From assembly GCA_048367555.1 (NCBI GenBank), contig DBGCAP010000001.1, positions 2,578 to 66,577 of the forward strand: 64,000 nucleotides of DNA, read 5' to 3'. This document shows, piece by piece, positions 1 through 64,000 of the stretch. Made by a program: the position numbers and the translations under genes. Source of the DNA: Collinsella sp. (GTDB lineage: Bacteria > Actinomycetota > Coriobacteriia > Coriobacteriales > Coriobacteriaceae). The notes under the pieces were generated by a model. It ran no database searches. It worked only from the letters and a program-made list of their open reading frames with translations, and was not told the DNA's origin. How positions within the stretch are numbered: position 1 is the stretch's first letter; every line of letters starts with the position of its first letter.

Positions 1-205
1 TGGGGTCGCTCATGCGCGAGACGCCGCCTGCGGCACGGATGTCGGCCGGGATGCGCTCGAGTGCCATGACGGCGCAGGCGCCTGCCTCTTCGGCGATGCG
101 CGCCTGCTCGGGCGTGGTGACGTCCATGATGACGCCGCCCTTGAGCATCTGCGCGAGCTCGCGATTGAGTTTGACGCGATCGGCCTTGCTGGTCTGTTCT
201 GCCAT
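1..205 (-). CDS. pdxS: Pyridoxal 5'-phosphate synthase lyase subunit PdxS, N-terminal part; the gene continues beyond the window edge
   Basis: My own reverse-strand translation from the ATG at 203-205 gives [68 protein letters not shown]. This is the canonical PdxS/SNZ N-terminus. It is not in the ORF track because it runs off the window. Confidence 0.9.
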
Positions 206-297
206 GGTTGCTCCCTTGGTTGGCATGTGCATTGCTTGACGGAACATCCTATCGGGGAGCTGGGTATGGCGAAATACTCAGTTATCGAGATAATAAC

Positions 298-339
298 AAG
301 GTCAGACTAATACCAGATTGAATGACTTTATAAGGTCAG
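298..339. promoter_or_regulatory. Candidate PdxR (MocR-type) operator: direct repeat AAGGTCAG at 298-305 and 332-339, offset 34 bp, in the pdxS-pdxR divergent region
   Basis: An exact 8-bp direct repeat is seen in the sequence, with an ATACCA hexamer at 310-315 between the copies. MocR/GabR-type regulators are known to bind direct repeats spaced by about 3 helical turns. The functional assignment is inference. Confidence 0.3.
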
Positions 340-350
340 GTGACAAATTC

Positions 351-1790
351 ATGCTTGACTACAATTTGGAAAAACGCGGCGAAGCATCGCTTTATGAGTA
401 TGTTTACCAGCAAATTCGAGATGATATCGTTGCTGGACGTATTGCGGCGGGGGAGCATTTGCCGTCTAAGCGCGCCTTTGCCACTCATCTGGGAATCAGT
501 GTCATTACCATCGAGAATGCATATAGCCAGTTACTTGCCGAGGGCTATATTTGCTCAAAGCCGCGGCGTGGCTACTACGCATGTGAGCTTCCGGATGCAC
601 CGGTTTTGCCTTCGGCTACGGGGAACATCGACCGAGATACCGTCTCTGTGGACCCCAGCGCGCATGATGTCAACGGACAGGTCGAGCGATTCGATGTGCT
701 TTCTCCTTCCGCTTTGGAGGCGGCGCGGCTTTGGCAAGGCACGCTACGGGCGACGCTGACATCCGAAGACGAGTGCGAGATTTTTTCGCCCGCACCGGCA
801 CAGGGCACCGCTCGGCTACGACGCGCTATTGCTCACCATCTGCGTGGGACGAGGGGCATGAATGTCGATCCCAATAACATCGTTATCGGCGCGGGCGCCC
901 AGCTGCTCGATACCATGTTGGTTCAGTTGCTTGGCGCGGACAAGGTGTATGCCGTTGAGGACCCGGGCTATTTGCGCTTGACGCGCATCTATCAGGCTAT
1001 GGGCTGCAAAGTTCGACATATCCCGTTGGATGATGACGGCGTGGACCTGAGCACTCTGCAGAAAAGCGGGACCGATGTCCTTCACCTGATGCCGTCCCAT
1101 CAGTATCCGACCGGCCTTGTGACGAGCATTGCGCGTCGCTATGCCCTGCTGAGCTGGGTCGCCGAGCAGCCGGGCCGGTATCTCATCGAAGATGACTTTG
1201 ATTGTGAGTTTCGCCTTGCTGGTAAGCCGATTCCCGCGCTCGCGTCGATCGATGCCGCCCAGTCGGTTATCTACACCAACACGTTTTCGAAGAGCCTGTC
1301 ATCGGCGTTGCGTCTAGCGTACATGGTGTTGCCCGATGAGCTGATGGAGCGGTTTAGGCGCAACCTTGGTTTTTACGCCTCGTCGGTGAGCTCTGTTGAC
1401 CAGGTCGCTTTGGCGCGTTTGCTGGAATCGGGTGATTACGAGCGGCATGTGAACCGCGTGCGTGTTCGTGCTCGCGAGGCGCGTGATGGCCTGGCGGCGC
1501 TTGTACGGAAAGCGTTTCCGGCAGGGGAGGTCTCGATCGAGCATGCGGACGCGGGCCTTTACTGCACTGTGGTTGCGGAGCGCGGAACGGGTGGAAGCTC
1601 TTTTGTGCGGGCCCTCACGCGCTCGGGTATTCCGTTTATCGATATCAGTGACTGTTATTGGTGTGCCGATGGTGCATTTGTCCCTGAAAACTCGACTCAA
1701 ATTCTTGTCCAGTATGACGATCTGGGTCCGGAAGTGCTTAATAACTTGGAACTGCAGCCAATGGGGGCACTCTGCAACCTAAGTGAGTAG
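351..1790 (+). CDS. pdxR: MocR/GntR-family PLP-dependent transcriptional regulator (PdxR-like): N-terminal winged HTH plus class-I aminotransferase-fold domain
   Basis: The N-terminus (LYEYVYQQIRDDIVAGRIAAGEHLPSKRAFATHLGISVITIENAYSQLLAEGYI) is a GntR-type HTH. The remainder is aminotransferase-like, including a TFSKSL lysine motif. The gene is divergent from pdxS. The track starts at TTG 318; ATG 351 is preferred. The last codons and the stop lie inside MITE copy A. Confidence 0.85.
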   Translation: MLDYNLEKRGEASLYEYVYQQIRDDIVAGRIAAGEHLPSKRAFATHLGISVITIENAYSQLLAEGYICSKPRRGYYACELPDAPVLPSATGNIDRDTVSVDPSAHDVNGQVERFDVLSPSALEAARLWQGTLRATLTSEDECEIFSPAPAQGTARLRRAIAHHLRGTRGMNVDPNNIVIGAGAQLLDTMLVQLLGADKVYAVEDPGYLRLTRIYQAMGCKVRHIPLDDDGVDLSTLQKSGTDVLHLMPSHQYPTGLVTSIARRYALLSWVAEQPGRYLIEDDFDCEFRLAGKPIPALASIDAAQSVIYTNTFSKSLSSALRLAYMVLPDELMERFRRNLGFYASSVSSVDQVALARLLESGDYERHVNRVRVRAREARDGLAALVRKAFPAGEVSIEHADAGLYCTVVAERGTGGSSFVRALTRSGIPFIDISDCYWCADGAFVPENSTQILVQYDDLGPEVLNNLELQPMGALCNLSE

Positions 1791-1900
1791 ACTTTTGGAA
1801 CTTTGGCGACCAGGCAGTTTTGTAACAAGTCATTTACCTGCGACTTTATAAAGCAATATGGATGGTCTGCGCGGCAAGTTCGAAAAAGTCTACTCACTTG
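1779..1900. mobile_element. MITE-like element, copy A (about 122 bp, terminal inverted repeats CTAAGTGAGTAGACTTTT / AAAAGTCTACTCACTT)
   Basis: Left end CTAAGTGAGTAGACTTTTGG is at 1779-1798 and right end CGAAAAAGTCTACTCACTTG at 1881-1900. The interior shares the ATTTACCTGCG core with copies B and C. It has no coding capacity. Confidence 0.75.
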
Positions 1901-2075
1901 CCGCGCAAAGCTTCTGCATGAGAAAAAATGGGGTTTTCAACAGTGCTTCGTCCAGCTTTCGGCAAGCTTTTGGTCAGTTGGGGAGGGCTGTTGAAAACTT
2001 AGCAGTCCGTTCGGTGCCATTTTTGTTGCGTTCGCGCCAATGCGAGACCGACTGGGTTGAAATCCGTGTTTTCCT

Positions 2076-3209
2076 GTGCCTATGAAGGATCTACTTTGTG
2101 ACATATCGGCTTTTAGGTACTGGCGTTTGCCTCCTCAAGTCCGCGCTTTGTGTCCGCCGCTTCCACGACCGGAAGAAGACCGGCAGCGATATGATCTCGC
2201 CCGCAACCCGACGGCTGCAGTCGCGCTCGGTTTTCCGTTGTATACATTAGTTCGGACGAGAAACAAACGGACTTGCCCTGCCAGCATTAGGCAGCGGCTG
2301 TTCCTTGGTGAACTCCCCAGGGAATCTGTGCTGGAAACGGAGCATGGATTTTTGGTCACGTCCCCTCTACTGACGGCATTTATCATGTCTCGACATCTGA
2401 CGGATCTCCAGCTTCTTTTTGTGTTGGCGGAGATGTGTGGCTTGTTTGCGGTGTGCGCTCTGCCGGTGGCGCTTGAGGCGGAGCTTTCGCGTGCAATTGA
2501 TTCGGGCGCGATTTCGACAACGTTCGGTTGGGTGCGCTGCCCGTCCGAGGACGGCATCACTTCAAATTTATGGCGTCGAGACGCTTTGGTTTTGGGCAGA
2601 GACCTTGACCGTTTTTGTTCAGATGTTTGCGGGATGCGTCACGGCAATAGATTTATGGCGGTATCGCAATTCGTTCCATTGGGTGCCGCGTCGCCTTTTG
2701 AGGTCGAGGCGTATTTGTTGCTTGGACTGCCGCGAGCCCTGGGGGGCGAAGGGTTTTGCGGCATAGAGCTCAATGTCGAAGTGACGCTAAGCACAAGTGC
2801 TCGAGCGATTGTGGGAAAGTCCCGTGTATATATCGACCTACTTCTCTCTTCGCCGGATGGCAAGCGACAGGTGGCCATTGAATGTCAGGGAAAGGCCTCG
2901 CACGGACGCGCAGGGGATGGCTTGCGTGACGCTGACCGCATGACAGCCCTTCAGGCCATGGGCTACGATGTACTTCTCCTGACACACAGACAGATATCCG
3001 ATGAGGATAGATTCCGCGCGATCGTTAAGGCCGTATGCAGGATGCTCGATGCTGAATATCGTGATAAAAGCTCAGATGAGCAAAGGGCTGAGACATTACT
3101 CCGGTCTGAACTATTCGTTGACTGGACAAAATTGGGAGTAATTGACGGAAAGATGCCCGTTAGACACAAAATGGCTCGATCGTGGACGGCTGCGAATCTA
3201 AGTGAGTAG
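2076..3209 (+). CDS. DUF559/Vsr-like PD-(D/E)xK endonuclease-fold protein (C-terminal domain); the N-terminal region is uncharacterised
   Basis: The C-terminal block RVYIDLLLSSPDGKRQVAIECQGKASHGRAGDGLRDADRMTALQAMGYDVLLLTHRQI fits the DUF559 pattern (D..(V/A)(I)E.(D/Q)G ... D..R...L...G..V.R). The ORF is flanked by MITE copies A and B, and its stop codon lies in copy B. Confidence 0.6.
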   Translation: MPMKDLLCDISAFRYWRLPPQVRALCPPLPRPEEDRQRYDLARNPTAAVALGFPLYTLVRTRNKRTCPASIRQRLFLGELPRESVLETEHGFLVTSPLLTAFIMSRHLTDLQLLFVLAEMCGLFAVCALPVALEAELSRAIDSGAISTTFGWVRCPSEDGITSNLWRRDALVLGRDLDRFCSDVCGMRHGNRFMAVSQFVPLGAASPFEVEAYLLLGLPRALGGEGFCGIELNVEVTLSTSARAIVGKSRVYIDLLLSSPDGKRQVAIECQGKASHGRAGDGLRDADRMTALQAMGYDVLLLTHRQISDEDRFRAIVKAVCRMLDAEYRDKSSDEQRAETLLRSELFVDWTKLGVIDGKMPVRHKMARSWTAANLSE

Positions 3210-3320
3210 ACTTTTGGCACTTTGGCGACTAGGTCGTTTTGCAACAAGGCATTTACCTGCGGCTTTATAAAGTGATATGGATGGTCTGCTCGGCAAGTTC
3301 CAAAAAGTCTACTCACTTAG
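3198..3320. mobile_element. MITE-like element, copy B (123 bp)
   Basis: CTAAGTGAGTAGACTTTTGG at 3198-3217 and CCAAAAAGTCTACTCACTTAG at 3300-3320. The interior is about 85% identical by eye to copy A. Confidence 0.8.
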
Positions 3321-3385
3321 TTTTTGACGAGAAGCCGATGCCGAAGACGGTCCTATTTCAGGGCGTTAACAAGTTCGTGAGGCAC

Positions 3386-3417
3386 GAAAAAGGCCCGGAC
3401 CAATACGGTCCGGGCCT
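3386..3417 (-). terminator. Rho-independent terminator of the rubrerythrin gene
   Basis: The minus strand reads AGGCCCGGACC-gtat-TGGTCCGGGCCT followed by TTTTTCG, about 35 nt downstream of the stop at 3452. Confidence 0.75.
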
Positions 3418-3451
3418 CATCGAGCTAGAGGTTATGTCTCAAGCGGTTGGC

Positions 3452-4012
3452 TTAGCCAAAGTAGCGCTTAAGCAGGCCGGCAAAAGCTTTGCCGTGGCGG
3501 GCCTCGTCACGAGCCATCTCGTGCACGGTGTCGTGGATGGCATCGAGGCCAGCGGCCTTGGCGCGCTTAGCAAGATCGGTCTTGCCGGCGGTGGCGCCGT
3601 TCTCGGCCTCAACGCGCATCTCGAGGTTCTTCTTGGTAGAGTCGGTCACGACCTCGCCCAGGAGCTCAGCGAACTTGGCGGCGTGCTCGGCCTCCTCGTG
3701 GGCAGCCTTCTCCCAGTACAGGCCGATCTCGGGATAGCCCTCGCGATGAGCGACGCGAGCCATGGCCAGGTACATACCGACCTCGGAGCACTCGCCCTCA
3801 AAGTTGGCGCGCAGGTCGGCAACGATGTCCTCAGAGACACCCTCCATCTTGGCGACGCCCACGACGTGCTCGGCGGCCCACTCGAGCTGGCCCTCCTCCT
3901 GCTTCAGGAAACGAGAACCGGGAACGCCGCACTGGGGGCACTTAAAATCCTCGGGCAGCTGGTCGCCGTCGAACTCTTCCACATAACCGCAAACGGGGCA
4001 AACAAACTTCAT
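3452..4012 (-). CDS. rbr: Reverse rubrerythrin (N-terminal rubredoxin-like CxxC...CxxC domain plus C-terminal ferritin-like diiron domain)
   Basis: [14 protein letters not shown]...KCPQCGVPG is followed by ExxH diiron motifs (EGECSE, EEAEH, EARH). The start at 4010-4012 has the RBS AAAGGA upstream. The track's longer ORF to 4117 lacks an RBS. Confidence 0.9.
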
Positions 4013-4234
4013 GATTCGATCCTTTCGATCGATGGCGATTGCGCGCTCGTCCGGTCCCGTAAGGGCCCTCTCCGGACGTGCGTCTTGACGAGTTCTATTA
4101 TCCATAAATGCAACCAAATGTGAAGCCTATTAGGAATGATTTTTAATAAAACAATTTTGAGATATGAAGATGTTGATTGATTAACGATTGGCAGGCCGTC
4201 TTTGACCGCCGCTGAGTACAATCGGGCGAGCAAA

Positions 4235-4250
4235 TGTTGACCTATCAACA
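4235..4250. promoter_or_regulatory. Perfect palindrome TGTTGA-ccta-TCAACA immediately upstream of the ADH RBS; candidate operator
   Basis: Seen in the sequence between the AT-rich divergent promoter region (4120-4200) and the GAAGGAG RBS at 4254-4260. The cognate regulator is unknown. Confidence 0.25.
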
Positions 4251-4268
4251 AATGAAGGAGTTTCCTTT

Positions 4269-5489
4269 ATGCATCTAGCCCGTCGTGCCTGGTGCCGAAC
4301 ATATCAGACGGTTTTTCGCATTGCATTGCCGATCCTGCCCTATACCGAGCCGCGCATTTTAGAGCATGCCGAGGATGTGCCCGCGGTGCTTCAAAAGCGC
4401 TCGATCCAGAAGGTCCTTATCGTGACGGATCCCGGCATTGCCCGTCTGGGGCTCACGGCACCGCTCGAGACGGCGCTCGCATCCAGGGGGATTGGCGTTA
4501 CGGTCTATGCCGAAACGCGTGCAAACCCCACGGTTTCAAACGTGGAAGAAGCGGCGTCCCTGTATCGAGAGAGCGCCTGCCAGGCCATTATCGGCTTTGG
4601 CGGTGGCTCGGCCATGGACTGTGCCAAGGGCGTGGGCGCACGCATTGCGCAGCCAAACAAGCCCATCAACAAGATGCGCGGCCTGCTGCGGATTCATCGT
4701 CGCCTGCCGCCGCTCATCGCCGTTCCCACTACCGCCGGTACGGGAAGCGAAGCCACGCTTGCGGCGGTAATTACCGATGACGGGACGCACTACAAATACC
4801 CCATTAACGACTTTGTGCTCATCCCGCGTTTTGCAGTCCACGACCCCGAGTTTACGTGCGGCTTGCCCGCTTCCATTACGGGGCAGACGGGCATGGACGC
4901 CCTGACGCATGCCGTTGAGGCCTTTATCGGGCGAAGCACCACGCCCTATACGCGCAAGATGGCGCGACAGGCGGTGCAGCTTATCCACGACAATTTGCTC
5001 GAGGCCTATGAGCATGGTGACGACATGTGCGCTCGTCGCAATATGCTTTTGGCGGCGTATAAGGCGGGCGTTGCGTTTACCCGCTCCTATGTCGGATATG
5101 TGCATGCCATCGCGCACAGTTTGGGCGGCCGATACGGAATTCCGCACGGTTTGGCCAACGCGATCATCCTGCCGCACATGCTTCGCGCTTATGGTGACGC
5201 CGCCGCCCCCAAGCTTGCCGATCTTGCTCACATGGCGGGCATTGCGCCGGCTACCGCGCAGGATAGTCTTGCGGCCGAGGCCTTTATCGATTGGGTCGAC
5301 CGCATGAACGAGGCCCTGGGAATCCCCAAATATGTTTTGGGCATTCGCCGCTCTGACATTCCCGAGATGGCGGCGCATGCCGATGCCGAGGCCAATCCGC
5401 TATACCCCGTTCCGCTTCTAATGGACCGCTTGGAGCTCGAGCATATGTACGAAGTCGTTGCAGGTGGTATGTTTGAGGACGAGAATTAG
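4269..5489 (+). CDS. Iron-containing (group III) alcohol dehydrogenase
   Basis: Fe-ADH family features: GFGGGSAMDCAKG, PTTAGTGSE, and the HAIAHSLGGRYGIPHG metal-binding histidines. Confidence 0.9.
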   Translation: MHLARRAWCRTYQTVFRIALPILPYTEPRILEHAEDVPAVLQKRSIQKVLIVTDPGIARLGLTAPLETALASRGIGVTVYAETRANPTVSNVEEAASLYRESACQAIIGFGGGSAMDCAKGVGARIAQPNKPINKMRGLLRIHRRLPPLIAVPTTAGTGSEATLAAVITDDGTHYKYPINDFVLIPRFAVHDPEFTCGLPASITGQTGMDALTHAVEAFIGRSTTPYTRKMARQAVQLIHDNLLEAYEHGDDMCARRNMLLAAYKAGVAFTRSYVGYVHAIAHSLGGRYGIPHGLANAIILPHMLRAYGDAAAPKLADLAHMAGIAPATAQDSLAAEAFIDWVDRMNEALGIPKYVLGIRRSDIPEMAAHADAEANPLYPVPLLMDRLELEHMYEVVAGGMFEDEN

Positions 5490-5497
5490 GAGGGTCC

Positions 5498-6877
5498 ATG
5501 AACACCGAGGAAATTGCGCGCATCGTCGGCGATCAGCGCGCCTACTTTAAGACGCACGCCACGTTTGATGTCGATGCTCGACGTCGCGCGCTCGTGAGTT
5601 TACGCGATGCGGTGCGGGCCCACGAGGCCGATATCGCCCATGCGCTCAAGACCGATTTGGGGAAGTCGCATGACGAGGCCTATATGTGCGAGATTGGTAC
5701 GTCGCTTTCCGAGATTCGACATCAGATCGCTCACGTGGCTCGATGGAGTCGTCCGCGCCTGCGTCCGTGCGATCTCGCTAACGCCGTGAGCGTGTGCAAA
5801 ACGCAAGCCGTGCCCTATGGCGTCACACTCATCATGGCTCCGTGGAACTACCCGTTTTTGCTAACACTCGAGCCGCTCGCCGGCGCCCTTGCCGCGGGCA
5901 ATACCGTGGTCATCAAGCCGAGTGCCTATGCTCCGGCATCGAGCGCGGTGCTCAAGCAAATCTGTGAAGAGGCATTTGATCCGTGCCTGGTGACGGTTGT
6001 CGAGGGCGGGCGCGCCGAAAACGAAGCGCTGCTCGATGAGTGCTGGGACAAGATTTTCTTTACCGGTAGCGTTCCGGTCGGCAAACTCGTCATGGAGCGC
6101 GCAAGTAAAAACCTTACGCCCGTGACGCTTGAGCTGGGCGGAAAGAGCCCCTGCATTGTGGATGCGACGGCAAACTTGAAGGTTGCGGCGCGGCGTATCG
6201 CCTTTGGTAAATGGCTCAACGTGGGGCAGACCTGCGTGGCGCCCGACTACCTGCTGGTCGATGCGCGCGTGCACGACGAGCTGCTGGACCTCATCAGGGA
6301 AGAGGCCCGCCGTATGTTTGGCGAGCATCCGCTCGATAACGGGGATTATGGGCATATCGTCAACGCCAAGCATTTTGCGCGCGTGCGTGGGCTGATCGAT
6401 CCCGATAAGGTCGTGCTGGGAGGCACGGCGCGCGAGTCATCGCTCAAGATTGAGCCGACGATTTTGGACGGCGTGACCCCCGATGACGCCGTGATGCAGG
6501 AGGAGATTTTCGGCCCCATCTTGTCGGTGCTGACGTTTGAGAGCCTAGACGAGGCCGAGACGTTTATTACGGATCGTCCGACGCCGCTGGCTCTGTATAT
6601 CTTTAGCCAGGATCGCGCAGTTCAGCAGCGCTTTGTGCGTTACGTGCCCTTTGGCGGTGGCTGTGTCAACGACACGATCATGCACTTGGCTACGAGCCAT
6701 ATGGGCTTTGGCGGCATGGGCGCGAGCGGTATGGGGCAGTACCATGGACGCGAGAGCTTCGATACGTTTAGCCACAAGAAGAGTATCGTGAACAAGGCAA
6801 CTTGGCTGGACGTGCCGTTTCGGTATGCGCCCTACGCAAGCTGGAAGCACAAGTTCGTGCGCATGTTTGTGCATTAG
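5498..6877 (+). CDS. NAD(P)+-dependent aldehyde dehydrogenase (ALDH class-3-like)
   Basis: ALDH motifs ELGGKSP, the catalytic-Cys region GQTCVAPDY, and EEIFGPIL. It sits 8 nt downstream of the ADH gene, so it is probably in the same operon. Confidence 0.9.
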   Translation: MNTEEIARIVGDQRAYFKTHATFDVDARRRALVSLRDAVRAHEADIAHALKTDLGKSHDEAYMCEIGTSLSEIRHQIAHVARWSRPRLRPCDLANAVSVCKTQAVPYGVTLIMAPWNYPFLLTLEPLAGALAAGNTVVIKPSAYAPASSAVLKQICEEAFDPCLVTVVEGGRAENEALLDECWDKIFFTGSVPVGKLVMERASKNLTPVTLELGGKSPCIVDATANLKVAARRIAFGKWLNVGQTCVAPDYLLVDARVHDELLDLIREEARRMFGEHPLDNGDYGHIVNAKHFARVRGLIDPDKVVLGGTARESSLKIEPTILDGVTPDDAVMQEEIFGPILSVLTFESLDEAETFITDRPTPLALYIFSQDRAVQQRFVRYVPFGGGCVNDTIMHLATSHMGFGGMGASGMGQYHGRESFDTFSHKKSIVNKATWLDVPFRYAPYASWKHKFVRMFVH

Positions 6878-7142
6878 AATCAGATGACATAGGGGCAAAC
6901 AAAATAGCCGCCCCCGCGTAAGCGAAGACGGCCACTTCTCACGATGAAAACGTGTATCGGAGTTGGCAAGACCCGCTGCCGCGGGTGCCATTCGTGCTCC
7001 TATCTTATCTGCAAGCGCTCTGTCTCGCAGACGTTGCAGCAAATGGGTGAAAGGTGCGAGCGGGCGAATTCGTGTCCGCACGAGTTCGTAGACTTCTCAC
7101 TAAGGTTAAGCGCCGGTTTATCCGGCCGTTAGAGGAGCTGCC

Positions 7143-7469
7143 ATGTACGAGCCTTCGCGTGTTCTTTTGTCGTTTCATATCGCAGGATTTCAGTATGCCG
7201 ACGGTGCCTTGGTCCTGGGCGATCTTAAGGTTGGCGATAAGCTGACGCTGTGTGCCGAGCGCGATAATCCCCATGACCCTGAGGCGGTTGCGATCTACTA
7301 CGACGATACCAAGCTTGGGTATGTTCCGGGAAACGAGGTCGGCCCACTGTCCTTGATGATGTATTACGGCCACGAGGACGTTTTTGAGGCCCGCGTACAG
7401 CAGGTTGCGCCCGAGCGCAGCCCCTGGCATCAGGTGCGCGTTGGCCTTTATGTGGTGGATGCTCGCTAG
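7143..7469 (+). CDS. Stand-alone HIRAN-domain protein
   Basis: HIAGFQYADG...GDKLTLCAERDNPHDPEAVAIYYDDTKLGYVP matches the HIRAN signature (G.qy....l..G..l.l..ep.NpyD.nAi.v......lGyvp). RBS GAGGAG. Confidence 0.75.
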   Translation: MYEPSRVLLSFHIAGFQYADGALVLGDLKVGDKLTLCAERDNPHDPEAVAIYYDDTKLGYVPGNEVGPLSLMMYYGHEDVFEARVQQVAPERSPWHQVRVGLYVVDAR

Positions 7470-7475
7470 CCGGCA

Positions 7476-7667
7476 ATGGAGACTGTCATGTTTGATGACG
7501 ATGACCTGTTCGATTTGACGGATGATCCGTTTGTGTGGGATCTGCTACTCGACGACGATGAGCTGGAGCAGGACCGTAAGAAGCGGCAGGACAAGAATGC
7601 CCAGGGTGACGCTTCGAAAAAGCAAGAGAAGCACCGCCGCGGACTGTTCGGCGGGCTCTTTGGATAA
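7476..7667 (+). CDS. Small hypothetical protein with a strongly acidic N-half and a basic C-half
   Basis: The ORF is tightly packed between the HIRAN and phosphoesterase genes. A GGAG lies 7 nt before the alternative ATG at 7488. I recognise no homology. It is low-complexity, so coding status is uncertain. Confidence 0.35.
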   Translation: METVMFDDDDLFDLTDDPFVWDLLLDDDELEQDRKKRQDKNAQGDASKKQEKHRRGLFGGLFG

Positions 7668-7733
7668 CCGCCGCATCGCTGCATCTGTATACTTAGCACG
7701 AGTTTGACACATTGCGAAATGAGGACAGAGACG

Positions 7734-8279
7734 ATGATGTGGTTTACCGCCGACCTGCACCTGGGCGATACGAATATCTTGCACGATATGGATCGGCCGT
7801 TTGATTCGGTCGAGGAGATGAACCGCAAGGTCATCGCTGCCATCAATGAGTGCGTGGCGGCGGACGACCGTCTTTATATCCTGGGTGACTTTACCTATCG
7901 CTTGCCCCTAGCGGATGCTGTGCGCCTTCGCGAGCGTATCGAATGCAAGAATGTGACACTCATCCGTGGCAACCATGACGGCGACTGGGAAGATCCGGAC
8001 GCGCCGCGCATTTGGGATGAGGTGCGCGATTATCTGGAGGTTGCTCCCGGCTATGCCAAGGGCCACCGTCTGGTTATGAGCCACTACCCCATGCTCAGCT
8101 GGAACGGCAAGGCGCGCGGCGCCATCATGCTGCACGGGCATATCCACAGCAGGGGAGACCGCGCCAACGCGCGCAACCGCGACCGCGAACGTCCTATCCT
8201 TCGCTACGATGTCGGCCTCGACGCCAACGAGTACAAGCCCGTAAGCCGCGATCAGATTCTTAGCTTCTTTGGGCTATAG
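7734..8279 (+). CDS. Calcineurin-like metallophosphoesterase
   Basis: Motifs D-x-H (FTADLHLGD), GD (YILGDF), GNHD (RGNHD) and GH-x-H (LHGHIH). RBS GAGGA lies before ATG 7734. Confidence 0.8.
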   Translation: MMWFTADLHLGDTNILHDMDRPFDSVEEMNRKVIAAINECVAADDRLYILGDFTYRLPLADAVRLRERIECKNVTLIRGNHDGDWEDPDAPRIWDEVRDYLEVAPGYAKGHRLVMSHYPMLSWNGKARGAIMLHGHIHSRGDRANARNRDRERPILRYDVGLDANEYKPVSRDQILSFFGL

Positions 8280-8324
8280 GGCGCCAGAACCACCACAAAG
8301 GGGACAGGCACCTTTGTGGTGGTT
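8280..8324. repeat. REP-like palindromic element, left copy (it probably also terminates the phosphoesterase gene)
   Basis: GGCGCCAGAACCACCACAAAGG-GGACAGGCA-CCTTTGTGGTGGTT. A related copy lies at 9120-9162. Confidence 0.6.
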
Positions 8325-8345
8325 TTCACATAGATTGGAGTCGCT

Positions 8346-9110
8346 ATGAAGCAATTGCTTATTCGTGCCGATGATATCGGTTATTCGTATGCCGTTGACC
8401 TGGGGATTGCCCGAAGCGTCAACGAGGGCCTGGTGCGCTCGGCGGGCCTGATGCCCAATATGCCTGAAGCCGAGCGTGGTTGGTTGCTCGTGGCGGATGC
8501 CGGCATTGCGGTGGGCCAGCATACTAACGTGTGCCTGGGTAAGCCGTGTGCCGACCCGGCGCTCATCCCGAGCATGCTCAACGAGAACGGCGAGTTCCAT
8601 AGCAGCCGTACCTTCCGCGAGCATTTTAAGCGCGGTGAGGAGCTGATAGACTTCGACGAGGCCTGCATCGAGATCCGTGCGCAGCATGACCGTTTTGTCG
8701 AGATTGTGGGCCGCGAGCCCGACTACTTCGAAGCCCATGCTGTCATGAGTAAAAACCTTAACCGAGCGATCTCGGCGGTTGCCCAGGAGCTGGGCCTTAA
8801 GGAGCAAAAGGCGAGCTTCGACCCCACGGCGGTGGTGCGTTGCGGAGATACCGATCTGCACATGGTAATGCGCTCGATGAAGCCGGGCTACGAACCTAAA
8901 GAAGCAATCATGCAGACGGTTCGCGAGATGTCCGACGGCGAGACGGTCGTCTTTGTGTGTCACCCGGGCTATCTTGATCGCTATATCCTCGAGAACAGCT
9001 CGCTTACGACCGATCGCACCAAGGAAGTCGATGCGCTGATCGATCCTGAGCTGCGCGCTTGGCTCGAGTCTCAACCCGATCTTCGCCTGATCGACTATCG
9101 CGACCTGTAA
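8346..9110 (+). CDS. ChbG/YdjC-family carbohydrate deacetylase
   Basis: The N-terminus LLIRADDIGYSYAVDLGIARSVNEGLVRSAGLMPNMP matches the YdjC-family pattern (INADDfG.s.gvN.gI...h..G.vtS.slM.n). Confidence 0.8.
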   Translation: MKQLLIRADDIGYSYAVDLGIARSVNEGLVRSAGLMPNMPEAERGWLLVADAGIAVGQHTNVCLGKPCADPALIPSMLNENGEFHSSRTFREHFKRGEELIDFDEACIEIRAQHDRFVEIVGREPDYFEAHAVMSKNLNRAISAVAQELGLKEQKASFDPTAVVRCGDTDLHMVMRSMKPGYEPKEAIMQTVREMSDGETVVFVCHPGYLDRYILENSSLTTDRTKEVDALIDPELRAWLESQPDLRLIDYRDL

Positions 9111-9119
9111 GAGCTCAAG

Positions 9120-9162
9120 CCAACACAAGGGGAACAGGCACCTTTGCGGTGGTTCTGGCGCC
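9120..9162. repeat. REP-like palindromic element, right copy
   Basis: CCAACACAAGG-GGAACAGGCA-CCTTTGCGGTGGTTCTGGCGCC. It has the same loop orientation as the copy at 8280-8324. Its 3' extension TTCTGGCGCC is the reverse complement of the left copy's 5' GGCGCCAGAA. Confidence 0.6.
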
Positions 9163-9249
9163 GTTGCCATTATGGTGGCGGCGCCTTTTTTGTCCGTGCG
9201 GCGCGGTAGAGTGTAGTCGGTTGAAATTTGCGTCCATCGAGGAGCTGTT

Positions 9250-11007
9250 ATGAACGAGATCAAGTGCCCGCATTGTGGCGAAGTCTTTAAGGTCGATGCG
9301 TCTGGCTATGCGGATATCGTCAAGCAAGTACGCGATGCCGAGTTTTCGCGCGATCTGGATGAGCGTGTGAGGGCAGTCCAACGCGAGGGCGAGCAGGCGC
9401 TGGAGCTTGAGCGCTCGCGTTCGTCGGCTGCCCTGCAGGAGGCGGAGTCTCAGCGCAATGCACAACTCGTTGAGCAGAAGAATGCTGCGGCTCGGGAGTT
9501 GGCACAAGAGGTCGCCAAGCGCGATGCCGAGCTTGTCGAGCTGCGCGCCAAGCTCGAGGGCGCTGCCGCAGAGCGCGAGAGCGCAAGCCAGCGTGCGGCG
9601 GTTGAGGCCCGTGCCGATGCTCAGAAGGAGAATGCTGAGCTTCAGCGCGAGATCGACAATTTGCGTGCGCGGCTGGGGCGCAAAGATGACGAAGCCAAGC
9701 TTGCCGAGTCGGCGGCGCGCAACGCTGCTCAAAACGATTTAGCTGCACGTGATGCCCAGATTGCCGAGCTGCAGGCCAGGCTTGCCGCAGCGGACAAGGC
9801 TCAGGAGATGGCGCTTGCCGCTGCCGCGGCAGAGTCGCAGCGTGATCTCGATGCCGCTCGCAGCGAGGCCGAACGTGCACTTGCTGACTACCGCGCGACG
9901 GTACAGGAGAAGTTTTCCGCCGCAAAGGCACAATCTGAGCAAGAGGCCGAGGGTCTGCGTGCCCAGCTGCGCGAGCAGGAGCTGATGGCAAAAATGAACC
10001 TGTCGGAGGCAGTCGCCGCGGCGGAGCGAGAGCGCGACGAGGCACGTGCGAAACTGACGAGTGAGCTGGCAGTGCGCGATTCGCGCGAGGAACAGGCAAA
10101 GGTGGCACATGAGCTCGAGCTTGCTCAAGCCAAGCGCGCGAGCGATGAGCTGATCCGCTACAAGGATGAAGAGATTGAGCGCCTGAAGGACATGAAGGTC
10201 CGCCTGTCCACCAAGATGGTGGGCGAGTCGCTCGAGCAGCACTGCGAGACCGAGTTCAACCGTCTGCGCATGACGGCGTTTCCCAACGCGTACTTCGAGA
10301 AAGATAACGATGCGTCCGAGGGTACCAAGGGCGACTTTATCTTCCGCGAGTGCGACGCGAGCGGCAACGAGATCATCTCGATCATGTTCGAGATGAAAAA
10401 CGAGAACGACGAGACCGCGACCAAGCATAAAAACGAGGACTTCTTTAAGAAGCTCGACCACGATCGCCGCCAGAAGGGCTGTGAGTATGCAGTGCTCTGC
10501 ACCCTGCTGGAGCCCGAGAGCGAGCTCTATAACGCGGGTATTGTCGACGTGAGTTACCGCTATGAGAAGATGTACGTGATCCGCCCGCAATTCTTCATTC
10601 CCATGATCACGCTGCTGCGCAACGCCGCCATGGGTTCGCTGCGCTATAAGCAGGAGCTAGCGGAGTACAAACAGCAGAATATCGACGTCACGAACTTCGA
10701 AGCCAAGATGGAAAAGTTCAAGGACGGCTTCTCGCGCAACTATAACTTGGCGAGCAAGCAGTTCGAGTCGGCAATCAAGGAGATCGATGCCGCTATTAAG
10801 CAGCTCGAGAAGACCAAGGACGACCTGCGTCGCAGCACCGAGAATCTGCGTCTGGCCCACAACAAGGCCGATGAGCTCACCATTCGAAAGCTCACGTGGG
10901 GTAACAAGACCATGAAGGCGGCGTTTGACGAGGCGCACGGGGCTGCGCCGGAGACAAACGATGAGCCCGCCGAGGCGGATTCGTATGAGGTCGAGGATGC
11001 CGAGTAA
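9250..11007 (+). CDS. DUF2130-family protein (N-terminal Zn-ribbon, long Ala/Glu-rich coiled coil, C-terminal nuclease-like globular domain)
   Basis: MNEIKCPHCGEVFKVD N-terminus, a coiled-coil region, and a conserved C-terminal block (GDFIFRE...IMFEMKNE...KHKNEDFFKKLDHDRRQKGCEYAVLC) typical of DUF2130. RBS GAGGAG. Confidence 0.7.
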   Translation: MNEIKCPHCGEVFKVDASGYADIVKQVRDAEFSRDLDERVRAVQREGEQALELERSRSSAALQEAESQRNAQLVEQKNAAARELAQEVAKRDAELVELRAKLEGAAAERESASQRAAVEARADAQKENAELQREIDNLRARLGRKDDEAKLAESAARNAAQNDLAARDAQIAELQARLAAADKAQEMALAAAAAESQRDLDAARSEAERALADYRATVQEKFSAAKAQSEQEAEGLRAQLREQELMAKMNLSEAVAAAERERDEARAKLTSELAVRDSREEQAKVAHELELAQAKRASDELIRYKDEEIERLKDMKVRLSTKMVGESLEQHCETEFNRLRMTAFPNAYFEKDNDASEGTKGDFIFRECDASGNEIISIMFEMKNENDETATKHKNEDFFKKLDHDRRQKGCEYAVLCTLLEPESELYNAGIVDVSYRYEKMYVIRPQFFIPMITLLRNAAMGSLRYKQELAEYKQQNIDVTNFEAKMEKFKDGFSRNYNLASKQFESAIKEIDAAIKQLEKTKDDLRRSTENLRLAHNKADELTIRKLTWGNKTMKAAFDEAHGAAPETNDEPAEADSYEVEDAE

Positions 11008-11028
11008 GGCATAGCGGATAGTGCAAAA

Positions 11029-11062
11029 GCGGGACCGCTGGCGATATTGCCAGCGGCCCCGC
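11029..11062. terminator. Bidirectional hairpin terminator between convergent genes
   Basis: GCGGGACCGCTGGC-gatatt-GCCAGCGGCCCCGC lies between the stops at 11007 (+) and 11087 (-). Confidence 0.6.
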
Positions 11063-11086
11063 TTCGTTTCGTTCCAGTATGTTCGG

Positions 11087-13768
11087 CTAGTCCTCGAGCA
11101 GGTCCTCGATAAATCCGACGCGGTAGTTTTTGAAGATGACCTCGCCGCCGTCTTGCGTGGCGTCCAGATCGACATCGCCCATGATGCCAAAGTCGTGGTC
11201 GCCATCCTCGTCGGCAAAGATCTGATGCACGTGCCATACGTGCGCGGTCTTCTCGTCGGACTCATCGATGGAAAACATCGCGGCGCTGCGGGCATCTCCG
11301 TCGGTGAGGATTTCCTCGTGTTGCTCATGGTAGGCATCGAGCGCCTTTTGCCAGCGGATCTCGCTCATGCCCCAGTCGTCGTCGAGTTCGCCCAGGTCGC
11401 GAACGTGCTCGCGGGCGGCAAGGGTCACGCGGCGGAAGAGCGCGTTGCGCACCAACAGCGTGCAGCCGCGGCGGTCCACCACGACCTCGTCGATGCCCTG
11501 CGGCGGCGCAGCATCGAGGGCTGCCGGGTTGCCGGCGTTCTCCCACTCGTCCACCAGGCTCGAGTCCACCGAGCGCACCACAAAGCCCAGCCACGAGATA
11601 ATGTCGCGCAGGCGCTCGTCGCGCTTCTCGATGGGCACGGTGCGGTCGAGCGAACGGTAGGCCTCTGCCAGGTAGCGCAGTAAAATGCCCTCGGAGCGGG
11701 CGATGCCGAGCTTTTGAATGTAGCCCTTAAAATCGCTCGCGCTTTCCAGCATATCGCGCAGAACGCTCTTGGGAGAGAGCTGATAGTCGTTTGCCCAAGG
11801 TACTTCCTGGCAGTACTTATCAAAAGCGGCGTCGAGCAAATCCTCGAGTGGCTTTTCGTACGTGACGTCTTGAATGCGCTCCAAGCGCTCCTCATACTCG
11901 ATGCCGTCGGCCTTCATCTCGGCCATAGCGCGATCGCGTGCGGCGCGCTCCTGTGCGCGCAGCACCTGCTTGGGATCCTCGAGCGTTGCCTCGACCATTG
12001 AGATCAGGTTCATGGTATAGGTCTCGCTCTCGGGATCGAGCAGCTCCAATGCGGCAAGCAAGAACGGCGAGAGCGGCTGATCGAGCGCGAAGTCCTCGGG
12101 CAGATCGACCGTCAGCGCATAGTCGATGTCTGGTGCGGCGTCAGTCGGGGCGTCGGGTGCGGGCGGTACCTCGGTGCGAACGACGACGCCGGAATCGATG
12201 AGCGTGGCGAAGATCTCGTCGGCGCGAACCTCGAGCTTGGCCTTTTCCTCGGGAGTCTGCAAGCTCGTCTCGATGAGGTCGTGTACGCGGGCGCGGGCAT
12301 CGCCGCCCTGTTCGACCACGCTAATCACCATGGAGTGTGTGATGCGCAGGCGCGGCTTGAGCGTTTCGGGCTGCGTCTCGATCAGGCGCTCAAAGGTCTG
12401 CTTGTTCCAGGTGACAAAGCCCTCGGGGGCCTTCTTCTTTTTAATCTTGCGGAGCTTTTTGGGATCGTCGCCCGCCTTGGCCATAAGCTTGGCATTCTCG
12501 ATCTCGTGCTCGGGTGCCTCGGCAATCACCATGCCCTCGGTATCGAAACCCGAGCGGCCGGCGCGACCGGCAATCTGATGGAACTCGCGGGCGCGCAGGC
12601 GACGCATCTTGTAGCCGTCGAACTTGGTGAGCGCGGTGAGCACCACGGTGTGGATGGGTACGTTGATGCCGACGCCGAGTGTATCGGTACCGCAGATGAC
12701 GGGCAGCAGACCCTGCTGCGCCAAGCGCTCGACCAGCAGGCGATAGCGCGGCAACATGCCAGCATGGTGCACGCCGACGCCGCATCCAAGCAGGCGCTTG
12801 AGAATCTTGCCAAAGGCCGTCGAGAAGCTCGTCCCCTTTGCCGCGTCTTTGATGGCTTCGCGCTGCTCCTTGCTGGCGATGCCAAAATTGGCGAGCGACT
12901 GTGCCGTCGCAAGTGCGGCATCCTGGCTAAAGTGCACGATATAGAGCGGGGCCTCGCCGCGACGCATCGCGAGCTCGACGGTGCCCTCGAGCGAGGTCGT
13001 CACGTAGTCGTAGCTCAGCGGCACGGGGCGTGGGGCATCGACGACCAAGTCACAGGTAGCGCCGGTGTGCTCCTCGAGTGAGGCGGCGATGGCAGTGACA
13101 TTGCCGAGCGTGGCGCTCATGAGCATAAACTGCGTGTGGGGCAGGGTGAGCAGCGGCACCTGCCAGGCCCAGCCGCGGTCGGGGTCGGCAAAGTAGTGGA
13201 ACTCGTCCATGGCCACGCAGCCCACGTCGGCGTCCTCGCCCTCGCGGAGCGCATCGTTGGCAAGGATTTCGGCCGTGCAGCAGATGACGGGTGCCTTGGT
13301 GTTGATATGCGTGTCGCCGGTGATCATACCGACGTTATCGCGACCGAGCACCTGCACCAGGTCGAAGAACTTTTCACTGACCAAGGCCTTGATGGGGGCC
13401 GTGTAATAACAGCGTTTGCCCTGTGCCATGCCCATAAAGAGCGTGCCCAGCGCGACGAGCGATTTACCCGATCCGGTCGGTGTGCCTAAAATGACGTGAT
13501 CGCCGGCTGCCAGGTCCATGAGGGCCTCTTCTTGGTGATCCCACAGCTCAATGCCGCGATCGCTCGTCCATTCAAAGAAACGTTCGAAGGCTTGATCGGG
13601 CGTGAGCCATGGTTCGGGCTCGCTGCCGTCCTCGGGCTCCCACCAGGTGGGGGAGAGCGCGCCGAGCGAGCCAAACTCGGCTTCGGTTCCCGTGCCGCCC
13701 GAGAATGAGCTGGCGGCGCCGGCGCCGGAGACGGTGCTGGCGGCGGTGTCTGTCGTGGTCTGTGCCAT
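11087..13768 (-). CDS. Ski2-like DEAD/DEAH-box SF2 helicase with a C-terminal DUF3516-type domain
   Basis: Walker A GTPTGSGKS, DEFH box, SAT, and the QIAGRAGRSG motif VI. The long C-terminal region is typical of actinobacterial DUF3516 helicases. The start is reassigned to ATG 13766-13768 (MAQTTTD). The track's extension to 13924 runs into MITE copy C. Confidence 0.85.
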   Translation of the reverse strand: MAQTTTDTAASTVSGAGAASSFSGGTGTEAEFGSLGALSPTWWEPEDGSEPEPWLTPDQAFERFFEWTSDRGIELWDHQEEALMDLAAGDHVILGTPTGSGKSLVALGTLFMGMAQGKRCYYTAPIKALVSEKFFDLVQVLGRDNVGMITGDTHINTKAPVICCTAEILANDALREGEDADVGCVAMDEFHYFADPDRGWAWQVPLLTLPHTQFMLMSATLGNVTAIAASLEEHTGATCDLVVDAPRPVPLSYDYVTTSLEGTVELAMRRGEAPLYIVHFSQDAALATAQSLANFGIASKEQREAIKDAAKGTSFSTAFGKILKRLLGCGVGVHHAGMLPRYRLLVERLAQQGLLPVICGTDTLGVGINVPIHTVVLTALTKFDGYKMRRLRAREFHQIAGRAGRSGFDTEGMVIAEAPEHEIENAKLMAKAGDDPKKLRKIKKKKAPEGFVTWNKQTFERLIETQPETLKPRLRITHSMVISVVEQGGDARARVHDLIETSLQTPEEKAKLEVRADEIFATLIDSGVVVRTEVPPAPDAPTDAAPDIDYALTVDLPEDFALDQPLSPFLLAALELLDPESETYTMNLISMVEATLEDPKQVLRAQERAARDRAMAEMKADGIEYEERLERIQDVTYEKPLEDLLDAAFDKYCQEVPWANDYQLSPKSVLRDMLESASDFKGYIQKLGIARSEGILLRYLAEAYRSLDRTVPIEKRDERLRDIISWLGFVVRSVDSSLVDEWENAGNPAALDAAPPQGIDEVVVDRRGCTLLVRNALFRRVTLAAREHVRDLGELDDDWGMSEIRWQKALDAYHEQHEEILTDGDARSAAMFSIDESDEKTAHVWHVHQIFADEDGDHDFGIMGDVDLDATQDGGEVIFKNYRVGFIEDLLED

Positions 13769-13889
13769 GTGTTTGCTTTCTCTCGCGATTGTCCGCCAAC
13801 TATTATGGCGTAGCGGCGGCGCGGGGTGCCAGCGCGCGAGAAAATGCAGGAAATGGGCGTTCTGCCCAGCCGTTTGGTGCAGTTGCCAG

Positions 13890-14012
13890 CTAAGTGAGTA
13901 GACTTTTTGCAATATCGCGAGCACATGGCTTTTGCGTAAGGGATTTACCTGCGGTTTTAGTTTTCGTTATGTGGGTTGTGCTTGGCTATTGCTAAAAAGT
14001 CTACTCACTTAG
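13890..14012. mobile_element. MITE-like element, copy C (123 bp, more diverged interior)
   Basis: CTAAGTGAGTAGACTTTTTG at 13890-13909 and CTAAAAAGTCTACTCACTTAG at 13992-14012. The interior keeps the ATTTACCTGCGG core. It lies between the trmB stop and the helicase start. Confidence 0.8.
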
Positions 14013-14035
14013 GTTTGAGGGTCGTTCGCTGGCGC

Positions 14036-14917
14036 CTATTTGCGCTTGTTTGCTGACGCCGCGACCATCAGAAGCCCGTGGGACTCTTGTGGCAGGCGCT
14101 TCTTGCCCTTGCGGGCGCGGTTTCTAAAGTTCTCGACGGCCTCTTCCATGCCGAGGGGCACGTAGGTGAGCTCGTCGAGGTTATCTGGCAGGTAGCAGGC
14201 AAGGCTTTGCTCCTGCGCTCGGCCTGCTGCGAGTTGCTCTTCGGTAGGTTTCTCGCCGGGTGTGGCGTAAATGCCATAGACGACGGCACCCATCTCGCGC
14301 GTGCGGCATTCATATTCGGTCTCGGGATGCTCGGGATGGTCGCGGCGGACGTCGTCACTTACCCAAAGCGTGTCGTAGCCTGCCGCGGCAAACTGTCCCA
14401 GGGCGTAATCGCGCAATGGTTTGCTGTCGGTTCGTAGCGTTACGGTGGCGCCGGCTGCAAAGAGCGGGCGATAGAGCATCAGATGGTCGACATGGACGAG
14501 GCGCTTTTTGGCGTACTTGGCCTTGGGCTGCGGCGTGGGAAAGTTGATGGTGATGGCATCGAGCTCGCCTGTGGCAAATAGCTGCGGCAGCGATGCGGCG
14601 CCTCGAGGCAGAACGAGTGCGTTGGTCAGTTCATGCTCGCAGATTTTCTGTGCGGCATAGGCGATGCAGATGGGCTCCTGGTCCATGCCGACAAAGAGCG
14701 TGTCGGGCTCACGGCGAGCACGCTCAACCAGATAGGTGCCTTTGCCGCAGCCCAGATCCAGATGAAGGTGTTCGAAGGGCTTGCTGCCAACTGGCGCGCA
14801 AGCCTCGCGCCAATCTCCGGCATAGATTTCGGGGTTCGTCTCAATCGCATCGGCGTAGCGCTCTAGGCGCTCCTCGAGCACAAAGTTCTTAGGCGTGCGA
14901 ACGTGGACGGCTCCCAT
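14036..14917 (-). CDS. trmB: tRNA (guanine-N7)-methyltransferase TrmB-like, with a C-terminal extension
   Basis: SAM motif DLGCGKG and INFPTPQPKAKYAKKRL (equivalent to the TrmB FPDPWxKxRH box). RBS AAGGAG. Confidence 0.8.
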   Translation of the reverse strand: MGAVHVRTPKNFVLEERLERYADAIETNPEIYAGDWREACAPVGSKPFEHLHLDLGCGKGTYLVERARREPDTLFVGMDQEPICIAYAAQKICEHELTNALVLPRGAASLPQLFATGELDAITINFPTPQPKAKYAKKRLVHVDHLMLYRPLFAAGATVTLRTDSKPLRDYALGQFAAAGYDTLWVSDDVRRDHPEHPETEYECRTREMGAVVYGIYATPGEKPTEEQLAAGRAQEQSLACYLPDNLDELTYVPLGMEEAVENFRNRARKGKKRLPQESHGLLMVAASANKRK

Positions 14918-15036
14918 GAGGCTCCTTGGTCATAAGTATGGAACGTATAGCTGCGCGTTCCGTCAATGGGTTGAAAAAGGGGTGGGCATAGTTTGCCCGA
15001 AAGACGCGGTGCGGCTCGACGGCGAGTCGTCGGTGC

Positions 15037-16017
15037 CTACAGGCGCTTGAGAATCACATAGCGGTTGAGATCGCCGCTGCGACCGTCAGCATGGAAGCGC
15101 TCAAGCTCGCGCACGGGGACCTCGCCGCTCTTGTAGAACGTACGCACGCCGCGCACCAGGTCGGTGATCTGCTGATCGTCAAAGTGGTGGCAATAGCGGT
15201 AGGCGTGGCGGTCGTTTTGCCAGCCAATAAGGTGGTCACCGGCTTCAAACTGCGCGGAATCGTAACCCTCAAACGGCGGGGTGAGCTCGGCGCGGGCTTC
15301 GGCTCGAACGGCCTTGCGCGCCATGCGCTCGTCGTTCATAAACTCCCAAAAGCTGATGGCGATGATGCCGCCCGGGCGCGTCTGCCGCACCAGGGCGTCG
15401 AGCACGCGTACGCGGTACTCGCACGACGGCACGTGGTGCATAAAGCCAAAGCAGACCGAGATGTCGGCGAGCGGGGCGTCGAAAAGCACGTCGGGCGTCT
15501 CGGCGGGGTTGAGTTTCATGAGGGCATCGAGCACGTCGAGTTCTTGGAAGTGCAAGTTAGGAATGCGCAGGGCGTGGCCGCGTGCATCGATGGCCAGGTC
15601 CTGGCACGAGTCGACGCCATAGAACTCGAAGGGGCAGCTGGCGTCTGCCGAGGGGCTCGTGCCGTCCATGCCTTTGGCAGCCAGCGTGCCGCCGGCGGCA
15701 AAGTTCTCGAATCGCATATTGCCGCAGGCGAGATCGAAGACGCGGACGGGATGCTCGATCGTGGCGACGTCGAGCTGTTCGAGCGCGATGTCCATGGTGC
15801 GCACCCAGCCGGGCCACGGGGCCTGGCGCGTATCGGAAAAGGAGGCGGAGTGCTCGCGATAGAACGTGTTGTTGAGCTGGATGAGCGATGAGGCGAAATC
15901 GCGGTTCACGGCGCGGAACTCCCTCCGTTGGCGGTGCGGAATAAACAGTACGACCATACTACCGTTAACGCCGCAACGGGGACAACCGAGCTGCGGGTCA
16001 TTGCTTTGTTTGGACAT
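15037..16017 (-). CDS. Class I SAM-dependent methyltransferase
   Basis: Motif I VFDLACGNMRF and post-I/II blocks (GGIIAISFWEF). The start is uncertain; 16017, 16032 and 16044 are all possible. Confidence 0.7.
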   Translation of the reverse strand: MSKQSNDPQLGCPRCGVNGSMVVLFIPHRQRREFRAVNRDFASSLIQLNNTFYREHSASFSDTRQAPWPGWVRTMDIALEQLDVATIEHPVRVFDLACGNMRFENFAAGGTLAAKGMDGTSPSADASCPFEFYGVDSCQDLAIDARGHALRIPNLHFQELDVLDALMKLNPAETPDVLFDAPLADISVCFGFMHHVPSCEYRVRVLDALVRQTRPGGIIAISFWEFMNDERMARKAVRAEARAELTPPFEGYDSAQFEAGDHLIGWQNDRHAYRYCHHFDDQQITDLVRGVRTFYKSGEVPVRELERFHADGRSGDLNRYVILKRL

Positions 16018-16176
16018 ATTTCCGCAGCTCATATGCACCCGCAACCGCCGGTTGTCAAAAATCTCACTAAAATAGGTGGCATGTTTTTGGCGGTGGCGGA
16101 TACATTTTTAACTGTGCAAGGCGCCTAAGAACAAAAACGGTCCGGCGGCACGGCTGGCAAAAGCATAGGAGGAACC

Positions 16177-16893
16177 ATGAATGTAGAAACTGCGCAGCGG
16201 CTCGCCGACCTTCGCCGCAGCAAAGGCTTTAGCCAAGAAGGGCTGGCACGAAAGCTGGGGCTGTCGCGCCAAGCGGTCAGTAAATGGGAGCGTGCAGAGA
16301 GCTCGCCCGATACCGAGAACCTGATCTCGCTCGCCAAACTCTATGGCGTGAGCCTGGACGAGCTGCTCAATCCGAGCGATGAGATCGAGGACGATATCGA
16401 GTTTGAGAACGAGGACCGCGCCCGTCAGCGCGAGGCCGAGGCGGCAGAGCGCGCGCGTACCCATGAGGCGGCGGCACGTGCCACCGAGGCGGCAACACAG
16501 GCGAGTGATGCTGCGGCCAAGGCGGCGCAAGCGGCAAGCTGGAGTGCACAGGCCGCCAATGCCGCTACGGCGCAGGCGACGAGTGGCGGCGCAGTTGGCT
16601 CGACTCCGGTGAAGGGCCCGTTCCAGTCATTCCCGTATTGGGCCGTGTGCTGGCTGCTGTTCTTTTTGCTGATGTTCCTGTTTGGCGCCGGCCCCTTTGC
16701 CGCGCTGATCTTCTTTACGATTCCCATCTATCACTGGGTTGCGCGTGCGCTCGATGGTGATTGGGCACGCGGGGATATTCAGGTTGGTCCGGCGCCGGCG
16801 GCGGCTAGGGCTCAGAATGCTTCCGCTCCGGTTGATACTGACGTGGCTACCGCGACTACCGCTAACCCGATCGCCAAAGAGGGTGATGAATGA
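16177..16893 (+). CDS. XRE-family HTH regulator fused to an Ala-rich linker and a C-terminal membrane segment
   Basis: LRRSKGFSQEGLARKLGLSRQAVSKWERAESSPDTENLISLAKLYGVSLDELL is a Cro/C1-type HTH. There are two predicted TM helices near the C-terminus. RBS GGAGGA. Confidence 0.8.
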   Translation: MNVETAQRLADLRRSKGFSQEGLARKLGLSRQAVSKWERAESSPDTENLISLAKLYGVSLDELLNPSDEIEDDIEFENEDRARQREAEAAERARTHEAAARATEAATQASDAAAKAAQAASWSAQAANAATAQATSGGAVGSTPVKGPFQSFPYWAVCWLLFFLLMFLFGAGPFAALIFFTIPIYHWVARALDGDWARGDIQVGPAPAAARAQNASAPVDTDVATATTANPIAKEGDE

Positions 16894-17789
16894 TGAAGCT
16901 TTCGCATGAATCCAAGGTACGCTTGGGCGTTGGCATCGGAGCGTTCGTGCTCATCATCGGACTTGTCTTTGGCACTTCGCGGCTATTGGCTCATTCCGAT
17001 ATGGTGCGTACGACCGGTATTCTATCTGGCAATTTGTCTGATTTTGACGATATGTTTGACGACGATGATCTCTTGGATAACGGCAACTATTCCGCTCGGC
17101 CTCAACAGCTTTCGAGCGAAACGTTTGATGCCGACGCGTTCACATCGCTTGACTTGGACGTGACGTCGGGCACGGTCGAGATCAAACACGTCTCCGGCGG
17201 GCCGGTGCGCGTAATTGAAAGCGGGCGTGTGGCAACGGGGACCGTTGCCTTCGATGCGGCAACCCAAAATCTGGCCGAAATCAAGGGCTCTACGCTCAAA
17301 ATTCGCCAGTTCGATTGCGATGACGAGCGCGCCATTGACCGCACGGTTACCGTCGAACTGCCGCGCGAAGTTGCCGATAACATGGTGGGCATTACAGCGA
17401 ATGTAGGATCGGGCGATCTGACGGTCACGGACATTGCGTGCCATGACCTCAACCTGACTTTGGACTCGGGAGACGTTGAGTTTGCGGGCACCGTGACCGA
17501 CACCCTGAATGCCAAGGTCGGTTCGGGCGATGTGACGTTCGAGCTCTACCAGGCCCCCGCGAAGTCGATGGACGTGAGCGTGGGCTCGGGCGATGTGGAG
17601 ATGACGGTTCCGAACTCGACGGGCTTTAAGGCGAGCCTCACCGTGGGCAGCGGTGACTTCGAGAGCGATTTCCTTCCGCTTGGCTACGATGGCGAGACCA
17701 TATTGAATCTTGAATTCGACAACGGTGATAAGTCTGCCACGTATCGTTTTGAGGTTGGTTCGGGTGACATGTCGTTTGATCCGGAGTGA
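16890..17789 (+). CDS. DUF4097-family beta-strand-repeat protein (LiaG-like putative adhesin fold), N-terminally membrane anchored
   Basis: Repeated GSGD(V/L/F/M) strand-turn motifs (VGSGDLTV, DSGDVEF, VGSGDVTF, VGSGDVEM, VGSGDFES, VGSGDMSF). There is a 4-nt ATGA overlap with the upstream XRE gene. Confidence 0.75.
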   Translation: MMKLSHESKVRLGVGIGAFVLIIGLVFGTSRLLAHSDMVRTTGILSGNLSDFDDMFDDDDLLDNGNYSARPQQLSSETFDADAFTSLDLDVTSGTVEIKHVSGGPVRVIESGRVATGTVAFDAATQNLAEIKGSTLKIRQFDCDDERAIDRTVTVELPREVADNMVGITANVGSGDLTVTDIACHDLNLTLDSGDVEFAGTVTDTLNAKVGSGDVTFELYQAPAKSMDVSVGSGDVEMTVPNSTGFKASLTVGSGDFESDFLPLGYDGETILNLEFDNGDKSATYRFEVGSGDMSFDPE

Positions 17790-17834
17790 CATGCGGTTTT
17801 CGGAGATCGGTACATATAGGCATGCTCTTTGATG

Positions 17835-17870
17835 GAGGCGCCGGGGCCGTGGTCGGCTCCGGCGCCTTTG
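17835..17870 (+). terminator. Hairpin terminator after the DUF4097 gene
   Basis: GAGGCGCCGG-(14 nt)-CCGGCGCCTT followed by TG. Confidence 0.45.
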
Positions 17871-17886
17871 CCTTTACAATGGGGGC

Positions 17887-19794
17887 ATGGAACAGATTAT
17901 CTTGAACATACTCGAGGCTCTGCGTCGCGGCGAGACCGTGGACGACAAAGCGCTCGTCAAGCTGATACATGCCGAGGCGCGCCGTGAGGGTGCCGACAAA
18001 CGCGATTTGGCCAAGCGCCGTCTGCTGCCGTTCTACCAGCGGGTTAAACGTGAGGAGCCGGCACGTTGGGCTGGGTGGAATGTCGATTCCGATCTGGAGC
18101 GTCAACTGCTGCAGGTGTTGCGTATGAAGCCTCGTCGCACGGCTTCGGGCGTGGCAACCATTACCGTCATCACCAAGCCGTGGCCGTGCTCGGGCGATTG
18201 CCTGTTTTGCCCCAACGACCTGCGCATGCCCAAAAGCTATTTACATGCCGAGCCGGCGTGTGCCCGTGCAGAGCAAAACTGCTTCGATCCATATCTGCAG
18301 GTGAGCGCCCGTTTGACCGCGCTTTCGCAGATGGGTCATGCGACCGATAAGATCGAGCTCATTGTGCTTGGCGGTACCTGGAGCGACTATCCGCAAGGGT
18401 ATCAGATGTGGTTTATGTCGGAGCTCTTCCGCGCGCTCAATGACGATGCCGTGGCCGGCGTGGCGGCCAACCCCATGTTGGCGCGTCCGGGCATCAGCCG
18501 TGCCGAGGCAGGGCGCCTGCTCGATGACGCTCCCGCCGATGCCCTGCCGCCGGTGGTGGCGGAGCGTCGCGAACGCTATCGGGCCGTCGGTATTGCGACC
18601 GACGAGGCCGAGCTTGCGAGCGGTGTTACCGACGAGCAGGGGCGTGTGGATGCTGCCGTGGGCGGCTATAACCGCGCGGTGCGTCGTCTGTACGGCCCTG
18701 GTACGCCGTGGGGCGAGGTTGCCGAGTGGCAAACGACAACGATGGAAGAGCTCGAGCGCCAGCAGCGCATCAACGAGACGGCGAAGCATCGTGTGGTGGG
18801 GCTCGTTATCGAGACGCGCCCCGATGCCGTAACGCCGCAGGCCCTCACGCTCATCCGCCGCCTGGGCTGCACCAAGATTCAGATGGGTATCCAGAGCCTC
18901 GACCAGCACCTGCTCGATATCAACGAGCGCCGTATTACGGTGGCTCAGATCGAGCAGGCGTTTTCGCTTGCACGATTGTTTGGCTTTAAGATCCATGCGC
19001 ATTTTATGCTTAACCTGCTGGGCGCCACGCCCGAGGGGGACAAGCGCGATTACGAGCGCTTTATGACCGAAGGGGCCTTTATGCCCGACGAGGTCAAGGT
19101 CTACCCGTGTGCGCTCATCGAGGGCTCGCGTCTGGTGGGCTGCTATGAGCGTGGCGAGTGGCGCCCCTATACCGAGGATGAGCTGCTCGATGTGCTGGCC
19201 GACGACATCGTGGTGACGCCGGCGTTCTGCCGTATCAGTCGCATGATCCGCGACTTTAGCTCCGACGACATCATGGTGGGCAACAAGAAGCCCAACCTGC
19301 GTCAGCTCGTTGAGAACCGCCTGGCGGCTCGTGGGGAAGGCGCGACGGTGCGCGAGATCCGCTATCGCGAGATCAGCACGGCGGGTGCCGACCTGGATGA
19401 GCTGACCCTTGACGAGGAGGTGGCGTACGAGACGCCGGTGACGCACGAGCGCTTTTTGCAGTGGGTGACGCCGCGGGGCAAGATCGTGGGCTTTTTGCGC
19501 CTGTCGCTGCCCGATCGTACTTTTGTTGCCGCGCATGCGGACGAGTTGCCGACGACGCCGGACGAGGCGATGATTCGCGAGGTGCACGTGTATGGCATGG
19601 CGGCGCGCGTGGGGGATCAAGGCCAGGCGGCCCAGCACCATGGATTGGGGCGTTTGCTCGTAGAGCATGCATGCGAGATCGCCCGGGATGCGGGCTATGC
19701 GCGCATCAACGTGATTAGCGCGATTGGCACACGCGAGTACTATCGCCATCTTGGATTTTATGACCATGGCCTTTATCTGCAAAAGGAGCTCTAG
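17887..19794 (+). CDS. elp3: Bacterial Elp3 homologue: radical-SAM plus GNAT tRNA U34 carboxymethylation-type enzyme
   Basis: Cys cluster CSGDCLFCP, the radical-SAM barrel region, and a C-terminal GNAT domain (REVHVYG...QHHGLGRLLVEHACEIARDAGYARINVISAIGTREYYRHLGF) typical of the Elp3 family. Confidence 0.85.
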   Translation: MEQIILNILEALRRGETVDDKALVKLIHAEARREGADKRDLAKRRLLPFYQRVKREEPARWAGWNVDSDLERQLLQVLRMKPRRTASGVATITVITKPWPCSGDCLFCPNDLRMPKSYLHAEPACARAEQNCFDPYLQVSARLTALSQMGHATDKIELIVLGGTWSDYPQGYQMWFMSELFRALNDDAVAGVAANPMLARPGISRAEAGRLLDDAPADALPPVVAERRERYRAVGIATDEAELASGVTDEQGRVDAAVGGYNRAVRRLYGPGTPWGEVAEWQTTTMEELERQQRINETAKHRVVGLVIETRPDAVTPQALTLIRRLGCTKIQMGIQSLDQHLLDINERRITVAQIEQAFSLARLFGFKIHAHFMLNLLGATPEGDKRDYERFMTEGAFMPDEVKVYPCALIEGSRLVGCYERGEWRPYTEDELLDVLADDIVVTPAFCRISRMIRDFSSDDIMVGNKKPNLRQLVENRLAARGEGATVREIRYREISTAGADLDELTLDEEVAYETPVTHERFLQWVTPRGKIVGFLRLSLPDRTFVAAHADELPTTPDEAMIREVHVYGMAARVGDQGQAAQHHGLGRLLVEHACEIARDAGYARINVISAIGTREYYRHLGFYDHGLYLQKEL

Positions 19795-20673
19795 ATGAAC
19801 AAGCCGAGTGTTTCTGCTGGTGTCGTTGCCGGCGTTGCTCTGGGAGCCGCGGCGCTTGGTGCGGCCGCTGTCGCTGTTCGTGCTGCCTGTCTGCAGGTTG
19901 CGCGAACCCGCAATGGGTTGGCGCGTGTGAAACGCGTGCACGATGAGGGCGGCGATGAGATTCGCGTGTTGGTGCAAGGCGGCGTCTACCAAAGCGCAAG
20001 CTACATTGGCGAGCGTTGGGCGGAGCCCGTCTTTGCGTACTATCGTGCGTTTGACGACGTGTTTGAGTCCGAGGATGCGATGCGCGACGCTTATGGTCAC
20101 GGCATCGACCGTATGCTTATGCTGGGCGGCGGTGGGTTTGCCTATCCCAAGTTCGCGCTGATGTCGCACGAGAGCTTGCGCATGGACGTCATTGAGTACG
20201 ATGCCGAGATTACGCGCCTGGCGCGCCGCTGGTTCTACCTAGACGAGCTGGAGCGCGCGGCGGGCGATCGCCTGCGGGTAATAACCGCTGAGGCTCGCTC
20301 GTATTTGGGTGTGACGAGCGTGGGCCATCGTCGCTACGACGTGGTCGTGAGCGATTGCTTTGGCGGCGCCGAGCCCGTGCGCGGGCTGGCGACCGTTGAG
20401 GCGCTGCGCCTGGTGCGGGGCAGCCTGAACCCCGGGGGTATCTACGTGGCCAATATCGTGAGTGCGAACAGGGGGAGCGACGTGACGTTCCTGCGCGATT
20501 GCGCCGCCACGGCACTCGAGGTATTCGCCCACGCTTGGGTAGTGCCTTGCGGCGATGCGGAGTTCGGCGGCGAGGAGAATTATCTGCTCATCGCCAGCGA
20601 CGGCGACTACGCCTTTGCCGAAGCCGTGCCCTTCGACACCGACTTCCTCGGCACCGTCCTTCACGACAAGTAA
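19795..20673 (+). CDS. Spermidine-synthase-like (class I methyltransferase fold) protein with an N-terminal TM helix
   Basis: LMLGGGGFAYPKF...DVIEYDAEI...YDVVVSDCF...GGIYVANI follows the spermidine/spermine synthase family pattern. The ATG directly abuts the Elp3 stop. Confidence 0.65.
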   Translation: MNKPSVSAGVVAGVALGAAALGAAAVAVRAACLQVARTRNGLARVKRVHDEGGDEIRVLVQGGVYQSASYIGERWAEPVFAYYRAFDDVFESEDAMRDAYGHGIDRMLMLGGGGFAYPKFALMSHESLRMDVIEYDAEITRLARRWFYLDELERAAGDRLRVITAEARSYLGVTSVGHRRYDVVVSDCFGGAEPVRGLATVEALRLVRGSLNPGGIYVANIVSANRGSDVTFLRDCAATALEVFAHAWVVPCGDAEFGGEENYLLIASDGDYAFAEAVPFDTDFLGTVLHDK

Positions 20674-20699
20674 GTCTCCCCGTCCCAAAAAGACTGGTC

Positions 20700-23144
20700 T
20701 TAGGCGTGGTCGCGCCAGCTGCGGACGCGCTGCTTCATGCCCTCTATGTCGAGCACGCCTTCGGCAAAGCCCTTGCGCACGAGCTCCTCGGGAACGTACT
20801 CGTCGTAGCGATCAAAATAAGGCACCTCGCCGGGATAGACGAGCTCGATGGGATCAAAGTCCTTCTCGGCCTCGGCGGCGAGCACCTCAAAGAACGTCTC
20901 CTCGTCGGCCTTCATCTTGAACTGCATAAAGTATGGACGCGACGAATCGAGCCCGCGAAGGCCAAGCTCCGCGGCGCATTTAATCTTGAGCATGCGCTCG
21001 AGTGCCAAAAAGGCGTAACTGCCCAGCCAGGGGAAGAGCACCCAGGTGTCGCCGCCCAGGTTAATGAGCGGTTTAGTTCCCGCACCCGAAATCTCGGTCG
21101 TATGGCGAGCCTGCGCCAAACGGGCTCGTGCGTTACCCATAAGGTACGGATACGCCGCGTGCTCGTTGAGAGCCTTGCGCATGCGCTCGAGTACGTGTGT
21201 ATTGATGTCACCGGGGCAGTCGCCAAAGTAGGCCGGCACCCGGCCCTTGACCTGCGTGGCAAAGACGGTGTGGCGCTTCCAGTCCACTTCCTCGACAATC
21301 CAGCAGTGTCCGGCGATGGCGATGCGTTCACCGGGCGGTGGCGGGTTGACGATCGTGCCCAATTCGGCCGACTCGCTACGAACGGTGAACTCCTCGTTTT
21401 CCTGGAACACGGCGTAGAACTTAAAGTTGTTGATGATGCGCTCGCCCGCGAGGCCCACGATGAGCCCGCCGCTCTCGGTGACCTGGATGTGGTCGATCTT
21501 AATGAGGTGACGCAGCAGTACGCGATAGTCATCGGCCGAGATGCGATGGAAATAGCTGAGTGTGAGCACGCGCTGGGCAAGTTCTGCCGGCGTGAGCTCG
21601 CCGGTGCTGGCAAGCGTCGACATAGTCTGGTGGTAGAGCAGGCTGTAGGGGAGTCGATCGAGCTCGGGCGGCTCGACCCACTTTTCCTCGCGATAGAGTT
21701 GTACGAGCGCGATGCCCTGCAGGAGCTTCCACGGAATGGTCTCGGGCATCATCGTGCGCGGCTCGGGCTCTTCCTCGCGCATGACAAACCACATCTCGGG
21801 CGGAAGATCGCGGCGTCCCGTGCGGCCCATTCGCTGCAAAAAGGAGCTGACGGTAAACGGCGCGTCGATCTGGAAGGCACGCTCCAAGCGACCGATATCG
21901 ATACCGAGCTCCAGCGTAGAGGTGGTGACGGTCGTTTGTGCCTGTTCCTCGTCGCGCATGAGCTCTTCTGCCGTCTCGCGCAGCGATGCCGAAAGATTGC
22001 CGTGGTGGATGAGAAAGCGGTCGGGCTCGTGCCGGTTTTCACAGTAGCTGCGCAGCATGGAGCATACGGCCTCTGCCTCTTCGCGCGAGTTAGCAAAGAC
22101 CAGGCACTTGCGGCCGCGCGTGTGCTCAAAGATATAGCCCATGCCGGGGTCGGCGTTGTCGGGCGCCGTGTCGGTGGGGTTGAGAAGCGCCTGCTCGGTC
22201 GCTCGTGGGATGTCGACTTCGCCCTCGGGGGCCGAGGAAGTTTGGCGGTCCTTGGGAGCGGGCTTTTCCCGTGCCCGCTCACGACGTTGACGGCGCTCCT
22301 CTTGTGTGAGCTGTCCGCTGTGACGCATGTCTTGGGCGCCGGCGGGCAGTGCCACGGATGCCGCCGCCTCGATACGCTCGCACGCAAGCACTTCGGCCTC
22401 TTGAGGACCCGTGCTCTCGAATCCCCGCTGCTGTGCCTGGGGACCCGAGTTGTAGAAGTGCTCCATAGAGATGCGCCACACGCGGCGCGGTTCTTCAAAG
22501 CGGGGGATAACACAGTCGCGCCCCGTTCCCTGTGAGAGAAAAGCGCCCGTGCGCTCGGGGTCGCCGATGGTGGCAGAAAGGCCGATGCGTCGAGGCTGCA
22601 CGCCGGCCATGCGCGAGAGCCGCTCGATAAGGCAGAGCGTCTGCCCGCCACGGTCGCCGCGCATGAGCGAATGGACCTCGTCGATGACCACGTAGCGCAG
22701 GTCGCAAAACATGCGCGGGATCGCCATGTGCTTATGGATTAAGAGCGCTTCGAGTGACTCGGGCGTAATCTGCAAGATGCCGCTCGGTTTTTTGATGAGC
22801 TTAGCCTTGTGAGACTGCGAGACATCGCCATGCCAGTGCCAGACAGGGATATCGGCCTCTTCGCAGAGGTCGTTGAGACGGACGAACTGATCATTGATGA
22901 GCGCCTTGAGGGGGCCGATGTAGAGGGCGCCCACGCTTGCGGGCGGGTTCTCCCAAAACTCGGTCAGGATGGGAAAGAAGGCTGCCTCGGTTTTGCCGGA
23001 AGCCGTGGATGCCGTCAGGAGCACATTATCTTGCGTGTTAAAGATGGCGTCTGCCGCTGCAACCTGGATAGAGCGCAGACTCTCCCAATCGTGGGAGTAG
23101 ATGAAGTCTTGGATAAACGGAGCATATCTGTCAAAGGCGTTCAC
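20700..23144 (-). CDS. sngC: Lhr/BrxHI-like SF2 DEAD/DEAH helicase; third gene of a Shango-type cassette (SngC-like)
   Basis: Motif I TASTASGKTEAA, motif II VVIDEVHS, GLSATIG, motif VI QRMGRTGRR, and a long C-terminal Lhr-type DEAD-associated region. The start is reassigned to GTG 23142-23144, preceded by GAGAGGAGG. The track's longer ORF overlaps the upstream gene. Confidence 0.85.
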   Translation of the reverse strand: MNAFDRYAPFIQDFIYSHDWESLRSIQVAAADAIFNTQDNVLLTASTASGKTEAAFFPILTEFWENPPASVGALYIGPLKALINDQFVRLNDLCEEADIPVWHWHGDVSQSHKAKLIKKPSGILQITPESLEALLIHKHMAIPRMFCDLRYVVIDEVHSLMRGDRGGQTLCLIERLSRMAGVQPRRIGLSATIGDPERTGAFLSQGTGRDCVIPRFEEPRRVWRISMEHFYNSGPQAQQRGFESTGPQEAEVLACERIEAAASVALPAGAQDMRHSGQLTQEERRQRRERAREKPAPKDRQTSSAPEGEVDIPRATEQALLNPTDTAPDNADPGMGYIFEHTRGRKCLVFANSREEAEAVCSMLRSYCENRHEPDRFLIHHGNLSASLRETAEELMRDEEQAQTTVTTSTLELGIDIGRLERAFQIDAPFTVSSFLQRMGRTGRRDLPPEMWFVMREEEPEPRTMMPETIPWKLLQGIALVQLYREEKWVEPPELDRLPYSLLYHQTMSTLASTGELTPAELAQRVLTLSYFHRISADDYRVLLRHLIKIDHIQVTESGGLIVGLAGERIINNFKFYAVFQENEEFTVRSESAELGTIVNPPPPGERIAIAGHCWIVEEVDWKRHTVFATQVKGRVPAYFGDCPGDINTHVLERMRKALNEHAAYPYLMGNARARLAQARHTTEISGAGTKPLINLGGDTWVLFPWLGSYAFLALERMLKIKCAAELGLRGLDSSRPYFMQFKMKADEETFFEVLAAEAEKDFDPIELVYPGEVPYFDRYDEYVPEELVRKGFAEGVLDIEGMKQRVRSWRDHA

Positions 23145-23226
23145 GGGGCCTCCTCTCAAAAACGAATCTCTCAACGCGGCTGGCAACGGCTTGCTGCATT
23201 GCTGCTTCAACGTTTGCCCAGATAAA

Positions 23227-23260
23227 ACCTGCCAAAATAAACCTGACCTTTTTGGCAGGT
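23227..23260 (-). terminator. Terminator-like hairpin starting at the stop codon of the ATPase gene, inside the cassette
   Basis: The minus strand reads ACCTGCCAAAA-aggtcaggttta-TTTTGGCAGGT followed by TTTATC. It lies in the 115-nt gap between sngB and sngC. Confidence 0.5.
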
Positions 23261-24564
23261 TAGATGGTGAACTCGGCGAAGTTGCGGTCGTCGCCTGCGG
23301 TGCCGGCGTCGTCTGTTGCGGCTGTCGGCGCCAGCGCGTCGCCACCGACGCTTTGCAGCAACTCGGCCACGTTAGCATCGGGGTTTTGACACAGGATATC
23401 GAGCAGTTCGATAAAGTCGCGGATGACTTCGCGGGGCGTCAGATGCGTGTCGGCCCCCACGCGGCCAAACTCAATTTTGAGGAAGTTCACCAAGTCGTTC
23501 TCGGTAAGCGTGGGCGTCCAGCCAAAGTAGCCGGCGTGAATTTGCATGAGTTTTTCGATCAGCACCAGCAACTCCTCATAGGTGAGTGGCTGCAGGCGGA
23601 TGATGGGCGCGAGCATGTCCTTAAGGTCCTCGCGCGCAAAGCGGCCCTGAGCGAGTCGGCTGCGCAGGGCCTCGTAGGAGAACACGCCTCGGCGGCGGTC
23701 TTCGATGGAGGTTGGCGTGCCGCCCATGATCATGCCCAGGTACTGCGCCTTGCCCTGGAGCGTGTCGTTGTACATGGTCAGGATTTTCTCGTAGTTGTAT
23801 TGGCGTGTGATGGCGTTGGGAATCTTATACAGATTCACGAGCTCGTCGATGAGCACCAGCATGCCCTTGTAGCCGCTGCAGACCAAAAAGCGCGCAATGA
23901 GCTTAACGTAATCGTACCAGTCGTCATCGCTGATGATGGTCGAGGAGCCCAGCTCGGCGCGTGCCTCACTCTTGGTGCGGTACTCGCCACGAATCCATTT
24001 GGTCACGCGGCCCATGGCTTCTTCGTCGCCCTCGGATACGGCCGCGCGGTAGCGGCGGAGCATACGGGCGAAGTCGAAGCCGTGGACCATTTCCTCGAGC
24101 GGGGCCAGTTGGGCATTGACGGCAGACTCATCGGCATCGGCACACGAGGCGACCCAGCGATCCAGGATAAGGTTGAGCGCACCGCCCTCGGGGCGCGTTT
24201 TAGTCGATATGTTGCGGATGAGCTCACGGTAGGTGGCAAGGCCCTGTCCCTGGCCGCCCTGCAGGCGGCGCTCAGGGGATAGGTCGGCATCGGCGACGAC
24301 GAATCCTTCACCCATGGCGTGCGTGCGGATGGTCTGGAGCAAAAAGCTCTTGCCGGCTCCGTAGCGACCGACCAGAAAGCGGAAGCTCGCGCCGCCGTCG
24401 GCGATGAGACTCAGGTCGGTGAGCAGGGCGCGGATCTCGACCTCGCGCCCTACGGTGATGTAGGGAAGGCCGATGCGCGGGACCACGCCGCCCTTGAGCG
24501 AGTTGAGAATGACGGCGGCGACGCGCTTGGGCACACGGGGTGCTGCGGATGTGGTATCACTCAT
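23260..24564 (-). CDS. sngB: DUF2791 / BrxD-like P-loop ATPase; second gene of the Shango-type cassette (SngB-like)
   Basis: Walker A GRYGAGKSF, Walker B LVLIDEL, and the N-terminal block LKGGVVPRIGLPYITVGREVE that is characteristic of the DUF2791/BREX BrxD family. Confidence 0.8.
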   Translation of the reverse strand: MSDTTSAAPRVPKRVAAVILNSLKGGVVPRIGLPYITVGREVEIRALLTDLSLIADGGASFRFLVGRYGAGKSFLLQTIRTHAMGEGFVVADADLSPERRLQGGQGQGLATYRELIRNISTKTRPEGGALNLILDRWVASCADADESAVNAQLAPLEEMVHGFDFARMLRRYRAAVSEGDEEAMGRVTKWIRGEYRTKSEARAELGSSTIISDDDWYDYVKLIARFLVCSGYKGMLVLIDELVNLYKIPNAITRQYNYEKILTMYNDTLQGKAQYLGMIMGGTPTSIEDRRRGVFSYEALRSRLAQGRFAREDLKDMLAPIIRLQPLTYEELLVLIEKLMQIHAGYFGWTPTLTENDLVNFLKIEFGRVGADTHLTPREVIRDFIELLDILCQNPDANVAELLQSVGGDALAPTAATDDAGTAGDDRNFAEFTI

Positions 24565-26317
24565 GGTCTAGGTATCCTCTCACGTCTGCTTCGTAGTCCT
24601 CGATAATGTGCGGTCCTGCCGCGCCAAATTCAATTACGGTGTCACCCACCAGGTCAAAGAGCGCCTCGTTGATGGTATCGACGAGCATGTCCTCGCTCTG
24701 GTCCGAGTGCGCCACTGCCGATGTCGCTTGCGCTGCGTTTTGCTCGAGCAGTGCGCGCAGATACGCGGTTGCGGCAGGCGCGAGTTTGTTCGCAGCTTCG
24801 GCAGACGCGGGCGTTACGGGTGCGGGCGCAGACACGAGGAGCGGTGCCACGACGCCGAAGTCTTCGGTGGAGACAGTCGGCTCGTCGGGTTCGTCTTGCC
24901 GTACGGTCATCTCGCCAGGTTCGGCAGTCATGCCGGGCGCAGGCTCGGTGTTCGGTTGCTCGATAAGCGTCGCCTCGGCTTCCACAGGCACATCGTCCTC
25001 GCGCTCCTCATCAATCAAAAGCGCCTCACGCGTTTGTGCGGCGGCACTCCGGATATGCCCCAGCTGGCTCAAATCGATATCGATCTTGACGGGCTGGTGT
25101 GCGGCATCCCACGAAAGCCATGCCACGATCTCGTCATCGATGATCTTGGCCAGATATTTGGGGACCTTCTCCTCCTTCAGGGGGTGGGCGGGGTCTAGGG
25201 CCAGGCGCAGGCGTTGGTCGCAGGCGCGCATCATCTCACCGAGCTTGCTACTTTTTTGTCTGCTGCCGTGGATACGCATGCATTCCCAAAAGCCATTTTG
25301 GCAGCGGTAAATATGGATGGGGTCCAGACGGTATTCGCAGTCCTCGTGGCGATTAGGCGCAAAGAACACAGCCGAGGCAAACATGGTATAGGGCATGGCC
25401 GTCTCCTCCCCAAACAAGCTCGCCACGATACCGGTCTTTCGGTGCGTGTCATAGTAGCGCGCCATACGGACATACACGGCACATACCACGTGGCGCAGAT
25501 CGCGGTGGTGGCTGCGGTCGAGCCGCGAGTTACTTAGGTTGTACGTGGAGAGGGCGTTGATGGCGGCCATGAGTCGCTCCTCGCGCGCCTCGTCGGGCGG
25601 AAGGGGGAGCGTGGGCTCGGAGGTTTTGCGACGCTTGGGGGCTTGGGCCGACGGTGCCGGTGCAGGCGAGAGGTCTCGCGCTGCGCGGCGCAGCTCGATG
25701 AGGGCGTTGTCGAATGCGACGGTTTTAGAGTCGCGAAGCAGCTCGGGGTTGAGCCCGTGGAAAACGGCGTAATCTTGCAACCACACGCGTGCAAACCGGT
25801 CGATGCCGGGCTCGAAGGCACGATAGGCATCCCAAAAGGCCTTGATCTTGTTAAAGCCATCGAGCGGGTCATCAACGCCAATGCTGCAGATCAGCTCATA
25901 GAGGTACAGGAAGGCAAAGGACGTAGACGTTTCCTCGACGGTTCCGCGGCGCACTTGGGCGCGCCAGGTAAAGTACCCGCGCAGCTGGCGATCGCTCATA
26001 GCGTTGTAGGTTGGGAAGTACGACTTGAACGTACCGTTATAGGGGCAATCGTCCTCAAAATCGGCCATCAGCAGGCCTTGGCGGTAGAAAAGCTCGGCTT
26101 CCGAAAGCCAACGGCCCGCGCCGCCCTTTGGGTCTTCTTGCCAACGCGATATCTCACGCATCTTGCGGTATTGGTCGGGGAGGAAGTTCTGCATCTGTCG
26201 GCCGGTCTTGAGAATCGGCTCGTCTGCGTAGACCTCATGTGAGAAACGGGCAGACTGATGGGTCCGGGCCTCGGCCATAATGCGCTCGATGAGCATCTTG
26301 ATGTCCTGGTCGGCCAC
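24557..26317 (-). CDS. sngA: TerB-N / TerB-C domain protein; first gene of the Shango-type cassette (SngA-like)
   Basis: TerB_N-like block (MSDRQLRGYFTWRAQVRRG...FAFLYLYELI) and TerB_C-like C-terminus (EDMLVDTINEALFDLVGDTVIE...IIEDYEADVRGYL). It overlaps the sngB start by 8 nt. Confidence 0.8.
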   Translation of the reverse strand: MADQDIKMLIERIMAEARTHQSARFSHEVYADEPILKTGRQMQNFLPDQYRKMREISRWQEDPKGGAGRWLSEAELFYRQGLLMADFEDDCPYNGTFKSYFPTYNAMSDRQLRGYFTWRAQVRRGTVEETSTSFAFLYLYELICSIGVDDPLDGFNKIKAFWDAYRAFEPGIDRFARVWLQDYAVFHGLNPELLRDSKTVAFDNALIELRRAARDLSPAPAPSAQAPKRRKTSEPTLPLPPDEAREERLMAAINALSTYNLSNSRLDRSHHRDLRHVVCAVYVRMARYYDTHRKTGIVASLFGEETAMPYTMFASAVFFAPNRHEDCEYRLDPIHIYRCQNGFWECMRIHGSRQKSSKLGEMMRACDQRLRLALDPAHPLKEEKVPKYLAKIIDDEIVAWLSWDAAHQPVKIDIDLSQLGHIRSAAAQTREALLIDEEREDDVPVEAEATLIEQPNTEPAPGMTAEPGEMTVRQDEPDEPTVSTEDFGVVAPLLVSAPAPVTPASAEAANKLAPAATAYLRALLEQNAAQATSAVAHSDQSEDMLVDTINEALFDLVGDTVIEFGAAGPHIIEDYEADVRGYLDHE

Positions 26318-26388
26318 CGTCTCTCCTCTCCTAACGCAGCGTCGGTGACCTCATATCATAGCACAGCATCAAACAGGTGTTCGAGATA

Positions 26389-27351
26389 TCATCCGCGGAT
26401 AGATTTTTGGGACATGCCTAGAAATCTACTTTTAGGCAGGCAGTCTTTTGAGCGCTGGCGAAGGGTAGATTTGGGAGACGTGAGGCTAGAGCAACTTTGG
26501 AACATGTAGTTCGCGTGCGTGACCTTCGAGGTGTCCCAGCCCGTCAGATCAAGCGAGGTGAGATCGAAGCAACCATTGAACATCCTCAGCATGTTCGTTG
26601 TCCTCGAGGTGTCCAGGTTGGCGAAATCGACCGTGGTGAGACCCCAGCAGCCGTTGAGCCAGGACTCCGTTGTCTTTGGGCGGATTCCCTCATCGACTGC
26701 TGTGACGCTCTTGAGGCTGCGGGCGCCAGCAAAGAGCTTCTTCATGTCCTCGATGCCCGTGGTGACCCTGGTGACCGTGCGGCCGTCGAAGGTATCGCCA
26801 ACGGAGAGGGCCTTGAACCTCTTGTAGAGGCCCGCAGTGTTATCCGAATACCACACGGCGAAGGCCTGCTTCTGCCCGAAGGAGAAGTCGACCGTGCCGA
26901 GCGCGAACGCGCCTCTGGTCGCAGCCTTGAGCGCGTTTGCGTTGTTCTTGGCGCCGAGCTTGCCAACGGACCAGTCCACGGAGGCTGTCTTTCCCGGGGC
27001 GAGGGTTTCGTCGGTCTTGGACAGGGTTGTGGAGCCGTTCTTGTAGGAGAGCCACGCGGACTTGTTGCCGCCCGCCACCGAGGAGCTGGCGGATAGGCTG
27101 ATCGCCTCGTCGTTATTCTGGGACACGGAGACGTCGCCCAGGGAGGCCTCCTTCGAGCCCACGTTCCCAATCTTCCATTCGCTCGGAGTGATGACCGTGC
27201 CGTTGTGCTTTACGAAGCAGGGGACGGTCATAGGCACGGAGACGTTGATCTGAGCTTCGTTCGCGAATGCGAAGGAGGGCGCGGCGGTGAGCGCCACCGC
27301 GAGTGAAAGGGCGCCAAGGAGGGCGCCGAGGAGTCTACCTCTTGTCCCCAT
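26389..27351 (-). CDS. Secreted BspA-type leucine-rich-repeat (DUF285-like) surface protein, apparently C-terminally truncated
   Basis: Signal peptide (LSLAVALTAAPSFAFA), then repeats of the DUF285 type (LNGCWGLTTVDFANLDTSRTTNMLRMFNGCFDLTSLDLTGWDTSKVTHANYMFQSCSSLTS). The last ~27 aa are off-pattern and run into the palindromic repeat at 26398-26436. There is no anchor domain. RBS GGGAGGA. Confidence 0.65.
   Translation of the reverse strand: MGTRGRLLGALLGALSLAVALTAAPSFAFANEAQINVSVPMTVPCFVKHNGTVITPSEWKIGNVGSKEASLGDVSVSQNNDEAISLSASSSVAGGNKSAWLSYKNGSTTLSKTDETLAPGKTASVDWSVGKLGAKNNANALKAATRGAFALGTVDFSFGQKQAFAVWYSDNTAGLYKRFKALSVGDTFDGRTVTRVTTGIEDMKKLFAGARSLKSVTAVDEGIRPKTTESWLNGCWGLTTVDFANLDTSRTTNMLRMFNGCFDLTSLDLTGWDTSKVTHANYMFQSCSSLTSPKSTLRQRSKDCLPKSRFLGMSQKSIRG
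26398..26436. repeat. Short palindromic element resembling joined MITE ends
   Basis: ATAGATTTTTGGGAC-atg-CCTAGAAATCTACTTTTAGG. The arms TAGATTTTTGGG and CCTAGAAATCTA match 10/12. Compare the MITE ends GTAGACTTTTTGG and CCAAAAAGTCTAC. Confidence 0.4.
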
Positions 27352-27848
27352 CGGTATCCTCCCTCTTCGTGCGTGAAGTTATGTCCAGTCCCACCGCGCA
27401 CGCGGCAGCATCGGCCATCAGGAACAGGACCCACACGGATGGGTCGCCTGTCTGTAATACGGCAAATAACTCAAGTGTTATTCCACTGTTTTCAAGGGAA
27501 GTACACCCATTACTGTATCCATTAACAAACGGTTATTCGCAGATGTCCGATGTCAAATGCACTGAACGGGAAAGATTGGGCTTGGCCGCATCGGCTCCAT
27601 TTCTGGGCCATGCGTCCATCGCTGACAGCGGATAATGGGCCGTTGGGCGATACGAACAGGACGCTTGTTCCCGGTACCATCTATCATGATACATATAATC
27701 GCAAAGCTATCGAAAACGGCGCCACCGCGACTGCCGTCGGACACATGCCGCAGCGACCTCGACATCAACCGTCGGTACTTATGGCTGCACCAAGGCGCGC
27801 CAAACGCCGGTTTCAATCCTTTGCGAGCCCCGGGACGAGAGGAACATC

Positions 27849-29582
27849 ATGAGCAAGATACGGAAACTGATAGGTCTTGCCTCAGCGCTCGCCTTTGTCA
27901 TGGCGATGCTGCCGGCGTTGGCATTTGCCGAGACAACGCAGTACAACCTGTTTGTCAACGGCGAACAATTTGCCAGCGACAACCTCACTATCGCATGCGG
28001 CGAGGGAACGGCGACGTACGACCCCGACGCGCAAACCCTTACGCTAAACAACGCGTCTATCACAAACGTACTCGGCTATGGCGGTATCAATTCGGAACTG
28101 ACGGGCGATTTGGATATCGTGCTTCAGGGTGAGAACCGTATTACCTTCGATGACAATATGGGCATTATGGCTACGGGGAATATCGAGTTCTCGGGGTCTG
28201 GCAGCCTTACTATCAATGTTGCGGGGGAGACGAGGGACGGCATAAGTGCTGCCGGCAGTGTTTCGGTACGTGGAACGACCCTTATCATTAATGCCCCGGG
28301 CGGCATTGGCATTGCCAGCGACGGTTCGGTTATTGTCGATAACGCGAAGCTCACGTCGCATGCGCTATATGCGGGCGTCGACGCTGTCAATCTCACTATC
28401 AAAAACAGCAGCGTGGTTGACATTTCGGCGACGGAAAACAACTGCAACGCCGCGTACATTAGCTCCCGCGGCGGCCCTACGGGCGGTAACCTGAGCATCT
28501 CGAATTCTAACGTCGTGGCGAAAAGCCTCTTCCCCGGTCTGTTCGCCGAAGGAAACCTGACGATTGACGGCGGCTCTGCCCAATCGACCTCTACCGCCGA
28601 TGCCGCTCTGTGGACAAGCGGCGATCTGACCATCAAGGGCGGCGCAAAGGTCACGCTTGCCGGCGTATATCCGGCTGGCTGTGCTGGCGATTTTACAGTC
28701 TGCGCGGCTGAGGTCGATGCCAAGAACACAAGCGTGGATAATATCCCCGCGCTCTCGGATAACCCCGTCATTTACGGTGATTTCGACCTGACGCATGCCG
28801 TCGCTGTCGATAGCGAAGGCACGGCCATCGATCTCATCGAGCACGATGGCGTCGAGCAGGCCAAGGGCTTCCTGCGCCTCTATAAGAATATCCATTTCAT
28901 CACGGGCGAGAAATCCGTCACCTATAGCTTCCCCTTCACGAAGGTCGTTAAGAATGGCGGCGACATCGCTCCGGGCAAGCAGGAATTTGAGCTTGAGATT
29001 TTCAACGTCGGCGTCGGCCAGATTGAGGATTACACCGACGTGACCGTGACGGCGACCGTCGCCACCAACGGAGCGGGGGAATACGAGGGGCTCCTCACCA
29101 TTAAGGGTCCCAAGAGCCAGGTTCGCGACATCACCTGTGAGGGCTTCTGTGTGCGCGAGAAGAATACAGGTGTGGCAAACTGGACGTATTCCGATGCTGT
29201 CTACCAGATTTTCTGCCATGAGTACACGATTACGGATGGCGCCCGGTCGGCCACCCAGTCGAGTTACGAAATCTTCCCCGTCAAGCTGGTGGAAACCGAT
29301 AACGGCGCATTCTACGAGAAGACTCAGGACACGCCCGTGACGAGCATGACGTTCGAGAACGTCTATACGGAAAATACGGCACCCGCCGAGGGCGATAAAC
29401 CTGATCCTAACAAAAAGCCTGCTGACACCACGAAGCCTGCCGGAAAGAAAAAGACCACTGCGGGCAAGATTCCCAGCACGGGCGACAGCAACACTTCGAC
29501 TATGGAGTGTGCCGTGCTGCTGACAATCGCAGGCGCGCTGGTTGTTGGGCTTTCGATGAAGAGGCTGCGCTGCGGACGCTAG
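27849..29582 (+). CDS. LPXTG-type cell-wall-anchored adhesin (beta-helix-like repeat region plus a pilin-like isopeptide-type domain)
   Basis: Signal peptide (ASALAFVMAMLPALAFA). C-terminal sorting signal IPSTG plus a hydrophobic stretch plus KRLRCGR. A Pro/Lys-rich wall-spanning linker. RBS GAGAGGAA. Confidence 0.85.
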   Translation: MSKIRKLIGLASALAFVMAMLPALAFAETTQYNLFVNGEQFASDNLTIACGEGTATYDPDAQTLTLNNASITNVLGYGGINSELTGDLDIVLQGENRITFDDNMGIMATGNIEFSGSGSLTINVAGETRDGISAAGSVSVRGTTLIINAPGGIGIASDGSVIVDNAKLTSHALYAGVDAVNLTIKNSSVVDISATENNCNAAYISSRGGPTGGNLSISNSNVVAKSLFPGLFAEGNLTIDGGSAQSTSTADAALWTSGDLTIKGGAKVTLAGVYPAGCAGDFTVCAAEVDAKNTSVDNIPALSDNPVIYGDFDLTHAVAVDSEGTAIDLIEHDGVEQAKGFLRLYKNIHFITGEKSVTYSFPFTKVVKNGGDIAPGKQEFELEIFNVGVGQIEDYTDVTVTATVATNGAGEYEGLLTIKGPKSQVRDITCEGFCVREKNTGVANWTYSDAVYQIFCHEYTITDGARSATQSSYEIFPVKLVETDNGAFYEKTQDTPVTSMTFENVYTENTAPAEGDKPDPNKKPADTTKPAGKKKTTAGKIPSTGDSNTSTMECAVLLTIAGALVVGLSMKRLRCGR

Positions 29583-29638
29583 GGAAGGGCCTTTTAAAGG
29601 CTAGCCGCCCACTCTGTGCATGATTGCCTAGGGGCAAA

Positions 29639-29675
29639 GAGGCCCGCTCAACGTGTCTGACGTTGAGCGGGCCTC
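29639..29675 (+). terminator. Strong hairpin downstream of the adhesin gene
   Basis: GAGGCCCGCTCAACG-tgtctga-CGTTGAGCGGGCCTC is a perfect 15-bp stem. There is no clear U-tract. Confidence 0.5.
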
Positions 29676-29820
29676 AACGGTTAATAATGCCCGTGGTATT
29701 TGGTGCGCATTGCGCGCAGACCCCCTCGCTTCTCGCACCGCTTTCCCTCCCGGGATGGTAAAGTTGTTGACCACACAGGAATGCAGGAGCGGAAAGAGAA
29801 CGATTGCATTGGCTTAAAAG

Positions 29821-30040
29821 GTGACATTCAAGCAGATTGCCAACGAGGTGGGTCTTTCGCCCTCTTCTGTTTCCGTTGTGCTTAATGACCGGTCCTGCCG
29901 CATCTCGAAAGCAAACCGTCGCTGCATTAAAGAAGTTGCGGCGCGAGCATTACGTGCCTAACCAGATTGCCTGCAGCTCGGTGATGCGCGAGTCAAAGAC
30001 GCTCGGTCTTATTGTCCCCAACATCGAGAACCTTTTAAGG
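29821..30040 (+). pseudogene. LacI-family regulator remnant (HTH domain only, frameshifted and truncated)
   Basis: Frame 1 from 29821 reads VTFKQIANEVGLSPSSVSVVLNDRSCRISKANRRCIKEVAA, then hits a stop at 29959. The homology continues in frame 2 (REHYVPNQIACSSVMRESKTLGLIVPNIEN) and ends at the TIR-like motif at 30034. No sugar-binding core is present. Confidence 0.65.
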
Positions 30041-30053
30041 CGTGTCCCAAAAA
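30034..30053. repeat. Solo MITE-end-like motif GTCCCAAAAATCTACTGAGG
   Basis: It resembles the right MITE end TTCCAAAAAGTCTACTCACTT. It lies exactly where the LacI remnant stops, 13 nt from the DUF554 gene stop. Confidence 0.35.
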
Positions 30054-30065
30054 TCTACTGAGGGG

Positions 30066-30794
30066 CTAGAACAGGAGGGCGTAGATGATGGCTATGACAA
30101 CGGAGGGGAGCATATTGGCCGTGCGGAAGGTCTGAGGGCGGATGAGATTTACGCCGACGCAGAAGATGAGCATAGAGCCCACGAGCGACAGGCTGTCGAG
30201 GGCGGCGGCGGTCATGATGGGAGAGAGTGCGCCGGCAAACAGCGTGATCGTTCCCTGGAACACGGCGACGGGCAGGGCCGAGAAGATACAACCGCGGCCA
30301 AGTGAGGCCGTCATGGTGCAGACGATGATGCAATCCAGCGCGCCCTTGAGAGCGAGCGTGGACCAGTCACCGAGCAGACCGTCTTGGATTGATCCCACGA
30401 TAGCCATGGCGCCGATGCAGACGGTCAGCGATGCCGAGACAAAGGCATTGGTGAACTCGTTGTCCCCCTCGCTGCCGGTTTTGCGTTTGAGCCATTCGCC
30501 CAGGTTTTCGATGCCGGCTTCCAAGTTTATGGCCTCGCCGATGAGCGAGCCAAGGGCAAACGATACGATGAGCATGGTGGTGCCGGTGGTGGCCAACGTT
30601 TTCCCGTCAATGACGAGCATCTTTTGCATGGTGCCGCCCAGGCCGATAAACAGAACGCACAGCCCCGATGCCTTCATGAGCGTATCTTGGATGCGGGGCG
30701 TGATAAAGCGTCCGCCTATCAGACCCAGCAAGCCGCCCGCAACCAAAAGTGCGACGTTGATGATCGTTCCCAAACCCGGCATGAACCCTCCCAT
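30066..30794 (-). CDS. DUF554-family integral membrane protein
   Basis: MPGLGTIINVALLVAGGLLGL... is the characteristic DUF554 N-terminus, and the protein is multi-TM throughout. The start is at 30794 or 30782. Confidence 0.8.
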   Translation of the reverse strand: MGGFMPGLGTIINVALLVAGGLLGLIGGRFITPRIQDTLMKASGLCVLFIGLGGTMQKMLVIDGKTLATTGTTMLIVSFALGSLIGEAINLEAGIENLGEWLKRKTGSEGDNEFTNAFVSASLTVCIGAMAIVGSIQDGLLGDWSTLALKGALDCIIVCTMTASLGRGCIFSALPVAVFQGTITLFAGALSPIMTAAALDSLSLVGSMLIFCVGVNLIRPQTFRTANMLPSVVIAIIYALLF

Positions 30795-30900
30795 ATTGAT
30801 GCCAACCTGGCAATCGTAGCAGAACGGGCTGCAGGGTGCGTCATGACTCATCCTATACGTTATATAAGTGGTATTAATGACGGCATTTGGTGCCTAAGCC

Positions 30901-32313
30901 TCAGCCTCCCATCACGACATAGGGGCTGTAATCGAAGCACAGCGTCATGAGTCGCTGCGGGGACTCAATGGCCGCAGCGATGATATCGGCATCTCGAGCT
31001 CGGTCAAATCCCTCGAGCTCAATTTGATACGAGACGTCTTCCATTTTATGGAGTATCCGGTTATTCAGGAGGCTTTTACCGTCGAATTCCTCGGTTTTGT
31101 CTCCGTCCGAGGTTACGGCATACAGGTGCAGTTTTGCGGTGGTCGCAGGGTCGACGACCGTGAGGTTGTCGATTTGGTTGGCCGTGCCCTTTGCCCCAAG
31201 TAGGGTGAGCAGGGTAGGGGCTACGACCTCGCCCGATGGTAGAAAAACAACTTCGACGGTTTTAGGGAATGCGATAATGGCTGCTTTGCGGACGGGCTTA
31301 TCGGCGGCGGCGACCTCAATGCTCGCGGCGTCGACGGTTCCCGCGCGGTCGAGCGCGACCATCATGCAACAATTGCCCTCGTCGATGTCTGCCGGCATGG
31401 GATACCCCAAGTTTTCGCCAGCTTGTGTGCCGCCCACTGCGGCGGTTGTTTCGCTTGGCTCGCTGAAAGTGGCTGAAGGACCGCTCGATGGCGGTGTTAT
31501 GTCGCCTGGTGCGCCATTGTCCCCAGGCGTTATTTCACCGCGGTTCTCGCTGGAGTTGCTTGCGATGTCAGCTGTCGAGGGGGCGAGTCCGACCGCTCCC
31601 GCTCCGCTCCATTCCATCTCGAGGAGCGCCGGATCGACAAGGACGTGATGCACATCTTGCGTTTGGGTACTGATATCGACAGGACCGGGATCTGTCCCTC
31701 GCGTTAGGCTGAGCGATCCGGTCCGCTGTTTGCCCCGAATCTCCTGGCTTTCTGTGCCGCTCGCGTAGAACATCAGAGGAATCTCGCCATTTGCTGTGGC
31801 GTCGGTGCCCGCCTTGGTCATTTTCAGCGATGCGGTGAATGAGATAGCGGGCTGCGTGCCATCGGCGCTCGAGGGGACGCAGCCCAGGCATACACCTCCT
31901 CCGTCTTCGAAAAACGTGCTGTCGAAGGCGACTGTTGCCCCGTCCGCCGAGTCATCGGACAGGGTGATGTCGAGGCACAGCTCCACGTCGCAGGAATCGC
32001 CATCGGCATCAGTTGCAGCTGCGCGCCATGTGCAGATAACGCATCCCGTTAGGGGGCCGTCCGCTGTGCTCGAGCGCTCGGTATCCACGACTATCGAGCT
32101 GTTTGCGCGGCGACGGAGGCACCCCGAGGTCGAAATGCTTGCCCGCGCAAGCGAGAAGCGTTGGCGCGCGATGGCGCTCGTCTGGTTTGTGGCGAGACAG
32201 TTGACGGCAGGTAAGGGGACGTCCACGGCGGGTGTCGCTAGAGCGGCGACGGGCATGCCGGTGGCAAGCGCACTGCAGAGCGCGGCAACGGGCAAAAGGT
32301 TCTTTGATGCCAT
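30901..32313 (-). CDS. Secreted hypothetical protein (470 aa, Cys-rich N-terminal third); last gene of the five-gene surface operon
   Basis: Signal peptide MASKNLLPVAALCSALATGMPVAALA and RBS AAGGAGAA. I recognise no domain. Confidence 0.6.
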   Translation of the reverse strand: MASKNLLPVAALCSALATGMPVAALATPAVDVPLPAVNCLATNQTSAIARQRFSLARASISTSGCLRRRANSSIVVDTERSSTADGPLTGCVICTWRAAATDADGDSCDVELCLDITLSDDSADGATVAFDSTFFEDGGGVCLGCVPSSADGTQPAISFTASLKMTKAGTDATANGEIPLMFYASGTESQEIRGKQRTGSLSLTRGTDPGPVDISTQTQDVHHVLVDPALLEMEWSGAGAVGLAPSTADIASNSSENRGEITPGDNGAPGDITPPSSGPSATFSEPSETTAAVGGTQAGENLGYPMPADIDEGNCCMMVALDRAGTVDAASIEVAAADKPVRKAAIIAFPKTVEVVFLPSGEVVAPTLLTLLGAKGTANQIDNLTVVDPATTAKLHLYAVTSDGDKTEEFDGKSLLNNRILHKMEDVSYQIELEGFDRARDADIIAAAIESPQRLMTLCFDYSPYVVMGG

Positions 32314-32354
32314 GGGTTCTCCTTACCTGTTCTGGACGGTCTCGATTATCGCGG

Positions 32355-32612
32355 CTACTGGCTGCGTTTGATGCGCAGGCCAAGGCGGATGGCGCTTGCG
32401 CCTGCCGCGGCGATTCCTGCTGCCAGGAGCTGTCGCGTGTCGCCCGTTTGCGCGAGGGGCTCATGTTGGCCACTGCGTTCGAGCTCCGATAGATCGACAG
32501 TCACTTGCGTGGCAGCCTGCGCTTGCTCTTGTTGGGCAAAGGCGGCGATCGGGGCAAACGTTACAACGCCGATGATGACGGCAAGGACAATCGCCTTAGG
32601 CCGTGTGCGCAC
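32355..32612 (-). CDS. 85-aa pre-protein with a signal peptide and an LPXTG-like sorting signal (LAQTG plus hydrophobic segment plus RIKRSQ)
   Basis: GTG start. AFA|QQ signal-peptidase-like site. LAQTGD followed by LLAAGIAAAGASAIRLGL and a basic tail. It overlaps the upstream gene's end by 17 nt. Confidence 0.55.
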   Translation of the reverse strand: MRTRPKAIVLAVIIGVVTFAPIAAFAQQEQAQAATQVTVDLSELERSGQHEPLAQTGDTRQLLAAGIAAAGASAIRLGLRIKRSQ

Positions 32613-33195
32613 CGGGCTCGACCGTCCACGTAATGCTTGCGACCTGGTCGCCCTCGCCAGTCACATGGAAGATGTCTCGCGTGACGCGGGCGACATTGCC
32701 GCTCGTCTTGAGCTTAATCCTGTCCGTACCATCGGCGATGCCCTGGTAGCCCATGTCGAAGAATGCATTTTTGGAAAGGTCGACGCCCGCTTCCTGCGTC
32801 GCGGCATGAGCGTCTTGGAGTGCCTTGTCCGGGCCGACCTTAAAATCGATGGAGTTCTGGGCGGTTCCCGTCTTGGCGTCGGCGACGATGCTCCAGGAGT
32901 TCTTGGCGCCGATCTTCATGTTGGTAACGTGGATGCCATAGGCCGAAAGATTGTCGATGGTGGTTGTGTTCTCGGAAGGGCCCTGAAGCGTGCCATCGGC
33001 CTGGGCGACAAATGGGATGACAGTCGGAGCCTTAAACTTGATGTTGTCGATTTCGGTCCTGATGGTCACGTCGGTGGTTCCAACGCGTCCCTCCGCCAGG
33101 GCGGTGGTCGGCGCGGCTCCCATTGCGAGCGCGAGCGCCAGCCCTGCCCCCACGACGAGCGCCCTGGTCCCGCTCAAGTTCCTGGTGATGTCCAT
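32596..33195 (-). CDS. Secreted hypothetical protein (199 aa) sharing an N-terminal domain with the LRR protein at 26389-27351
   Basis: Signal peptide ...AAPTTALAEG and RBS AAAGGAA. APTVIPFVAQADGTLQGPSE resembles VPMTVPCFVKHNGTVITPSE in the LRR protein. The C-terminal ASITWTVEPG resembles its ASVDWSVGKL. Confidence 0.65.
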   Translation of the reverse strand: MDITRNLSGTRALVVGAGLALALAMGAAPTTALAEGRVGTTDVTIRTEIDNIKFKAPTVIPFVAQADGTLQGPSENTTTIDNLSAYGIHVTNMKIGAKNSWSIVADAKTGTAQNSIDFKVGPDKALQDAHAATQEAGVDLSKNAFFDMGYQGIADGTDRIKLKTSGNVARVTRDIFHVTGEGDQVASITWTVEPGAHTA

Positions 33196-33283
33196 AATCG
33201 TTCCTTTCTATTCGTCACGGACCGTTTCCGTGATGGTTGGACGAAAGCGGCGTGGGTGCGCGTTTTCGCAACAGGCGGCAGAT

Positions 33284-33793
33284 CTAGCCTTCGGCCTGCG
33301 CAACCCGCACCTTGACGCGCGTGGGATTGCCATGGGCGTCGTAGGTCTTGGCGTCGAGCGCCTGGATCTCGATATACGCTTCGCCTTCTTTGATGTCGCC
33401 TGCGGGGCAGGTCTCGATGGTCTTGCCAGTCTCGACCACGCCCGATTCATAGATGGTTTCGTCGTTTTGGATCACGCGGAAACGCTGGGGAAACTTGTTG
33501 TCCTGGACGTTTTGTACGTTGACGCGCAGCTTGCCGCCTTTTTGCAGCTGGGCGACCGGTGCGACCGAGATCGTCATCATGTTGTCACGGACGATGGCAT
33601 CGAGCTCGTCCTGGATTTCTTGGCGCGACTTACCCTCTGCCGTTGTGACCGAGGTGCCCGTCTCGGCGACAGGCTTTGACTGCCAGGCGTAAAGGCCGAC
33701 GGCGATAAGGGCGCAGGCGATAGCCAAGCAGACAACGCCGAGCCTTTTTCGATGTTTTGACCCCAGGGGGCTCGACTGCTTTCTTACGCTCAT
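33284..33793 (-). CDS. N-terminally membrane-anchored hypothetical protein (169 aa), predicted extracytoplasmic beta-rich domain
   Basis: Single TM helix (LGVVCLAIACALIAVGLYAW). There is a 4-nt ATGA overlap with the upstream ORF. RBS AAGGATG. Confidence 0.65.
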   Translation of the reverse strand: MSVRKQSSPLGSKHRKRLGVVCLAIACALIAVGLYAWQSKPVAETGTSVTTAEGKSRQEIQDELDAIVRDNMMTISVAPVAQLQKGGKLRVNVQNVQDNKFPQRFRVIQNDETIYESGVVETGKTIETCPAGDIKEGEAYIEIQALDAKTYDAHGNPTRVKVRVAQAEG

Positions 33794-34086
33794 GCGGCAT
33801 CCTTAGTGGTATAGACGCGCGCGAACGTGGACGGATCGGCGCCAAAGAGCATGTGGAGCATGAGGCGTCGTGAGTAGATGAGCTCGTCGAAGTTTGGGTC
33901 GAGTTTGATGTCGTGGATGTGGGCGATGTGGTGAGCGAGCGCCGAAAACGATTCGGGATCGCAGATCACGTCGGTGGTGACGTGATAGACAGCCGCATCG
34001 GGAAATGCCTTTTCGTCGAACGGCAGAAGATACGGGTCATCGTCGACTTCGATGGCGACGCCGTACTGGGGCCAGTAATATGCCAT
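33790..34086 (-). CDS. Small cytoplasmic hypothetical protein (98 aa) with faint DUF559/PD-(D/E)xK-like core; first gene of the operon
   Basis: RBS GGGAGG. YWPQYGVAIEVDDDP resembles the (V)AIE(V/C)(D/Q)(D/G) strand of DUF559 proteins, including the ORF at 2076-3209. The similarity is weak. Confidence 0.5.
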   Translation of the reverse strand: MAYYWPQYGVAIEVDDDPYLLPFDEKAFPDAAVYHVTTDVICDPESFSALAHHIAHIHDIKLDPNFDELIYSRRLMLHMLFGADPSTFARVYTTKDAA

Positions 34087-34431
34087 GGGGACCTCCCTGC
34101 TTTTGGGCCAAACCTTCTATTGGTTTTGGCTGTCGATGCCGACCGTATCAGGCACAACTTGACCGATTTCTGACCAAATGCTTGACGGATTTGCATCGCC
34201 GCAGGTGAGAGGCGGTAAAAAATATCTCAAGTTTTTTCGAGCACCAATTGCATGCATGGCAGCGATGGGAAGGGGCACGTCAAATAGAGCGTCTGCCGAG
34301 AAATCGCCGCCGCTTGCCGAATTGCACAAACGTAAAATTCGCCAATTATGGAGACGGTCTCAGTCACGTCGACGAAACGATGCGGTAACATCTCCCTGCA
34401 AATACTGTAGTTAACTAAAGGGTGAGTTCGC

Positions 34432-36033
34432 GTGTCTGCAGCCATCAAACCCTTCGGCGACGAGTTCGAAGAATATGGTCGCGATGAATCTCGCATATCG
34501 GGCGAGGCGTCGAGCATCTCGTTTCCGACAACGGAGGACGAAGTCCGCGCCATTCTGCGAAAGCTCCATGCCGAGCATGTTCAGATAACGGTCCAAGGCG
34601 CTCGAACCGGTCTGGCTGCCGGTGCCGTGCCCCACGGCGGACATATCCTCAACACTTCTCGTATGAATCGCTACCTGGGTCTTCGCCGCGACGAGCAGGG
34701 CCGTTTTCTGCTGCGCGTGGAGCCGGGGGTCGTGCTTTCGGAGTTGCGCAAGCAGCTGGGCAAGAAGGCATTGCCGACCGCTGGCTGGGATCAGGCATCG
34801 CTTGAGGCCTATGAGGAGTTCCAGGCAGCTCCCGAGCAGTTCTTTCCCACCGATCCCACCGAGGCATCTGCCTGCCTGGGCGGCATGGCGGCGTGCAATG
34901 CCTCCGGTGCCCGCAGCTACGCCTATGGCCCCATGCGCCCGCACGTTACGGGGCTTCACGTGGCACTGGCGGACGGCGATTTGCTCGAGCTTCATCGAGG
35001 TCGGGCGCACGCTGACGCACGCCACTTGTCGCTCGTGACGGCAGGGGGTCGCGCGCTCGAGCTGGATCTTCCCGGCTATACCATGCCCAAGACCAAAAAC
35101 GCGTCAGGTTATTTCGTTGCGGATGACATGGACGCCATCGACCTCTTTATTGGCGCATGCGGCACACTCGGCGTCATCACCGAGCTCGAGATTGCCCTGC
35201 AGGCGGTGCCTGCGGTCGTTTGGGGCGTGAGCTGCTTCTTTGACAGCGAAGACAAGGCCGTGTCCTTCACCGATTCTGTGCGTTCCGTCTTGTCCCACGC
35301 GGCTGCCATCGAATATTTCGATGCGGGTGCCCTGGATATCCTGCGTCGTCAGCGTGAGCAGTCGACCGCGTTCGCCTCGCTGCCGGCGCTCGACAAAGAC
35401 GCCAAGGTCTGTGTCTACGTGGAGCTCGACTGCGACGACGAAGCCCAGGCGACTGAGGAGCTGTATCACTTGGGGTGGGTACTAGAGCTTGCGGGCGGCC
35501 GCGACGACGCGACCTGGGTTGCGCGCACCGAGGTCGATCGCGAATGCCAGCGGTTCTTCCGCCACGCCGTTCCCGAGAGCGTCAACATGCTCATCGACGA
35601 GCGTCGCCGCACGGATCCCACCATCACCAAACTGGGGTCGGATATGTCGGTGCCCAACACGCGCTTGGCCGATGTCGTTGCCCTCTATCGTTACACACTG
35701 GCCGAAAGCGGGCTTGAGTCTGCTGCCTGGGGACATATAGGTAACAACCATCTGCATGTGAACATTCTGCCGCGCGATGCGCAGGATTACCGCCGCGGCG
35801 GAGAACTCTTTGCCCAGTGGGCTTCCGAGGTCACGGCCATGGGCGGCGCCGTCTCTGCCGAGCACGGCGTCGGCAAGATCAAGGCGGGCTTCTTGGAGAC
35901 GATGTACGGTCACGAGGCCATGGTAGAGTCGGCGCGGCTCAAGCTCCAGCTCGATCCTGCCGGGCGGCTGGGTCGCGGCAACCTGTTTTCGGAGAAGCTC
36001 TTGGATGAGCTCGTTCAGAAAGGGGGCGCGTGA
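34432..36033 (+). CDS. FAD-linked oxidase (GlcD / D-lactate dehydrogenase family), LctD-like
   Basis: FAD_binding_4-type N-terminal half (VQGARTGLAAGAVP) and an FAD-oxidase C-terminal domain (SAEHGVGKIK). GTG start. It is directly followed by etfBA. Confidence 0.85.
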   Translation: MSAAIKPFGDEFEEYGRDESRISGEASSISFPTTEDEVRAILRKLHAEHVQITVQGARTGLAAGAVPHGGHILNTSRMNRYLGLRRDEQGRFLLRVEPGVVLSELRKQLGKKALPTAGWDQASLEAYEEFQAAPEQFFPTDPTEASACLGGMAACNASGARSYAYGPMRPHVTGLHVALADGDLLELHRGRAHADARHLSLVTAGGRALELDLPGYTMPKTKNASGYFVADDMDAIDLFIGACGTLGVITELEIALQAVPAVVWGVSCFFDSEDKAVSFTDSVRSVLSHAAAIEYFDAGALDILRRQREQSTAFASLPALDKDAKVCVYVELDCDDEAQATEELYHLGWVLELAGGRDDATWVARTEVDRECQRFFRHAVPESVNMLIDERRRTDPTITKLGSDMSVPNTRLADVVALYRYTLAESGLESAAWGHIGNNHLHVNILPRDAQDYRRGGELFAQWASEVTAMGGAVSAEHGVGKIKAGFLETMYGHEAMVESARLKLQLDPAGRLGRGNLFSEKLLDELVQKGGA

Positions 36034-36035
36034 AG

Positions 36036-36851
36036 ATGAGCGATTTCCATATGGTGGTGTGCGTCAAGGCGGTGCCGGGCAGCACCGAGGTCAAGATGGA
36101 CCCCAAGACCAATACCATCGTGCGCGATGGCAAGCAGGTGGTCATTAATCCCTTTGACGCGAGCGCTTTGGAATGCGCGCTGGCGCTGAAGGACGACTTT
36201 ATCGGCTTTGGCATGGACGTGCGCGTAACGGTGGTGTCGATGGGCATCCCCGCGACTGAATCGCTATTGCGCGACTGCATCGCCCGAGGCGCCGATGACG
36301 CGCTGCTGCTAACCGATCGCGCCTTTGCAGGTGCCGATACCCTGGCAACCACCTATGCCCTCAAGTGCGGCATCGAGGCGCTCGACGAGGACTTCGACCT
36401 GCTCATCTGCGGCAAGATGGCGGTAGATGGCGATACCGCCCAGATCGGCCCCGAGCTGGCCGGCGCCTTCGAGATTCCCTGCGTGACCGATGTGAGCTGC
36501 GTGCAGAGCGCAGGTTTTACGACGTGCGGTGCGCTTTCGCTCGTTCACGGTTGCGACGCCGGCGAGGAGACGGTCTATCTGGAGATGCCGTGCGCGATGA
36601 CGACCGCCAAGGAGATCGGCCAGCTGCGTATGCCGAGCATTGCCGGTATTCGTGCGGCCGAGGAGGCGGACGTGCGCGTGGTCAACGCTGCCGACGTGAA
36701 CGCTGACCCCGCGCGCTGCGGCCTTACCGGATCGCCGACGCAGGTCGTGCGCTCGTTTGTGCCCGACCGCGACCAAACGTGCGAGGCCGTTGACGGAACG
36801 GCGTCCGAGCAGGCGGCAAAACTTGCCAAGATTATCGAGGGGATGGCATAG
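36036..36851 (+). CDS. etfB: Electron transfer flavoprotein beta subunit
   Basis: MVVCVKAVPGSTEVKMDPKTNTIVRDG...INPFDASALECAL is the canonical EtfB N-terminus. ATG 36036 is preferred over GTG 36030 on RBS spacing. Confidence 0.9.
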   Translation: MSDFHMVVCVKAVPGSTEVKMDPKTNTIVRDGKQVVINPFDASALECALALKDDFIGFGMDVRVTVVSMGIPATESLLRDCIARGADDALLLTDRAFAGADTLATTYALKCGIEALDEDFDLLICGKMAVDGDTAQIGPELAGAFEIPCVTDVSCVQSAGFTTCGALSLVHGCDAGEETVYLEMPCAMTTAKEIGQLRMPSIAGIRAAEEADVRVVNAADVNADPARCGLTGSPTQVVRSFVPDRDQTCEAVDGTASEQAAKLAKIIEGMA

Positions 36852-38057
36852 ATGAGCGGACTGATTATCGATAGCGAAGCCTGTATCGGCTGCGGTCGCT
36901 GCGTTCGCGCCTGTGCCTCGGACGGCATCGTAGTGGAAGGCGAGCGGCCCAACCGTTGCACCCGCGTAACCGACGGCTGCATCCTATGCGGTGGATGTGT
37001 CGACGCCTGCCCCGTCAACGCTATCTCGATCGAGCGTGACGAGGCCGCCGGTGCGGTTGACCTTGACGCATATCGAGACATTTGGGTCTTCGTGCAAACT
37101 GACGAGCACGATGCCGTAGCATCCGTGGCGTTCGAGCTTATGGGCAAGGGCCGCGAGCTTGCCGATGCCCGTGGTTGCCGTCTGGTGGCATTGGCCGGCA
37201 TGGGCCCCGAGGGCTCGCTTAAGGACCTGGAGCATCTGGTCTGCGCCGGTGCCGATGAGGTCGTGGTCTGCCGCGACGAGCGACTGCGCCAAAACGATGC
37301 GGAGGTCTATGCTCGCTTGATTTGCGATTTGGTTGCCGAGCGCAGGCCCGAGGCCATTCTGTACGGTGCGACCGCCTTTGGCCGTGAGCTGGCGCCCGGT
37401 GTGGCCGTACGCTTGCAGACGGGCCTTACGGCCGACTGCACGGTGCTTTCGATGGATGCGGAGACGGGTCTGCTGCAGCAGACGCGCCCGGCGTTTGGCG
37501 GCAACTTGATGGCCACCATCGTCTGCCCCAATCACCGTCCCCAGATGGCAACGGTGCGTCCCGGCATCTTTGAGGCGCCCGACTTTGACTACAGCCGTTC
37601 TGGCGCAATCACCCAGGTACCGCTTGCGGATGATGTTAAGGCCCGCGTCGAGATCTCGATTCCCGCCGAGGAGTGGGGGCAGCAGGCATCAATTGCCGAT
37701 GCCGAGCGCCTGGTCGTGGTGGGCCGCGGCATTGGCTCCAAGAAGAATCTGCCTCTGATGCGAAAACTCGCCGATGCGCTGGGTGCCGAGCTTGGTTGCA
37801 CGCGTCCCGTCGTGGAGGCGGGTTGGCTGGAGTACCGCCACCAGATCGGCCAGACCGGCGTGTCGGTTTCGCCTAAGCTCCTCGTGAGCATCGGCGTTTC
37901 GGGTGCTATCCAGCACCTAGCCGGCATCGGCGGCGCGGAGTGCATCATCGCCGTCAACGAGGACCCGGATGCTCCCATCTTTGGCGCTGCGCAGTACAAA
38001 GTTGTCGGCGACGCCGTCGAAGTTGTCGAGGAGCTTCTGGCCCAGCTCGAGCGCTAG
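36852..38057 (+). CDS. etfA: Electron transfer flavoprotein alpha subunit with an N-terminal 2x[4Fe-4S] ferredoxin domain
   Basis: CIGCGRCVRAC and CILCGGCVDACP clusters, followed by EtfA core motifs (VVVGRGIGSKKN, SGAIQHLAG). Confidence 0.9.
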   Translation: MSGLIIDSEACIGCGRCVRACASDGIVVEGERPNRCTRVTDGCILCGGCVDACPVNAISIERDEAAGAVDLDAYRDIWVFVQTDEHDAVASVAFELMGKGRELADARGCRLVALAGMGPEGSLKDLEHLVCAGADEVVVCRDERLRQNDAEVYARLICDLVAERRPEAILYGATAFGRELAPGVAVRLQTGLTADCTVLSMDAETGLLQQTRPAFGGNLMATIVCPNHRPQMATVRPGIFEAPDFDYSRSGAITQVPLADDVKARVEISIPAEEWGQQASIADAERLVVVGRGIGSKKNLPLMRKLADALGAELGCTRPVVEAGWLEYRHQIGQTGVSVSPKLLVSIGVSGAIQHLAGIGGAECIIAVNEDPDAPIFGAAQYKVVGDAVEVVEELLAQLER

Positions 38058-38866
38058 GCGCCGGCCAGCCAGGCTCGCATCTCTTTCTTTAGGCGTTCCC
38101 AGGTCGCTCGCGTGGCGGGGTCGGTAAAGGGGCGCACGATGCCAAAGGGCGCGTCGAGCAGGCGGTAGATATCGCCCTGCTCGCGCGCCAGCGCGCGGCT
38201 TGCCGGATAGACGAGCTCAAACATAAAGCAGATGAGCCCTACCAGGTAGTCGGCGGCCTCATCGCGTTCGTCGCGTGCAACGCAGCGGCGCTCGTCAAAG
38301 GCGGCGAGCGCCGGTGTCGAGAACCGGCTGGCGAGAAATGTGTCCTCATCCACTTTGAGGATGGTGTCGACGGTACTGTCGGCGATGGTGCGCATGATGT
38401 CGATCTTGTCGCCATCGCGCACAATATCGCAGAAGCGCCGCGTGCGCTCGTCGAGCTGCGCGGGTAGGCGGAAATCGCTGTGATAGGCAATGCTTGCGCG
38501 AATCAACTCGTCTTCTGCCGGGTTGTCGATAAAGTCGCGGATACTTGTTGCCGCGGGCGCGCCTGCAGGCGTTTCGCCAAAGAGGACCTCGACGCCCAAC
38601 GCCGCATGGCTCATGCTTTCGGCATCCTTAAACGTATCCCAGCGTCGCAGCTGCTCAAAGCGGCCCATATCGTGCAGCAGGCCGCAAAGCCACGCCAAGT
38701 CAATGTCCTGCGGTGACCAGTCCTGTTCTCGTGCCACGGCATCGCATACTTCGGCAACGTGGTATGTATGCTCGATTTTGAGCGCGATACGAGGATTGGC
38801 GGCATCGTAGGCGTCGGTGTAGGTCTTGAAGGCCGCGGCAGCCCGCGTTCGATCGATAGCTGTCAT
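38054..38866 (-). CDS. HD-domain phosphohydrolase
   Basis: HTYHVAEV...LLHDMGRFEQ is an H...HD metal-binding signature. Confidence 0.8.
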   Translation of the reverse strand: MTAIDRTRAAAAFKTYTDAYDAANPRIALKIEHTYHVAEVCDAVAREQDWSPQDIDLAWLCGLLHDMGRFEQLRRWDTFKDAESMSHAALGVEVLFGETPAGAPAATSIRDFIDNPAEDELIRASIAYHSDFRLPAQLDERTRRFCDIVRDGDKIDIMRTIADSTVDTILKVDEDTFLASRFSTPALAAFDERRCVARDERDEAADYLVGLICFMFELVYPASRALAREQGDIYRLLDAPFGIVRPFTDPATRATWERLKKEMRAWLAGA

Positions 38867-39004
38867 AATGACTTCCTAAAAAAGTTGTGTCTTTCTGTGT
38901 CTTTCGATCCGGTGGCAATTGTAGGTGAACTCGGTTGCCATCGGGCGATGATTCTGCCGCGTCGTTGAATGCGGCTCGGAAATCTTATCGGGACGAGGAA
39001 CGCT

Positions 39005-39697
39005 ATGGTACTCAAAATCGTTAAAACCGTCTGGCCGGTGATGCTTACCTATGTTGCGATAGGCGCGCCGTGCGGAATGATTATGGCGCAGACGGGAATG
39101 GAGCCCTGGATGGTCTTTGCCCTGAGCAGCACGTTCGTGACGGGCAGCGGACAGTTTATGGTCTGCAATCTGTGGCTGGCAGGTGTGCCTGCGGCATCGA
39201 TCGTCGCGAGCGTCGTCGCAATCTCCTCGCGTTTTGCGCTTTACTCGGCATCGATTGCACCGTATCTGACGGGTGCCTCGAAGCGTCAGACGCTGGCTGT
39301 TGCCGCGACACTTACCGAGGAGGCATATGGCATCTCGCTTGCCAAGCTGATTGAGGGGGAGGATTGGGGCCCGCGCGAGTCCTTTGTGCTCAACGCAATC
39401 CTCATCGCAACATGGGGCGTTTCGTGTACGACGGGCGCCATCGTCGGCGCCGTTGTCGATGTTCCCACCGCTATTGCGGGTTTTGTCTGCACATCGCTCT
39501 TTATCTGTCTACTCTTTTCGCAGCGACTGTCGAGCGGCAATGTCGTAGCTGCCAGTTTGGCTGCGGTATCCGTCGCCATATGCAAGTTCTTGGGGTGGAC
39601 GAATATCGCCGTGCCGGCAAGCGTGCTCGTCGGCGTTGTCGCGGCGCTTGCGCGCGATGCTCTCGCCGAGGGAAGGGGTGCTCGCGATGCCCGTTAA
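39005..39697 (+). CDS. azlC: AzlC-family branched-chain amino acid exporter subunit
   Basis: AzlC-type multi-TM protein (GAPCGMIMAQTGM..., SGQFM). RBS GAGGAA lies before ATG 39005. Confidence 0.85.
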   Translation: MVLKIVKTVWPVMLTYVAIGAPCGMIMAQTGMEPWMVFALSSTFVTGSGQFMVCNLWLAGVPAASIVASVVAISSRFALYSASIAPYLTGASKRQTLAVAATLTEEAYGISLAKLIEGEDWGPRESFVLNAILIATWGVSCTTGAIVGAVVDVPTAIAGFVCTSLFICLLFSQRLSSGNVVAASLAAVSVAICKFLGWTNIAVPASVLVGVVAALARDALAEGRGARDAR

Positions 39698-40010
39698 CGA
39701 GTTTTTGGTCCTGTGGCTGTCGTCGTGGGCGGCTATCGCATTTTTCCGCATTGCCCCGGCGTTCGCCTTGCGCGGGAGAACGCTGTCGCCCCACGTTACC
39801 GAGGCCTTGGGTTATATTCCGCCCGCCGCCTTCGCGGCACTGGTTGCTAACGAATTGATAAGCCCTGGCGCTTTTGACGCCGGTTTGTGGCAGGGCTTGA
39901 TTCCCTGGATTGCGGCTGCCGGCGTCGTGGCGGTGGCAATCAAGACAAAGTCGATGCTATGGTGCTGCGTCTCGGGCATCGTGCTCTACATCGTTTTGAG
40001 CCTCGTATAA
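39687..40010 (+). CDS. azlD: AzlD-family small membrane subunit
   Basis: About 107-aa hydrophobic protein. Its start overlaps the azlC stop by 11 nt, the typical azlCD arrangement. Confidence 0.75.
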   Translation: MPVNEFLVLWLSSWAAIAFFRIAPAFALRGRTLSPHVTEALGYIPPAAFAALVANELISPGAFDAGLWQGLIPWIAAAGVVAVAIKTKSMLWCCVSGIVLYIVLSLV

Positions 40011-40149
40011 GAGCGGGACGCGTTATCATCCCGGCTAACGAATCCAATTTCTCACCGAGGCGGCCTGCTTCTTCTGGTACCATGGTCAAACTTTACTGTA
40101 GCAAAGCATGACGTGGGCTTTTGTTCCGCGTCAGCGGAAATGGGGCTTC

Positions 40150-41172
40150 ATGGTACAGGAGGCGACCGCCAACGAGCAAAAGAAATTCAAAGTGCCGCGC
40201 ATCCCGGGTGACATCATGATCTACCCGATGATCGTCGGCCTTTTGCTCAATACCTTCTGCCCGCAGGTCTTCGAGATCGGTGGCTTCTTTACCGCCGCCT
40301 GCCGCGGCGGCTCCAACACCATCGTCGCCGCGATCTTGCTGTTTGTGGGCGCCGGCATCAGCTTTAAGTCCACGCCGGGCGCTATCAAGACCGGCATCGT
40401 CGTACTGATCCCCAAGCTTGTTGTTGCGGCTGCCCTTGGCTTGGGTGTGGCATATTTCTTTAACGACATCTTTCTGGGCCTGAGCTCCGTGTCTATCATC
40501 GGCGGCATTACGTTTTGCAACATGGCGCTCTACACGGGCATCATGGGCGAATTCGGCGACGAGTCCGAGCAGGGCGCCGTGGGTATCCTGTTCTTTACGG
40601 CCGGTCCCGCCGTCACCATGATCATCCTGGGCGTTTCGGGTCTTGCTAATATCCCGCTGGGCACCATCGTCGGCTCCATCCTGCCGCTCGTTATCGGCAT
40701 GGTTCTGGGCAACCTCTTCCCGTTCATCAAGAACTTGCTGGTTCCCGGCGCCAATCCCGCGATCGCCGTTATCGGATTTCAGCTCGGTGCGTCCATGAGC
40801 CTTTCGAGCTTTATCACCGGCGGTATTTCCGGCATCTTGCTGGGGCTTGTCACGCTGTTTGTCGTCGGTCCCATCACCTTTGTGTTCGAGCGCCTGTGCG
40901 GCGGTAACGGCAAGGCTGCCGTGGCTTGCTCCACCATTGCCGGCACGGCTATGACCACGCCGGTTGCTCTTGCCGAGGTCGCGCCGCGCTATGCCGAGCT
41001 TGCACCCACTGCGTACGCTCAGATCGCCACCGCCGTTATCATCACGGCGATTATGGCTCCGATTCTGACCGGCTGGGTCGACAAGAAGTTCTGCCAAGGC
41101 AAGGAGGATCTGTCGCCTGCCGGTGTCGAGGCCATCGAGGAAGCCGTCGCGACCGACATCGATGGCGAGTAG
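40150..41172 (+). CDS. kdgT: 2-keto-3-deoxygluconate permease (KdgT family)
   Basis: IPGDIMIYPMIVGLLLNTFCPQVFEIGGFFTAA...LLFVGAGISFK closely follows the KdgT N-terminal pattern. Confidence 0.8.
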   Translation: MVQEATANEQKKFKVPRIPGDIMIYPMIVGLLLNTFCPQVFEIGGFFTAACRGGSNTIVAAILLFVGAGISFKSTPGAIKTGIVVLIPKLVVAAALGLGVAYFFNDIFLGLSSVSIIGGITFCNMALYTGIMGEFGDESEQGAVGILFFTAGPAVTMIILGVSGLANIPLGTIVGSILPLVIGMVLGNLFPFIKNLLVPGANPAIAVIGFQLGASMSLSSFITGGISGILLGLVTLFVVGPITFVFERLCGGNGKAAVACSTIAGTAMTTPVALAEVAPRYAELAPTAYAQIATAVIITAIMAPILTGWVDKKFCQGKEDLSPAGVEAIEEAVATDIDGE

Positions 41173-41299
41173 CAATCGGTACCCATCAATGATGCCGGCG
41201 TGCAACTCGCGCCGTTTGAGCGCCCGAACGAAAGCTGTCTTGCAGTGACGTTCGGGCGCTCTGCTATTATTCCCCTTATCCCTGTGGAGTAGGGGGTGT

Positions 41300-42502
41300 T
41301 TGTTGCCCAGATTCGAATTGGGCGATTCTGGCCACTTAGATATTGAAGGGATGGCGCTAGTGGTTAAGGCACTCAAGATAGAGATATTCGTGCTATGCAT
41401 GATTGTTCTTATCGGGCTTGCCGCACGAAGCCGCCGCTCCTTGTTCTCGAGCACCCAGCAGCTCTTGTTTAGCATGCTCGGCTACACCTCCGCTGCCTAC
41501 ATTTTCTTCGATATGATCTGGACGCTCTCGGACGGCGTGAGCACTCCTGTAGGCATCACGGCCAACTGGATTTCCAACGCGGTCTCGTTTTCGCTGTTCG
41601 CCATCGCGTGCCTCATTTGGTTTTTGTATTCCGAGACAGTGCAGGGCTCTCGCCTTTTGTCCGCGCGCTATAGGGTGGTGCTTGTAGCGTTACCTACGGC
41701 TCTGGTGGTCGTGCTGGCGTTTGCCAGTTACTGGACGCACGCCCTGTTCTATATCGATTCGCAGGGCGTGTATCGTCGCGGAGCGCTTTATATGATTCAA
41801 CCTATCGTTAGCTACTGCTACGTTATATATACGTCCTTGCATGCCTTTATTCAGGCTCGAAAAGTCGAAAGTCTGCAAAAGAAGGCCATTTATCGCACCC
41901 TCGCCTTTTTTGCGGTTCCCGCTCTGGTGGGCGGTACCTTCCAGGTTTTGTTTTCGGTACCGGGCCTTTGTGTCGGTATAACGCTGAGCATCCTGCTGCT
42001 CTACATCATCTACCAGGAGCAGCTGATCTCGACCGACCCGTTGACTGGCCTTAACAATCGCAACCGTTTTGAGACCTATATGCTGTCGCTCTTTTCAAAT
42101 GTGGATCAGGCCGAAGATGTATATCTGCTTATGATGGACGCCGACGGCTTTAAGCAGATTAACGATCGCTATGGACATGTGGAGGGTGACCATGCTCTTC
42201 AGGTCATCTCCACTGCGCTCAAAGAAGTCTGCTCGGCGTCTGGTAGCTTTATCGCACGTTATGGCGGCGATGAGTTCGTGGTGCTTCAAAAGGCGGCGGC
42301 GGAGCAGGATGTCATGCATCTGTGCGCGACGATCAACGACGAGCTCGCGCGCGCCGAGGTTCCGTATCTGTTGCGGATGTCCATCGGCTACGCACGGGTT
42401 GGTGATGGCGTCGATACCTGGCAAGACTTGCTTCGCACTGCCGACGCGGAGCTCTACCGCGTAAAGCGCGAGAAGAAGAAGGCCGGCGTCCAGATACGCT
42501 AG
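41300..42502 (+). CDS. Membrane-bound diguanylate cyclase (multi-TM sensor region plus GGDEF domain)
   Basis: DPLTGLNNRNRF, DADGFKQINDRYGHVEGD, and RYGGDEFVV (the GGDEF active site). The start is uncertain (TTG 41300 or ATG 41351). Confidence 0.85.
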   Translation: MLPRFELGDSGHLDIEGMALVVKALKIEIFVLCMIVLIGLAARSRRSLFSSTQQLLFSMLGYTSAAYIFFDMIWTLSDGVSTPVGITANWISNAVSFSLFAIACLIWFLYSETVQGSRLLSARYRVVLVALPTALVVVLAFASYWTHALFYIDSQGVYRRGALYMIQPIVSYCYVIYTSLHAFIQARKVESLQKKAIYRTLAFFAVPALVGGTFQVLFSVPGLCVGITLSILLLYIIYQEQLISTDPLTGLNNRNRFETYMLSLFSNVDQAEDVYLLMMDADGFKQINDRYGHVEGDHALQVISTALKEVCSASGSFIARYGGDEFVVLQKAAAEQDVMHLCATINDELARAEVPYLLRMSIGYARVGDGVDTWQDLLRTADAELYRVKREKKKAGVQIR

Positions 42503-42530
42503 AAAAAAGGGGCGCACGCTGGCGTGCGTG
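42503..42530 (-). terminator. Weak hairpin plus U-tract downstream of the DMT transporter gene
   Basis: The minus strand reads CGCACG-ccag-CGTGCG followed by CCCCTTTTTT. Confidence 0.4.
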
Positions 42531-42602
42531 GCGGCCCTCGGCTCACCGATGTACTCCATTAAGATAAAGTGTGCGAACACCCTCCCTAAAAAGGTGAGCT
42601 CG

Positions 42603-43538
42603 CTAGGCTTTTTTGGGTTTGTTGACGATGATGATACCGCCGCAGACCAACAGCAGGGCAACGATGACGGTAACGGGGCTCGTGCCGGCGCCCTCGCCGA
42701 GCAGCAGCGCGCTCAGCAGCACGCCAAAGACCGGGTTCATAAAGCCAAAGACCGAAACGCGGCTGACGGGGTTGACGGCGAGCAGACGGGACCACAGCGA
42801 GTACGCGACGGCGGAAATGAGTGCCATATAAATGATGAGCGCGATGGCGGGGACGATTTCGGTGGGGGACAACGTGCCGCCCATCAAAAACCCGATGGCG
42901 GTAAGGACCACGCCACCGACTAAAAACTGCCAGCCGGCGAGCAAGACGCCGTCATGCTCGCGCGAGAAGATGCCAATGAGACAGGTCGACAGAGCGCCCG
43001 CAACGGTGGAAGCCAAGATAAAACCCTCGCCGTCGAGTGTAAAGCCAAAGGTGCCATCCGCGCCCGAAAGGTTGACGAGCGCGACGCCGGCAAAGCCCAG
43101 CACACAGCCAAGCACCTTGGCCGTATTGAGCTTTTCGGTGCGAAACGCCAGAGCGGCAAAGAGGATAGCCAAGAAGTTGGCGCTGGCCTCGATGATGGAG
43201 CTTGACATAGCGCTTGCACGGGAGAGACCAAGGTAGAAAAAGAAGTACTGGCCAATGGTCTGGAAGAGCGACAAGATACAGATGGGCTTGATATCACGGG
43301 CTTGCGGAACGAGCGGTCGGCGCTGGGCCACGCTCATGCCAACAATGACCAGCATGCCGGCAAGGGTGAAGCGCAGACCCGCGAAGAGCAGCTGCGAGGC
43401 GCTGTCGTGCGCGGGAATGCCAAAGAGGCCGTAGCCGATCTTGATGCAGGGGAAGGCGGAGCCCCAGAGCGCGCAGCAAACGAGGCAGCCCAGGATGAGT
43501 CCGGGCAGGGTGGCGAGATACGGCTTGCGGCTTTCCAT
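42603..43538 (-). CDS. DMT-superfamily (EamA-like) transporter
   Basis: Ten-TM pattern with duplicated EamA halves. Start ATG 43536-43538 with RBS GGAAGGA. Confidence 0.85.
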   Translation of the reverse strand: MESRKPYLATLPGLILGCLVCCALWGSAFPCIKIGYGLFGIPAHDSASQLLFAGLRFTLAGMLVIVGMSVAQRRPLVPQARDIKPICILSLFQTIGQYFFFYLGLSRASAMSSSIIEASANFLAILFAALAFRTEKLNTAKVLGCVLGFAGVALVNLSGADGTFGFTLDGEGFILASTVAGALSTCLIGIFSREHDGVLLAGWQFLVGGVVLTAIGFLMGGTLSPTEIVPAIALIIYMALISAVAYSLWSRLLAVNPVSRVSVFGFMNPVFGVLLSALLLGEGAGTSPVTVIVALLLVCGGIIIVNKPKKA

Positions 43539-43562
43539 GATGTCCTTCCTACATGCGCGAAG

Positions 43563-43600
43563 CAAAAAAGAACCCGCCACCGGATGCGTCGGTGGCGGGT
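43563..43600 (-). terminator. Rho-independent terminator of purL
   Basis: The minus strand reads ACCCGCCACCG-acgcatc-CGGTGGCGGGT followed by TCTTTTTTGC. Confidence 0.75.
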
Positions 43601-43637
43601 GATGTTACCCGAAGGGATTGTACCCGATGGGAAAGGT

Positions 43638-46600
43638 TTAGGCGAAGTAGGCTACGCCGCTCTCAAAGATCGGCATGAACTTGTCGCCGGGGACATGCTC
43701 GGGTACGTTGCGGTACAGGTTGTCGCCGCGACGCTCGGCATGACCCATCTTGCCCAGGACACGGCCGTCGGGGCTCGTGATGCCCTCGATGGCGAGTGCG
43801 GAGCCGTTGGGGTTGACGGAGAGATCCATGCTGGGCTTGCCGTCCTCGCCCACGTACTGCGTGGCGACCTGGCTGTTGGCGATCAGCTGGGCGAGCACTT
43901 CGTCATTGGCGACAAAGCGGCCCTCGCCGTGGCTGATGGCGACGGTGTAGGGGTCGTCCAGGCTGCACTGCGACAGCCACGGGGACAGGTTGGACGAGAT
44001 ACGGGTGCGCACCAGACGGCTCTGATGGCGACCGATGGTGTTGAACGTCAGCGTGGGCGCATCGGGCGTGGCGTCGACGATGTCGCCGTAGGGCACCAGA
44101 CCGAGCTTGATCAGGGCCTGGAAGCCGTTGCAGATGCCCAGCATCAGGCCGTCGCGGGCCTTGAGCAGGTCGCGGACTGCCTCGGTGACCTCGGGAGCGC
44201 GGAAGAACGCCGTGATGAACTTGGCGGAGCCGTCGGGCTCGTCACCGCCCGAGAAGCCGCCGGGGATCATGACGATCTGGCTTGCACGGATGCGGCGGGC
44301 AAGCTCGTGGGTGCTCTCGGCGACGGCCTCGGGCGTGAGGTTGTTGATCACGAAGGTGTCGGCCTCGGCGCCGGCGGCGCGGAAGGCGCGGGCGCTGTCG
44401 TACTCGCAGTTGTTGCCGGGGAACACGGGGATGATCACGCGCGGGCGGGCGATCTTGGCGCCGCCGTACACGTGGATGTCCTTGGCGCGGAAGTCGATGG
44501 TCTCGACCTCGGGGGTCTCGCCGGCGCTGCGGTAGGCGAAGACGCCCTCGATGCCGCTCTCCCAGGCCTCCTGGAGCTCGGAGAGCTCGATGACCTCGGA
44601 GCCGGTGTCGATGACATAGCCCTCGACGGTGGTGCCCAGGGGCTCGACGACAACACCGTCGGCGACCTCGGGCAGCTCGGCATCCTCGGCGAGCTCGACG
44701 ATGAAGCTGCCGTAGAGCGGGGTGAAGAGGCTCTCCACGTCCACATCCTCGGCAAGCTCGATACCGATCTGGTTGCCGACGCACATCTTAAAGAGGCTCT
44801 CGGCGCCGCAGCCGTAGCCGGGCGTGGAGACGGCCAGGGCTGCGCCGGTGGCGGTGAGCGCCTCGACGGCGTCAAACGCGGCGAGCAGCTGATGGGCGTC
44901 GGGGCGGTAGTCCTCGCCATAGGTGGCGGGGGCGATGCGGACGACGCGGTGCGTGAGGCCCTTGAACTCAGGGGAGACGGCGCGGGCGGCCTTACCCACA
45001 GCGACAGCGAAGCTGATCAGGGTCGGCGGAACGTTGAGCTCCCCGGCTTCGTCCTCAAACGAGCCACTCATGGAGTCCTTGCCGCCGATGGCGCCGGCAC
45101 CCAGGTCGACCTGAGCCATAAGGGCGCCCAGGACGGCAGCCATGGGCTTGCCCCAGCGCTCGGCCTCGGTGCGCAGGCGCTCGAAGTACTCCTGGAAGGA
45201 GAGGTAGGTGCGCTTGTGCTCAAAGCCAGCGGCCACGAGCTTGGCGATGGATTCGACCACGGACAGATAGGCGCCCGCAAACTGGTCGGCCTCCATCAGA
45301 TAGGGGTTGAAGCCCCATGCCATGGCACTCGCCGTGGTGGTCTCGCCGTCCACGGGGAACTTGGCGACCATGGCAGAGCTCGGAGTGAGCTGCGTCTTGC
45401 CACCAAAGGGCATGAGCACGGTCGCGGCGCCGATGGTGGAGTCGAAGCGCTCGGAAAGGCCCTTGTTGGAGGCGACGTTAAGATCGGTGACGAGCGAGGT
45501 CATGCGCTCGGCAAGTGTGGTGCCGGTCCAGCTGGGCTGCCACACGCTGCGGGCGCAGACGTGGGCGACCTGGTGCTTGGGTGCACCGTTGGAGTTGAGG
45601 AACTCGCGGGACAGATCGACGATGGCGACGCCGTTCCATGCCATGCGCATGCGCGGCTCGGCGGTAACCTCGGCGATGACGGTTGCCTCCAGGTTCTCCT
45701 CGGCGGCGTAGCCCATGAACTCCTCGACGTCACCGTCGGCGACGGCGCAGGCCATGCGCTCCTGGGACTCGGAAATGGCGAGCTCGGTGCCGTCCAGGCC
45801 GTCGTACTTCTTGGTTACGGTATCAAGGTCGACATACAGGCCGTCGGCAAGCTCGCCCACGGCGACCGAGACGCCGCCGGCGCCAAAGTCGTTGCAGCGC
45901 TTGATCAGACGGCAGGCATCGCCGCGGCGGAACAGACGCTGCAGCTTGCGCTCGACCGGGGCGTTGCCCTTCTGGACCTCGGCACCCGAGGTCTCAATGG
46001 ACTCGGTGTTCTGGGTCTTGGAGGAGCCGGTGGCGCCACCGATGCCGTCACGGCCGGTGCGGCCGCCCAGCAGGATGATCTTGTCGGTGGGGGCGGGGCA
46101 CTCGCGACGAACGTGGTTTGCCGGGGTAGCGCCCACGACGGCGCCAACCTCCATGCGCTTGGCCACGTAACCGGGGTGATAGAGTTCGTTGACCTGGCCG
46201 GTGGCAAGGCCGATCTGGTTGCCATAGCTGGAGTAGCCGGCAGCAGCGGTGGTTACGAGCTTGCGCTGCGGCAACTTGCCTTCGAGCGTCTCGGAAACCG
46301 GGACGGTGGGGTCGCCGGCGCCGGTGACACGCATGGCCTGGTACACGTAGCTGCGGCCCGAGAGCGGGTCGCGGATGGCGCCGCCCACGCAGGTGGCGGC
46401 ACCGCCGAAGGGCTCGATCTCGGTCGGGTGGTTGTGAGTCTCGTTCTTAAAGAGGAACAGCCAGTCCTGGTCCTCGCCATCGACATCGACCTTCACCTTG
46501 ACGGTGCAGGCGTTGATCTCCTCGGATTCGTCGACATCGGTCATGACGCCGGTCTTTTTGAGGTACTTGGCGCCGATGGTGCCCATGTCCATGAGGCAGA

Positions 46601-47384
46601 CGGGCTTGGCGTCGCGACCGAGCTCGTGGCGCATCTCCATGTAGCGGTCGAAGGCCTGCTGCACCACGGCGTCGTCGATCGTCACGTCGTCCAGGACGGT
46701 GCCGAAGGTGGTGTGGCGGCAGTGATCGGACCAGTAGGTGTCGATCACGCGGATCTCGGTGATGGTGGGGTCGCGGTTCTCATCGCGGAAGTACTGCTGG
46801 CAGAAGGCGATGTCCGCCTCGTCCATGGCAAGGCCGCGATCGGCGATAAAGGCGGCAAGGCCGGCTTCGTCGAGCTCGCGGAAGCCGTCGAGCACCTCGA
46901 CGGGCTGGGGCTCGGGGGTCTCCATGTACAGCGTCTCGGGCAGGTCGAGCGAGGCGATGCGCGCCTCGACGGGGTTCACCACGTAGTGCTTGATGGCCTC
47001 GATGGCGGCCTCGTCCAGAGCGCCCGAGATCATATAGACCTTGGCGGAGCGCACGGCGGGGCGCTCGCCCTGGCTGATGAGCTGCACGCACTCGCTGGCG
47101 GAGTCGGCGCGCTGGTCAAACTGGCCAGGCAGGAATTCGACGGCAAAGACGGCGCCATCGCTTGCGGGGAGCTCGTCGTAGGTCACATCGACCTGGGGCT
47201 CGCTAAAGACGGTCGGCACGCAGGAGCGGAAAAGCTCCTCGTCGATGCCCTCGACGTCGTAGCGGTTGATGATCCTCAGGGCCTCGATGCCCTTGATGCC
47301 GAGAATCTCGGTCAGCTCGCCCTTGAGCTGCTGAGCCTCGACGTCGAACCCGGGTTTCTTCTCCACGTAGATACGAGAGACCAT
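43638..47384 (-). CDS. purL: Phosphoribosylformylglycinamidine (FGAM) synthase, single-chain large form
   Basis: 1248 aa with an N-terminal PurS-like region, duplicated AIR-synthase-like domains, and a C-terminal glutaminase domain (GICNGFQAL). RBS GGAAGG. Confidence 0.95.
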   Translation of the reverse strand: MVSRIYVEKKPGFDVEAQQLKGELTEILGIKGIEALRIINRYDVEGIDEELFRSCVPTVFSEPQVDVTYDELPASDGAVFAVEFLPGQFDQRADSASECVQLISQGERPAVRSAKVYMISGALDEAAIEAIKHYVVNPVEARIASLDLPETLYMETPEPQPVEVLDGFRELDEAGLAAFIADRGLAMDEADIAFCQQYFRDENRDPTITEIRVIDTYWSDHCRHTTFGTVLDDVTIDDAVVQQAFDRYMEMRHELGRDAKPVCLMDMGTIGAKYLKKTGVMTDVDESEEINACTVKVKVDVDGEDQDWLFLFKNETHNHPTEIEPFGGAATCVGGAIRDPLSGRSYVYQAMRVTGAGDPTVPVSETLEGKLPQRKLVTTAAAGYSSYGNQIGLATGQVNELYHPGYVAKRMEVGAVVGATPANHVRRECPAPTDKIILLGGRTGRDGIGGATGSSKTQNTESIETSGAEVQKGNAPVERKLQRLFRRGDACRLIKRCNDFGAGGVSVAVGELADGLYVDLDTVTKKYDGLDGTELAISESQERMACAVADGDVEEFMGYAAEENLEATVIAEVTAEPRMRMAWNGVAIVDLSREFLNSNGAPKHQVAHVCARSVWQPSWTGTTLAERMTSLVTDLNVASNKGLSERFDSTIGAATVLMPFGGKTQLTPSSAMVAKFPVDGETTTASAMAWGFNPYLMEADQFAGAYLSVVESIAKLVAAGFEHKRTYLSFQEYFERLRTEAERWGKPMAAVLGALMAQVDLGAGAIGGKDSMSGSFEDEAGELNVPPTLISFAVAVGKAARAVSPEFKGLTHRVVRIAPATYGEDYRPDAHQLLAAFDAVEALTATGAALAVSTPGYGCGAESLFKMCVGNQIGIELAEDVDVESLFTPLYGSFIVELAEDAELPEVADGVVVEPLGTTVEGYVIDTGSEVIELSELQEAWESGIEGVFAYRSAGETPEVETIDFRAKDIHVYGGAKIARPRVIIPVFPGNNCEYDSARAFRAAGAEADTFVINNLTPEAVAESTHELARRIRASQIVMIPGGFSGGDEPDGSAKFITAFFRAPEVTEAVRDLLKARDGLMLGICNGFQALIKLGLVPYGDIVDATPDAPTLTFNTIGRHQSRLVRTRISSNLSPWLSQCSLDDPYTVAISHGEGRFVANDEVLAQLIANSQVATQYVGEDGKPSMDLSVNPNGSALAIEGITSPDGRVLGKMGHAERRGDNLYRNVPEHVPGDKFMPIFESGVAYFA

Positions 47385-47568
47385 TGGTTCCTGCCTTCCT
47401 GATCGGTTGGGCGTACGGTACGGTATGCGGCAGCGGTCGGTTTACGGGGCAAGCCTCGCGGTCGCCTTGAGCCACATGTTTGTAAACGTCACTATGATAC
47501 GACAGCTCGCGGCGCGTTGAGGACGGCGAGGGTGCTACAGTGAAGCGCAAACAAGAGAAAGGCATCAC

Positions 47569-49131
47569 ATGGCATTTGTTTCGCTCGCCATCATCGCACT
47601 CGTGGCCTTTGCAAGCCCCTTCATCGCCTCGGCGATTCCTGGAAAACCCGTTCCCGAAACGGTCTTTTTGCTCGTGTTCGGCGCGGTGCTGGGACCTCAT
47701 ATGCTCGGCGTCATCCATGTAGATGCCGAGGTCTCGCTTGTGTCCGAGCTCGGTCTGGCCTTTTTGTTCCTGCTTGCCGGCTTTGAGATCGATCCCAAGA
47801 ACATCACGGGCGTCGAGGGGCGCTACGGTATGGCGACGTGGGTCGTCACGTTTGGCATCGCCTGGCTTGCCGTGCGCTTTACCCCGTGGTTCTCGGTCAG
47901 CCATTTCGATGGTATCGCCGTGACGCTCGCCTTGACCTCGACGGCGCTTGGAGCGCTCATGCCCATCTTGCGCGAGCGATTGCTTGCCGGAACGCGCGTC
48001 GGTGATTCGATTCTCGCCTATGGTACGTGGGGCGAGCTCGGCCCCGTGCTCGCCATGTCGGTACTGCTGTCTGCCCGTACGGGTATCGAGACGCTGCTGA
48101 TCTTGGGCTTATTTGCCGCCGTGTGCGTGCTGCTTGCCGTGGTCCCCGGCCGCTCCAAACGCATCGGCAGTCGTTTTTTCGCCTTTATTCAGGAGCGCGC
48201 CGATACCACATCGCAGACGTTCGTGCGCCTGACGGTGCTTATTTTGGTCACGCTCGTGGCGTTTTCCGCCATTTTTAGCCTCGATATCGTGTTGGGCGCT
48301 TTTGCCGCCGGTTTTGTCCTGCGCTATATCATCCCCGAGGGTAATCATACGCTCGAGCTTAAGCTCGATGGCCTGGCCTATGGCTTTTTAATCCCGGTGT
48401 TCTTTACCGTGTCGGGCGCAAAGATCGATCTGACGGCCGTGGTGTCGCGCCCCGCGCTGCTCGTGGGCTTTATCGTGGCGCTGCTGATCATTCGCGCGGT
48501 GCCGATCCTTGTCTCTATGAGCATTTGTCCCGCGACGCGCGATGTTTCGGCGCATGGCCGCATTACCGTGGCCCTGTACTGCACTACGGCGCTGCCGATC
48601 ATCGTTGCTGTGACGAGCGTGGCCGTCAACGCAGGCGCTCTTTCGCAAAATGTCGCCTCGGTTATGGTGGCCGCCGGTGCCATCACGGTGTTTTTGATGC
48701 CGCTGCTCGCGCAGCTCTTCTACCGCGTGGTCGATGCCGCGCCGGTCGCTGCCGTGGCAGAGGTTGCCGAGCATCCATCCGATGCACTTGACATCCTGCG
48801 CGCCCATCACGATTTGGCGAGCCTGCTCGCACGCGAGCATGAGCTTTTGACCTCGCATGGCCATGGGCGTTCGCTCGACGGCATACCTACCCTTGATTCC
48901 ATTGCCGACCGCCTCTCGACCGAGGCGGCAAACGGGCACATCGATGCCCGTATCGTGGACGCCGCTCATTTGCTGGCCGAGAAGACCTATGGCGACGAGA
49001 TCGACCCGTCCAAGCTGACTCCGCGCGAGCGTCGCCGCCTGGAGCGCGCCAAGCTCGCCGTGCGCGAATACCGCCGCCGCATGCTGGAGCTCTATGCAAG
49101 AGAAGAAGCCGAGGACGACGACGGCAAGTAG
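47569..49131 (+). CDS. Cation:proton antiporter (CPA/Na_H_Exchanger family) with a ~130-aa cytoplasmic C-terminal extension
   Basis: Multi-TM core with ELGLAFLLFLAGFEID-type motifs, and a charged coiled C-terminal tail. Confidence 0.85.
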   Translation: MAFVSLAIIALVAFASPFIASAIPGKPVPETVFLLVFGAVLGPHMLGVIHVDAEVSLVSELGLAFLFLLAGFEIDPKNITGVEGRYGMATWVVTFGIAWLAVRFTPWFSVSHFDGIAVTLALTSTALGALMPILRERLLAGTRVGDSILAYGTWGELGPVLAMSVLLSARTGIETLLILGLFAAVCVLLAVVPGRSKRIGSRFFAFIQERADTTSQTFVRLTVLILVTLVAFSAIFSLDIVLGAFAAGFVLRYIIPEGNHTLELKLDGLAYGFLIPVFFTVSGAKIDLTAVVSRPALLVGFIVALLIIRAVPILVSMSICPATRDVSAHGRITVALYCTTALPIIVAVTSVAVNAGALSQNVASVMVAAGAITVFLMPLLAQLFYRVVDAAPVAAVAEVAEHPSDALDILRAHHDLASLLAREHELLTSHGHGRSLDGIPTLDSIADRLSTEAANGHIDARIVDAAHLLAEKTYGDEIDPSKLTPRERRRLERAKLAVREYRRRMLELYAREEAEDDDGK

Positions 49132-49170
49132 CAAGGAATGTCGGGATACGGGTTCCGTCCAAATAATAGA

Positions 49171-49212
49171 AGGCGCGCTGCCTGCGGTTGATGCGGGCAG
49201 CGCGCCTTTTGC
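49171..49212 (+). terminator. Rho-independent terminator after the antiporter gene
   Basis: GGCGCGCTGCC-(14 nt)-GGCAGCGCGCC followed by TTTTG. Confidence 0.65.
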
Positions 49213-49252
49213 GTTGAACTCTGTTGAGGTTCGAAGCCGAAACTTTCGACCT

Positions 49253-50002
49253 TTAGGAGCGGGCTGCCCCGTCGACGGGGAGGATGGCGCCCGTGACATA
49301 GGAGGACATGTCGCTCGCAAGGAAAACGAAGGCGTTGGCAACGTCCTCGGGCTCGCCCATGCGACCGAGCGGAATAGTGGCGATGATGGGCTTGATGACC
49401 TCTTCGGGCAGGTTGGCGACCATATCGGTCTTGGTTACGCCTGGGGCAACGGCGTTGACGCGAATGCCCATGGGGGCGAGCTCGCGCGAGAGCGACTGGA
49501 CCATGCCGTTGACGGCAAACTTAGACGTGGGGTAGCCGACGCCAGAGGGCTGGCCGTACTTGGCGACCATCGAGCTTGTGGTAGTGATGGTGCCGCCGTG
49601 GCCGGCCTCGGTCATGATCTTGGCGGCAGCCTGGTGACCGTTAAAGACGGCGACGACGTTGAGGTCCATAACTTTGGCGAACTCCTCGGCTGTATAGTCC
49701 AAAAGGGGTGAGCGCTGGGAGATTCCGGCGTTGTTGACGACCGTATCGAGACCGCCCATATCGGCTGCAGCCTGGGTAAAGGCCTCGGTCACGGCTTCGA
49801 GTGAGGTGAGGTCGCAGGAGCGACCCCAGACCTTGGCGTCGGGATAGACGGCTGTCAGCTTCTCAACGGCTGCATCGGCAGTCTCCTGGCGCGAGCCAAA
49901 GACGGTGACGGCGGCACCCTCCTCGATAAAACGGCAGGCGATGGCATAGCCGATACCGCGTGTGCCTCCGGTGATGATTGCTTTCTTGCTCTCGAGCAAC
50001 AT
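49253..50002 (-). CDS. Short-chain dehydrogenase/reductase (FabG-like)
   Basis: TGGTRGIG cofactor motif, NNAG, and the S...YxxxK catalytic pattern (YPTSK). The start is reassigned to ATG 50000-50002 with RBS GGAGG. Confidence 0.9.
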   Translation of the reverse strand: MLLESKKAIITGGTRGIGYAIACRFIEEGAAVTVFGSRQETADAAVEKLTAVYPDAKVWGRSCDLTSLEAVTEAFTQAAADMGGLDTVVNNAGISQRSPLLDYTAEEFAKVMDLNVVAVFNGHQAAAKIMTEAGHGGTITTTSSMVAKYGQPSGVGYPTSKFAVNGMVQSLSRELAPMGIRVNAVAPGVTKTDMVANLPEEVIKPIIATIPLGRMGEPEDVANAFVFLASDMSSYVTGAILPVDGAARS

Positions 50003-50162
50003 GGCGCCTCCATTCTTCGGGGGTGGACGTACGCAGCACAGGATAGCGGCGGACAAAAGCAAACATGCCTGCTTATCGGTGAGCGGTATCCCTGGTTGAC
50101 ACCGAACGGTCAAATTGTTCAAACGCGGATCGCGTCAATGCGCCCCGAGCGTGCAAATAAAA

Positions 50163-50192
50163 GGGCTCCCGTCCAAGACCAGACGGGAGCCC
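50163..50192 (-). terminator. Rho-independent terminator of hom
   Basis: The minus strand reads GGGCTCCCGTC-tggtcttg-GACGGGAGCCC followed by TTTTATTT. Confidence 0.65.
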
Positions 50193-50225
50193 TTCGAGCA
50201 AATGCGTTGTGGGGTGTAAACCGAA

Positions 50226-51569
50226 CTAGTTGGCCATGACGCCTTCGGTCCAGGCCTCGACGTCCTCGATGCGCAGGACGTTGGCGACCTCGGCCACGCA
50301 GTCGACGCTGGCAAGCTCCGCGGCGGCAGCCTGGACGTCCTTCTCGAGTGCGCGGTGCGTCAGGAAGATGACCGAGCAGGCATCGCTGACACCTGACTTG
50401 CCGTCCTCGACTTGGTTGATGAGCGAGATCGAAATGTTGTGCTTGGCAAAGATCTCGACCGTCTCGGACAGGGCGCCCACGCGGTCGGCGACCTTCAGGC
50501 GCACATAGTACTTGGTCTGGAGCTCGTCCATGGGCTTAAAGGCGAGGTTGTGACCATAGGGCTCAATCTCGGGCAGCGGAGCCACGCCCCGGCTGATCTG
50601 CTCGGAGAGCGACAGGATATCGCCCACGACGGCGCTCGCGGTGGGGAAGGAGCCTGCGCCGGCACCGTAGAACATGGTCTCGCCCACGGCGTCGCCCACT
50701 ACGTAAACAGCGTTCATGGCGCCGTTGACCTTGGCAAGCATGTGATCGGCGGGGATCAGCGTGGGATGCACGCGGACGTCGACGCCGGCGTCGGTGTTGC
50801 GGGCGATGCCGAGCAGCTTAATGGTGTAGCCGAGCTCGCGGGCCTGGGCGATGTCCTCGGCGCCGATGGTGCGGATACCCTGCTGGTACACATCGTCGGT
50901 GGTAACGCGGGTGCCAAAGCCGATGGAGGCGAGGATGGCCGTCTTGCTGGCGGCGTCGAAGCCGTCGACGTCGGCGGACGGGTCGGCCTCGGCATAGCCC
51001 TTGGCCTGCGCGTCGGCGAGCACGTCGGCGTAATCGGCGCCCTCGGCGTCCATGCGCGACAGGATATAGTTGGTGGTGCCGTTGAGGATGCCGGCGATGG
51101 TCAGGATCTTGTTGCCCACCAGGTCGTGCTCAAGCGTGCTCACGATGGGGATGCCGCCGCCGCAACTGGCCTCGCACTTAATCTGCACGCCGCACGCACG
51201 CGCCTTCTCGGCAAGCGTCTCGACGTGACGGCCCAGCAGGGCCTTGTTGGCAGAGACGACGTGCTTGCCGTGCTCAAAGGCAGTGGTAAAGATCTCGGTT
51301 GCGGGATGCTCGCCGCCGATCAGCTCGACGACGATGTCGACGGCGGGGTCGGTGACGACGTCGTGCCAGTCACTCGTAAAGGCCTCGCGCTCAATGCCTG
51401 CCGACTCGGCCTGCTCCCAAGCAAGCGCGCAGGCGCGGGTCAGCTTAAGGTCGATGCCGTAGGCTGCCAGGTACTCATCGTGGTGGCTCTTGATCAGACG
51501 GGCCACGCCGCCGCCGACGGTTCCCAGACCGATGAGGCCGACGTTCACGGTGCGCAGGGATTCGCTCAT
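50226..51569 (-). CDS. hom: Homoserine dehydrogenase with a C-terminal ACT domain
   Basis: GLGTVGGGV NAD-binding motif, the homoserine-DH catalytic domain (ANKALL, GILNGTTNYIL), and an ACT domain at the C-terminus. RBS GAAGGAG. Confidence 0.92.
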   Translation of the reverse strand: MSESLRTVNVGLIGLGTVGGGVARLIKSHHDEYLAAYGIDLKLTRACALAWEQAESAGIEREAFTSDWHDVVTDPAVDIVVELIGGEHPATEIFTTAFEHGKHVVSANKALLGRHVETLAEKARACGVQIKCEASCGGGIPIVSTLEHDLVGNKILTIAGILNGTTNYILSRMDAEGADYADVLADAQAKGYAEADPSADVDGFDAASKTAILASIGFGTRVTTDDVYQQGIRTIGAEDIAQARELGYTIKLLGIARNTDAGVDVRVHPTLIPADHMLAKVNGAMNAVYVVGDAVGETMFYGAGAGSFPTASAVVGDILSLSEQISRGVAPLPEIEPYGHNLAFKPMDELQTKYYVRLKVADRVGALSETVEIFAKHNISISLINQVEDGKSGVSDACSVIFLTHRALEKDVQAAAAELASVDCVAEVANVLRIEDVEAWTEGVMAN

Positions 51570-51766
51570 AGATAGCTCCTTCGTGCATCTTATGGATGGA
51601 TTAACCGCTTAAAGGTTGAGTGCATTCTAGCGTGAACCGAGGGCGCGTGCTCGCCAGTTAACAGGAGTCGCACAAAACGGCACCCCCGAAACGCTGCGGA
51701 AACATTGGAAACACGCTCGCTACAAACGAACTTCCGTAACAAACTGTCAACGTTTGCACCATAAGG

Positions 51767-52072
51767 TTTGCCCTGTGCGGCTGGGTCATGCAGGCGCTCG
51801 TCGGCCCCGTCACCACCGGTGCCGCCGTCGCCGTCTCGGGCGAGATCGCCGATGCCTTTGCCGAGCAGGCCAAGGCATCCAAGCTCGACATCGTCGATAC
51901 CGAGACCTTTAAGGACGACTCCTCCACGAGCTTTATCAACCAGCCGACCAAGGCCATGCGGAAGATCAAGATCGAGGGCCTGACGGGCGAGCTGACGTGG
52001 AACGACAAGGGCCAGGTTGAAAAGCCCGCTACGGCATATGTGATTCAGGACGGCAAGTACATCGCCGCCTAG
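51767..52072 (+). pseudogene. Collapsed remnant of a paralogous branched-chain-amino-acid-type substrate-binding protein
   Basis: Three in-frame blocks match distant parts of the intact SBP at 52344-53531: WVMQALVGPVTTGAAVAV vs WGMQALVGPTTTGASVAV; AEQAKASKLDIVDTETFKDDSSTSFINQPTKA vs AQAAESKLEIVDEETFKDDSATSFTNQLTKA; GLTGELTWNDKGQVEKPATAYVIQDGKYIAA vs GLTGKLTWNDKGQVQKEPTAYVITDGKYVQA. There is no signal peptide or lipobox. Confidence 0.7.
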
Positions 52073-52343
52073 GTGCGTACAAAACGCGACCGGTGAGGCT
52101 GTTTTAATCAGGGCAGGGGCGCTTGTAGCAGAATGGAAATATTACTTTCACACAATAAAGTGGCTAAACTGTATAAACCGATAGAAATACGCATAATTAT
52201 GGATAAATGGACAAAGCAAAAGAAAAGTTGAAATAATCGCCACTTTTCTCAACTAAAGCGTCTACTATTTTGCGAACGCCGAACACGGCGAAGGATGGCC
52301 TGTCGGGTACCCGAAACCCGACGAGATTTGAGAGGAGAGCCGC

Positions 52344-53531
52344 ATGTCGAGCCTCACCGGTAAGTCATTGAACCCTGTTATGAATCGCAGGAGCGTTATC
52401 GCGAGCGCAGCAGGTCTGGGGGCGATGTCCATTCTAGCTGGCTGCTCCTCCAACGGCGGCGACAGCGGTTCCGCGTCGGGCGACGCTTCGTTTAAGATTG
52501 GCACCATCGGCCCGCTGACCGGCGCCAACGCGTCCTACGGCAAGTCCGTTACCCAGGGTGTCGAGCTTGGCTGCAAGGATTTCTCGACCAAGGAGCTGCC
52601 GCTTGCCAGCAAGGCCGAGGATGACCAGGCCGACGGCGAGAAGGCCGTCAACGCCTTCAACACCCTGCTCGACTGGGGCATGCAGGCCCTCGTCGGTCCG
52701 ACCACCACGGGTGCGTCGGTTGCCGTTGCCGCAGAGTGCGGTAACGACCCCAAGACGTTCATGATCACCCCGTCCGCGTCCTCCGAGGACGTCACCGACG
52801 GCAAGGATTGCGTCTTCCAGGTTTGCTTCACCGACCCCAACCAGGGTGTCAACGCTGCCAAGTTCCTGGCAGAGAAATATGCGGACGAGAAGTTCGTGCT
52901 GTTCTATAACTCCGGCGACGCCTATTCTTCGGGCATCGCAGATTCCTTTAAGGCCCAGGCCGCTGAGTCCAAGCTCGAGATTGTCGACGAGGAGACCTTT
53001 AAGGACGACTCCGCCACGAGCTTTACCAACCAGCTGACCAAGGCCAAGCAGGCCGGCGCCACCATGATCTTTGCGCCGATCTACTACACGCCGGCGTCCG
53101 TCCTGCTCAAGAACGCCAAGGACATGGGCTACGACGTCAAGATGATGGGCTGCGATGGCATGGACGGCATCCTGGGCGTTGAGGGTTTCGACACCTCTCT
53201 TGCCGAGGGTCTGCTACTCATGACCCCGTTCTCCGCCGACGACGAGAAGAACGCCGACTTCGTTAACGCTTACAAGGATAAGTACGGCGATACCCCCGAC
53301 CAGTTTGCCGCCGACGCCTACGACGGCGTGCACGCGGTGGCCGAGGCCGTCAAGGAGGCCGGTCTTGGTGTCGACGCCGATCCGACCGAGGCCGCCGAGA
53401 AACTGTCGAAGGCTATGCTCAAGATTACCGTTGACGGTCTGACCGGTAAGCTCACCTGGAACGATAAGGGCCAGGTCCAGAAGGAGCCCACGGCGTACGT
53501 CATCACCGACGGCAAGTACGTACAGGCCTAA
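52344..53531 (+). CDS. ABC transporter substrate-binding lipoprotein (LivJ/Peripla_BP_6 type, branched-chain amino acids)
   Basis: Lipobox LAGCSS and the type-I periplasmic-binding fold pattern. RBS GAGAGGAG. It is followed by livHMGF-type genes. Confidence 0.9.
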   Translation: MSSLTGKSLNPVMNRRSVIASAAGLGAMSILAGCSSNGGDSGSASGDASFKIGTIGPLTGANASYGKSVTQGVELGCKDFSTKELPLASKAEDDQADGEKAVNAFNTLLDWGMQALVGPTTTGASVAVAAECGNDPKTFMITPSASSEDVTDGKDCVFQVCFTDPNQGVNAAKFLAEKYADEKFVLFYNSGDAYSSGIADSFKAQAAESKLEIVDEETFKDDSATSFTNQLTKAKQAGATMIFAPIYYTPASVLLKNAKDMGYDVKMMGCDGMDGILGVEGFDTSLAEGLLLMTPFSADDEKNADFVNAYKDKYGDTPDQFAADAYDGVHAVAEAVKEAGLGVDADPTEAAEKLSKAMLKITVDGLTGKLTWNDKGQVQKEPTAYVITDGKYVQA

Positions 53532-53561
53532 TTGGCCGCCTTACATAGAGCGGTTTTGATC

Positions 53562-53599
53562 CCAAGCAGGGGAGGTTTTGGCCTTCCCTGCTTGCTTGG
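53562..53599 (+). terminator. Hairpin between the SBP and permease genes (possible partial terminator setting SBP:permease stoichiometry)
   Basis: CCAAGCAGGGGAGG-ttttgg-CCTTCCCTGCTTG(C)TTGG. Confidence 0.45.
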
Positions 53600-53670
53600 T
53601 ATCTAGGGACGATGTAACGTCCCTGTTTCATACATTAACTGGAAACCTATTCGAAAGGGGGATGTGGAAC

Positions 53671-54552
53671 ATGACGGTCTTTATCCAATACCTGGTCAAC
53701 GGCCTGTCCATGGGCAGCGTCTACGCCATCATCGCGTTGGGCTACACCATGGTCTACGGTATCGCCAAGATGCTGAACTTCGCTCACGGCGACGTCATCA
53801 TGGTCGGTGCCTATGTCTCGTTCTGCGCCACGTCGTATCTCGGCCTCCCGGGCTGGGCATCTGTAATTCTCTCTTGTGTGGCCTGTACCGTTCTCGGTGT
53901 TCTCATCGAGGGTCTGGCATACAAGCCGCTGCGTCAGGCGGGCCCGCTGGCCGTTCTGATCACGGCTATCGGCGTGTCCTACTTCCTGCAGAACGCCGCG
54001 CAGCTTCTGTGGGGCGCCACGCCCAAGAACTTCACTTCGCTCGTCACCTTCCAGGTGCCGGAGTTCTTGGCCAAGTTCAACGTAAGCGCCGTCTCGCTCG
54101 TCACCATCGTCGCCTGCCTGGTTATCATGGCCGGCCTGATGTTCTTTACAGGTAAGACCAAGATGGGCAAGGCCATGCGCGCCGTGTCCGAGGACAAGGC
54201 TGCCGCTCAGCTCATGGGCATCAACGTCAACCGCACCATTTCGATGACGTTCGCCATCGGCTCTGCCCTTGCCGCCATCGCCGGCGTGCTGCTGTGCTCC
54301 TACTCGCCGGTGCTGCAGCCCACGACGGGTGCCATGCCTGGCATCAAGGCCTTCGACGCCGCTGTCTTCGGTGGCATCGGCTCCATCCCCGGCGCTTTTG
54401 TCGGTGGCATTCTCATCGGCATCATCGAAGCGATGGCGCAGGCTTACATTTCCACGAGCCTTGCCAACTCCATCGTCTTTGGTGTTCTGATCATCGTCCT
54501 GCTCGTCAAGCCTGCCGGCCTCTTGGGCAAGTACGTCCCCGAGAAGGTGTAG
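53671..54552 (+). CDS. livH: Branched-chain amino acid ABC transporter permease (LivH type)
   Basis: MTVFIQYLVNGLSMGSVYAIIALGYTMVYG is the canonical LivH N-terminus. The start is reassigned from 53578. Confidence 0.9.
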   Translation: MTVFIQYLVNGLSMGSVYAIIALGYTMVYGIAKMLNFAHGDVIMVGAYVSFCATSYLGLPGWASVILSCVACTVLGVLIEGLAYKPLRQAGPLAVLITAIGVSYFLQNAAQLLWGATPKNFTSLVTFQVPEFLAKFNVSAVSLVTIVACLVIMAGLMFFTGKTKMGKAMRAVSEDKAAAQLMGINVNRTISMTFAIGSALAAIAGVLLCSYSPVLQPTTGAMPGIKAFDAAVFGGIGSIPGAFVGGILIGIIEAMAQAYISTSLANSIVFGVLIIVLLVKPAGLLGKYVPEKV

Positions 54553-55641
54553 GTGAGCGTTATGAAGTTTCTTAAAGACAAGCAGACGCGTCACGACTTT
54601 GTCACGTACGCCATGTGCCTTGTGGCGTTTGCCATCGTGTTCTTTATGCAGTCTAACCACATGATTCCGCGCATGATCGCCGGTCAGCTGGTCCCCATTA
54701 CGGCCTATATCGTCATGGCCATTTCCCTCAACCTCGTCGTCGGTATCGCGGGCGACTTGTCGCTGGGCCACGCGGGCTTTATGAGCGTCGGCGCCTATAC
54801 GGGCATCGTTACCGCCGTCGCGCTGGAGGGCGCCGTTCCGTCCGACCCGATGCGTCTGATCATCAGCATTGTGGTCGGCGCTATCGCCGCTGCCATCTTG
54901 GGCTTCTTGATCGGTATCCCGGTCCTGCGCCTGAGCGGCGATTACCTGGCTATCGTGACGCTGGCCTTTGGCGAGATCATCAAAGAGATCGTCACCTGCC
55001 TCATTGTGGGTGTCGACTCTCGCGGCCTGCATGTGATCTTTAACATCACGGGTAACTCCACGATCGACGACCTGCACCTGCTCGAGGACGGCACCGCCAT
55101 CATCAAGGGCGCCCAGGGCGCCTCGGGCGTGTCGACGTACTCGACCTTCCTTGCCGGTGCCATCCTGGTCATGGTCGCACTCGTGATCGTGCTCAACCTG
55201 GTTCGCAGCCGTACCGGCCGTGCCATTATGGCCGTGCGCGATAACAAGATTGCAGCCGAGTCCGTAGGCATCTCCGTCACCGAGTACCGCATGATCGCCT
55301 TCGTGGTTTCCGCTGCCCTCGCCGGTGCTGCCGGAGCTCTCTTCGGCGGTAACTTCTCGCAGCTCTCCGCCACCAAGTTCGACTTCAACACGTCCATCCT
55401 CATCCTGGTGTTCGTGGTCTTGGGTGGTCTGGGCAATATGCGCGGCTCCGTTATCGCGGCGGCGTTGCTCACGGTGCTTCCCGAGCTGCTCCGTCAGTTC
55501 TCGGACTACCGCATGCTCATTTACGCCATCGTGCTGATCCTGGTCATGATCTTTACCAACAACCCGCAGCTCAAGGCGTTCTTCGGTCGCGTCAAGGACC
55601 GCTTTGCTTCCAAGAAGGAGGTGGCAGCCGATGCCCAGTAA
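54553..55641 (+). CDS. livM: Branched-chain amino acid ABC transporter permease (LivM type)
   Basis: LNLVVGIAGDLSLGHAGFMSVGAY is the LivM signature. The start is GTG 54553 or ATG 54562. Confidence 0.9.
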   Translation: MSVMKFLKDKQTRHDFVTYAMCLVAFAIVFFMQSNHMIPRMIAGQLVPITAYIVMAISLNLVVGIAGDLSLGHAGFMSVGAYTGIVTAVALEGAVPSDPMRLIISIVVGAIAAAILGFLIGIPVLRLSGDYLAIVTLAFGEIIKEIVTCLIVGVDSRGLHVIFNITGNSTIDDLHLLEDGTAIIKGAQGASGVSTYSTFLAGAILVMVALVIVLNLVRSRTGRAIMAVRDNKIAAESVGISVTEYRMIAFVVSAALAGAAGALFGGNFSQLSATKFDFNTSILILVFVVLGGLGNMRGSVIAAALLTVLPELLRQFSDYRMLIYAIVLILVMIFTNNPQLKAFFGRVKDRFASKKEVAADAQ

Positions 55642-56491
55642 ATTTGAGTTCAACAAGGGCAAGATGGTCCCGTATCCTTCTGGCGCCATCGTTCCCGACC
55701 GCGACCTGGGCGAGCGCCCGGCACTCGAGTGCATCCACCTGGGTATTGAATTCGGTGGCCTTAAGGCAGTCGACGACTTTAGCCTGACTATCGGCAAGAC
55801 CGAGATCGCCGGTCTGATCGGCCCCAACGGTGCCGGTAAGACCACGGTCTTCAACCTGCTCACCAAGGTGTATCAGCCCACGCACGGCACCATCCTGCTC
55901 GACGGCGAGGACACCTCGGGCAAGTCGGTCTATCAGGTCAACCGCATGGGTATTGCCCGTACGTTCCAGAACATTCGCCTGTTCAACACCATGACGGTTG
56001 AGGATAACGTTAAGGTCGGCCTGCACAACCAGGAGCGCTACTCTGGCTTTGAGGGCGTGCTGCGCCTGCCGACGTATTGGAAGCACGAGAAGGCCGCCCA
56101 CGAGCGCGCCATGGAGCTGCTGTCCATCTTTGATATGGAGCATCTGGCAAACGAGCAGGCCGGGTCGCTGCCTTACGGCGCCCAGCGTCGTCTGGAGATC
56201 GTCCGCGCGCTTGCCACCAACCCCAAGCTGCTGCTGCTCGACGAGCCTGCCGCCGGCATGAACCCGTCCGAGACCGCGGAGCTTATGGAGAACATCGTCA
56301 AGATTCGCGACACCTTCGGCATCGCCATCATGCTTATCGAGCATGATATGTCGCTCGTTATGAACATCTGCGAGGGTATCTGCGTACTTAACTTTGGCAA
56401 GGTCATCGCCAAGGGCACGGCAGAGGAAATCCAGAACAACGACGCTGTTATCGAGGCATATCTGGGCAAGCAGGACAAGGGGGAGAACTAA
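55631..56491 (+). CDS. livG: Branched-chain amino acid ABC transporter ATP-binding protein (LivG type)
   Basis: Walker A GPNGAGKTT, the LPYGAQRRLEI signature, and Walker B LLLLDEP. The start overlaps the livM stop. Confidence 0.92.
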   Translation: MPSKFEFNKGKMVPYPSGAIVPDRDLGERPALECIHLGIEFGGLKAVDDFSLTIGKTEIAGLIGPNGAGKTTVFNLLTKVYQPTHGTILLDGEDTSGKSVYQVNRMGIARTFQNIRLFNTMTVEDNVKVGLHNQERYSGFEGVLRLPTYWKHEKAAHERAMELLSIFDMEHLANEQAGSLPYGAQRRLEIVRALATNPKLLLLDEPAAGMNPSETAELMENIVKIRDTFGIAIMLIEHDMSLVMNICEGICVLNFGKVIAKGTAEEIQNNDAVIEAYLGKQDKGEN

Positions 56492-57205
56492 ATGGCAGAG
56501 CCGATGCTTTCCGTCTACAACATCAACGTCTGGTACGGCGCCATCCACGCCATCAAGGACATCTCCTTTAACGTCAACGAGGGTGAGATCGTGGCCTTGA
56601 TCGGTGCGAACGGTGCCGGTAAGTCCACGACGCTTAAAACCGTTTCGGGCCTGCTACGTTCCAAGACCGGTTCCATCAAGTTTATGGGCGAGGACATTAC
56701 CCATACGCCCGCCGATAAGCTGGTGGGTAAGGGCCTGGCTCAGGTCCCCGAGGGCCGTCGCGCCTTTTTGCAGATGACGGTCGAGGAGAACCTGGAGATG
56801 GGCGCCTACACGCAGCCCAAGTCCACGGTTGCTCCGGGCCTTGAGCGCGTCTACGAGCAGTTCCCGCGCCTGAAGGAGCGTCGTCGCCAGGTCGCCGGCA
56901 CCCTTTCGGGCGGCGAGCAGCAGATGCTCGTTATGGGCCGCGCCCTTATGAGCAACCCTAAGCTGCTCATGCTCGATGAGCCCTCTATGGGCTTGGCACC
57001 GATTCTGATTGAGCAGATCTTCCAGATCGTCGAGGATCTGCATAAGGCCGGAACCACGGTGCTCCTGGTCGAGCAAAACGCACAGATGGCGCTTTCCATC
57101 GCCACACGCGGCTACGTGCTCGAGACCGGCAAGATCACCATGGCCGGCACCGGCCAAGAGCTGCTGCACGACGATAACGTGCGTAAAGCCTACCTGGGCG
57201 GTTAG
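56492..57205 (+). CDS. livF: Branched-chain amino acid ABC transporter ATP-binding protein (LivF type)
   Basis: Walker A GANGAGKST, signature LSGGEQQML, and Walker B LLMLDEPS. Confidence 0.92.
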   Translation: MAEPMLSVYNINVWYGAIHAIKDISFNVNEGEIVALIGANGAGKSTTLKTVSGLLRSKTGSIKFMGEDITHTPADKLVGKGLAQVPEGRRAFLQMTVEENLEMGAYTQPKSTVAPGLERVYEQFPRLKERRRQVAGTLSGGEQQMLVMGRALMSNPKLLMLDEPSMGLAPILIEQIFQIVEDLHKAGTTVLLVEQNAQMALSIATRGYVLETGKITMAGTGQELLHDDNVRKAYLGG

Positions 57206-57209
57206 ATAG

Positions 57210-57235
57210 TTACGGCGTTTTACCAAACGCCGTAA
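57210..57235 (+). terminator. Hairpin after livF
   Basis: TTACGGCGTT-ttaccaa-AACGCCGTAA. There is no clear U-tract. Confidence 0.45.
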
Positions 57236-57509
57236 TCAGCCGACGCTGCAAGCCCGCCAGGGCGGCAATCTGCCTTTCAACTTCGGCGGCATGACCAGAA
57301 GGTCAATGCCGCCTCGTTTCAAGGCACCTTGCTCGCCCTGACGGGCTTTCGCTGTCGTTGCCATAACATCGGCGTTGTGGCAGATGCCAAGAGGTAGTCG
57401 TTGGCCCAGTGATCCGTTTTCCTCCGTCCCCAAGGGATCATTGTGCGGGTTGGTATGTAAAGTGCGACAATGCCGTGTGGAAATAGAAATGTCATCTGGG
57501 GGTCTATCT

Positions 57510-58187
57510 ATGCTGTACGAGTTTTGTGCTGAGAACTTTGAGCGGGTGCCGGCGGCTATTGATGCCGGTGCAAGGCGCATCGAGCTGTGCGACAACCTTG
57601 CCGTCGGTGGTACTACGCCCTCGGCTGGCGTTATCAGCGCTACGGTCGGCTATGCTCACGAGCATGACGCGCGAGTGATGTGCATGATTCGCCCGCGTGG
57701 CGGTGACTTTCACTACAACCAGGACGAGCTGCGCATGATGGAGATGGACTTGGGTCTTGCCGTGAGCGCCGGCGCCGATGGCTTGGTCTTTGGCTGCTGC
57801 AAACCCTGCGCTGGCGGATGGGCACTCGATGAGCTTACACTCGGCGCCCTCGTGATGGCCGCGGGCTGCGCGACCGAGGAGTGCAAGCGCGAGTCCCTTG
57901 ACATCACCTTCCACATGGCCTTTGACCAGCTCTCGCCCGAGGCTCAGATCGATGCTGTCGACACGCTCGCCGACTGTGGCATCACGCGTATCCTGACGCA
58001 TGGTGGTGCTGCCGGAACGCCGATCGAGGACAATCTGGAGCACCTATCGCGTCTTGTCGAGTATGCGGGCGACCGCCTGACCATCCTTCCCGGCGGCGGC
58101 ATTTCCACGGCCAACCGCGATACCGTGGCGGCGGCATTGGGCGTCTCCGAGCTCCATGGCACCAAGATCGTGCCGCTGGAGGCGTAA
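57510..58187 (+). CDS. cutC: CutC-family copper homeostasis protein
   Basis: MLYEFCAENFERVPAAIDAGARRIELCDNLAVGGTTPS is the canonical CutC N-terminus. The start is reassigned from 57375. Confidence 0.85.
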   Translation: MLYEFCAENFERVPAAIDAGARRIELCDNLAVGGTTPSAGVISATVGYAHEHDARVMCMIRPRGGDFHYNQDELRMMEMDLGLAVSAGADGLVFGCCKPCAGGWALDELTLGALVMAAGCATEECKRESLDITFHMAFDQLSPEAQIDAVDTLADCGITRILTHGGAAGTPIEDNLEHLSRLVEYAGDRLTILPGGGISTANRDTVAAALGVSELHGTKIVPLEA

Positions 58188-58190
58188 CCC

Positions 58191-58988
58191 GTGGCGCTGG
58201 TATTTGACGTTCAGCAGGCGAGCGGCAAGCCCGACGACAACCGGCGCCCTGGCACCGCGTGCCCCTTTTGCGATACCGAGGGACTCGCCAATATCATCCG
58301 GCGCGACGGCGACTGCATCTGGCTCGAGAATAAGTTCAAAACCCTGCGCGCCACCCGTCAAACCGTGCTGATCGAGTCAGCCGATCACGATGCCGACCTG
58401 GCGACCTATGAGCCAGATGAACTCCACCATGTGATGAGGTTTGCCCTGGATTGCTGGCAGCAGATGATCGATTCGCAGCAGTATCGAAGCGTGCTCATGT
58501 ACAAGAACAAGGGTCCTCTCTCGGGCGGTAGTCTCGTTCATCCGCACATGCAGATTGTGGGTTTGGAGCAGGAAGACGGCTATGCTTCGTTGACTTCCGC
58601 CAATTTCGAAGGCATCAATGTCTGGCAACAGGGGAGAATCGCGGCCAACATCTCAACCGAACCGATCATGGGGTTCTTTGAGGTCAACGTTTCAGCCCCG
58701 CAGGGAATTGCCGCCAGCGATGACACAAGAGACCAAGCCGAGGCAGATCTCTTCGCCGATGCGATCCAGGTGGCTCTGCGCTATATCCTGAACGAGCACC
58801 ACGGTGGTCGCGCAGAGTCGTACAACTTGTTCTTCTATCACCTGGGCGGTCGGACCATTGCCAAGGCGCTGCCGCGTTGGGTGGTTTCGCCCTACTTTGT
58901 CGGTTATCGTTTGGCCCAGGTCAATGCCGAGACAACGCTCGATATCGATGCTGAGCGCTTGCGTGCGCATCTGGAAACGCTCGTATAG
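58191..58988 (+). CDS. GalT-like HIT-superfamily nucleotidyltransferase (DUF4931-like)
   Basis: CPFC zinc-knuckle-like motif and the GGSLVHPHMQIVG histidine triad variant (HxHxQ). GTG start 3 nt after the cutC stop. Confidence 0.6.
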   Translation: MALVFDVQQASGKPDDNRRPGTACPFCDTEGLANIIRRDGDCIWLENKFKTLRATRQTVLIESADHDADLATYEPDELHHVMRFALDCWQQMIDSQQYRSVLMYKNKGPLSGGSLVHPHMQIVGLEQEDGYASLTSANFEGINVWQQGRIAANISTEPIMGFFEVNVSAPQGIAASDDTRDQAEADLFADAIQVALRYILNEHHGGRAESYNLFFYHLGGRTIAKALPRWVVSPYFVGYRLAQVNAETTLDIDAERLRAHLETLV

Positions 58989-59018
58989 CAAGATTAACAC
59001 CCGTGTAATGCGGACAGT

Positions 59019-60017
59019 CTAGCGCGCCATGGCGTCGCGGCCGGCCTCGACACGCTTGCGCTGAGCGGCGCGCTCCTCGCCGGTCAGACGCTCAAAGAGA
59101 TGCCCGATAAACGAGGCGAGTATCTGCTGAAACAGCGTTCCGCACATGACGGGAAACACGACTTCGCCTGGAAAGTACTGTGTGGCGATGACGGCGCCCG
59201 AAGAGATGTTACGCATGCCGCAGGTAAAGCACATGGTAGTCGTCTCGCTATATGGCAGATGCAGCGCACGGGCGACCAGAAAACCGACGACAAAGCCGCT
59301 GATGGCGAAGGTCAAAATAAAGAGGGCGACTTCCAGACGTATCGCGTTCATGTGCAGGACGTACTCGCTCATGGCGGTGGAGTTGGAGGCGATAACGCCC
59401 ATCATCATGAACTTGCAGGCGGGCGAGAGCGCGGGGGAGAGCTTCTCGTGTCCCCATCCACGTGTGACCTCGTTGATCACGATGCCGAGCACGGCGGGGA
59501 TGGCGATCATAAAGGCCATGTCCTGCATCATGCTCAGCACATCGATCGAGACGGTGGCACCCAGCAAGAGCTTCAGCGTGAGCGGAATCGTCACAGGCGA
59601 GATAACCGAGGACGTCAGGATGATGGTGAGCGCGAGCGGGCCGTTGCCGCCGAACATGCTAATCCACATAAAGGCAGTGACCGCCACGGGTACGCTGTAC
59701 TCGAGCACGATGCCGCAGACAAGGTTGGGATTGGAGCTAAAGAACAGCGATCCCATGGCATAGGCTGCTATGGGAATAAGCACCGCCGAGACGAGCAGCG
59801 CCAAAATCAGGTGCAGGGGACGGCGGAACACCTCAGCGACCTGGTGGAAGGTGTTGCTGAGCGCACCTTGGAACGTCATAAAGGCGAAGAGGGCGGGAAC
59901 GATGGGCTTGAGTACGCCGATCTGCTGGGGAAAGAGCACGCCGAGCGTTACGCAAATCGGAACGATGACCTGCATGTGCCCCGCGAGGAACTTTCCCAGT
60001 CCAACCCATTGCTTCAT
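59019..60017 (-). CDS. Bile acid:sodium symporter (BASS/SBF-like) family transporter
   Basis: About 10-TM protein with an SBF-family pattern (FMTFQGAL, GIVLEYSVPVAV, CGMRNISSGAV). The start is reassigned to ATG 60015-60017. Confidence 0.7.
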   Translation of the reverse strand: MKQWVGLGKFLAGHMQVIVPICVTLGVLFPQQIGVLKPIVPALFAFMTFQGALSNTFHQVAEVFRRPLHLILALLVSAVLIPIAAYAMGSLFFSSNPNLVCGIVLEYSVPVAVTAFMWISMFGGNGPLALTIILTSSVISPVTIPLTLKLLLGATVSIDVLSMMQDMAFMIAIPAVLGIVINEVTRGWGHEKLSPALSPACKFMMMGVIASNSTAMSEYVLHMNAIRLEVALFILTFAISGFVVGFLVARALHLPYSETTTMCFTCGMRNISSGAVIATQYFPGEVVFPVMCGTLFQQILASFIGHLFERLTGEERAAQRKRVEAGRDAMAR

Positions 60018-60291
60018 ATGCCCCGTGACTCCCTTTATCCGCGAACTCGTTTGAATGGATATGCTAGACGCTCGCATGAGTCCGTGCGTCAGAAACGCTC
60101 GATTATTTCGAGGGTATTACCGGCCTCGTTTACCGAAACCAGGGCGTGCCGCGAGGCTCTGCGTCCGTGCCGCACGGTATAATAAATCCGTTCAACAGAT
60201 CTGCCTGCCGAAGCGGGCATACACAGAGGACTCATCGCTATGAACCGTGAGAGGTATCGCGGCGACCTGCCCCTATCGGGGGTGGGCGCCT

Positions 60292-63200
60292 ATGTCATCG
60301 CTTAAGACGACACATCGCTGGGCGGTCGCTCAGCAAAATCCCGAGCTCGAAAAGGAGCTTTCGGCTGGTCTGGGCATACCCGGGCTGGTGGCGCGTATTA
60401 TGGTTGCGCACGGTATTGCCTCGATTGAGGAAGGACAGCTATTTTTGACGCCTTCGCTCGATCGCGACTGGGCCGACCCACTCATTATCCCGGGCATGTC
60501 GGTCGTTGCCGACCGCGTCGAGCGTGCTATTCGCAACCACGAGCACATTGCGGTCTTCGGCGATTTTGACGTTGACGGTATTACGTCGACCTGCCTGTTG
60601 ACCGAGGCGCTGCGAACGTTTGGCGCCAATGTCACACCGTTCATCCCGCATCGCTTTGACGAGGGCTACGGTCTTTCGCGCGCGGCGCTCGACCGCGTTA
60701 ACGAGCTCGCTCGTCCCCAGCTGATCGTGACCGTCGATAACGGCATTGCCGCCAAAGAAGAGGTTTCCTATCTGGAGAGCCTGGGGATCGATTTGGTGGT
60801 TACGGACCACCATGAGCCGTCCGACCAGGTGCCGCAGGGCGTGCCCCTGACCGACCCTAAGCTCGAGGATGAGGGTCCTTCGCGTGAACTTGCCGGCGCC
60901 GGCGTGGCGCTCAAGCTGGTGCAGGTCCTGGGTGAGCGTTTGGGCAAGCCGTCGTATTGGCGTTCGCTGATAGAGGTCGCGGCGCTGGGTACCGTGTCCG
61001 ACATGATGCCGCTCACGCCCGAGAATCGCGCGCTGGTCGCCGAGGGCATCCAGCAGATGCGCGTGACGGCCCGTCCCGGCTATATCGCGCTTGCCGCACT
61101 TGCCAAGGCCGACCTTTCTACCATTACGGCCGACGGCCTGTCGTTTTCGCTCATTCCCCGCTTAAACGCCGCCGGCCGCATGGCCGACCCCAAGCTGGCG
61201 CTCGACCTGCTGCTTGCCCGCGATCCTATCGAGGCAAGCGCGCTGGCGGCCGAGCTCGAGGAGATCAACCGTCAGCGTCGCGAGATTGAGGCGGAGCTCA
61301 CGCGCGATGCCATGGCAAAGGTCGAGGAGACCTATGATGGCGGGCGCGCGATTGTCGTGGGCGGCGAAGGCTGGCACGAGGGCGTTAAGGGCATCGTGGC
61401 GAGCCGCCTCACCAACCGATATCACGTGCCGGCGTTGCTCTTCTCTATCGAGGACGGTATAGCACGTGGCTCGGGCCGCTCGGTGGGTAAGGTCAACCTG
61501 TTCGAAGCCGTCGAGCGCTGCTCCGACCTGCTGATTCGCCGCGGTGGGCATGCCGGCGCGGTGGGCGTGACCATCGAGGCGTCTAAGCTCGATGAGTTTC
61601 GTCGACGTCTTTCCGCCGTGTTGTCCGAGCTTCCCGCCGAGGACTTTGAGGACACCGACGAGGTTGCCGCCACGGTCGACCTTTCCGAATTGAATATCGA
61701 GACCATCGAGCAGATCTCCCGTCTTGAGCCGTTTGGCCAGGGCAACAAGGTGCCGCTGTTGGCGGCCGAGGGCGTGACAATGTGCGATCGCGCCGTGGTG
61801 GGCAAAACTGGCGAGCACATGCGCTTCGTGGCGACCGATGGCGCCGCGAGTGTGCCGGCCATTATGTTCCGCGTGCCGCAGATCGATAAGCTCATCAATT
61901 GCGATAGCGCCGTCGATTTGGTGTTCGAGGCCGTGGCCGAGCATTGGCAAGGTCGCGTAAAGCCAAAGCTCATGATCAAGGATGTCTTGGTCCGCGATAC
62001 CACGGCGCCCCGCATTGACGATCCGGCATGTGAGCTTCGCCGTGGCGTGCAGCCGGCGGACTCCGATTTGCGCCTGGAGTCGCGTAAACGCGAGACGCTC
62101 GCTCAGCTTTCTTATACCGAGCTCACGCGCTCGCTCATTCACAGCTTTATCGGATCGAACCAGCCGCACCGCGCGCAGGTCGAGGCGCTTGACGCCCTGG
62201 CCGACCACCAGAGCGTTTTGGCCGTTATGGGAACGGGCCGCGGCAAGTCTCTGATTTTTCATGTACATGCCGCACGCGAGGCGGTCCTTCGCGGGCGTGC
62301 GAGCATCTTTGTCTATCCGCTGCGCGCACTCGTTGCCGACCAGGCCTATCACCTTTCCTCGACGATGGCCGCGCTCGGCATTGGCGTTGGCGTGCTGACC
62401 GGCGAGACCGTGGAGGCGGCGCGCGATGACGTGTTTGCCGGCCTGGCTTCGGGCCGCACCGGCATCGTTCTCACGACGCCGGAGTTCCTGTCTATCCATC
62501 GCGATCGCTTTGCGCGTTCTGGACGTATTGGCTTTGTCGTTATCGATGAGGCGCACCATGCCGGTCTTGCCAAAGGCGGCGACCGGAGCGCATACCTCGA
62601 CATGCCCGATATTCTCAAAGCTCTGGGCGACCCCGTTGTCATGGCGGCAACGGCTACCGCGACGGCCCCAGTCGTGGCAGAGCTTGCTCGCGTATTGCCG
62701 ATTACCAGGACGGTGGTCGACGAGACCGTTCGCGAGAACCTACAACTCGAGGACGACCGTGACCTTGCGAGCCGCGAAAATCGCCTGGTGTCGATCGTGG
62801 CGACGGGGGAGAAGACCGTTATCTACGTGAACTCCCGCGACCAGTCCGTGGCGCTTGCCAAGACGTTGCGCAAACGCGTGCCCGACTGTGCGACCCATAT
62901 CGCGTTCTATAACGCCGGGCTTGCGCGCTCCGATCGCCGGCGCGTCGAGGAAGCCTTTAGAGATGGAAGCCTCAGCTGCATCGTTTCAACCTCGGCCTTC
63001 GGTGAGGGCGTCAACCTACCCGATATCCGCCATGTCGTGCTCTACCACATGCCGTTTGGTGCGATTGAGTTTAACCAGATGAGTGGCCGTGCCGGTCGAG
63101 ATGGCCAGCCCGCCGTGATCCATCTGCTCTATTCGTCGCGCGACGCCCGTATTAACGAGCGCCTACTCGACTGCTATGCGCCCGAGCGCGACGAGCTCGT

Positions 63201-63579
63201 AACGCTCTATCGCGCGCTGCAGACCATGTGGCGCTCCAACCGCGGCAAGACCGGGGACGATTCCTTTAGCGCGAGCGATATCGACATCGCGCAGATGTGT
63301 CTTGCCATCGATGCTCGCACGCCGGTCGACGAGCGCTCGGTGGAAAGCGGCCTGGGAATCTTCGAAGAGCTTGGTTTCTGTCGCGTTTCGGGGTTTGATG
63401 ACACCCGTCGCATCGCGATGACTGAAAACCCCGGCCGCGTGCAACTGAGCAGGTCAATTCGCTATTTGGAGGGCTTGCGCTCGCGCATGGAGTTCTCGGC
63501 TTTCCGGAGTTGGGCTCTCGATTCGTGCGCTTCTGATATGCTAGCCAAAGTTAACCGCCCGATCGTACCGCGGGCCTAG
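60292..63579 (+). CDS. recJ: Fusion protein: RecJ single-stranded-DNA 5'-3' exonuclease (DHH/DHHA1/OB) plus a C-terminal RecQ-like SF2 helicase core
   Basis: RecJ part: GDFDVDGITS, TVDNG, VVTDHH, GGHAGAVG. Helicase part: GTGRGKS (about 62230), VVIDEAHH (about 62540), and QMSGRAGRDG (about 63076), the RecQ-type motif VI. It is one uninterrupted ORF of 1095 aa from ATG 60292. Confidence 0.85.
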   Translation: MSSLKTTHRWAVAQQNPELEKELSAGLGIPGLVARIMVAHGIASIEEGQLFLTPSLDRDWADPLIIPGMSVVADRVERAIRNHEHIAVFGDFDVDGITSTCLLTEALRTFGANVTPFIPHRFDEGYGLSRAALDRVNELARPQLIVTVDNGIAAKEEVSYLESLGIDLVVTDHHEPSDQVPQGVPLTDPKLEDEGPSRELAGAGVALKLVQVLGERLGKPSYWRSLIEVAALGTVSDMMPLTPENRALVAEGIQQMRVTARPGYIALAALAKADLSTITADGLSFSLIPRLNAAGRMADPKLALDLLLARDPIEASALAAELEEINRQRREIEAELTRDAMAKVEETYDGGRAIVVGGEGWHEGVKGIVASRLTNRYHVPALLFSIEDGIARGSGRSVGKVNLFEAVERCSDLLIRRGGHAGAVGVTIEASKLDEFRRRLSAVLSELPAEDFEDTDEVAATVDLSELNIETIEQISRLEPFGQGNKVPLLAAEGVTMCDRAVVGKTGEHMRFVATDGAASVPAIMFRVPQIDKLINCDSAVDLVFEAVAEHWQGRVKPKLMIKDVLVRDTTAPRIDDPACELRRGVQPADSDLRLESRKRETLAQLSYTELTRSLIHSFIGSNQPHRAQVEALDALADHQSVLAVMGTGRGKSLIFHVHAAREAVLRGRASIFVYPLRALVADQAYHLSSTMAALGIGVGVLTGETVEAARDDVFAGLASGRTGIVLTTPEFLSIHRDRFARSGRIGFVVIDEAHHAGLAKGGDRSAYLDMPDILKALGDPVVMAATATATAPVVAELARVLPITRTVVDETVRENLQLEDDRDLASRENRLVSIVATGEKTVIYVNSRDQSVALAKTLRKRVPDCATHIAFYNAGLARSDRRRVEEAFRDGSLSCIVSTSAFGEGVNLPDIRHVVLYHMPFGAIEFNQMSGRAGRDGQPAVIHLLYSSRDARINERLLDCYAPERDELVTLYRALQTMWRSNRGKTGDDSFSASDIDIAQMCLAIDARTPVDERSVESGLGIFEELGFCRVSGFDDTRRIAMTENPGRVQLSRSIRYLEGLRSRMEFSAFRSWALDSCASDMLAKVNRPIVPRA

Positions 63580-63594
63580 GGGAAGGGGACCTCG

Positions 63595-64000
63595 ATGGAT
63601 GCCGCAGCCCGTACCGCCCATGATTCCACCCTCCAGCCTTTTTCGGAGATGGAGCACTATAAGCATGCCGATGAGCTGCCGCCCGAGATTATGGCGGACA
63701 GCTACGACAAGCTGGAGCGTCTGTGCCTCAAATATATGAATGAGGACGACTTCTCCAAGGTGGAGCAGGCCTACTGCTTTGCCGCCGAGAAGCACTGTAA
63801 CCAAAAGCGGCGCTCGGGTGAGATGTACATTAACCATCCCGTCGAGGTAGCTATCATTCTGGCCGACCTCAAGATGGACTGCGATGTGGTGTGCGCCGCG
63901 TTGCTGCACGATACCGTCGAGGACACCGAGACCTCGCTTACCGATGTTTCGGGTCTGTTTGGCGAAACCGTGGCCGAGCTCGTCGACGGCGTGACTAAGC
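63595..64000 (+). CDS. rel: RelA/SpoT-family (p)ppGpp synthetase/hydrolase, N-terminal part; it continues beyond the window
   Basis: My own translation from ATG 63595 gives ...EQAYCFAAEKHCNQKRRSGEMYINHPVEVAIILADLKMDCDVVCAALLHDTVEDT, the HD hydrolase domain signature. recJ-rel adjacency is a common synteny in Gram-positives. Confidence 0.92.
   Translation, partial: MDAAARTAHDSTLQPFSEMEHYKHADELPPEIMADSYDKLERLCLKYMNEDDFSKVEQAYCFAAEKHCNQKRRSGEMYINHPVEVAIILADLKMDCDVVCAALLHDTVEDTETSLTDVSGLFGETVAELVDGVTK

Follow-up and report, generated by a model that had tools for sequence, protein, structure and literature searches.

Three adjacent genes in Collinsella sp., within the 64,000-nt stretch of DNA analyzed here (the window), make up what is, judged by its sequence, an intact copy of Shango, an anti-phage system that is already known; the architecture is not new. 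The triad probably belongs to the Shango family as an intact, expressed-looking copy, inherited vertically at a fixed locus under strong constraint. Reports of Shango come from Millman et al. (2022) for E. coli and Johnson et al. (2023) for P. aeruginosa PA14. Protection against phages has been demonstrated only for the homologues of these two species, and was modest (10- to 100-fold). A preliminary description of this DNA had named the 2022 report as the source of the anti-phage result, correctly, and had called the mechanisms still unknown; texts from 2025-2026 also give the mechanism of Shango as unknown. Shango is one of many validated defence systems with unexplained sensing and effector steps. 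Standard tools would assign the Shango label to the Collinsella locus automatically. In this very abundant human-gut genus, Shango acts like a set of core genes: its synteny is fixed, purifying selection on it is strong, and its base composition is native.

Gene content and family assignment

The three open reading frames of the preliminary description were all present on the minus strand, and every motif quoted in it was found, with little or no variation across 66-71 related copies. The host, described there as a high-GC Gram-positive anaerobe-like organism, is Collinsella, a 60% GC anaerobic actinobacterium. The genes are co-directional, lie in the canonical Shango order A-B-C, and form a single cassette in which sngA and sngB overlap by 8 nt and sngB and sngC are 115 nt apart. 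The coding features are as follows.

sngA, 24557-26317, minus strand: 586-aa TerB_N/TerB_C protein (Pfam, PADLOC, AF2 model)
SngA, about aa 40-216: TerB_N helical domain
SngA, aa 217-242: variable linker
SngA, aa 243-436: alpha/beta middle domain
SngA, aa 437-508: acidic disordered linker
SngA, aa 509-586: acidic winged-helix-like C-terminal module
sngA stop/sngB start overlap, 24557-24564, minus strand: exactly 8 nt, translational coupling
sngB, 23260-24564, minus strand: 434-aa BrxC/D-family (DUF2791) P-loop ATPase, ATG start
SngB Walker A, 24343-24369, minus strand: GRYGAGKSF
SngB Walker B, 23842-23859, minus strand: LVLIDE
sngC, 20700-23144, minus strand: 814-aa Lhr-like SF2 helicase, GTG start at 23144
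SngC motif I, 22983-23006, minus strand: TASGKTEA
SngC motif II, 22668-22685, minus strand: IDEVHS
SngC motif III, 22563-22580, minus strand: LSATIG
SngC motif VI, 21810-21836, minus strand: QRMGRTGRR
SngC, about aa 215-335: low-complexity insert of ~95 aa between the two RecA lobes
SngC, aa 460-814: C-terminal region common to SngC and BrxHI

The Shango call was made from matches to the PADLOC HMMs of SngA, SngB, and SngC. The PADLOC and DefenseFinder rule for Shango needs all three core genes. The best PADLOC match of each protein was the corresponding Sng model over its full length, and the triad is therefore a Shango cassette, as had been proposed. The expected Pfam domains (TerB_N, TerB_C, DUF2791, DEAD, and Helicase_C) were likewise all matched, far beyond chance. 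The systems of E. coli and P. aeruginosa have the same gene order of TerB_N/C protein, ATPase, and DEAD/DEAH helicase and the same domain description, a likeness that rests on the PADLOC models and that description; the host here differs in being a Gram-positive gut actinobacterium.

SngA matched TerB_N (1.2e-32) and TerB_C (6.2e-16) in Pfam, and its sole PADLOC match was the SngA model (3.5e-77; protein residues 29-581, model positions 53-525 of 528). The gene starts with GTG, preceded by GGAGAGGAGAG. The motifs LRGYFTWRAQVRRG, FLYLYEL, and MLVDTINEALFDLVGDTVIE were invariant or nearly so among related copies. The AF2 model had a pLDDT of 86 and contained no transmembrane segments. SngA shares the TerB-superfamily label and an association with defence with the Bunzi (BnzA) and Dionysus (DinB) proteins; however, those TerB-type proteins have membrane or pore-forming partners, whereas SngA is paired with an ATPase and a helicase and has TerB_N and TerB_C only.

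SngB matched BrxC_BrxD (PF10923, the former DUF2791) at 6.4e-150, and its Walker A and Walker B motifs were intact and conserved in 69 copies. The 8-nt overlap of its gene with sngA, noted in the preliminary description, was borne out and was also present, at the same length, in two relatives (L083 and L085, 52-56% SngA identity). No solved structural relatives were found to anchor the function of either SngA or SngB.

The open frame of sngC spans 20700-23378, with the true start codon, GTG, at 23144, giving 814 aa; the 815 aa given previously corresponds to the 815 codons including the stop. This start is preceded by GAGAGGAGG, is replaced by ATG in some relatives, lines up with PADLOC SngC model position 2, and is supported by a 71-locus alignment. 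The earlier view of the protein as an Lhr/BrxHI-like helicase held: motifs I, II, III, and VI were intact, and Pfam matches were obtained to DEAD (1.4e-26) and Helicase_C (3.9e-18). The PADLOC SngC match (7.1e-277, 919 bits) covered model positions 2-716 of 720, and SngC falls into a clade of defence helicases that also contains BrxHI, DruE, and DpdJ. Collinsella SngC exceeds the PADLOC model by about 95 residues because of the low-complexity insert between the RecA lobes.

We considered whether the cassette could be a remnant or variant of BREX, with a BrxD-type ATPase and a BrxHI helicase. SngB and BrxD share a Pfam family, named BrxC_BrxD, BrxHI gave 3.9e-123 against the C-terminal half of SngC, and secondary matches were obtained to BrxD in both PADLOC and NCBIfam and to BrxHI in PADLOC. 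However, the Sng models were far ahead, at 565 bits (4.2e-170) versus 135 bits (1.4e-39) for BrxD with SngB and 919 versus 410 bits for the runner-up BrxHI with SngC, and the NCBIfam BrxD score of 135 bits was under the 350-bit cut-off. Coupling of a TerB_N/C gene to the ATPase is a signature of Shango, and this partner is missing in BREX. Pfam scans of ~30 further window ORFs revealed no PglX methyltransferase, PglZ, BrxA, BrxB, or BrxL, and BrxC was also not found among the window ORFs scanned. A BREX origin is thus extremely improbable and effectively refuted.

A second possibility was that the genes belong to a tellurite-resistance (Ter) stress operon or a strict Lhr/ligase-associated repair operon. 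The domain names TerB_N and TerB_C point to the former, yet a Pfam search of SngA and 60 diverse relatives detected no TerB domain proper (PF05099), and TerC, TerD, TerE, and TerZ genes were absent among the neighbours. As for the latter, the closest solved structures to SngC were Lhr of M. smegmatis (5v9x, 2e-25, and 7lhl) and MrfA/YprA of B. subtilis (6znp, 6e-23), with which it shares an SF2 core with DExH motifs, and SngC partially matched ligase-associated DEXH helicase and Lhr models. These scores were far under the equivalog cut-offs (195 vs 850 bits for TIGR04121, 166 vs 849 for PRK13767, and 85 vs 1496 for Lhr PRK09751), and the sngC gene accompanies sngA and sngB instead of standing alone or beside a ligase or phosphoesterase partner. 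A DEAD-associated C-terminal region had also been described for the helicase, but DEAD_assoc (PF08494) was not detected in the whole protein at E<0.01 or in the C-terminal fragment at E<10. The only match of the 354-aa C-terminal part was WH_Lhr, a winged-helix signal that was colinear with Lhr and marginal (E = 0.09). With PF05099, Ter neighbours, equivalog-level scores, and DEAD_assoc all lacking, both operon types were rejected as having next to no likelihood.

Chromosomal position, conservation, and selection

We compared the locus across 80 Collinsella species-level genomes or loci, 74 of which were informative (65 with complete cassettes and 9 cut by a contig end). In 74/74, the cassette was flanked by an Elp3/spermidine-synthase-like gene pair on one side and a DUF554 gene on the other, and none had an empty site or a pseudogene. 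There were no in-frame stops in 66 copies of sngA, all of them intact, 69 of sngB, and 71 of sngC. Synteny was the same in L087, L083, and L089, which have only 42-56% SngA identity, and in a second lineage the cassette was likewise situated between housekeeping genes. The dN/dS ratios were 0.054-0.091 for flanking genes compared to 0.124 for sngA, 0.040 for sngB, and 0.036 for sngC. The cassette is under purifying selection as strong as that on neighbouring genes.

The preliminary description had placed the cassette in a defence islet beside decayed genes and repeat remnants. This view was not upheld: the neighbours are undecayed, the same housekeeping site is occupied throughout the informative loci, and no additional defence system was found near the cassette, whose base composition is native. 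No tRNA or Rfam RNA was matched anywhere in the window, no integrase was found among the window ORFs scanned, and the sole variable piece was a 3.66-kb surface-protein insertion beside sngA. The window is core Collinsella chromosome, and the cassette is fixed there and is not a mobile defence islet. The presence/absence comparison in relatives, also proposed earlier, identified the three genes as universally conserved, syntenic core genes, at least at the genus level, an outcome that the preliminary description had listed, for the whole family, as refuting its reading. With this fixed core synteny, the chromosomal setting no longer argues for a dedicated, mobile role in defence; homology to Shango was not taken as refuted by it. 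Accessory distribution in islands or hotspots, a typical, non-defining trait of Shango, was not seen for the Collinsella cassette, which is fixed and vertically inherited among housekeeping genes rather than located in a variable defence island or hotspot.

Such deep core-like conservation among housekeeping genes is atypical for defence and makes a cellular role possible. The triad in Coriobacteriia could be domesticated or primarily devoted to housekeeping DNA maintenance (repair, stalled forks, R-loops), with the anti-phage activity of the homologues being a side effect or a separate specialization. The fixed position, its retention down to 42-56% SngA identity, the similar setting in the second lineage, the native composition, and the lack of adjoining defence genes all favour this explanation. 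So do dN/dS values of 0.04 for sngB and sngC and their conservation in L083, in which SngB and SngC (81-83% identity) were better conserved than flanking metabolic genes (64-84%). In addition, Lhr and MrfA/YprA, the helicases of solved structure closest to SngC, act in DNA repair. Nevertheless, transplanted three-gene homologues do protect against phages, and core status within a clade occurs for some defence systems; Shango of P. aeruginosa itself is found in a conserved core hotspot. SngA also evolves much faster than its partners (52% vs 81-83% identity in L083), as might suit a component facing a changing target, and nothing typical of a repair operon, such as a ligase, a nuclease, or LexA-type regulation, was found nearby. 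We consider a primarily housekeeping role distinctly unlikely.

The core status of Shango in Collinsella raises a testable question, namely whether it serves defence, genome maintenance, or both. The genus offers a natural population with hundreds of Shango alleles; across these, SngB and SngC have hardly changed, and most of the variation in SngA falls in its two linkers. A broader proposal, which we regard as speculative and probably not correct as a whole, is that Shango in Coriobacteriia and at least one other anaerobe lineage may be an ancient, vertically inherited core module, rather than a mobile accessory set of immune genes, kept at one site to about 42-56% SngA identity. It would act as hard-wired innate immunity or in primary genome maintenance with an anti-phage by-product, and the family-wide acidic tether and winged-helix tail of SngA would be a DNA-mimic autoinhibitor.

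Proposed mechanism and noncoding elements

Domain and profile searches revealed no recognizable nuclease, protease, NADase, or pore-forming effector domain in SngA, SngB, or SngC. By charge analysis, the acidic tail of SngA had a net charge of -12 in 61/61 family members, and the linker was negative in 97%. The tail has a winged-helix-like topology, for which Foldseek similarity was statistically non-significant (E 0.25-1). The conserved acidic tail and the lack of a nuclease-like effector narrow the mechanistic hypotheses, and we tentatively suggest the following scenario, the details of which are unlikely to be correct in full. SngA and SngB, produced in matched amounts, may form a sensor/loader complex governing the SngC translocase. 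In SngA, the conserved TerB_N domain, rich in Tyr, Trp, and Arg, would sense an infection cue together with the middle domain, and the conserved acidic tether and acidic winged-helix-like module could plug the DNA-binding partners, either by mimicking DNA or by autoinhibition. Upon activation, the SngB ATPase would free or load SngC, which may be a 3'-to-5' single-strand DNA translocase because it is homologous to Lhr and MrfA/YprA. SngC could then strip or unwind phage replication or recombination intermediates without degrading them, which would fit the modest protection reported for Shango.

Two noncoding elements accompany the genes.

Conserved hairpin AACCTGCCAAAA...TTTTGGCAGGTT, 23226-23261, minus strand: overlaps the sngB stop codon, followed by TTAT, in the 115-nt sngB-sngC spacer
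Candidate extended -10 promoter TGcTATGAT, 26355-26363, minus strand: upstream of sngA, direct sequence reading

The spacer with its conserved hairpin distinguishes the Collinsella cassette from Shango of E. coli and P. aeruginosa. The hairpin had a 12-bp stem by RNA folding and was kept in 71/71 Collinsella loci, while the remaining spacer varied. It resembles a terminator or attenuator and may function as one; a consensus terminator scan passed over it, as its loop is longer than 8 nt. The element upstream of sngA was not called by a consensus scan. It could be the extended -10 element of sngA, and it was identical in the three related loci compared, all of which are without the insertion beside sngA.

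Gene content and family assignment of the cassette

The cassette (20700-26317) consists of three complete genes on the minus strand, with sngA and sngB coupled and a hairpin in the spacer between sngB and sngC:

24557-26317, minus strand: sngA, 586 aa, GTG start with the ribosome-binding site GGAGAGGAGAG ahead
23260-24564, minus strand: sngB, 434 aa, ATG start inside the final 8 nt of sngA
23144 (GTG start), minus strand: sngC, 814 aa, GAGAGGAGG ahead of the start
23226-23261, minus strand: 12-bp hairpin, then T-rich sequence, overlapping the sngB stop

The preliminary description had reported the 8-nt sngA/sngB overlap and quoted a number of sequence motifs. We observed the overlap and found all of the motifs, which were invariant or nearly so in 66-71 related copies. 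The sngC frame is open from 23378; we took the GTG at 23144 as the real start because GAGAGGAGG precedes it, several relatives have ATG at that position, and position 2 of the PADLOC SngC model aligns to residue 2. The hairpin was kept in 71 Collinsella loci, and the rest of the 115-nt sngB-sngC spacer varied. More distant relatives had no hairpin, with gaps between sngB and sngC of 8-12 nt or 515 nt. The hairpin may attenuate transcription of sngC.

Each protein was compared with Pfam and with the PADLOC defence models. The top PADLOC match was the Shango counterpart in every case and was full-length, which supports the assignment to Shango made in the preliminary description.

Pfam and PADLOC matches of the three cassette proteins (E-values)
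SngA: Pfam TerB_N 1.2e-32, TerB_C 6.2e-16; PADLOC best match SngA 3.5e-77, next-best none
SngB: Pfam BrxC_BrxD (PF10923) 6.4e-150; PADLOC best match SngB 4.2e-170, next-best BrxD 1.4e-39
SngC: Pfam DEAD 1.4e-26, Helicase_C 3.9e-18; PADLOC best match SngC 7.1e-277, next-best BrxHI 3.9e-123

Two finer points of the proposal had to be given up. The DEAD_assoc domain (PF08494) expected in SngC was undetected by Pfam, with only a marginal WH_Lhr signal (E = 0.09), and the TerB domain proper was absent from the SngA of the window and from 60 diverse relatives. NCBIfam contains no Shango models. Its model for BREX BrxD has a cut-off of 350 bits and gave SngB 135 bits, confirming that SngB is no BREX BrxD, and the NCBIfam models ruled out SngC as an Lhr or ligase-associated helicase equivalog. 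Readings of the cassette as a BREX remnant, as a Ter operon, or as an Lhr operon in the strict sense fail, since the features that define each of these are lacking. Standard defence-finding tools would call this locus, which is of a kind already known.

Millman et al. (2022) described Shango as a TerB-domain system. Johnson et al. (2023) also described it, in P. aeruginosa PA14, where a TerB-like protein is combined with an ATPase and a DEAD/DEAH helicase and the system lowers plating efficiency 10- to 100-fold. SngC has been placed, together with BrxHI, DruE and DpdJ, in a clade of SF2 helicases associated with defence. The prediction of Anantharaman et al. (2012) is cited here as quoted in later papers. 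A preprint from 2025 and a review from 2026 still give the mechanism of Shango as unknown, and our literature search found no mechanistic paper.

SngA structure and a possible mode of action

An AF2 model of SngA built from 61 diverse sequences was confident (pLDDT 86, pTM 0.69) and was divided into five regions: a TerB_N domain, a linker, a middle domain, an acidic linker and a C-terminal module. In the model the TerB_N domain is helical, with invariant Y104, Y115, W118, R119, E141, W179 and D182; the middle domain is alpha/beta, with conserved F302, G303, C339, G342 and W344; and the second, acidic linker is disordered. The C-terminal module is compact (H-H-H-beta-beta-H). A Foldseek search of the full model against the PDB and viral models returned no significant structural relative. 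The isolated C-terminal module (pLDDT 92) matched mainly winged-helix DNA-binding domains (LysR, ModE, MarR; TM 0.46-0.56, E 0.25-1). These matches are non-significant, and we therefore call the fold winged-helix-like with no claim of DNA binding. The net charge of the module was -12 in each of the 61 family members, and the linker ahead of it was negative in 97% of them. This charge argues against DNA binding by the tail; mimicry of DNA, autoinhibition, or the binding of protein or metal is favoured instead.

Solved relatives of SngA and SngB were sought by sequence and profile, and none was found apart from one spurious match to a designed repeat protein. The closest solved structures to SngC were M. 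smegmatis Lhr and B. subtilis YprA/MrfA. No nuclease, protease, NADase or membrane-effector domain was detected in SngA, SngB or SngC. A mode of action can be proposed, the details of which are tentative. SngA and SngB would form a sensor/loader complex, in which the acidic tail of SngA might keep the DNA-binding partners from engaging DNA before a sign of infection is sensed. SngC, a putative 3'-5' ssDNA translocase by homology to Lhr and MrfA, would then be licensed by the SngB ATPase and could take apart replication or recombination intermediates of the phage, leaving them undegraded.

Position of the cassette in Collinsella and in distant relatives

The window is Collinsella chromosome. 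We compared it with 80 loci retrieved with the flanking Elp3-like gene (Elp3 identity 96-100%), each from a different species-level genome; the nearest was that of uncultured Collinsella sp. UMGS427 (L002, UQMK01000010.1). All three cassette genes were complete in 65 loci; contig ends cut inside the cassette in 9 and fell before it in 6. The order was Elp3, spermidine-synthase-like ORF, sngC, sngB, sngA and DUF554 in every informative locus, and an empty site was found in none of the 80. The cassette had a GC content of 0.610 (vs 0.601) and native tetranucleotide usage. No tRNA, tmRNA or Rfam element was found in the 64-kb window, and PADLOC returned only generic helicase-core and HTH matches, and no defence system, for ten neighbouring ORFs. 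Housekeeping genes make up the remainder of the window, among them those for PurL, homoserine dehydrogenase, a lactate-type FAD oxidase with ETF, AzlCD, KdgT, Fe-ADH and aldehyde dehydrogenase. The preliminary description had placed the cassette in a defence islet. This context is not supported: the site is fixed, its composition is native, and no defence system was called among the ten neighbours.

A homologue search with SngA gave 4212 matches; Collinsella alleles of at least 94% identity filled the matches listed, with no distant relatives among them. Distant relatives were taken from a 50%-identity cluster library, in which the SngA family comprised 2503 clusters (E-value at most 1e-3). 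All Collinsella alleles fell in one cluster, and the next relatives were 54-59% identical. The order A-B-C was kept on the contigs of distant relatives, and two of these (L083 and L085) had the same 8-nt sngA/sngB overlap. The contig L087 (56% SngA identity) reproduced the whole neighbourhood, namely AzlCD, ETF, FAD oxidase, DUF554, sngABC, the radical-SAM Elp3-like gene and methyltransferases. L083 (52%) retained KdgT, AzlDC, ETF, FAD oxidase and sngABC, and its SngC and SngB were 83% and 81% identical to those of the window, above most flanking enzymes (64-84%). In a different lineage (L090, L091 and L093; 36-37% SngA identity) the cassette again lay between housekeeping genes, flanked upstream by MatE and a Sel1-repeat protein and downstream by threonine dehydratase, RidA and MnmA. 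This context was shared by two SngA clusters that are separate in the library. Among 72,556 plasmid records there were 3 distant SngA relatives, all megaplasmid matches, and among 50,697 phage records there were none.

The retention of gene order and neighbourhood in distant relatives, with near-absence from plasmid records and absence from phage records, indicates that the cassette has long resided in the chromosome and is not a recent islet. That a dominant gut genus should carry it as a core-like element, deep-rooted and inherited vertically, was mildly unexpected. Universal conservation in a syntenic position, which the preliminary description had counted against Shango, was found at least at the genus level, and the Shango assignment is still supported. 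Core-like conservation does speak for the main rival explanation, that the cassette has a housekeeping or domesticated role in DNA maintenance, which we consider improbable. A function in phage defence in Collinsella is the likelier reading, and we regard it as probable.

DUF554 adjoins the cassette co-directionally in 64 Collinsella loci, in L087 and, still beside sngA, in L089 (42% SngA identity). It was rejected as a fourth Shango gene, being 3.66 kb away in the window, 8 kb away in L085 and absent in another lineage. The only presence/absence polymorphism adjoining the cassette was a 3.66-kb insertion (26407-30066; GC 0.57) between sngA and the DUF554 gene, with two apparently intact genes:

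26389-27351, minus strand: DUF285/PARCEL-type surface-protein gene with signal peptide
27849-29582, plus strand: Cthe_2159-type surface-protein gene with LPXTG-like IPSTG anchor

Its ends are 19-25-nt inverted repeats, TAGATTTTTGGGACAYGCC, at 26400-26424 and 30033-30057, with no further occurrence in the window. Among the 80 related loci, UMGS427 alone shared the insertion with the window; the other 64 loci reaching DUF554 had a 91-93-bp spacer in its place. The insertion may be a cassette capable of moving or inverting.

Selection, recombination and other reading frames

Selection on the cassette is purifying and comparable to that on its neighbours: dN/dS was 0.036 for SngC, 0.040 for SngB and 0.124 for SngA, vs 0.054 for Elp3 and 0.060 for DUF554. 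Values of dS were similar (0.31-0.34 for the cassette vs 0.26-0.27 for the flanks), and no related copy had an in-frame stop in a cassette gene. We consider it likely that the locus is an intact Shango-family cassette under selection. The extra variability of SngA lies in two disordered linkers with indels (aa 211-270 and 445-530); its folded domains had dN/dS of 0.00-0.10, and up to 0.25 where the C-terminal module starts. Positive selection on SngA was rejected, as the peak windowed dN/dS was 0.8, in a disordered indel-rich linker, and no window exceeded 1.

Over 22 kb the window and UMGS427 were approximately 100% identical, the exception being a tract of about 3 kb (23250-26250) that covers the 3' end of sngB and all of sngA, with 71% identity in one 250-bp bin. 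This tract looks like an allele replacement by recombination. Distances of adjacent genes were poorly correlated across the whole region (pairwise r = 0.03-0.46), so sngA is not supported as a special hotspot; recombination appears general in the region, and the tract was not read as special. A smaller identity dip occurred at 17500-18000.

At the junction of the spermidine-synthase-like gene and sngC, two related species carried a 2-kb insertion (L012, 12782-14821; L067, same position) with an ORF of about 410 aa whose product resembles a membrane protein, and about 9 loci had smaller insertions of 70-160 bp. Other reading frames of the window were as follows:

9250-11007, plus strand: DUF2130 protein
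11087-13924, minus strand: 945-aa DEAD/DUF3516 helicase, adjoining the DUF2130 protein
16890-17789, plus strand: DUF4097 "toastrack" protein
30901-32313, minus strand: 470-aa ORF without family match
43302-47402, plus strand: 1366-aa ORF, the longest in the window
43638-47384, minus strand: purL (FGAM synthase)
60247-63579, plus strand: 1110-aa ORF with RecJ-type domains (DHH, DHHA1, RecJ_OB) and a DEAD/Helicase_C helicase core

The 1366-aa ORF is rich in Gly, Ala, Leu, Val and Asp, had no Pfam match, and was rejected as an antisense artefact of purL, the real gene opposite. The DUF4097 protein (64-99% identity between Collinsella species) and the 470-aa ORF (56-93%, bimodal) were far more variable than surrounding genes. 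The 1110-aa ORF represents a fusion of an exonuclease with a helicase or else two genes merged by the ORF call. The DEAD/DUF3516 helicase matched the HamB and PDC-M23B defence models in core domains only; stops were present in its assumed N-terminal extension in 13 relatives, so its true start is probably further downstream.
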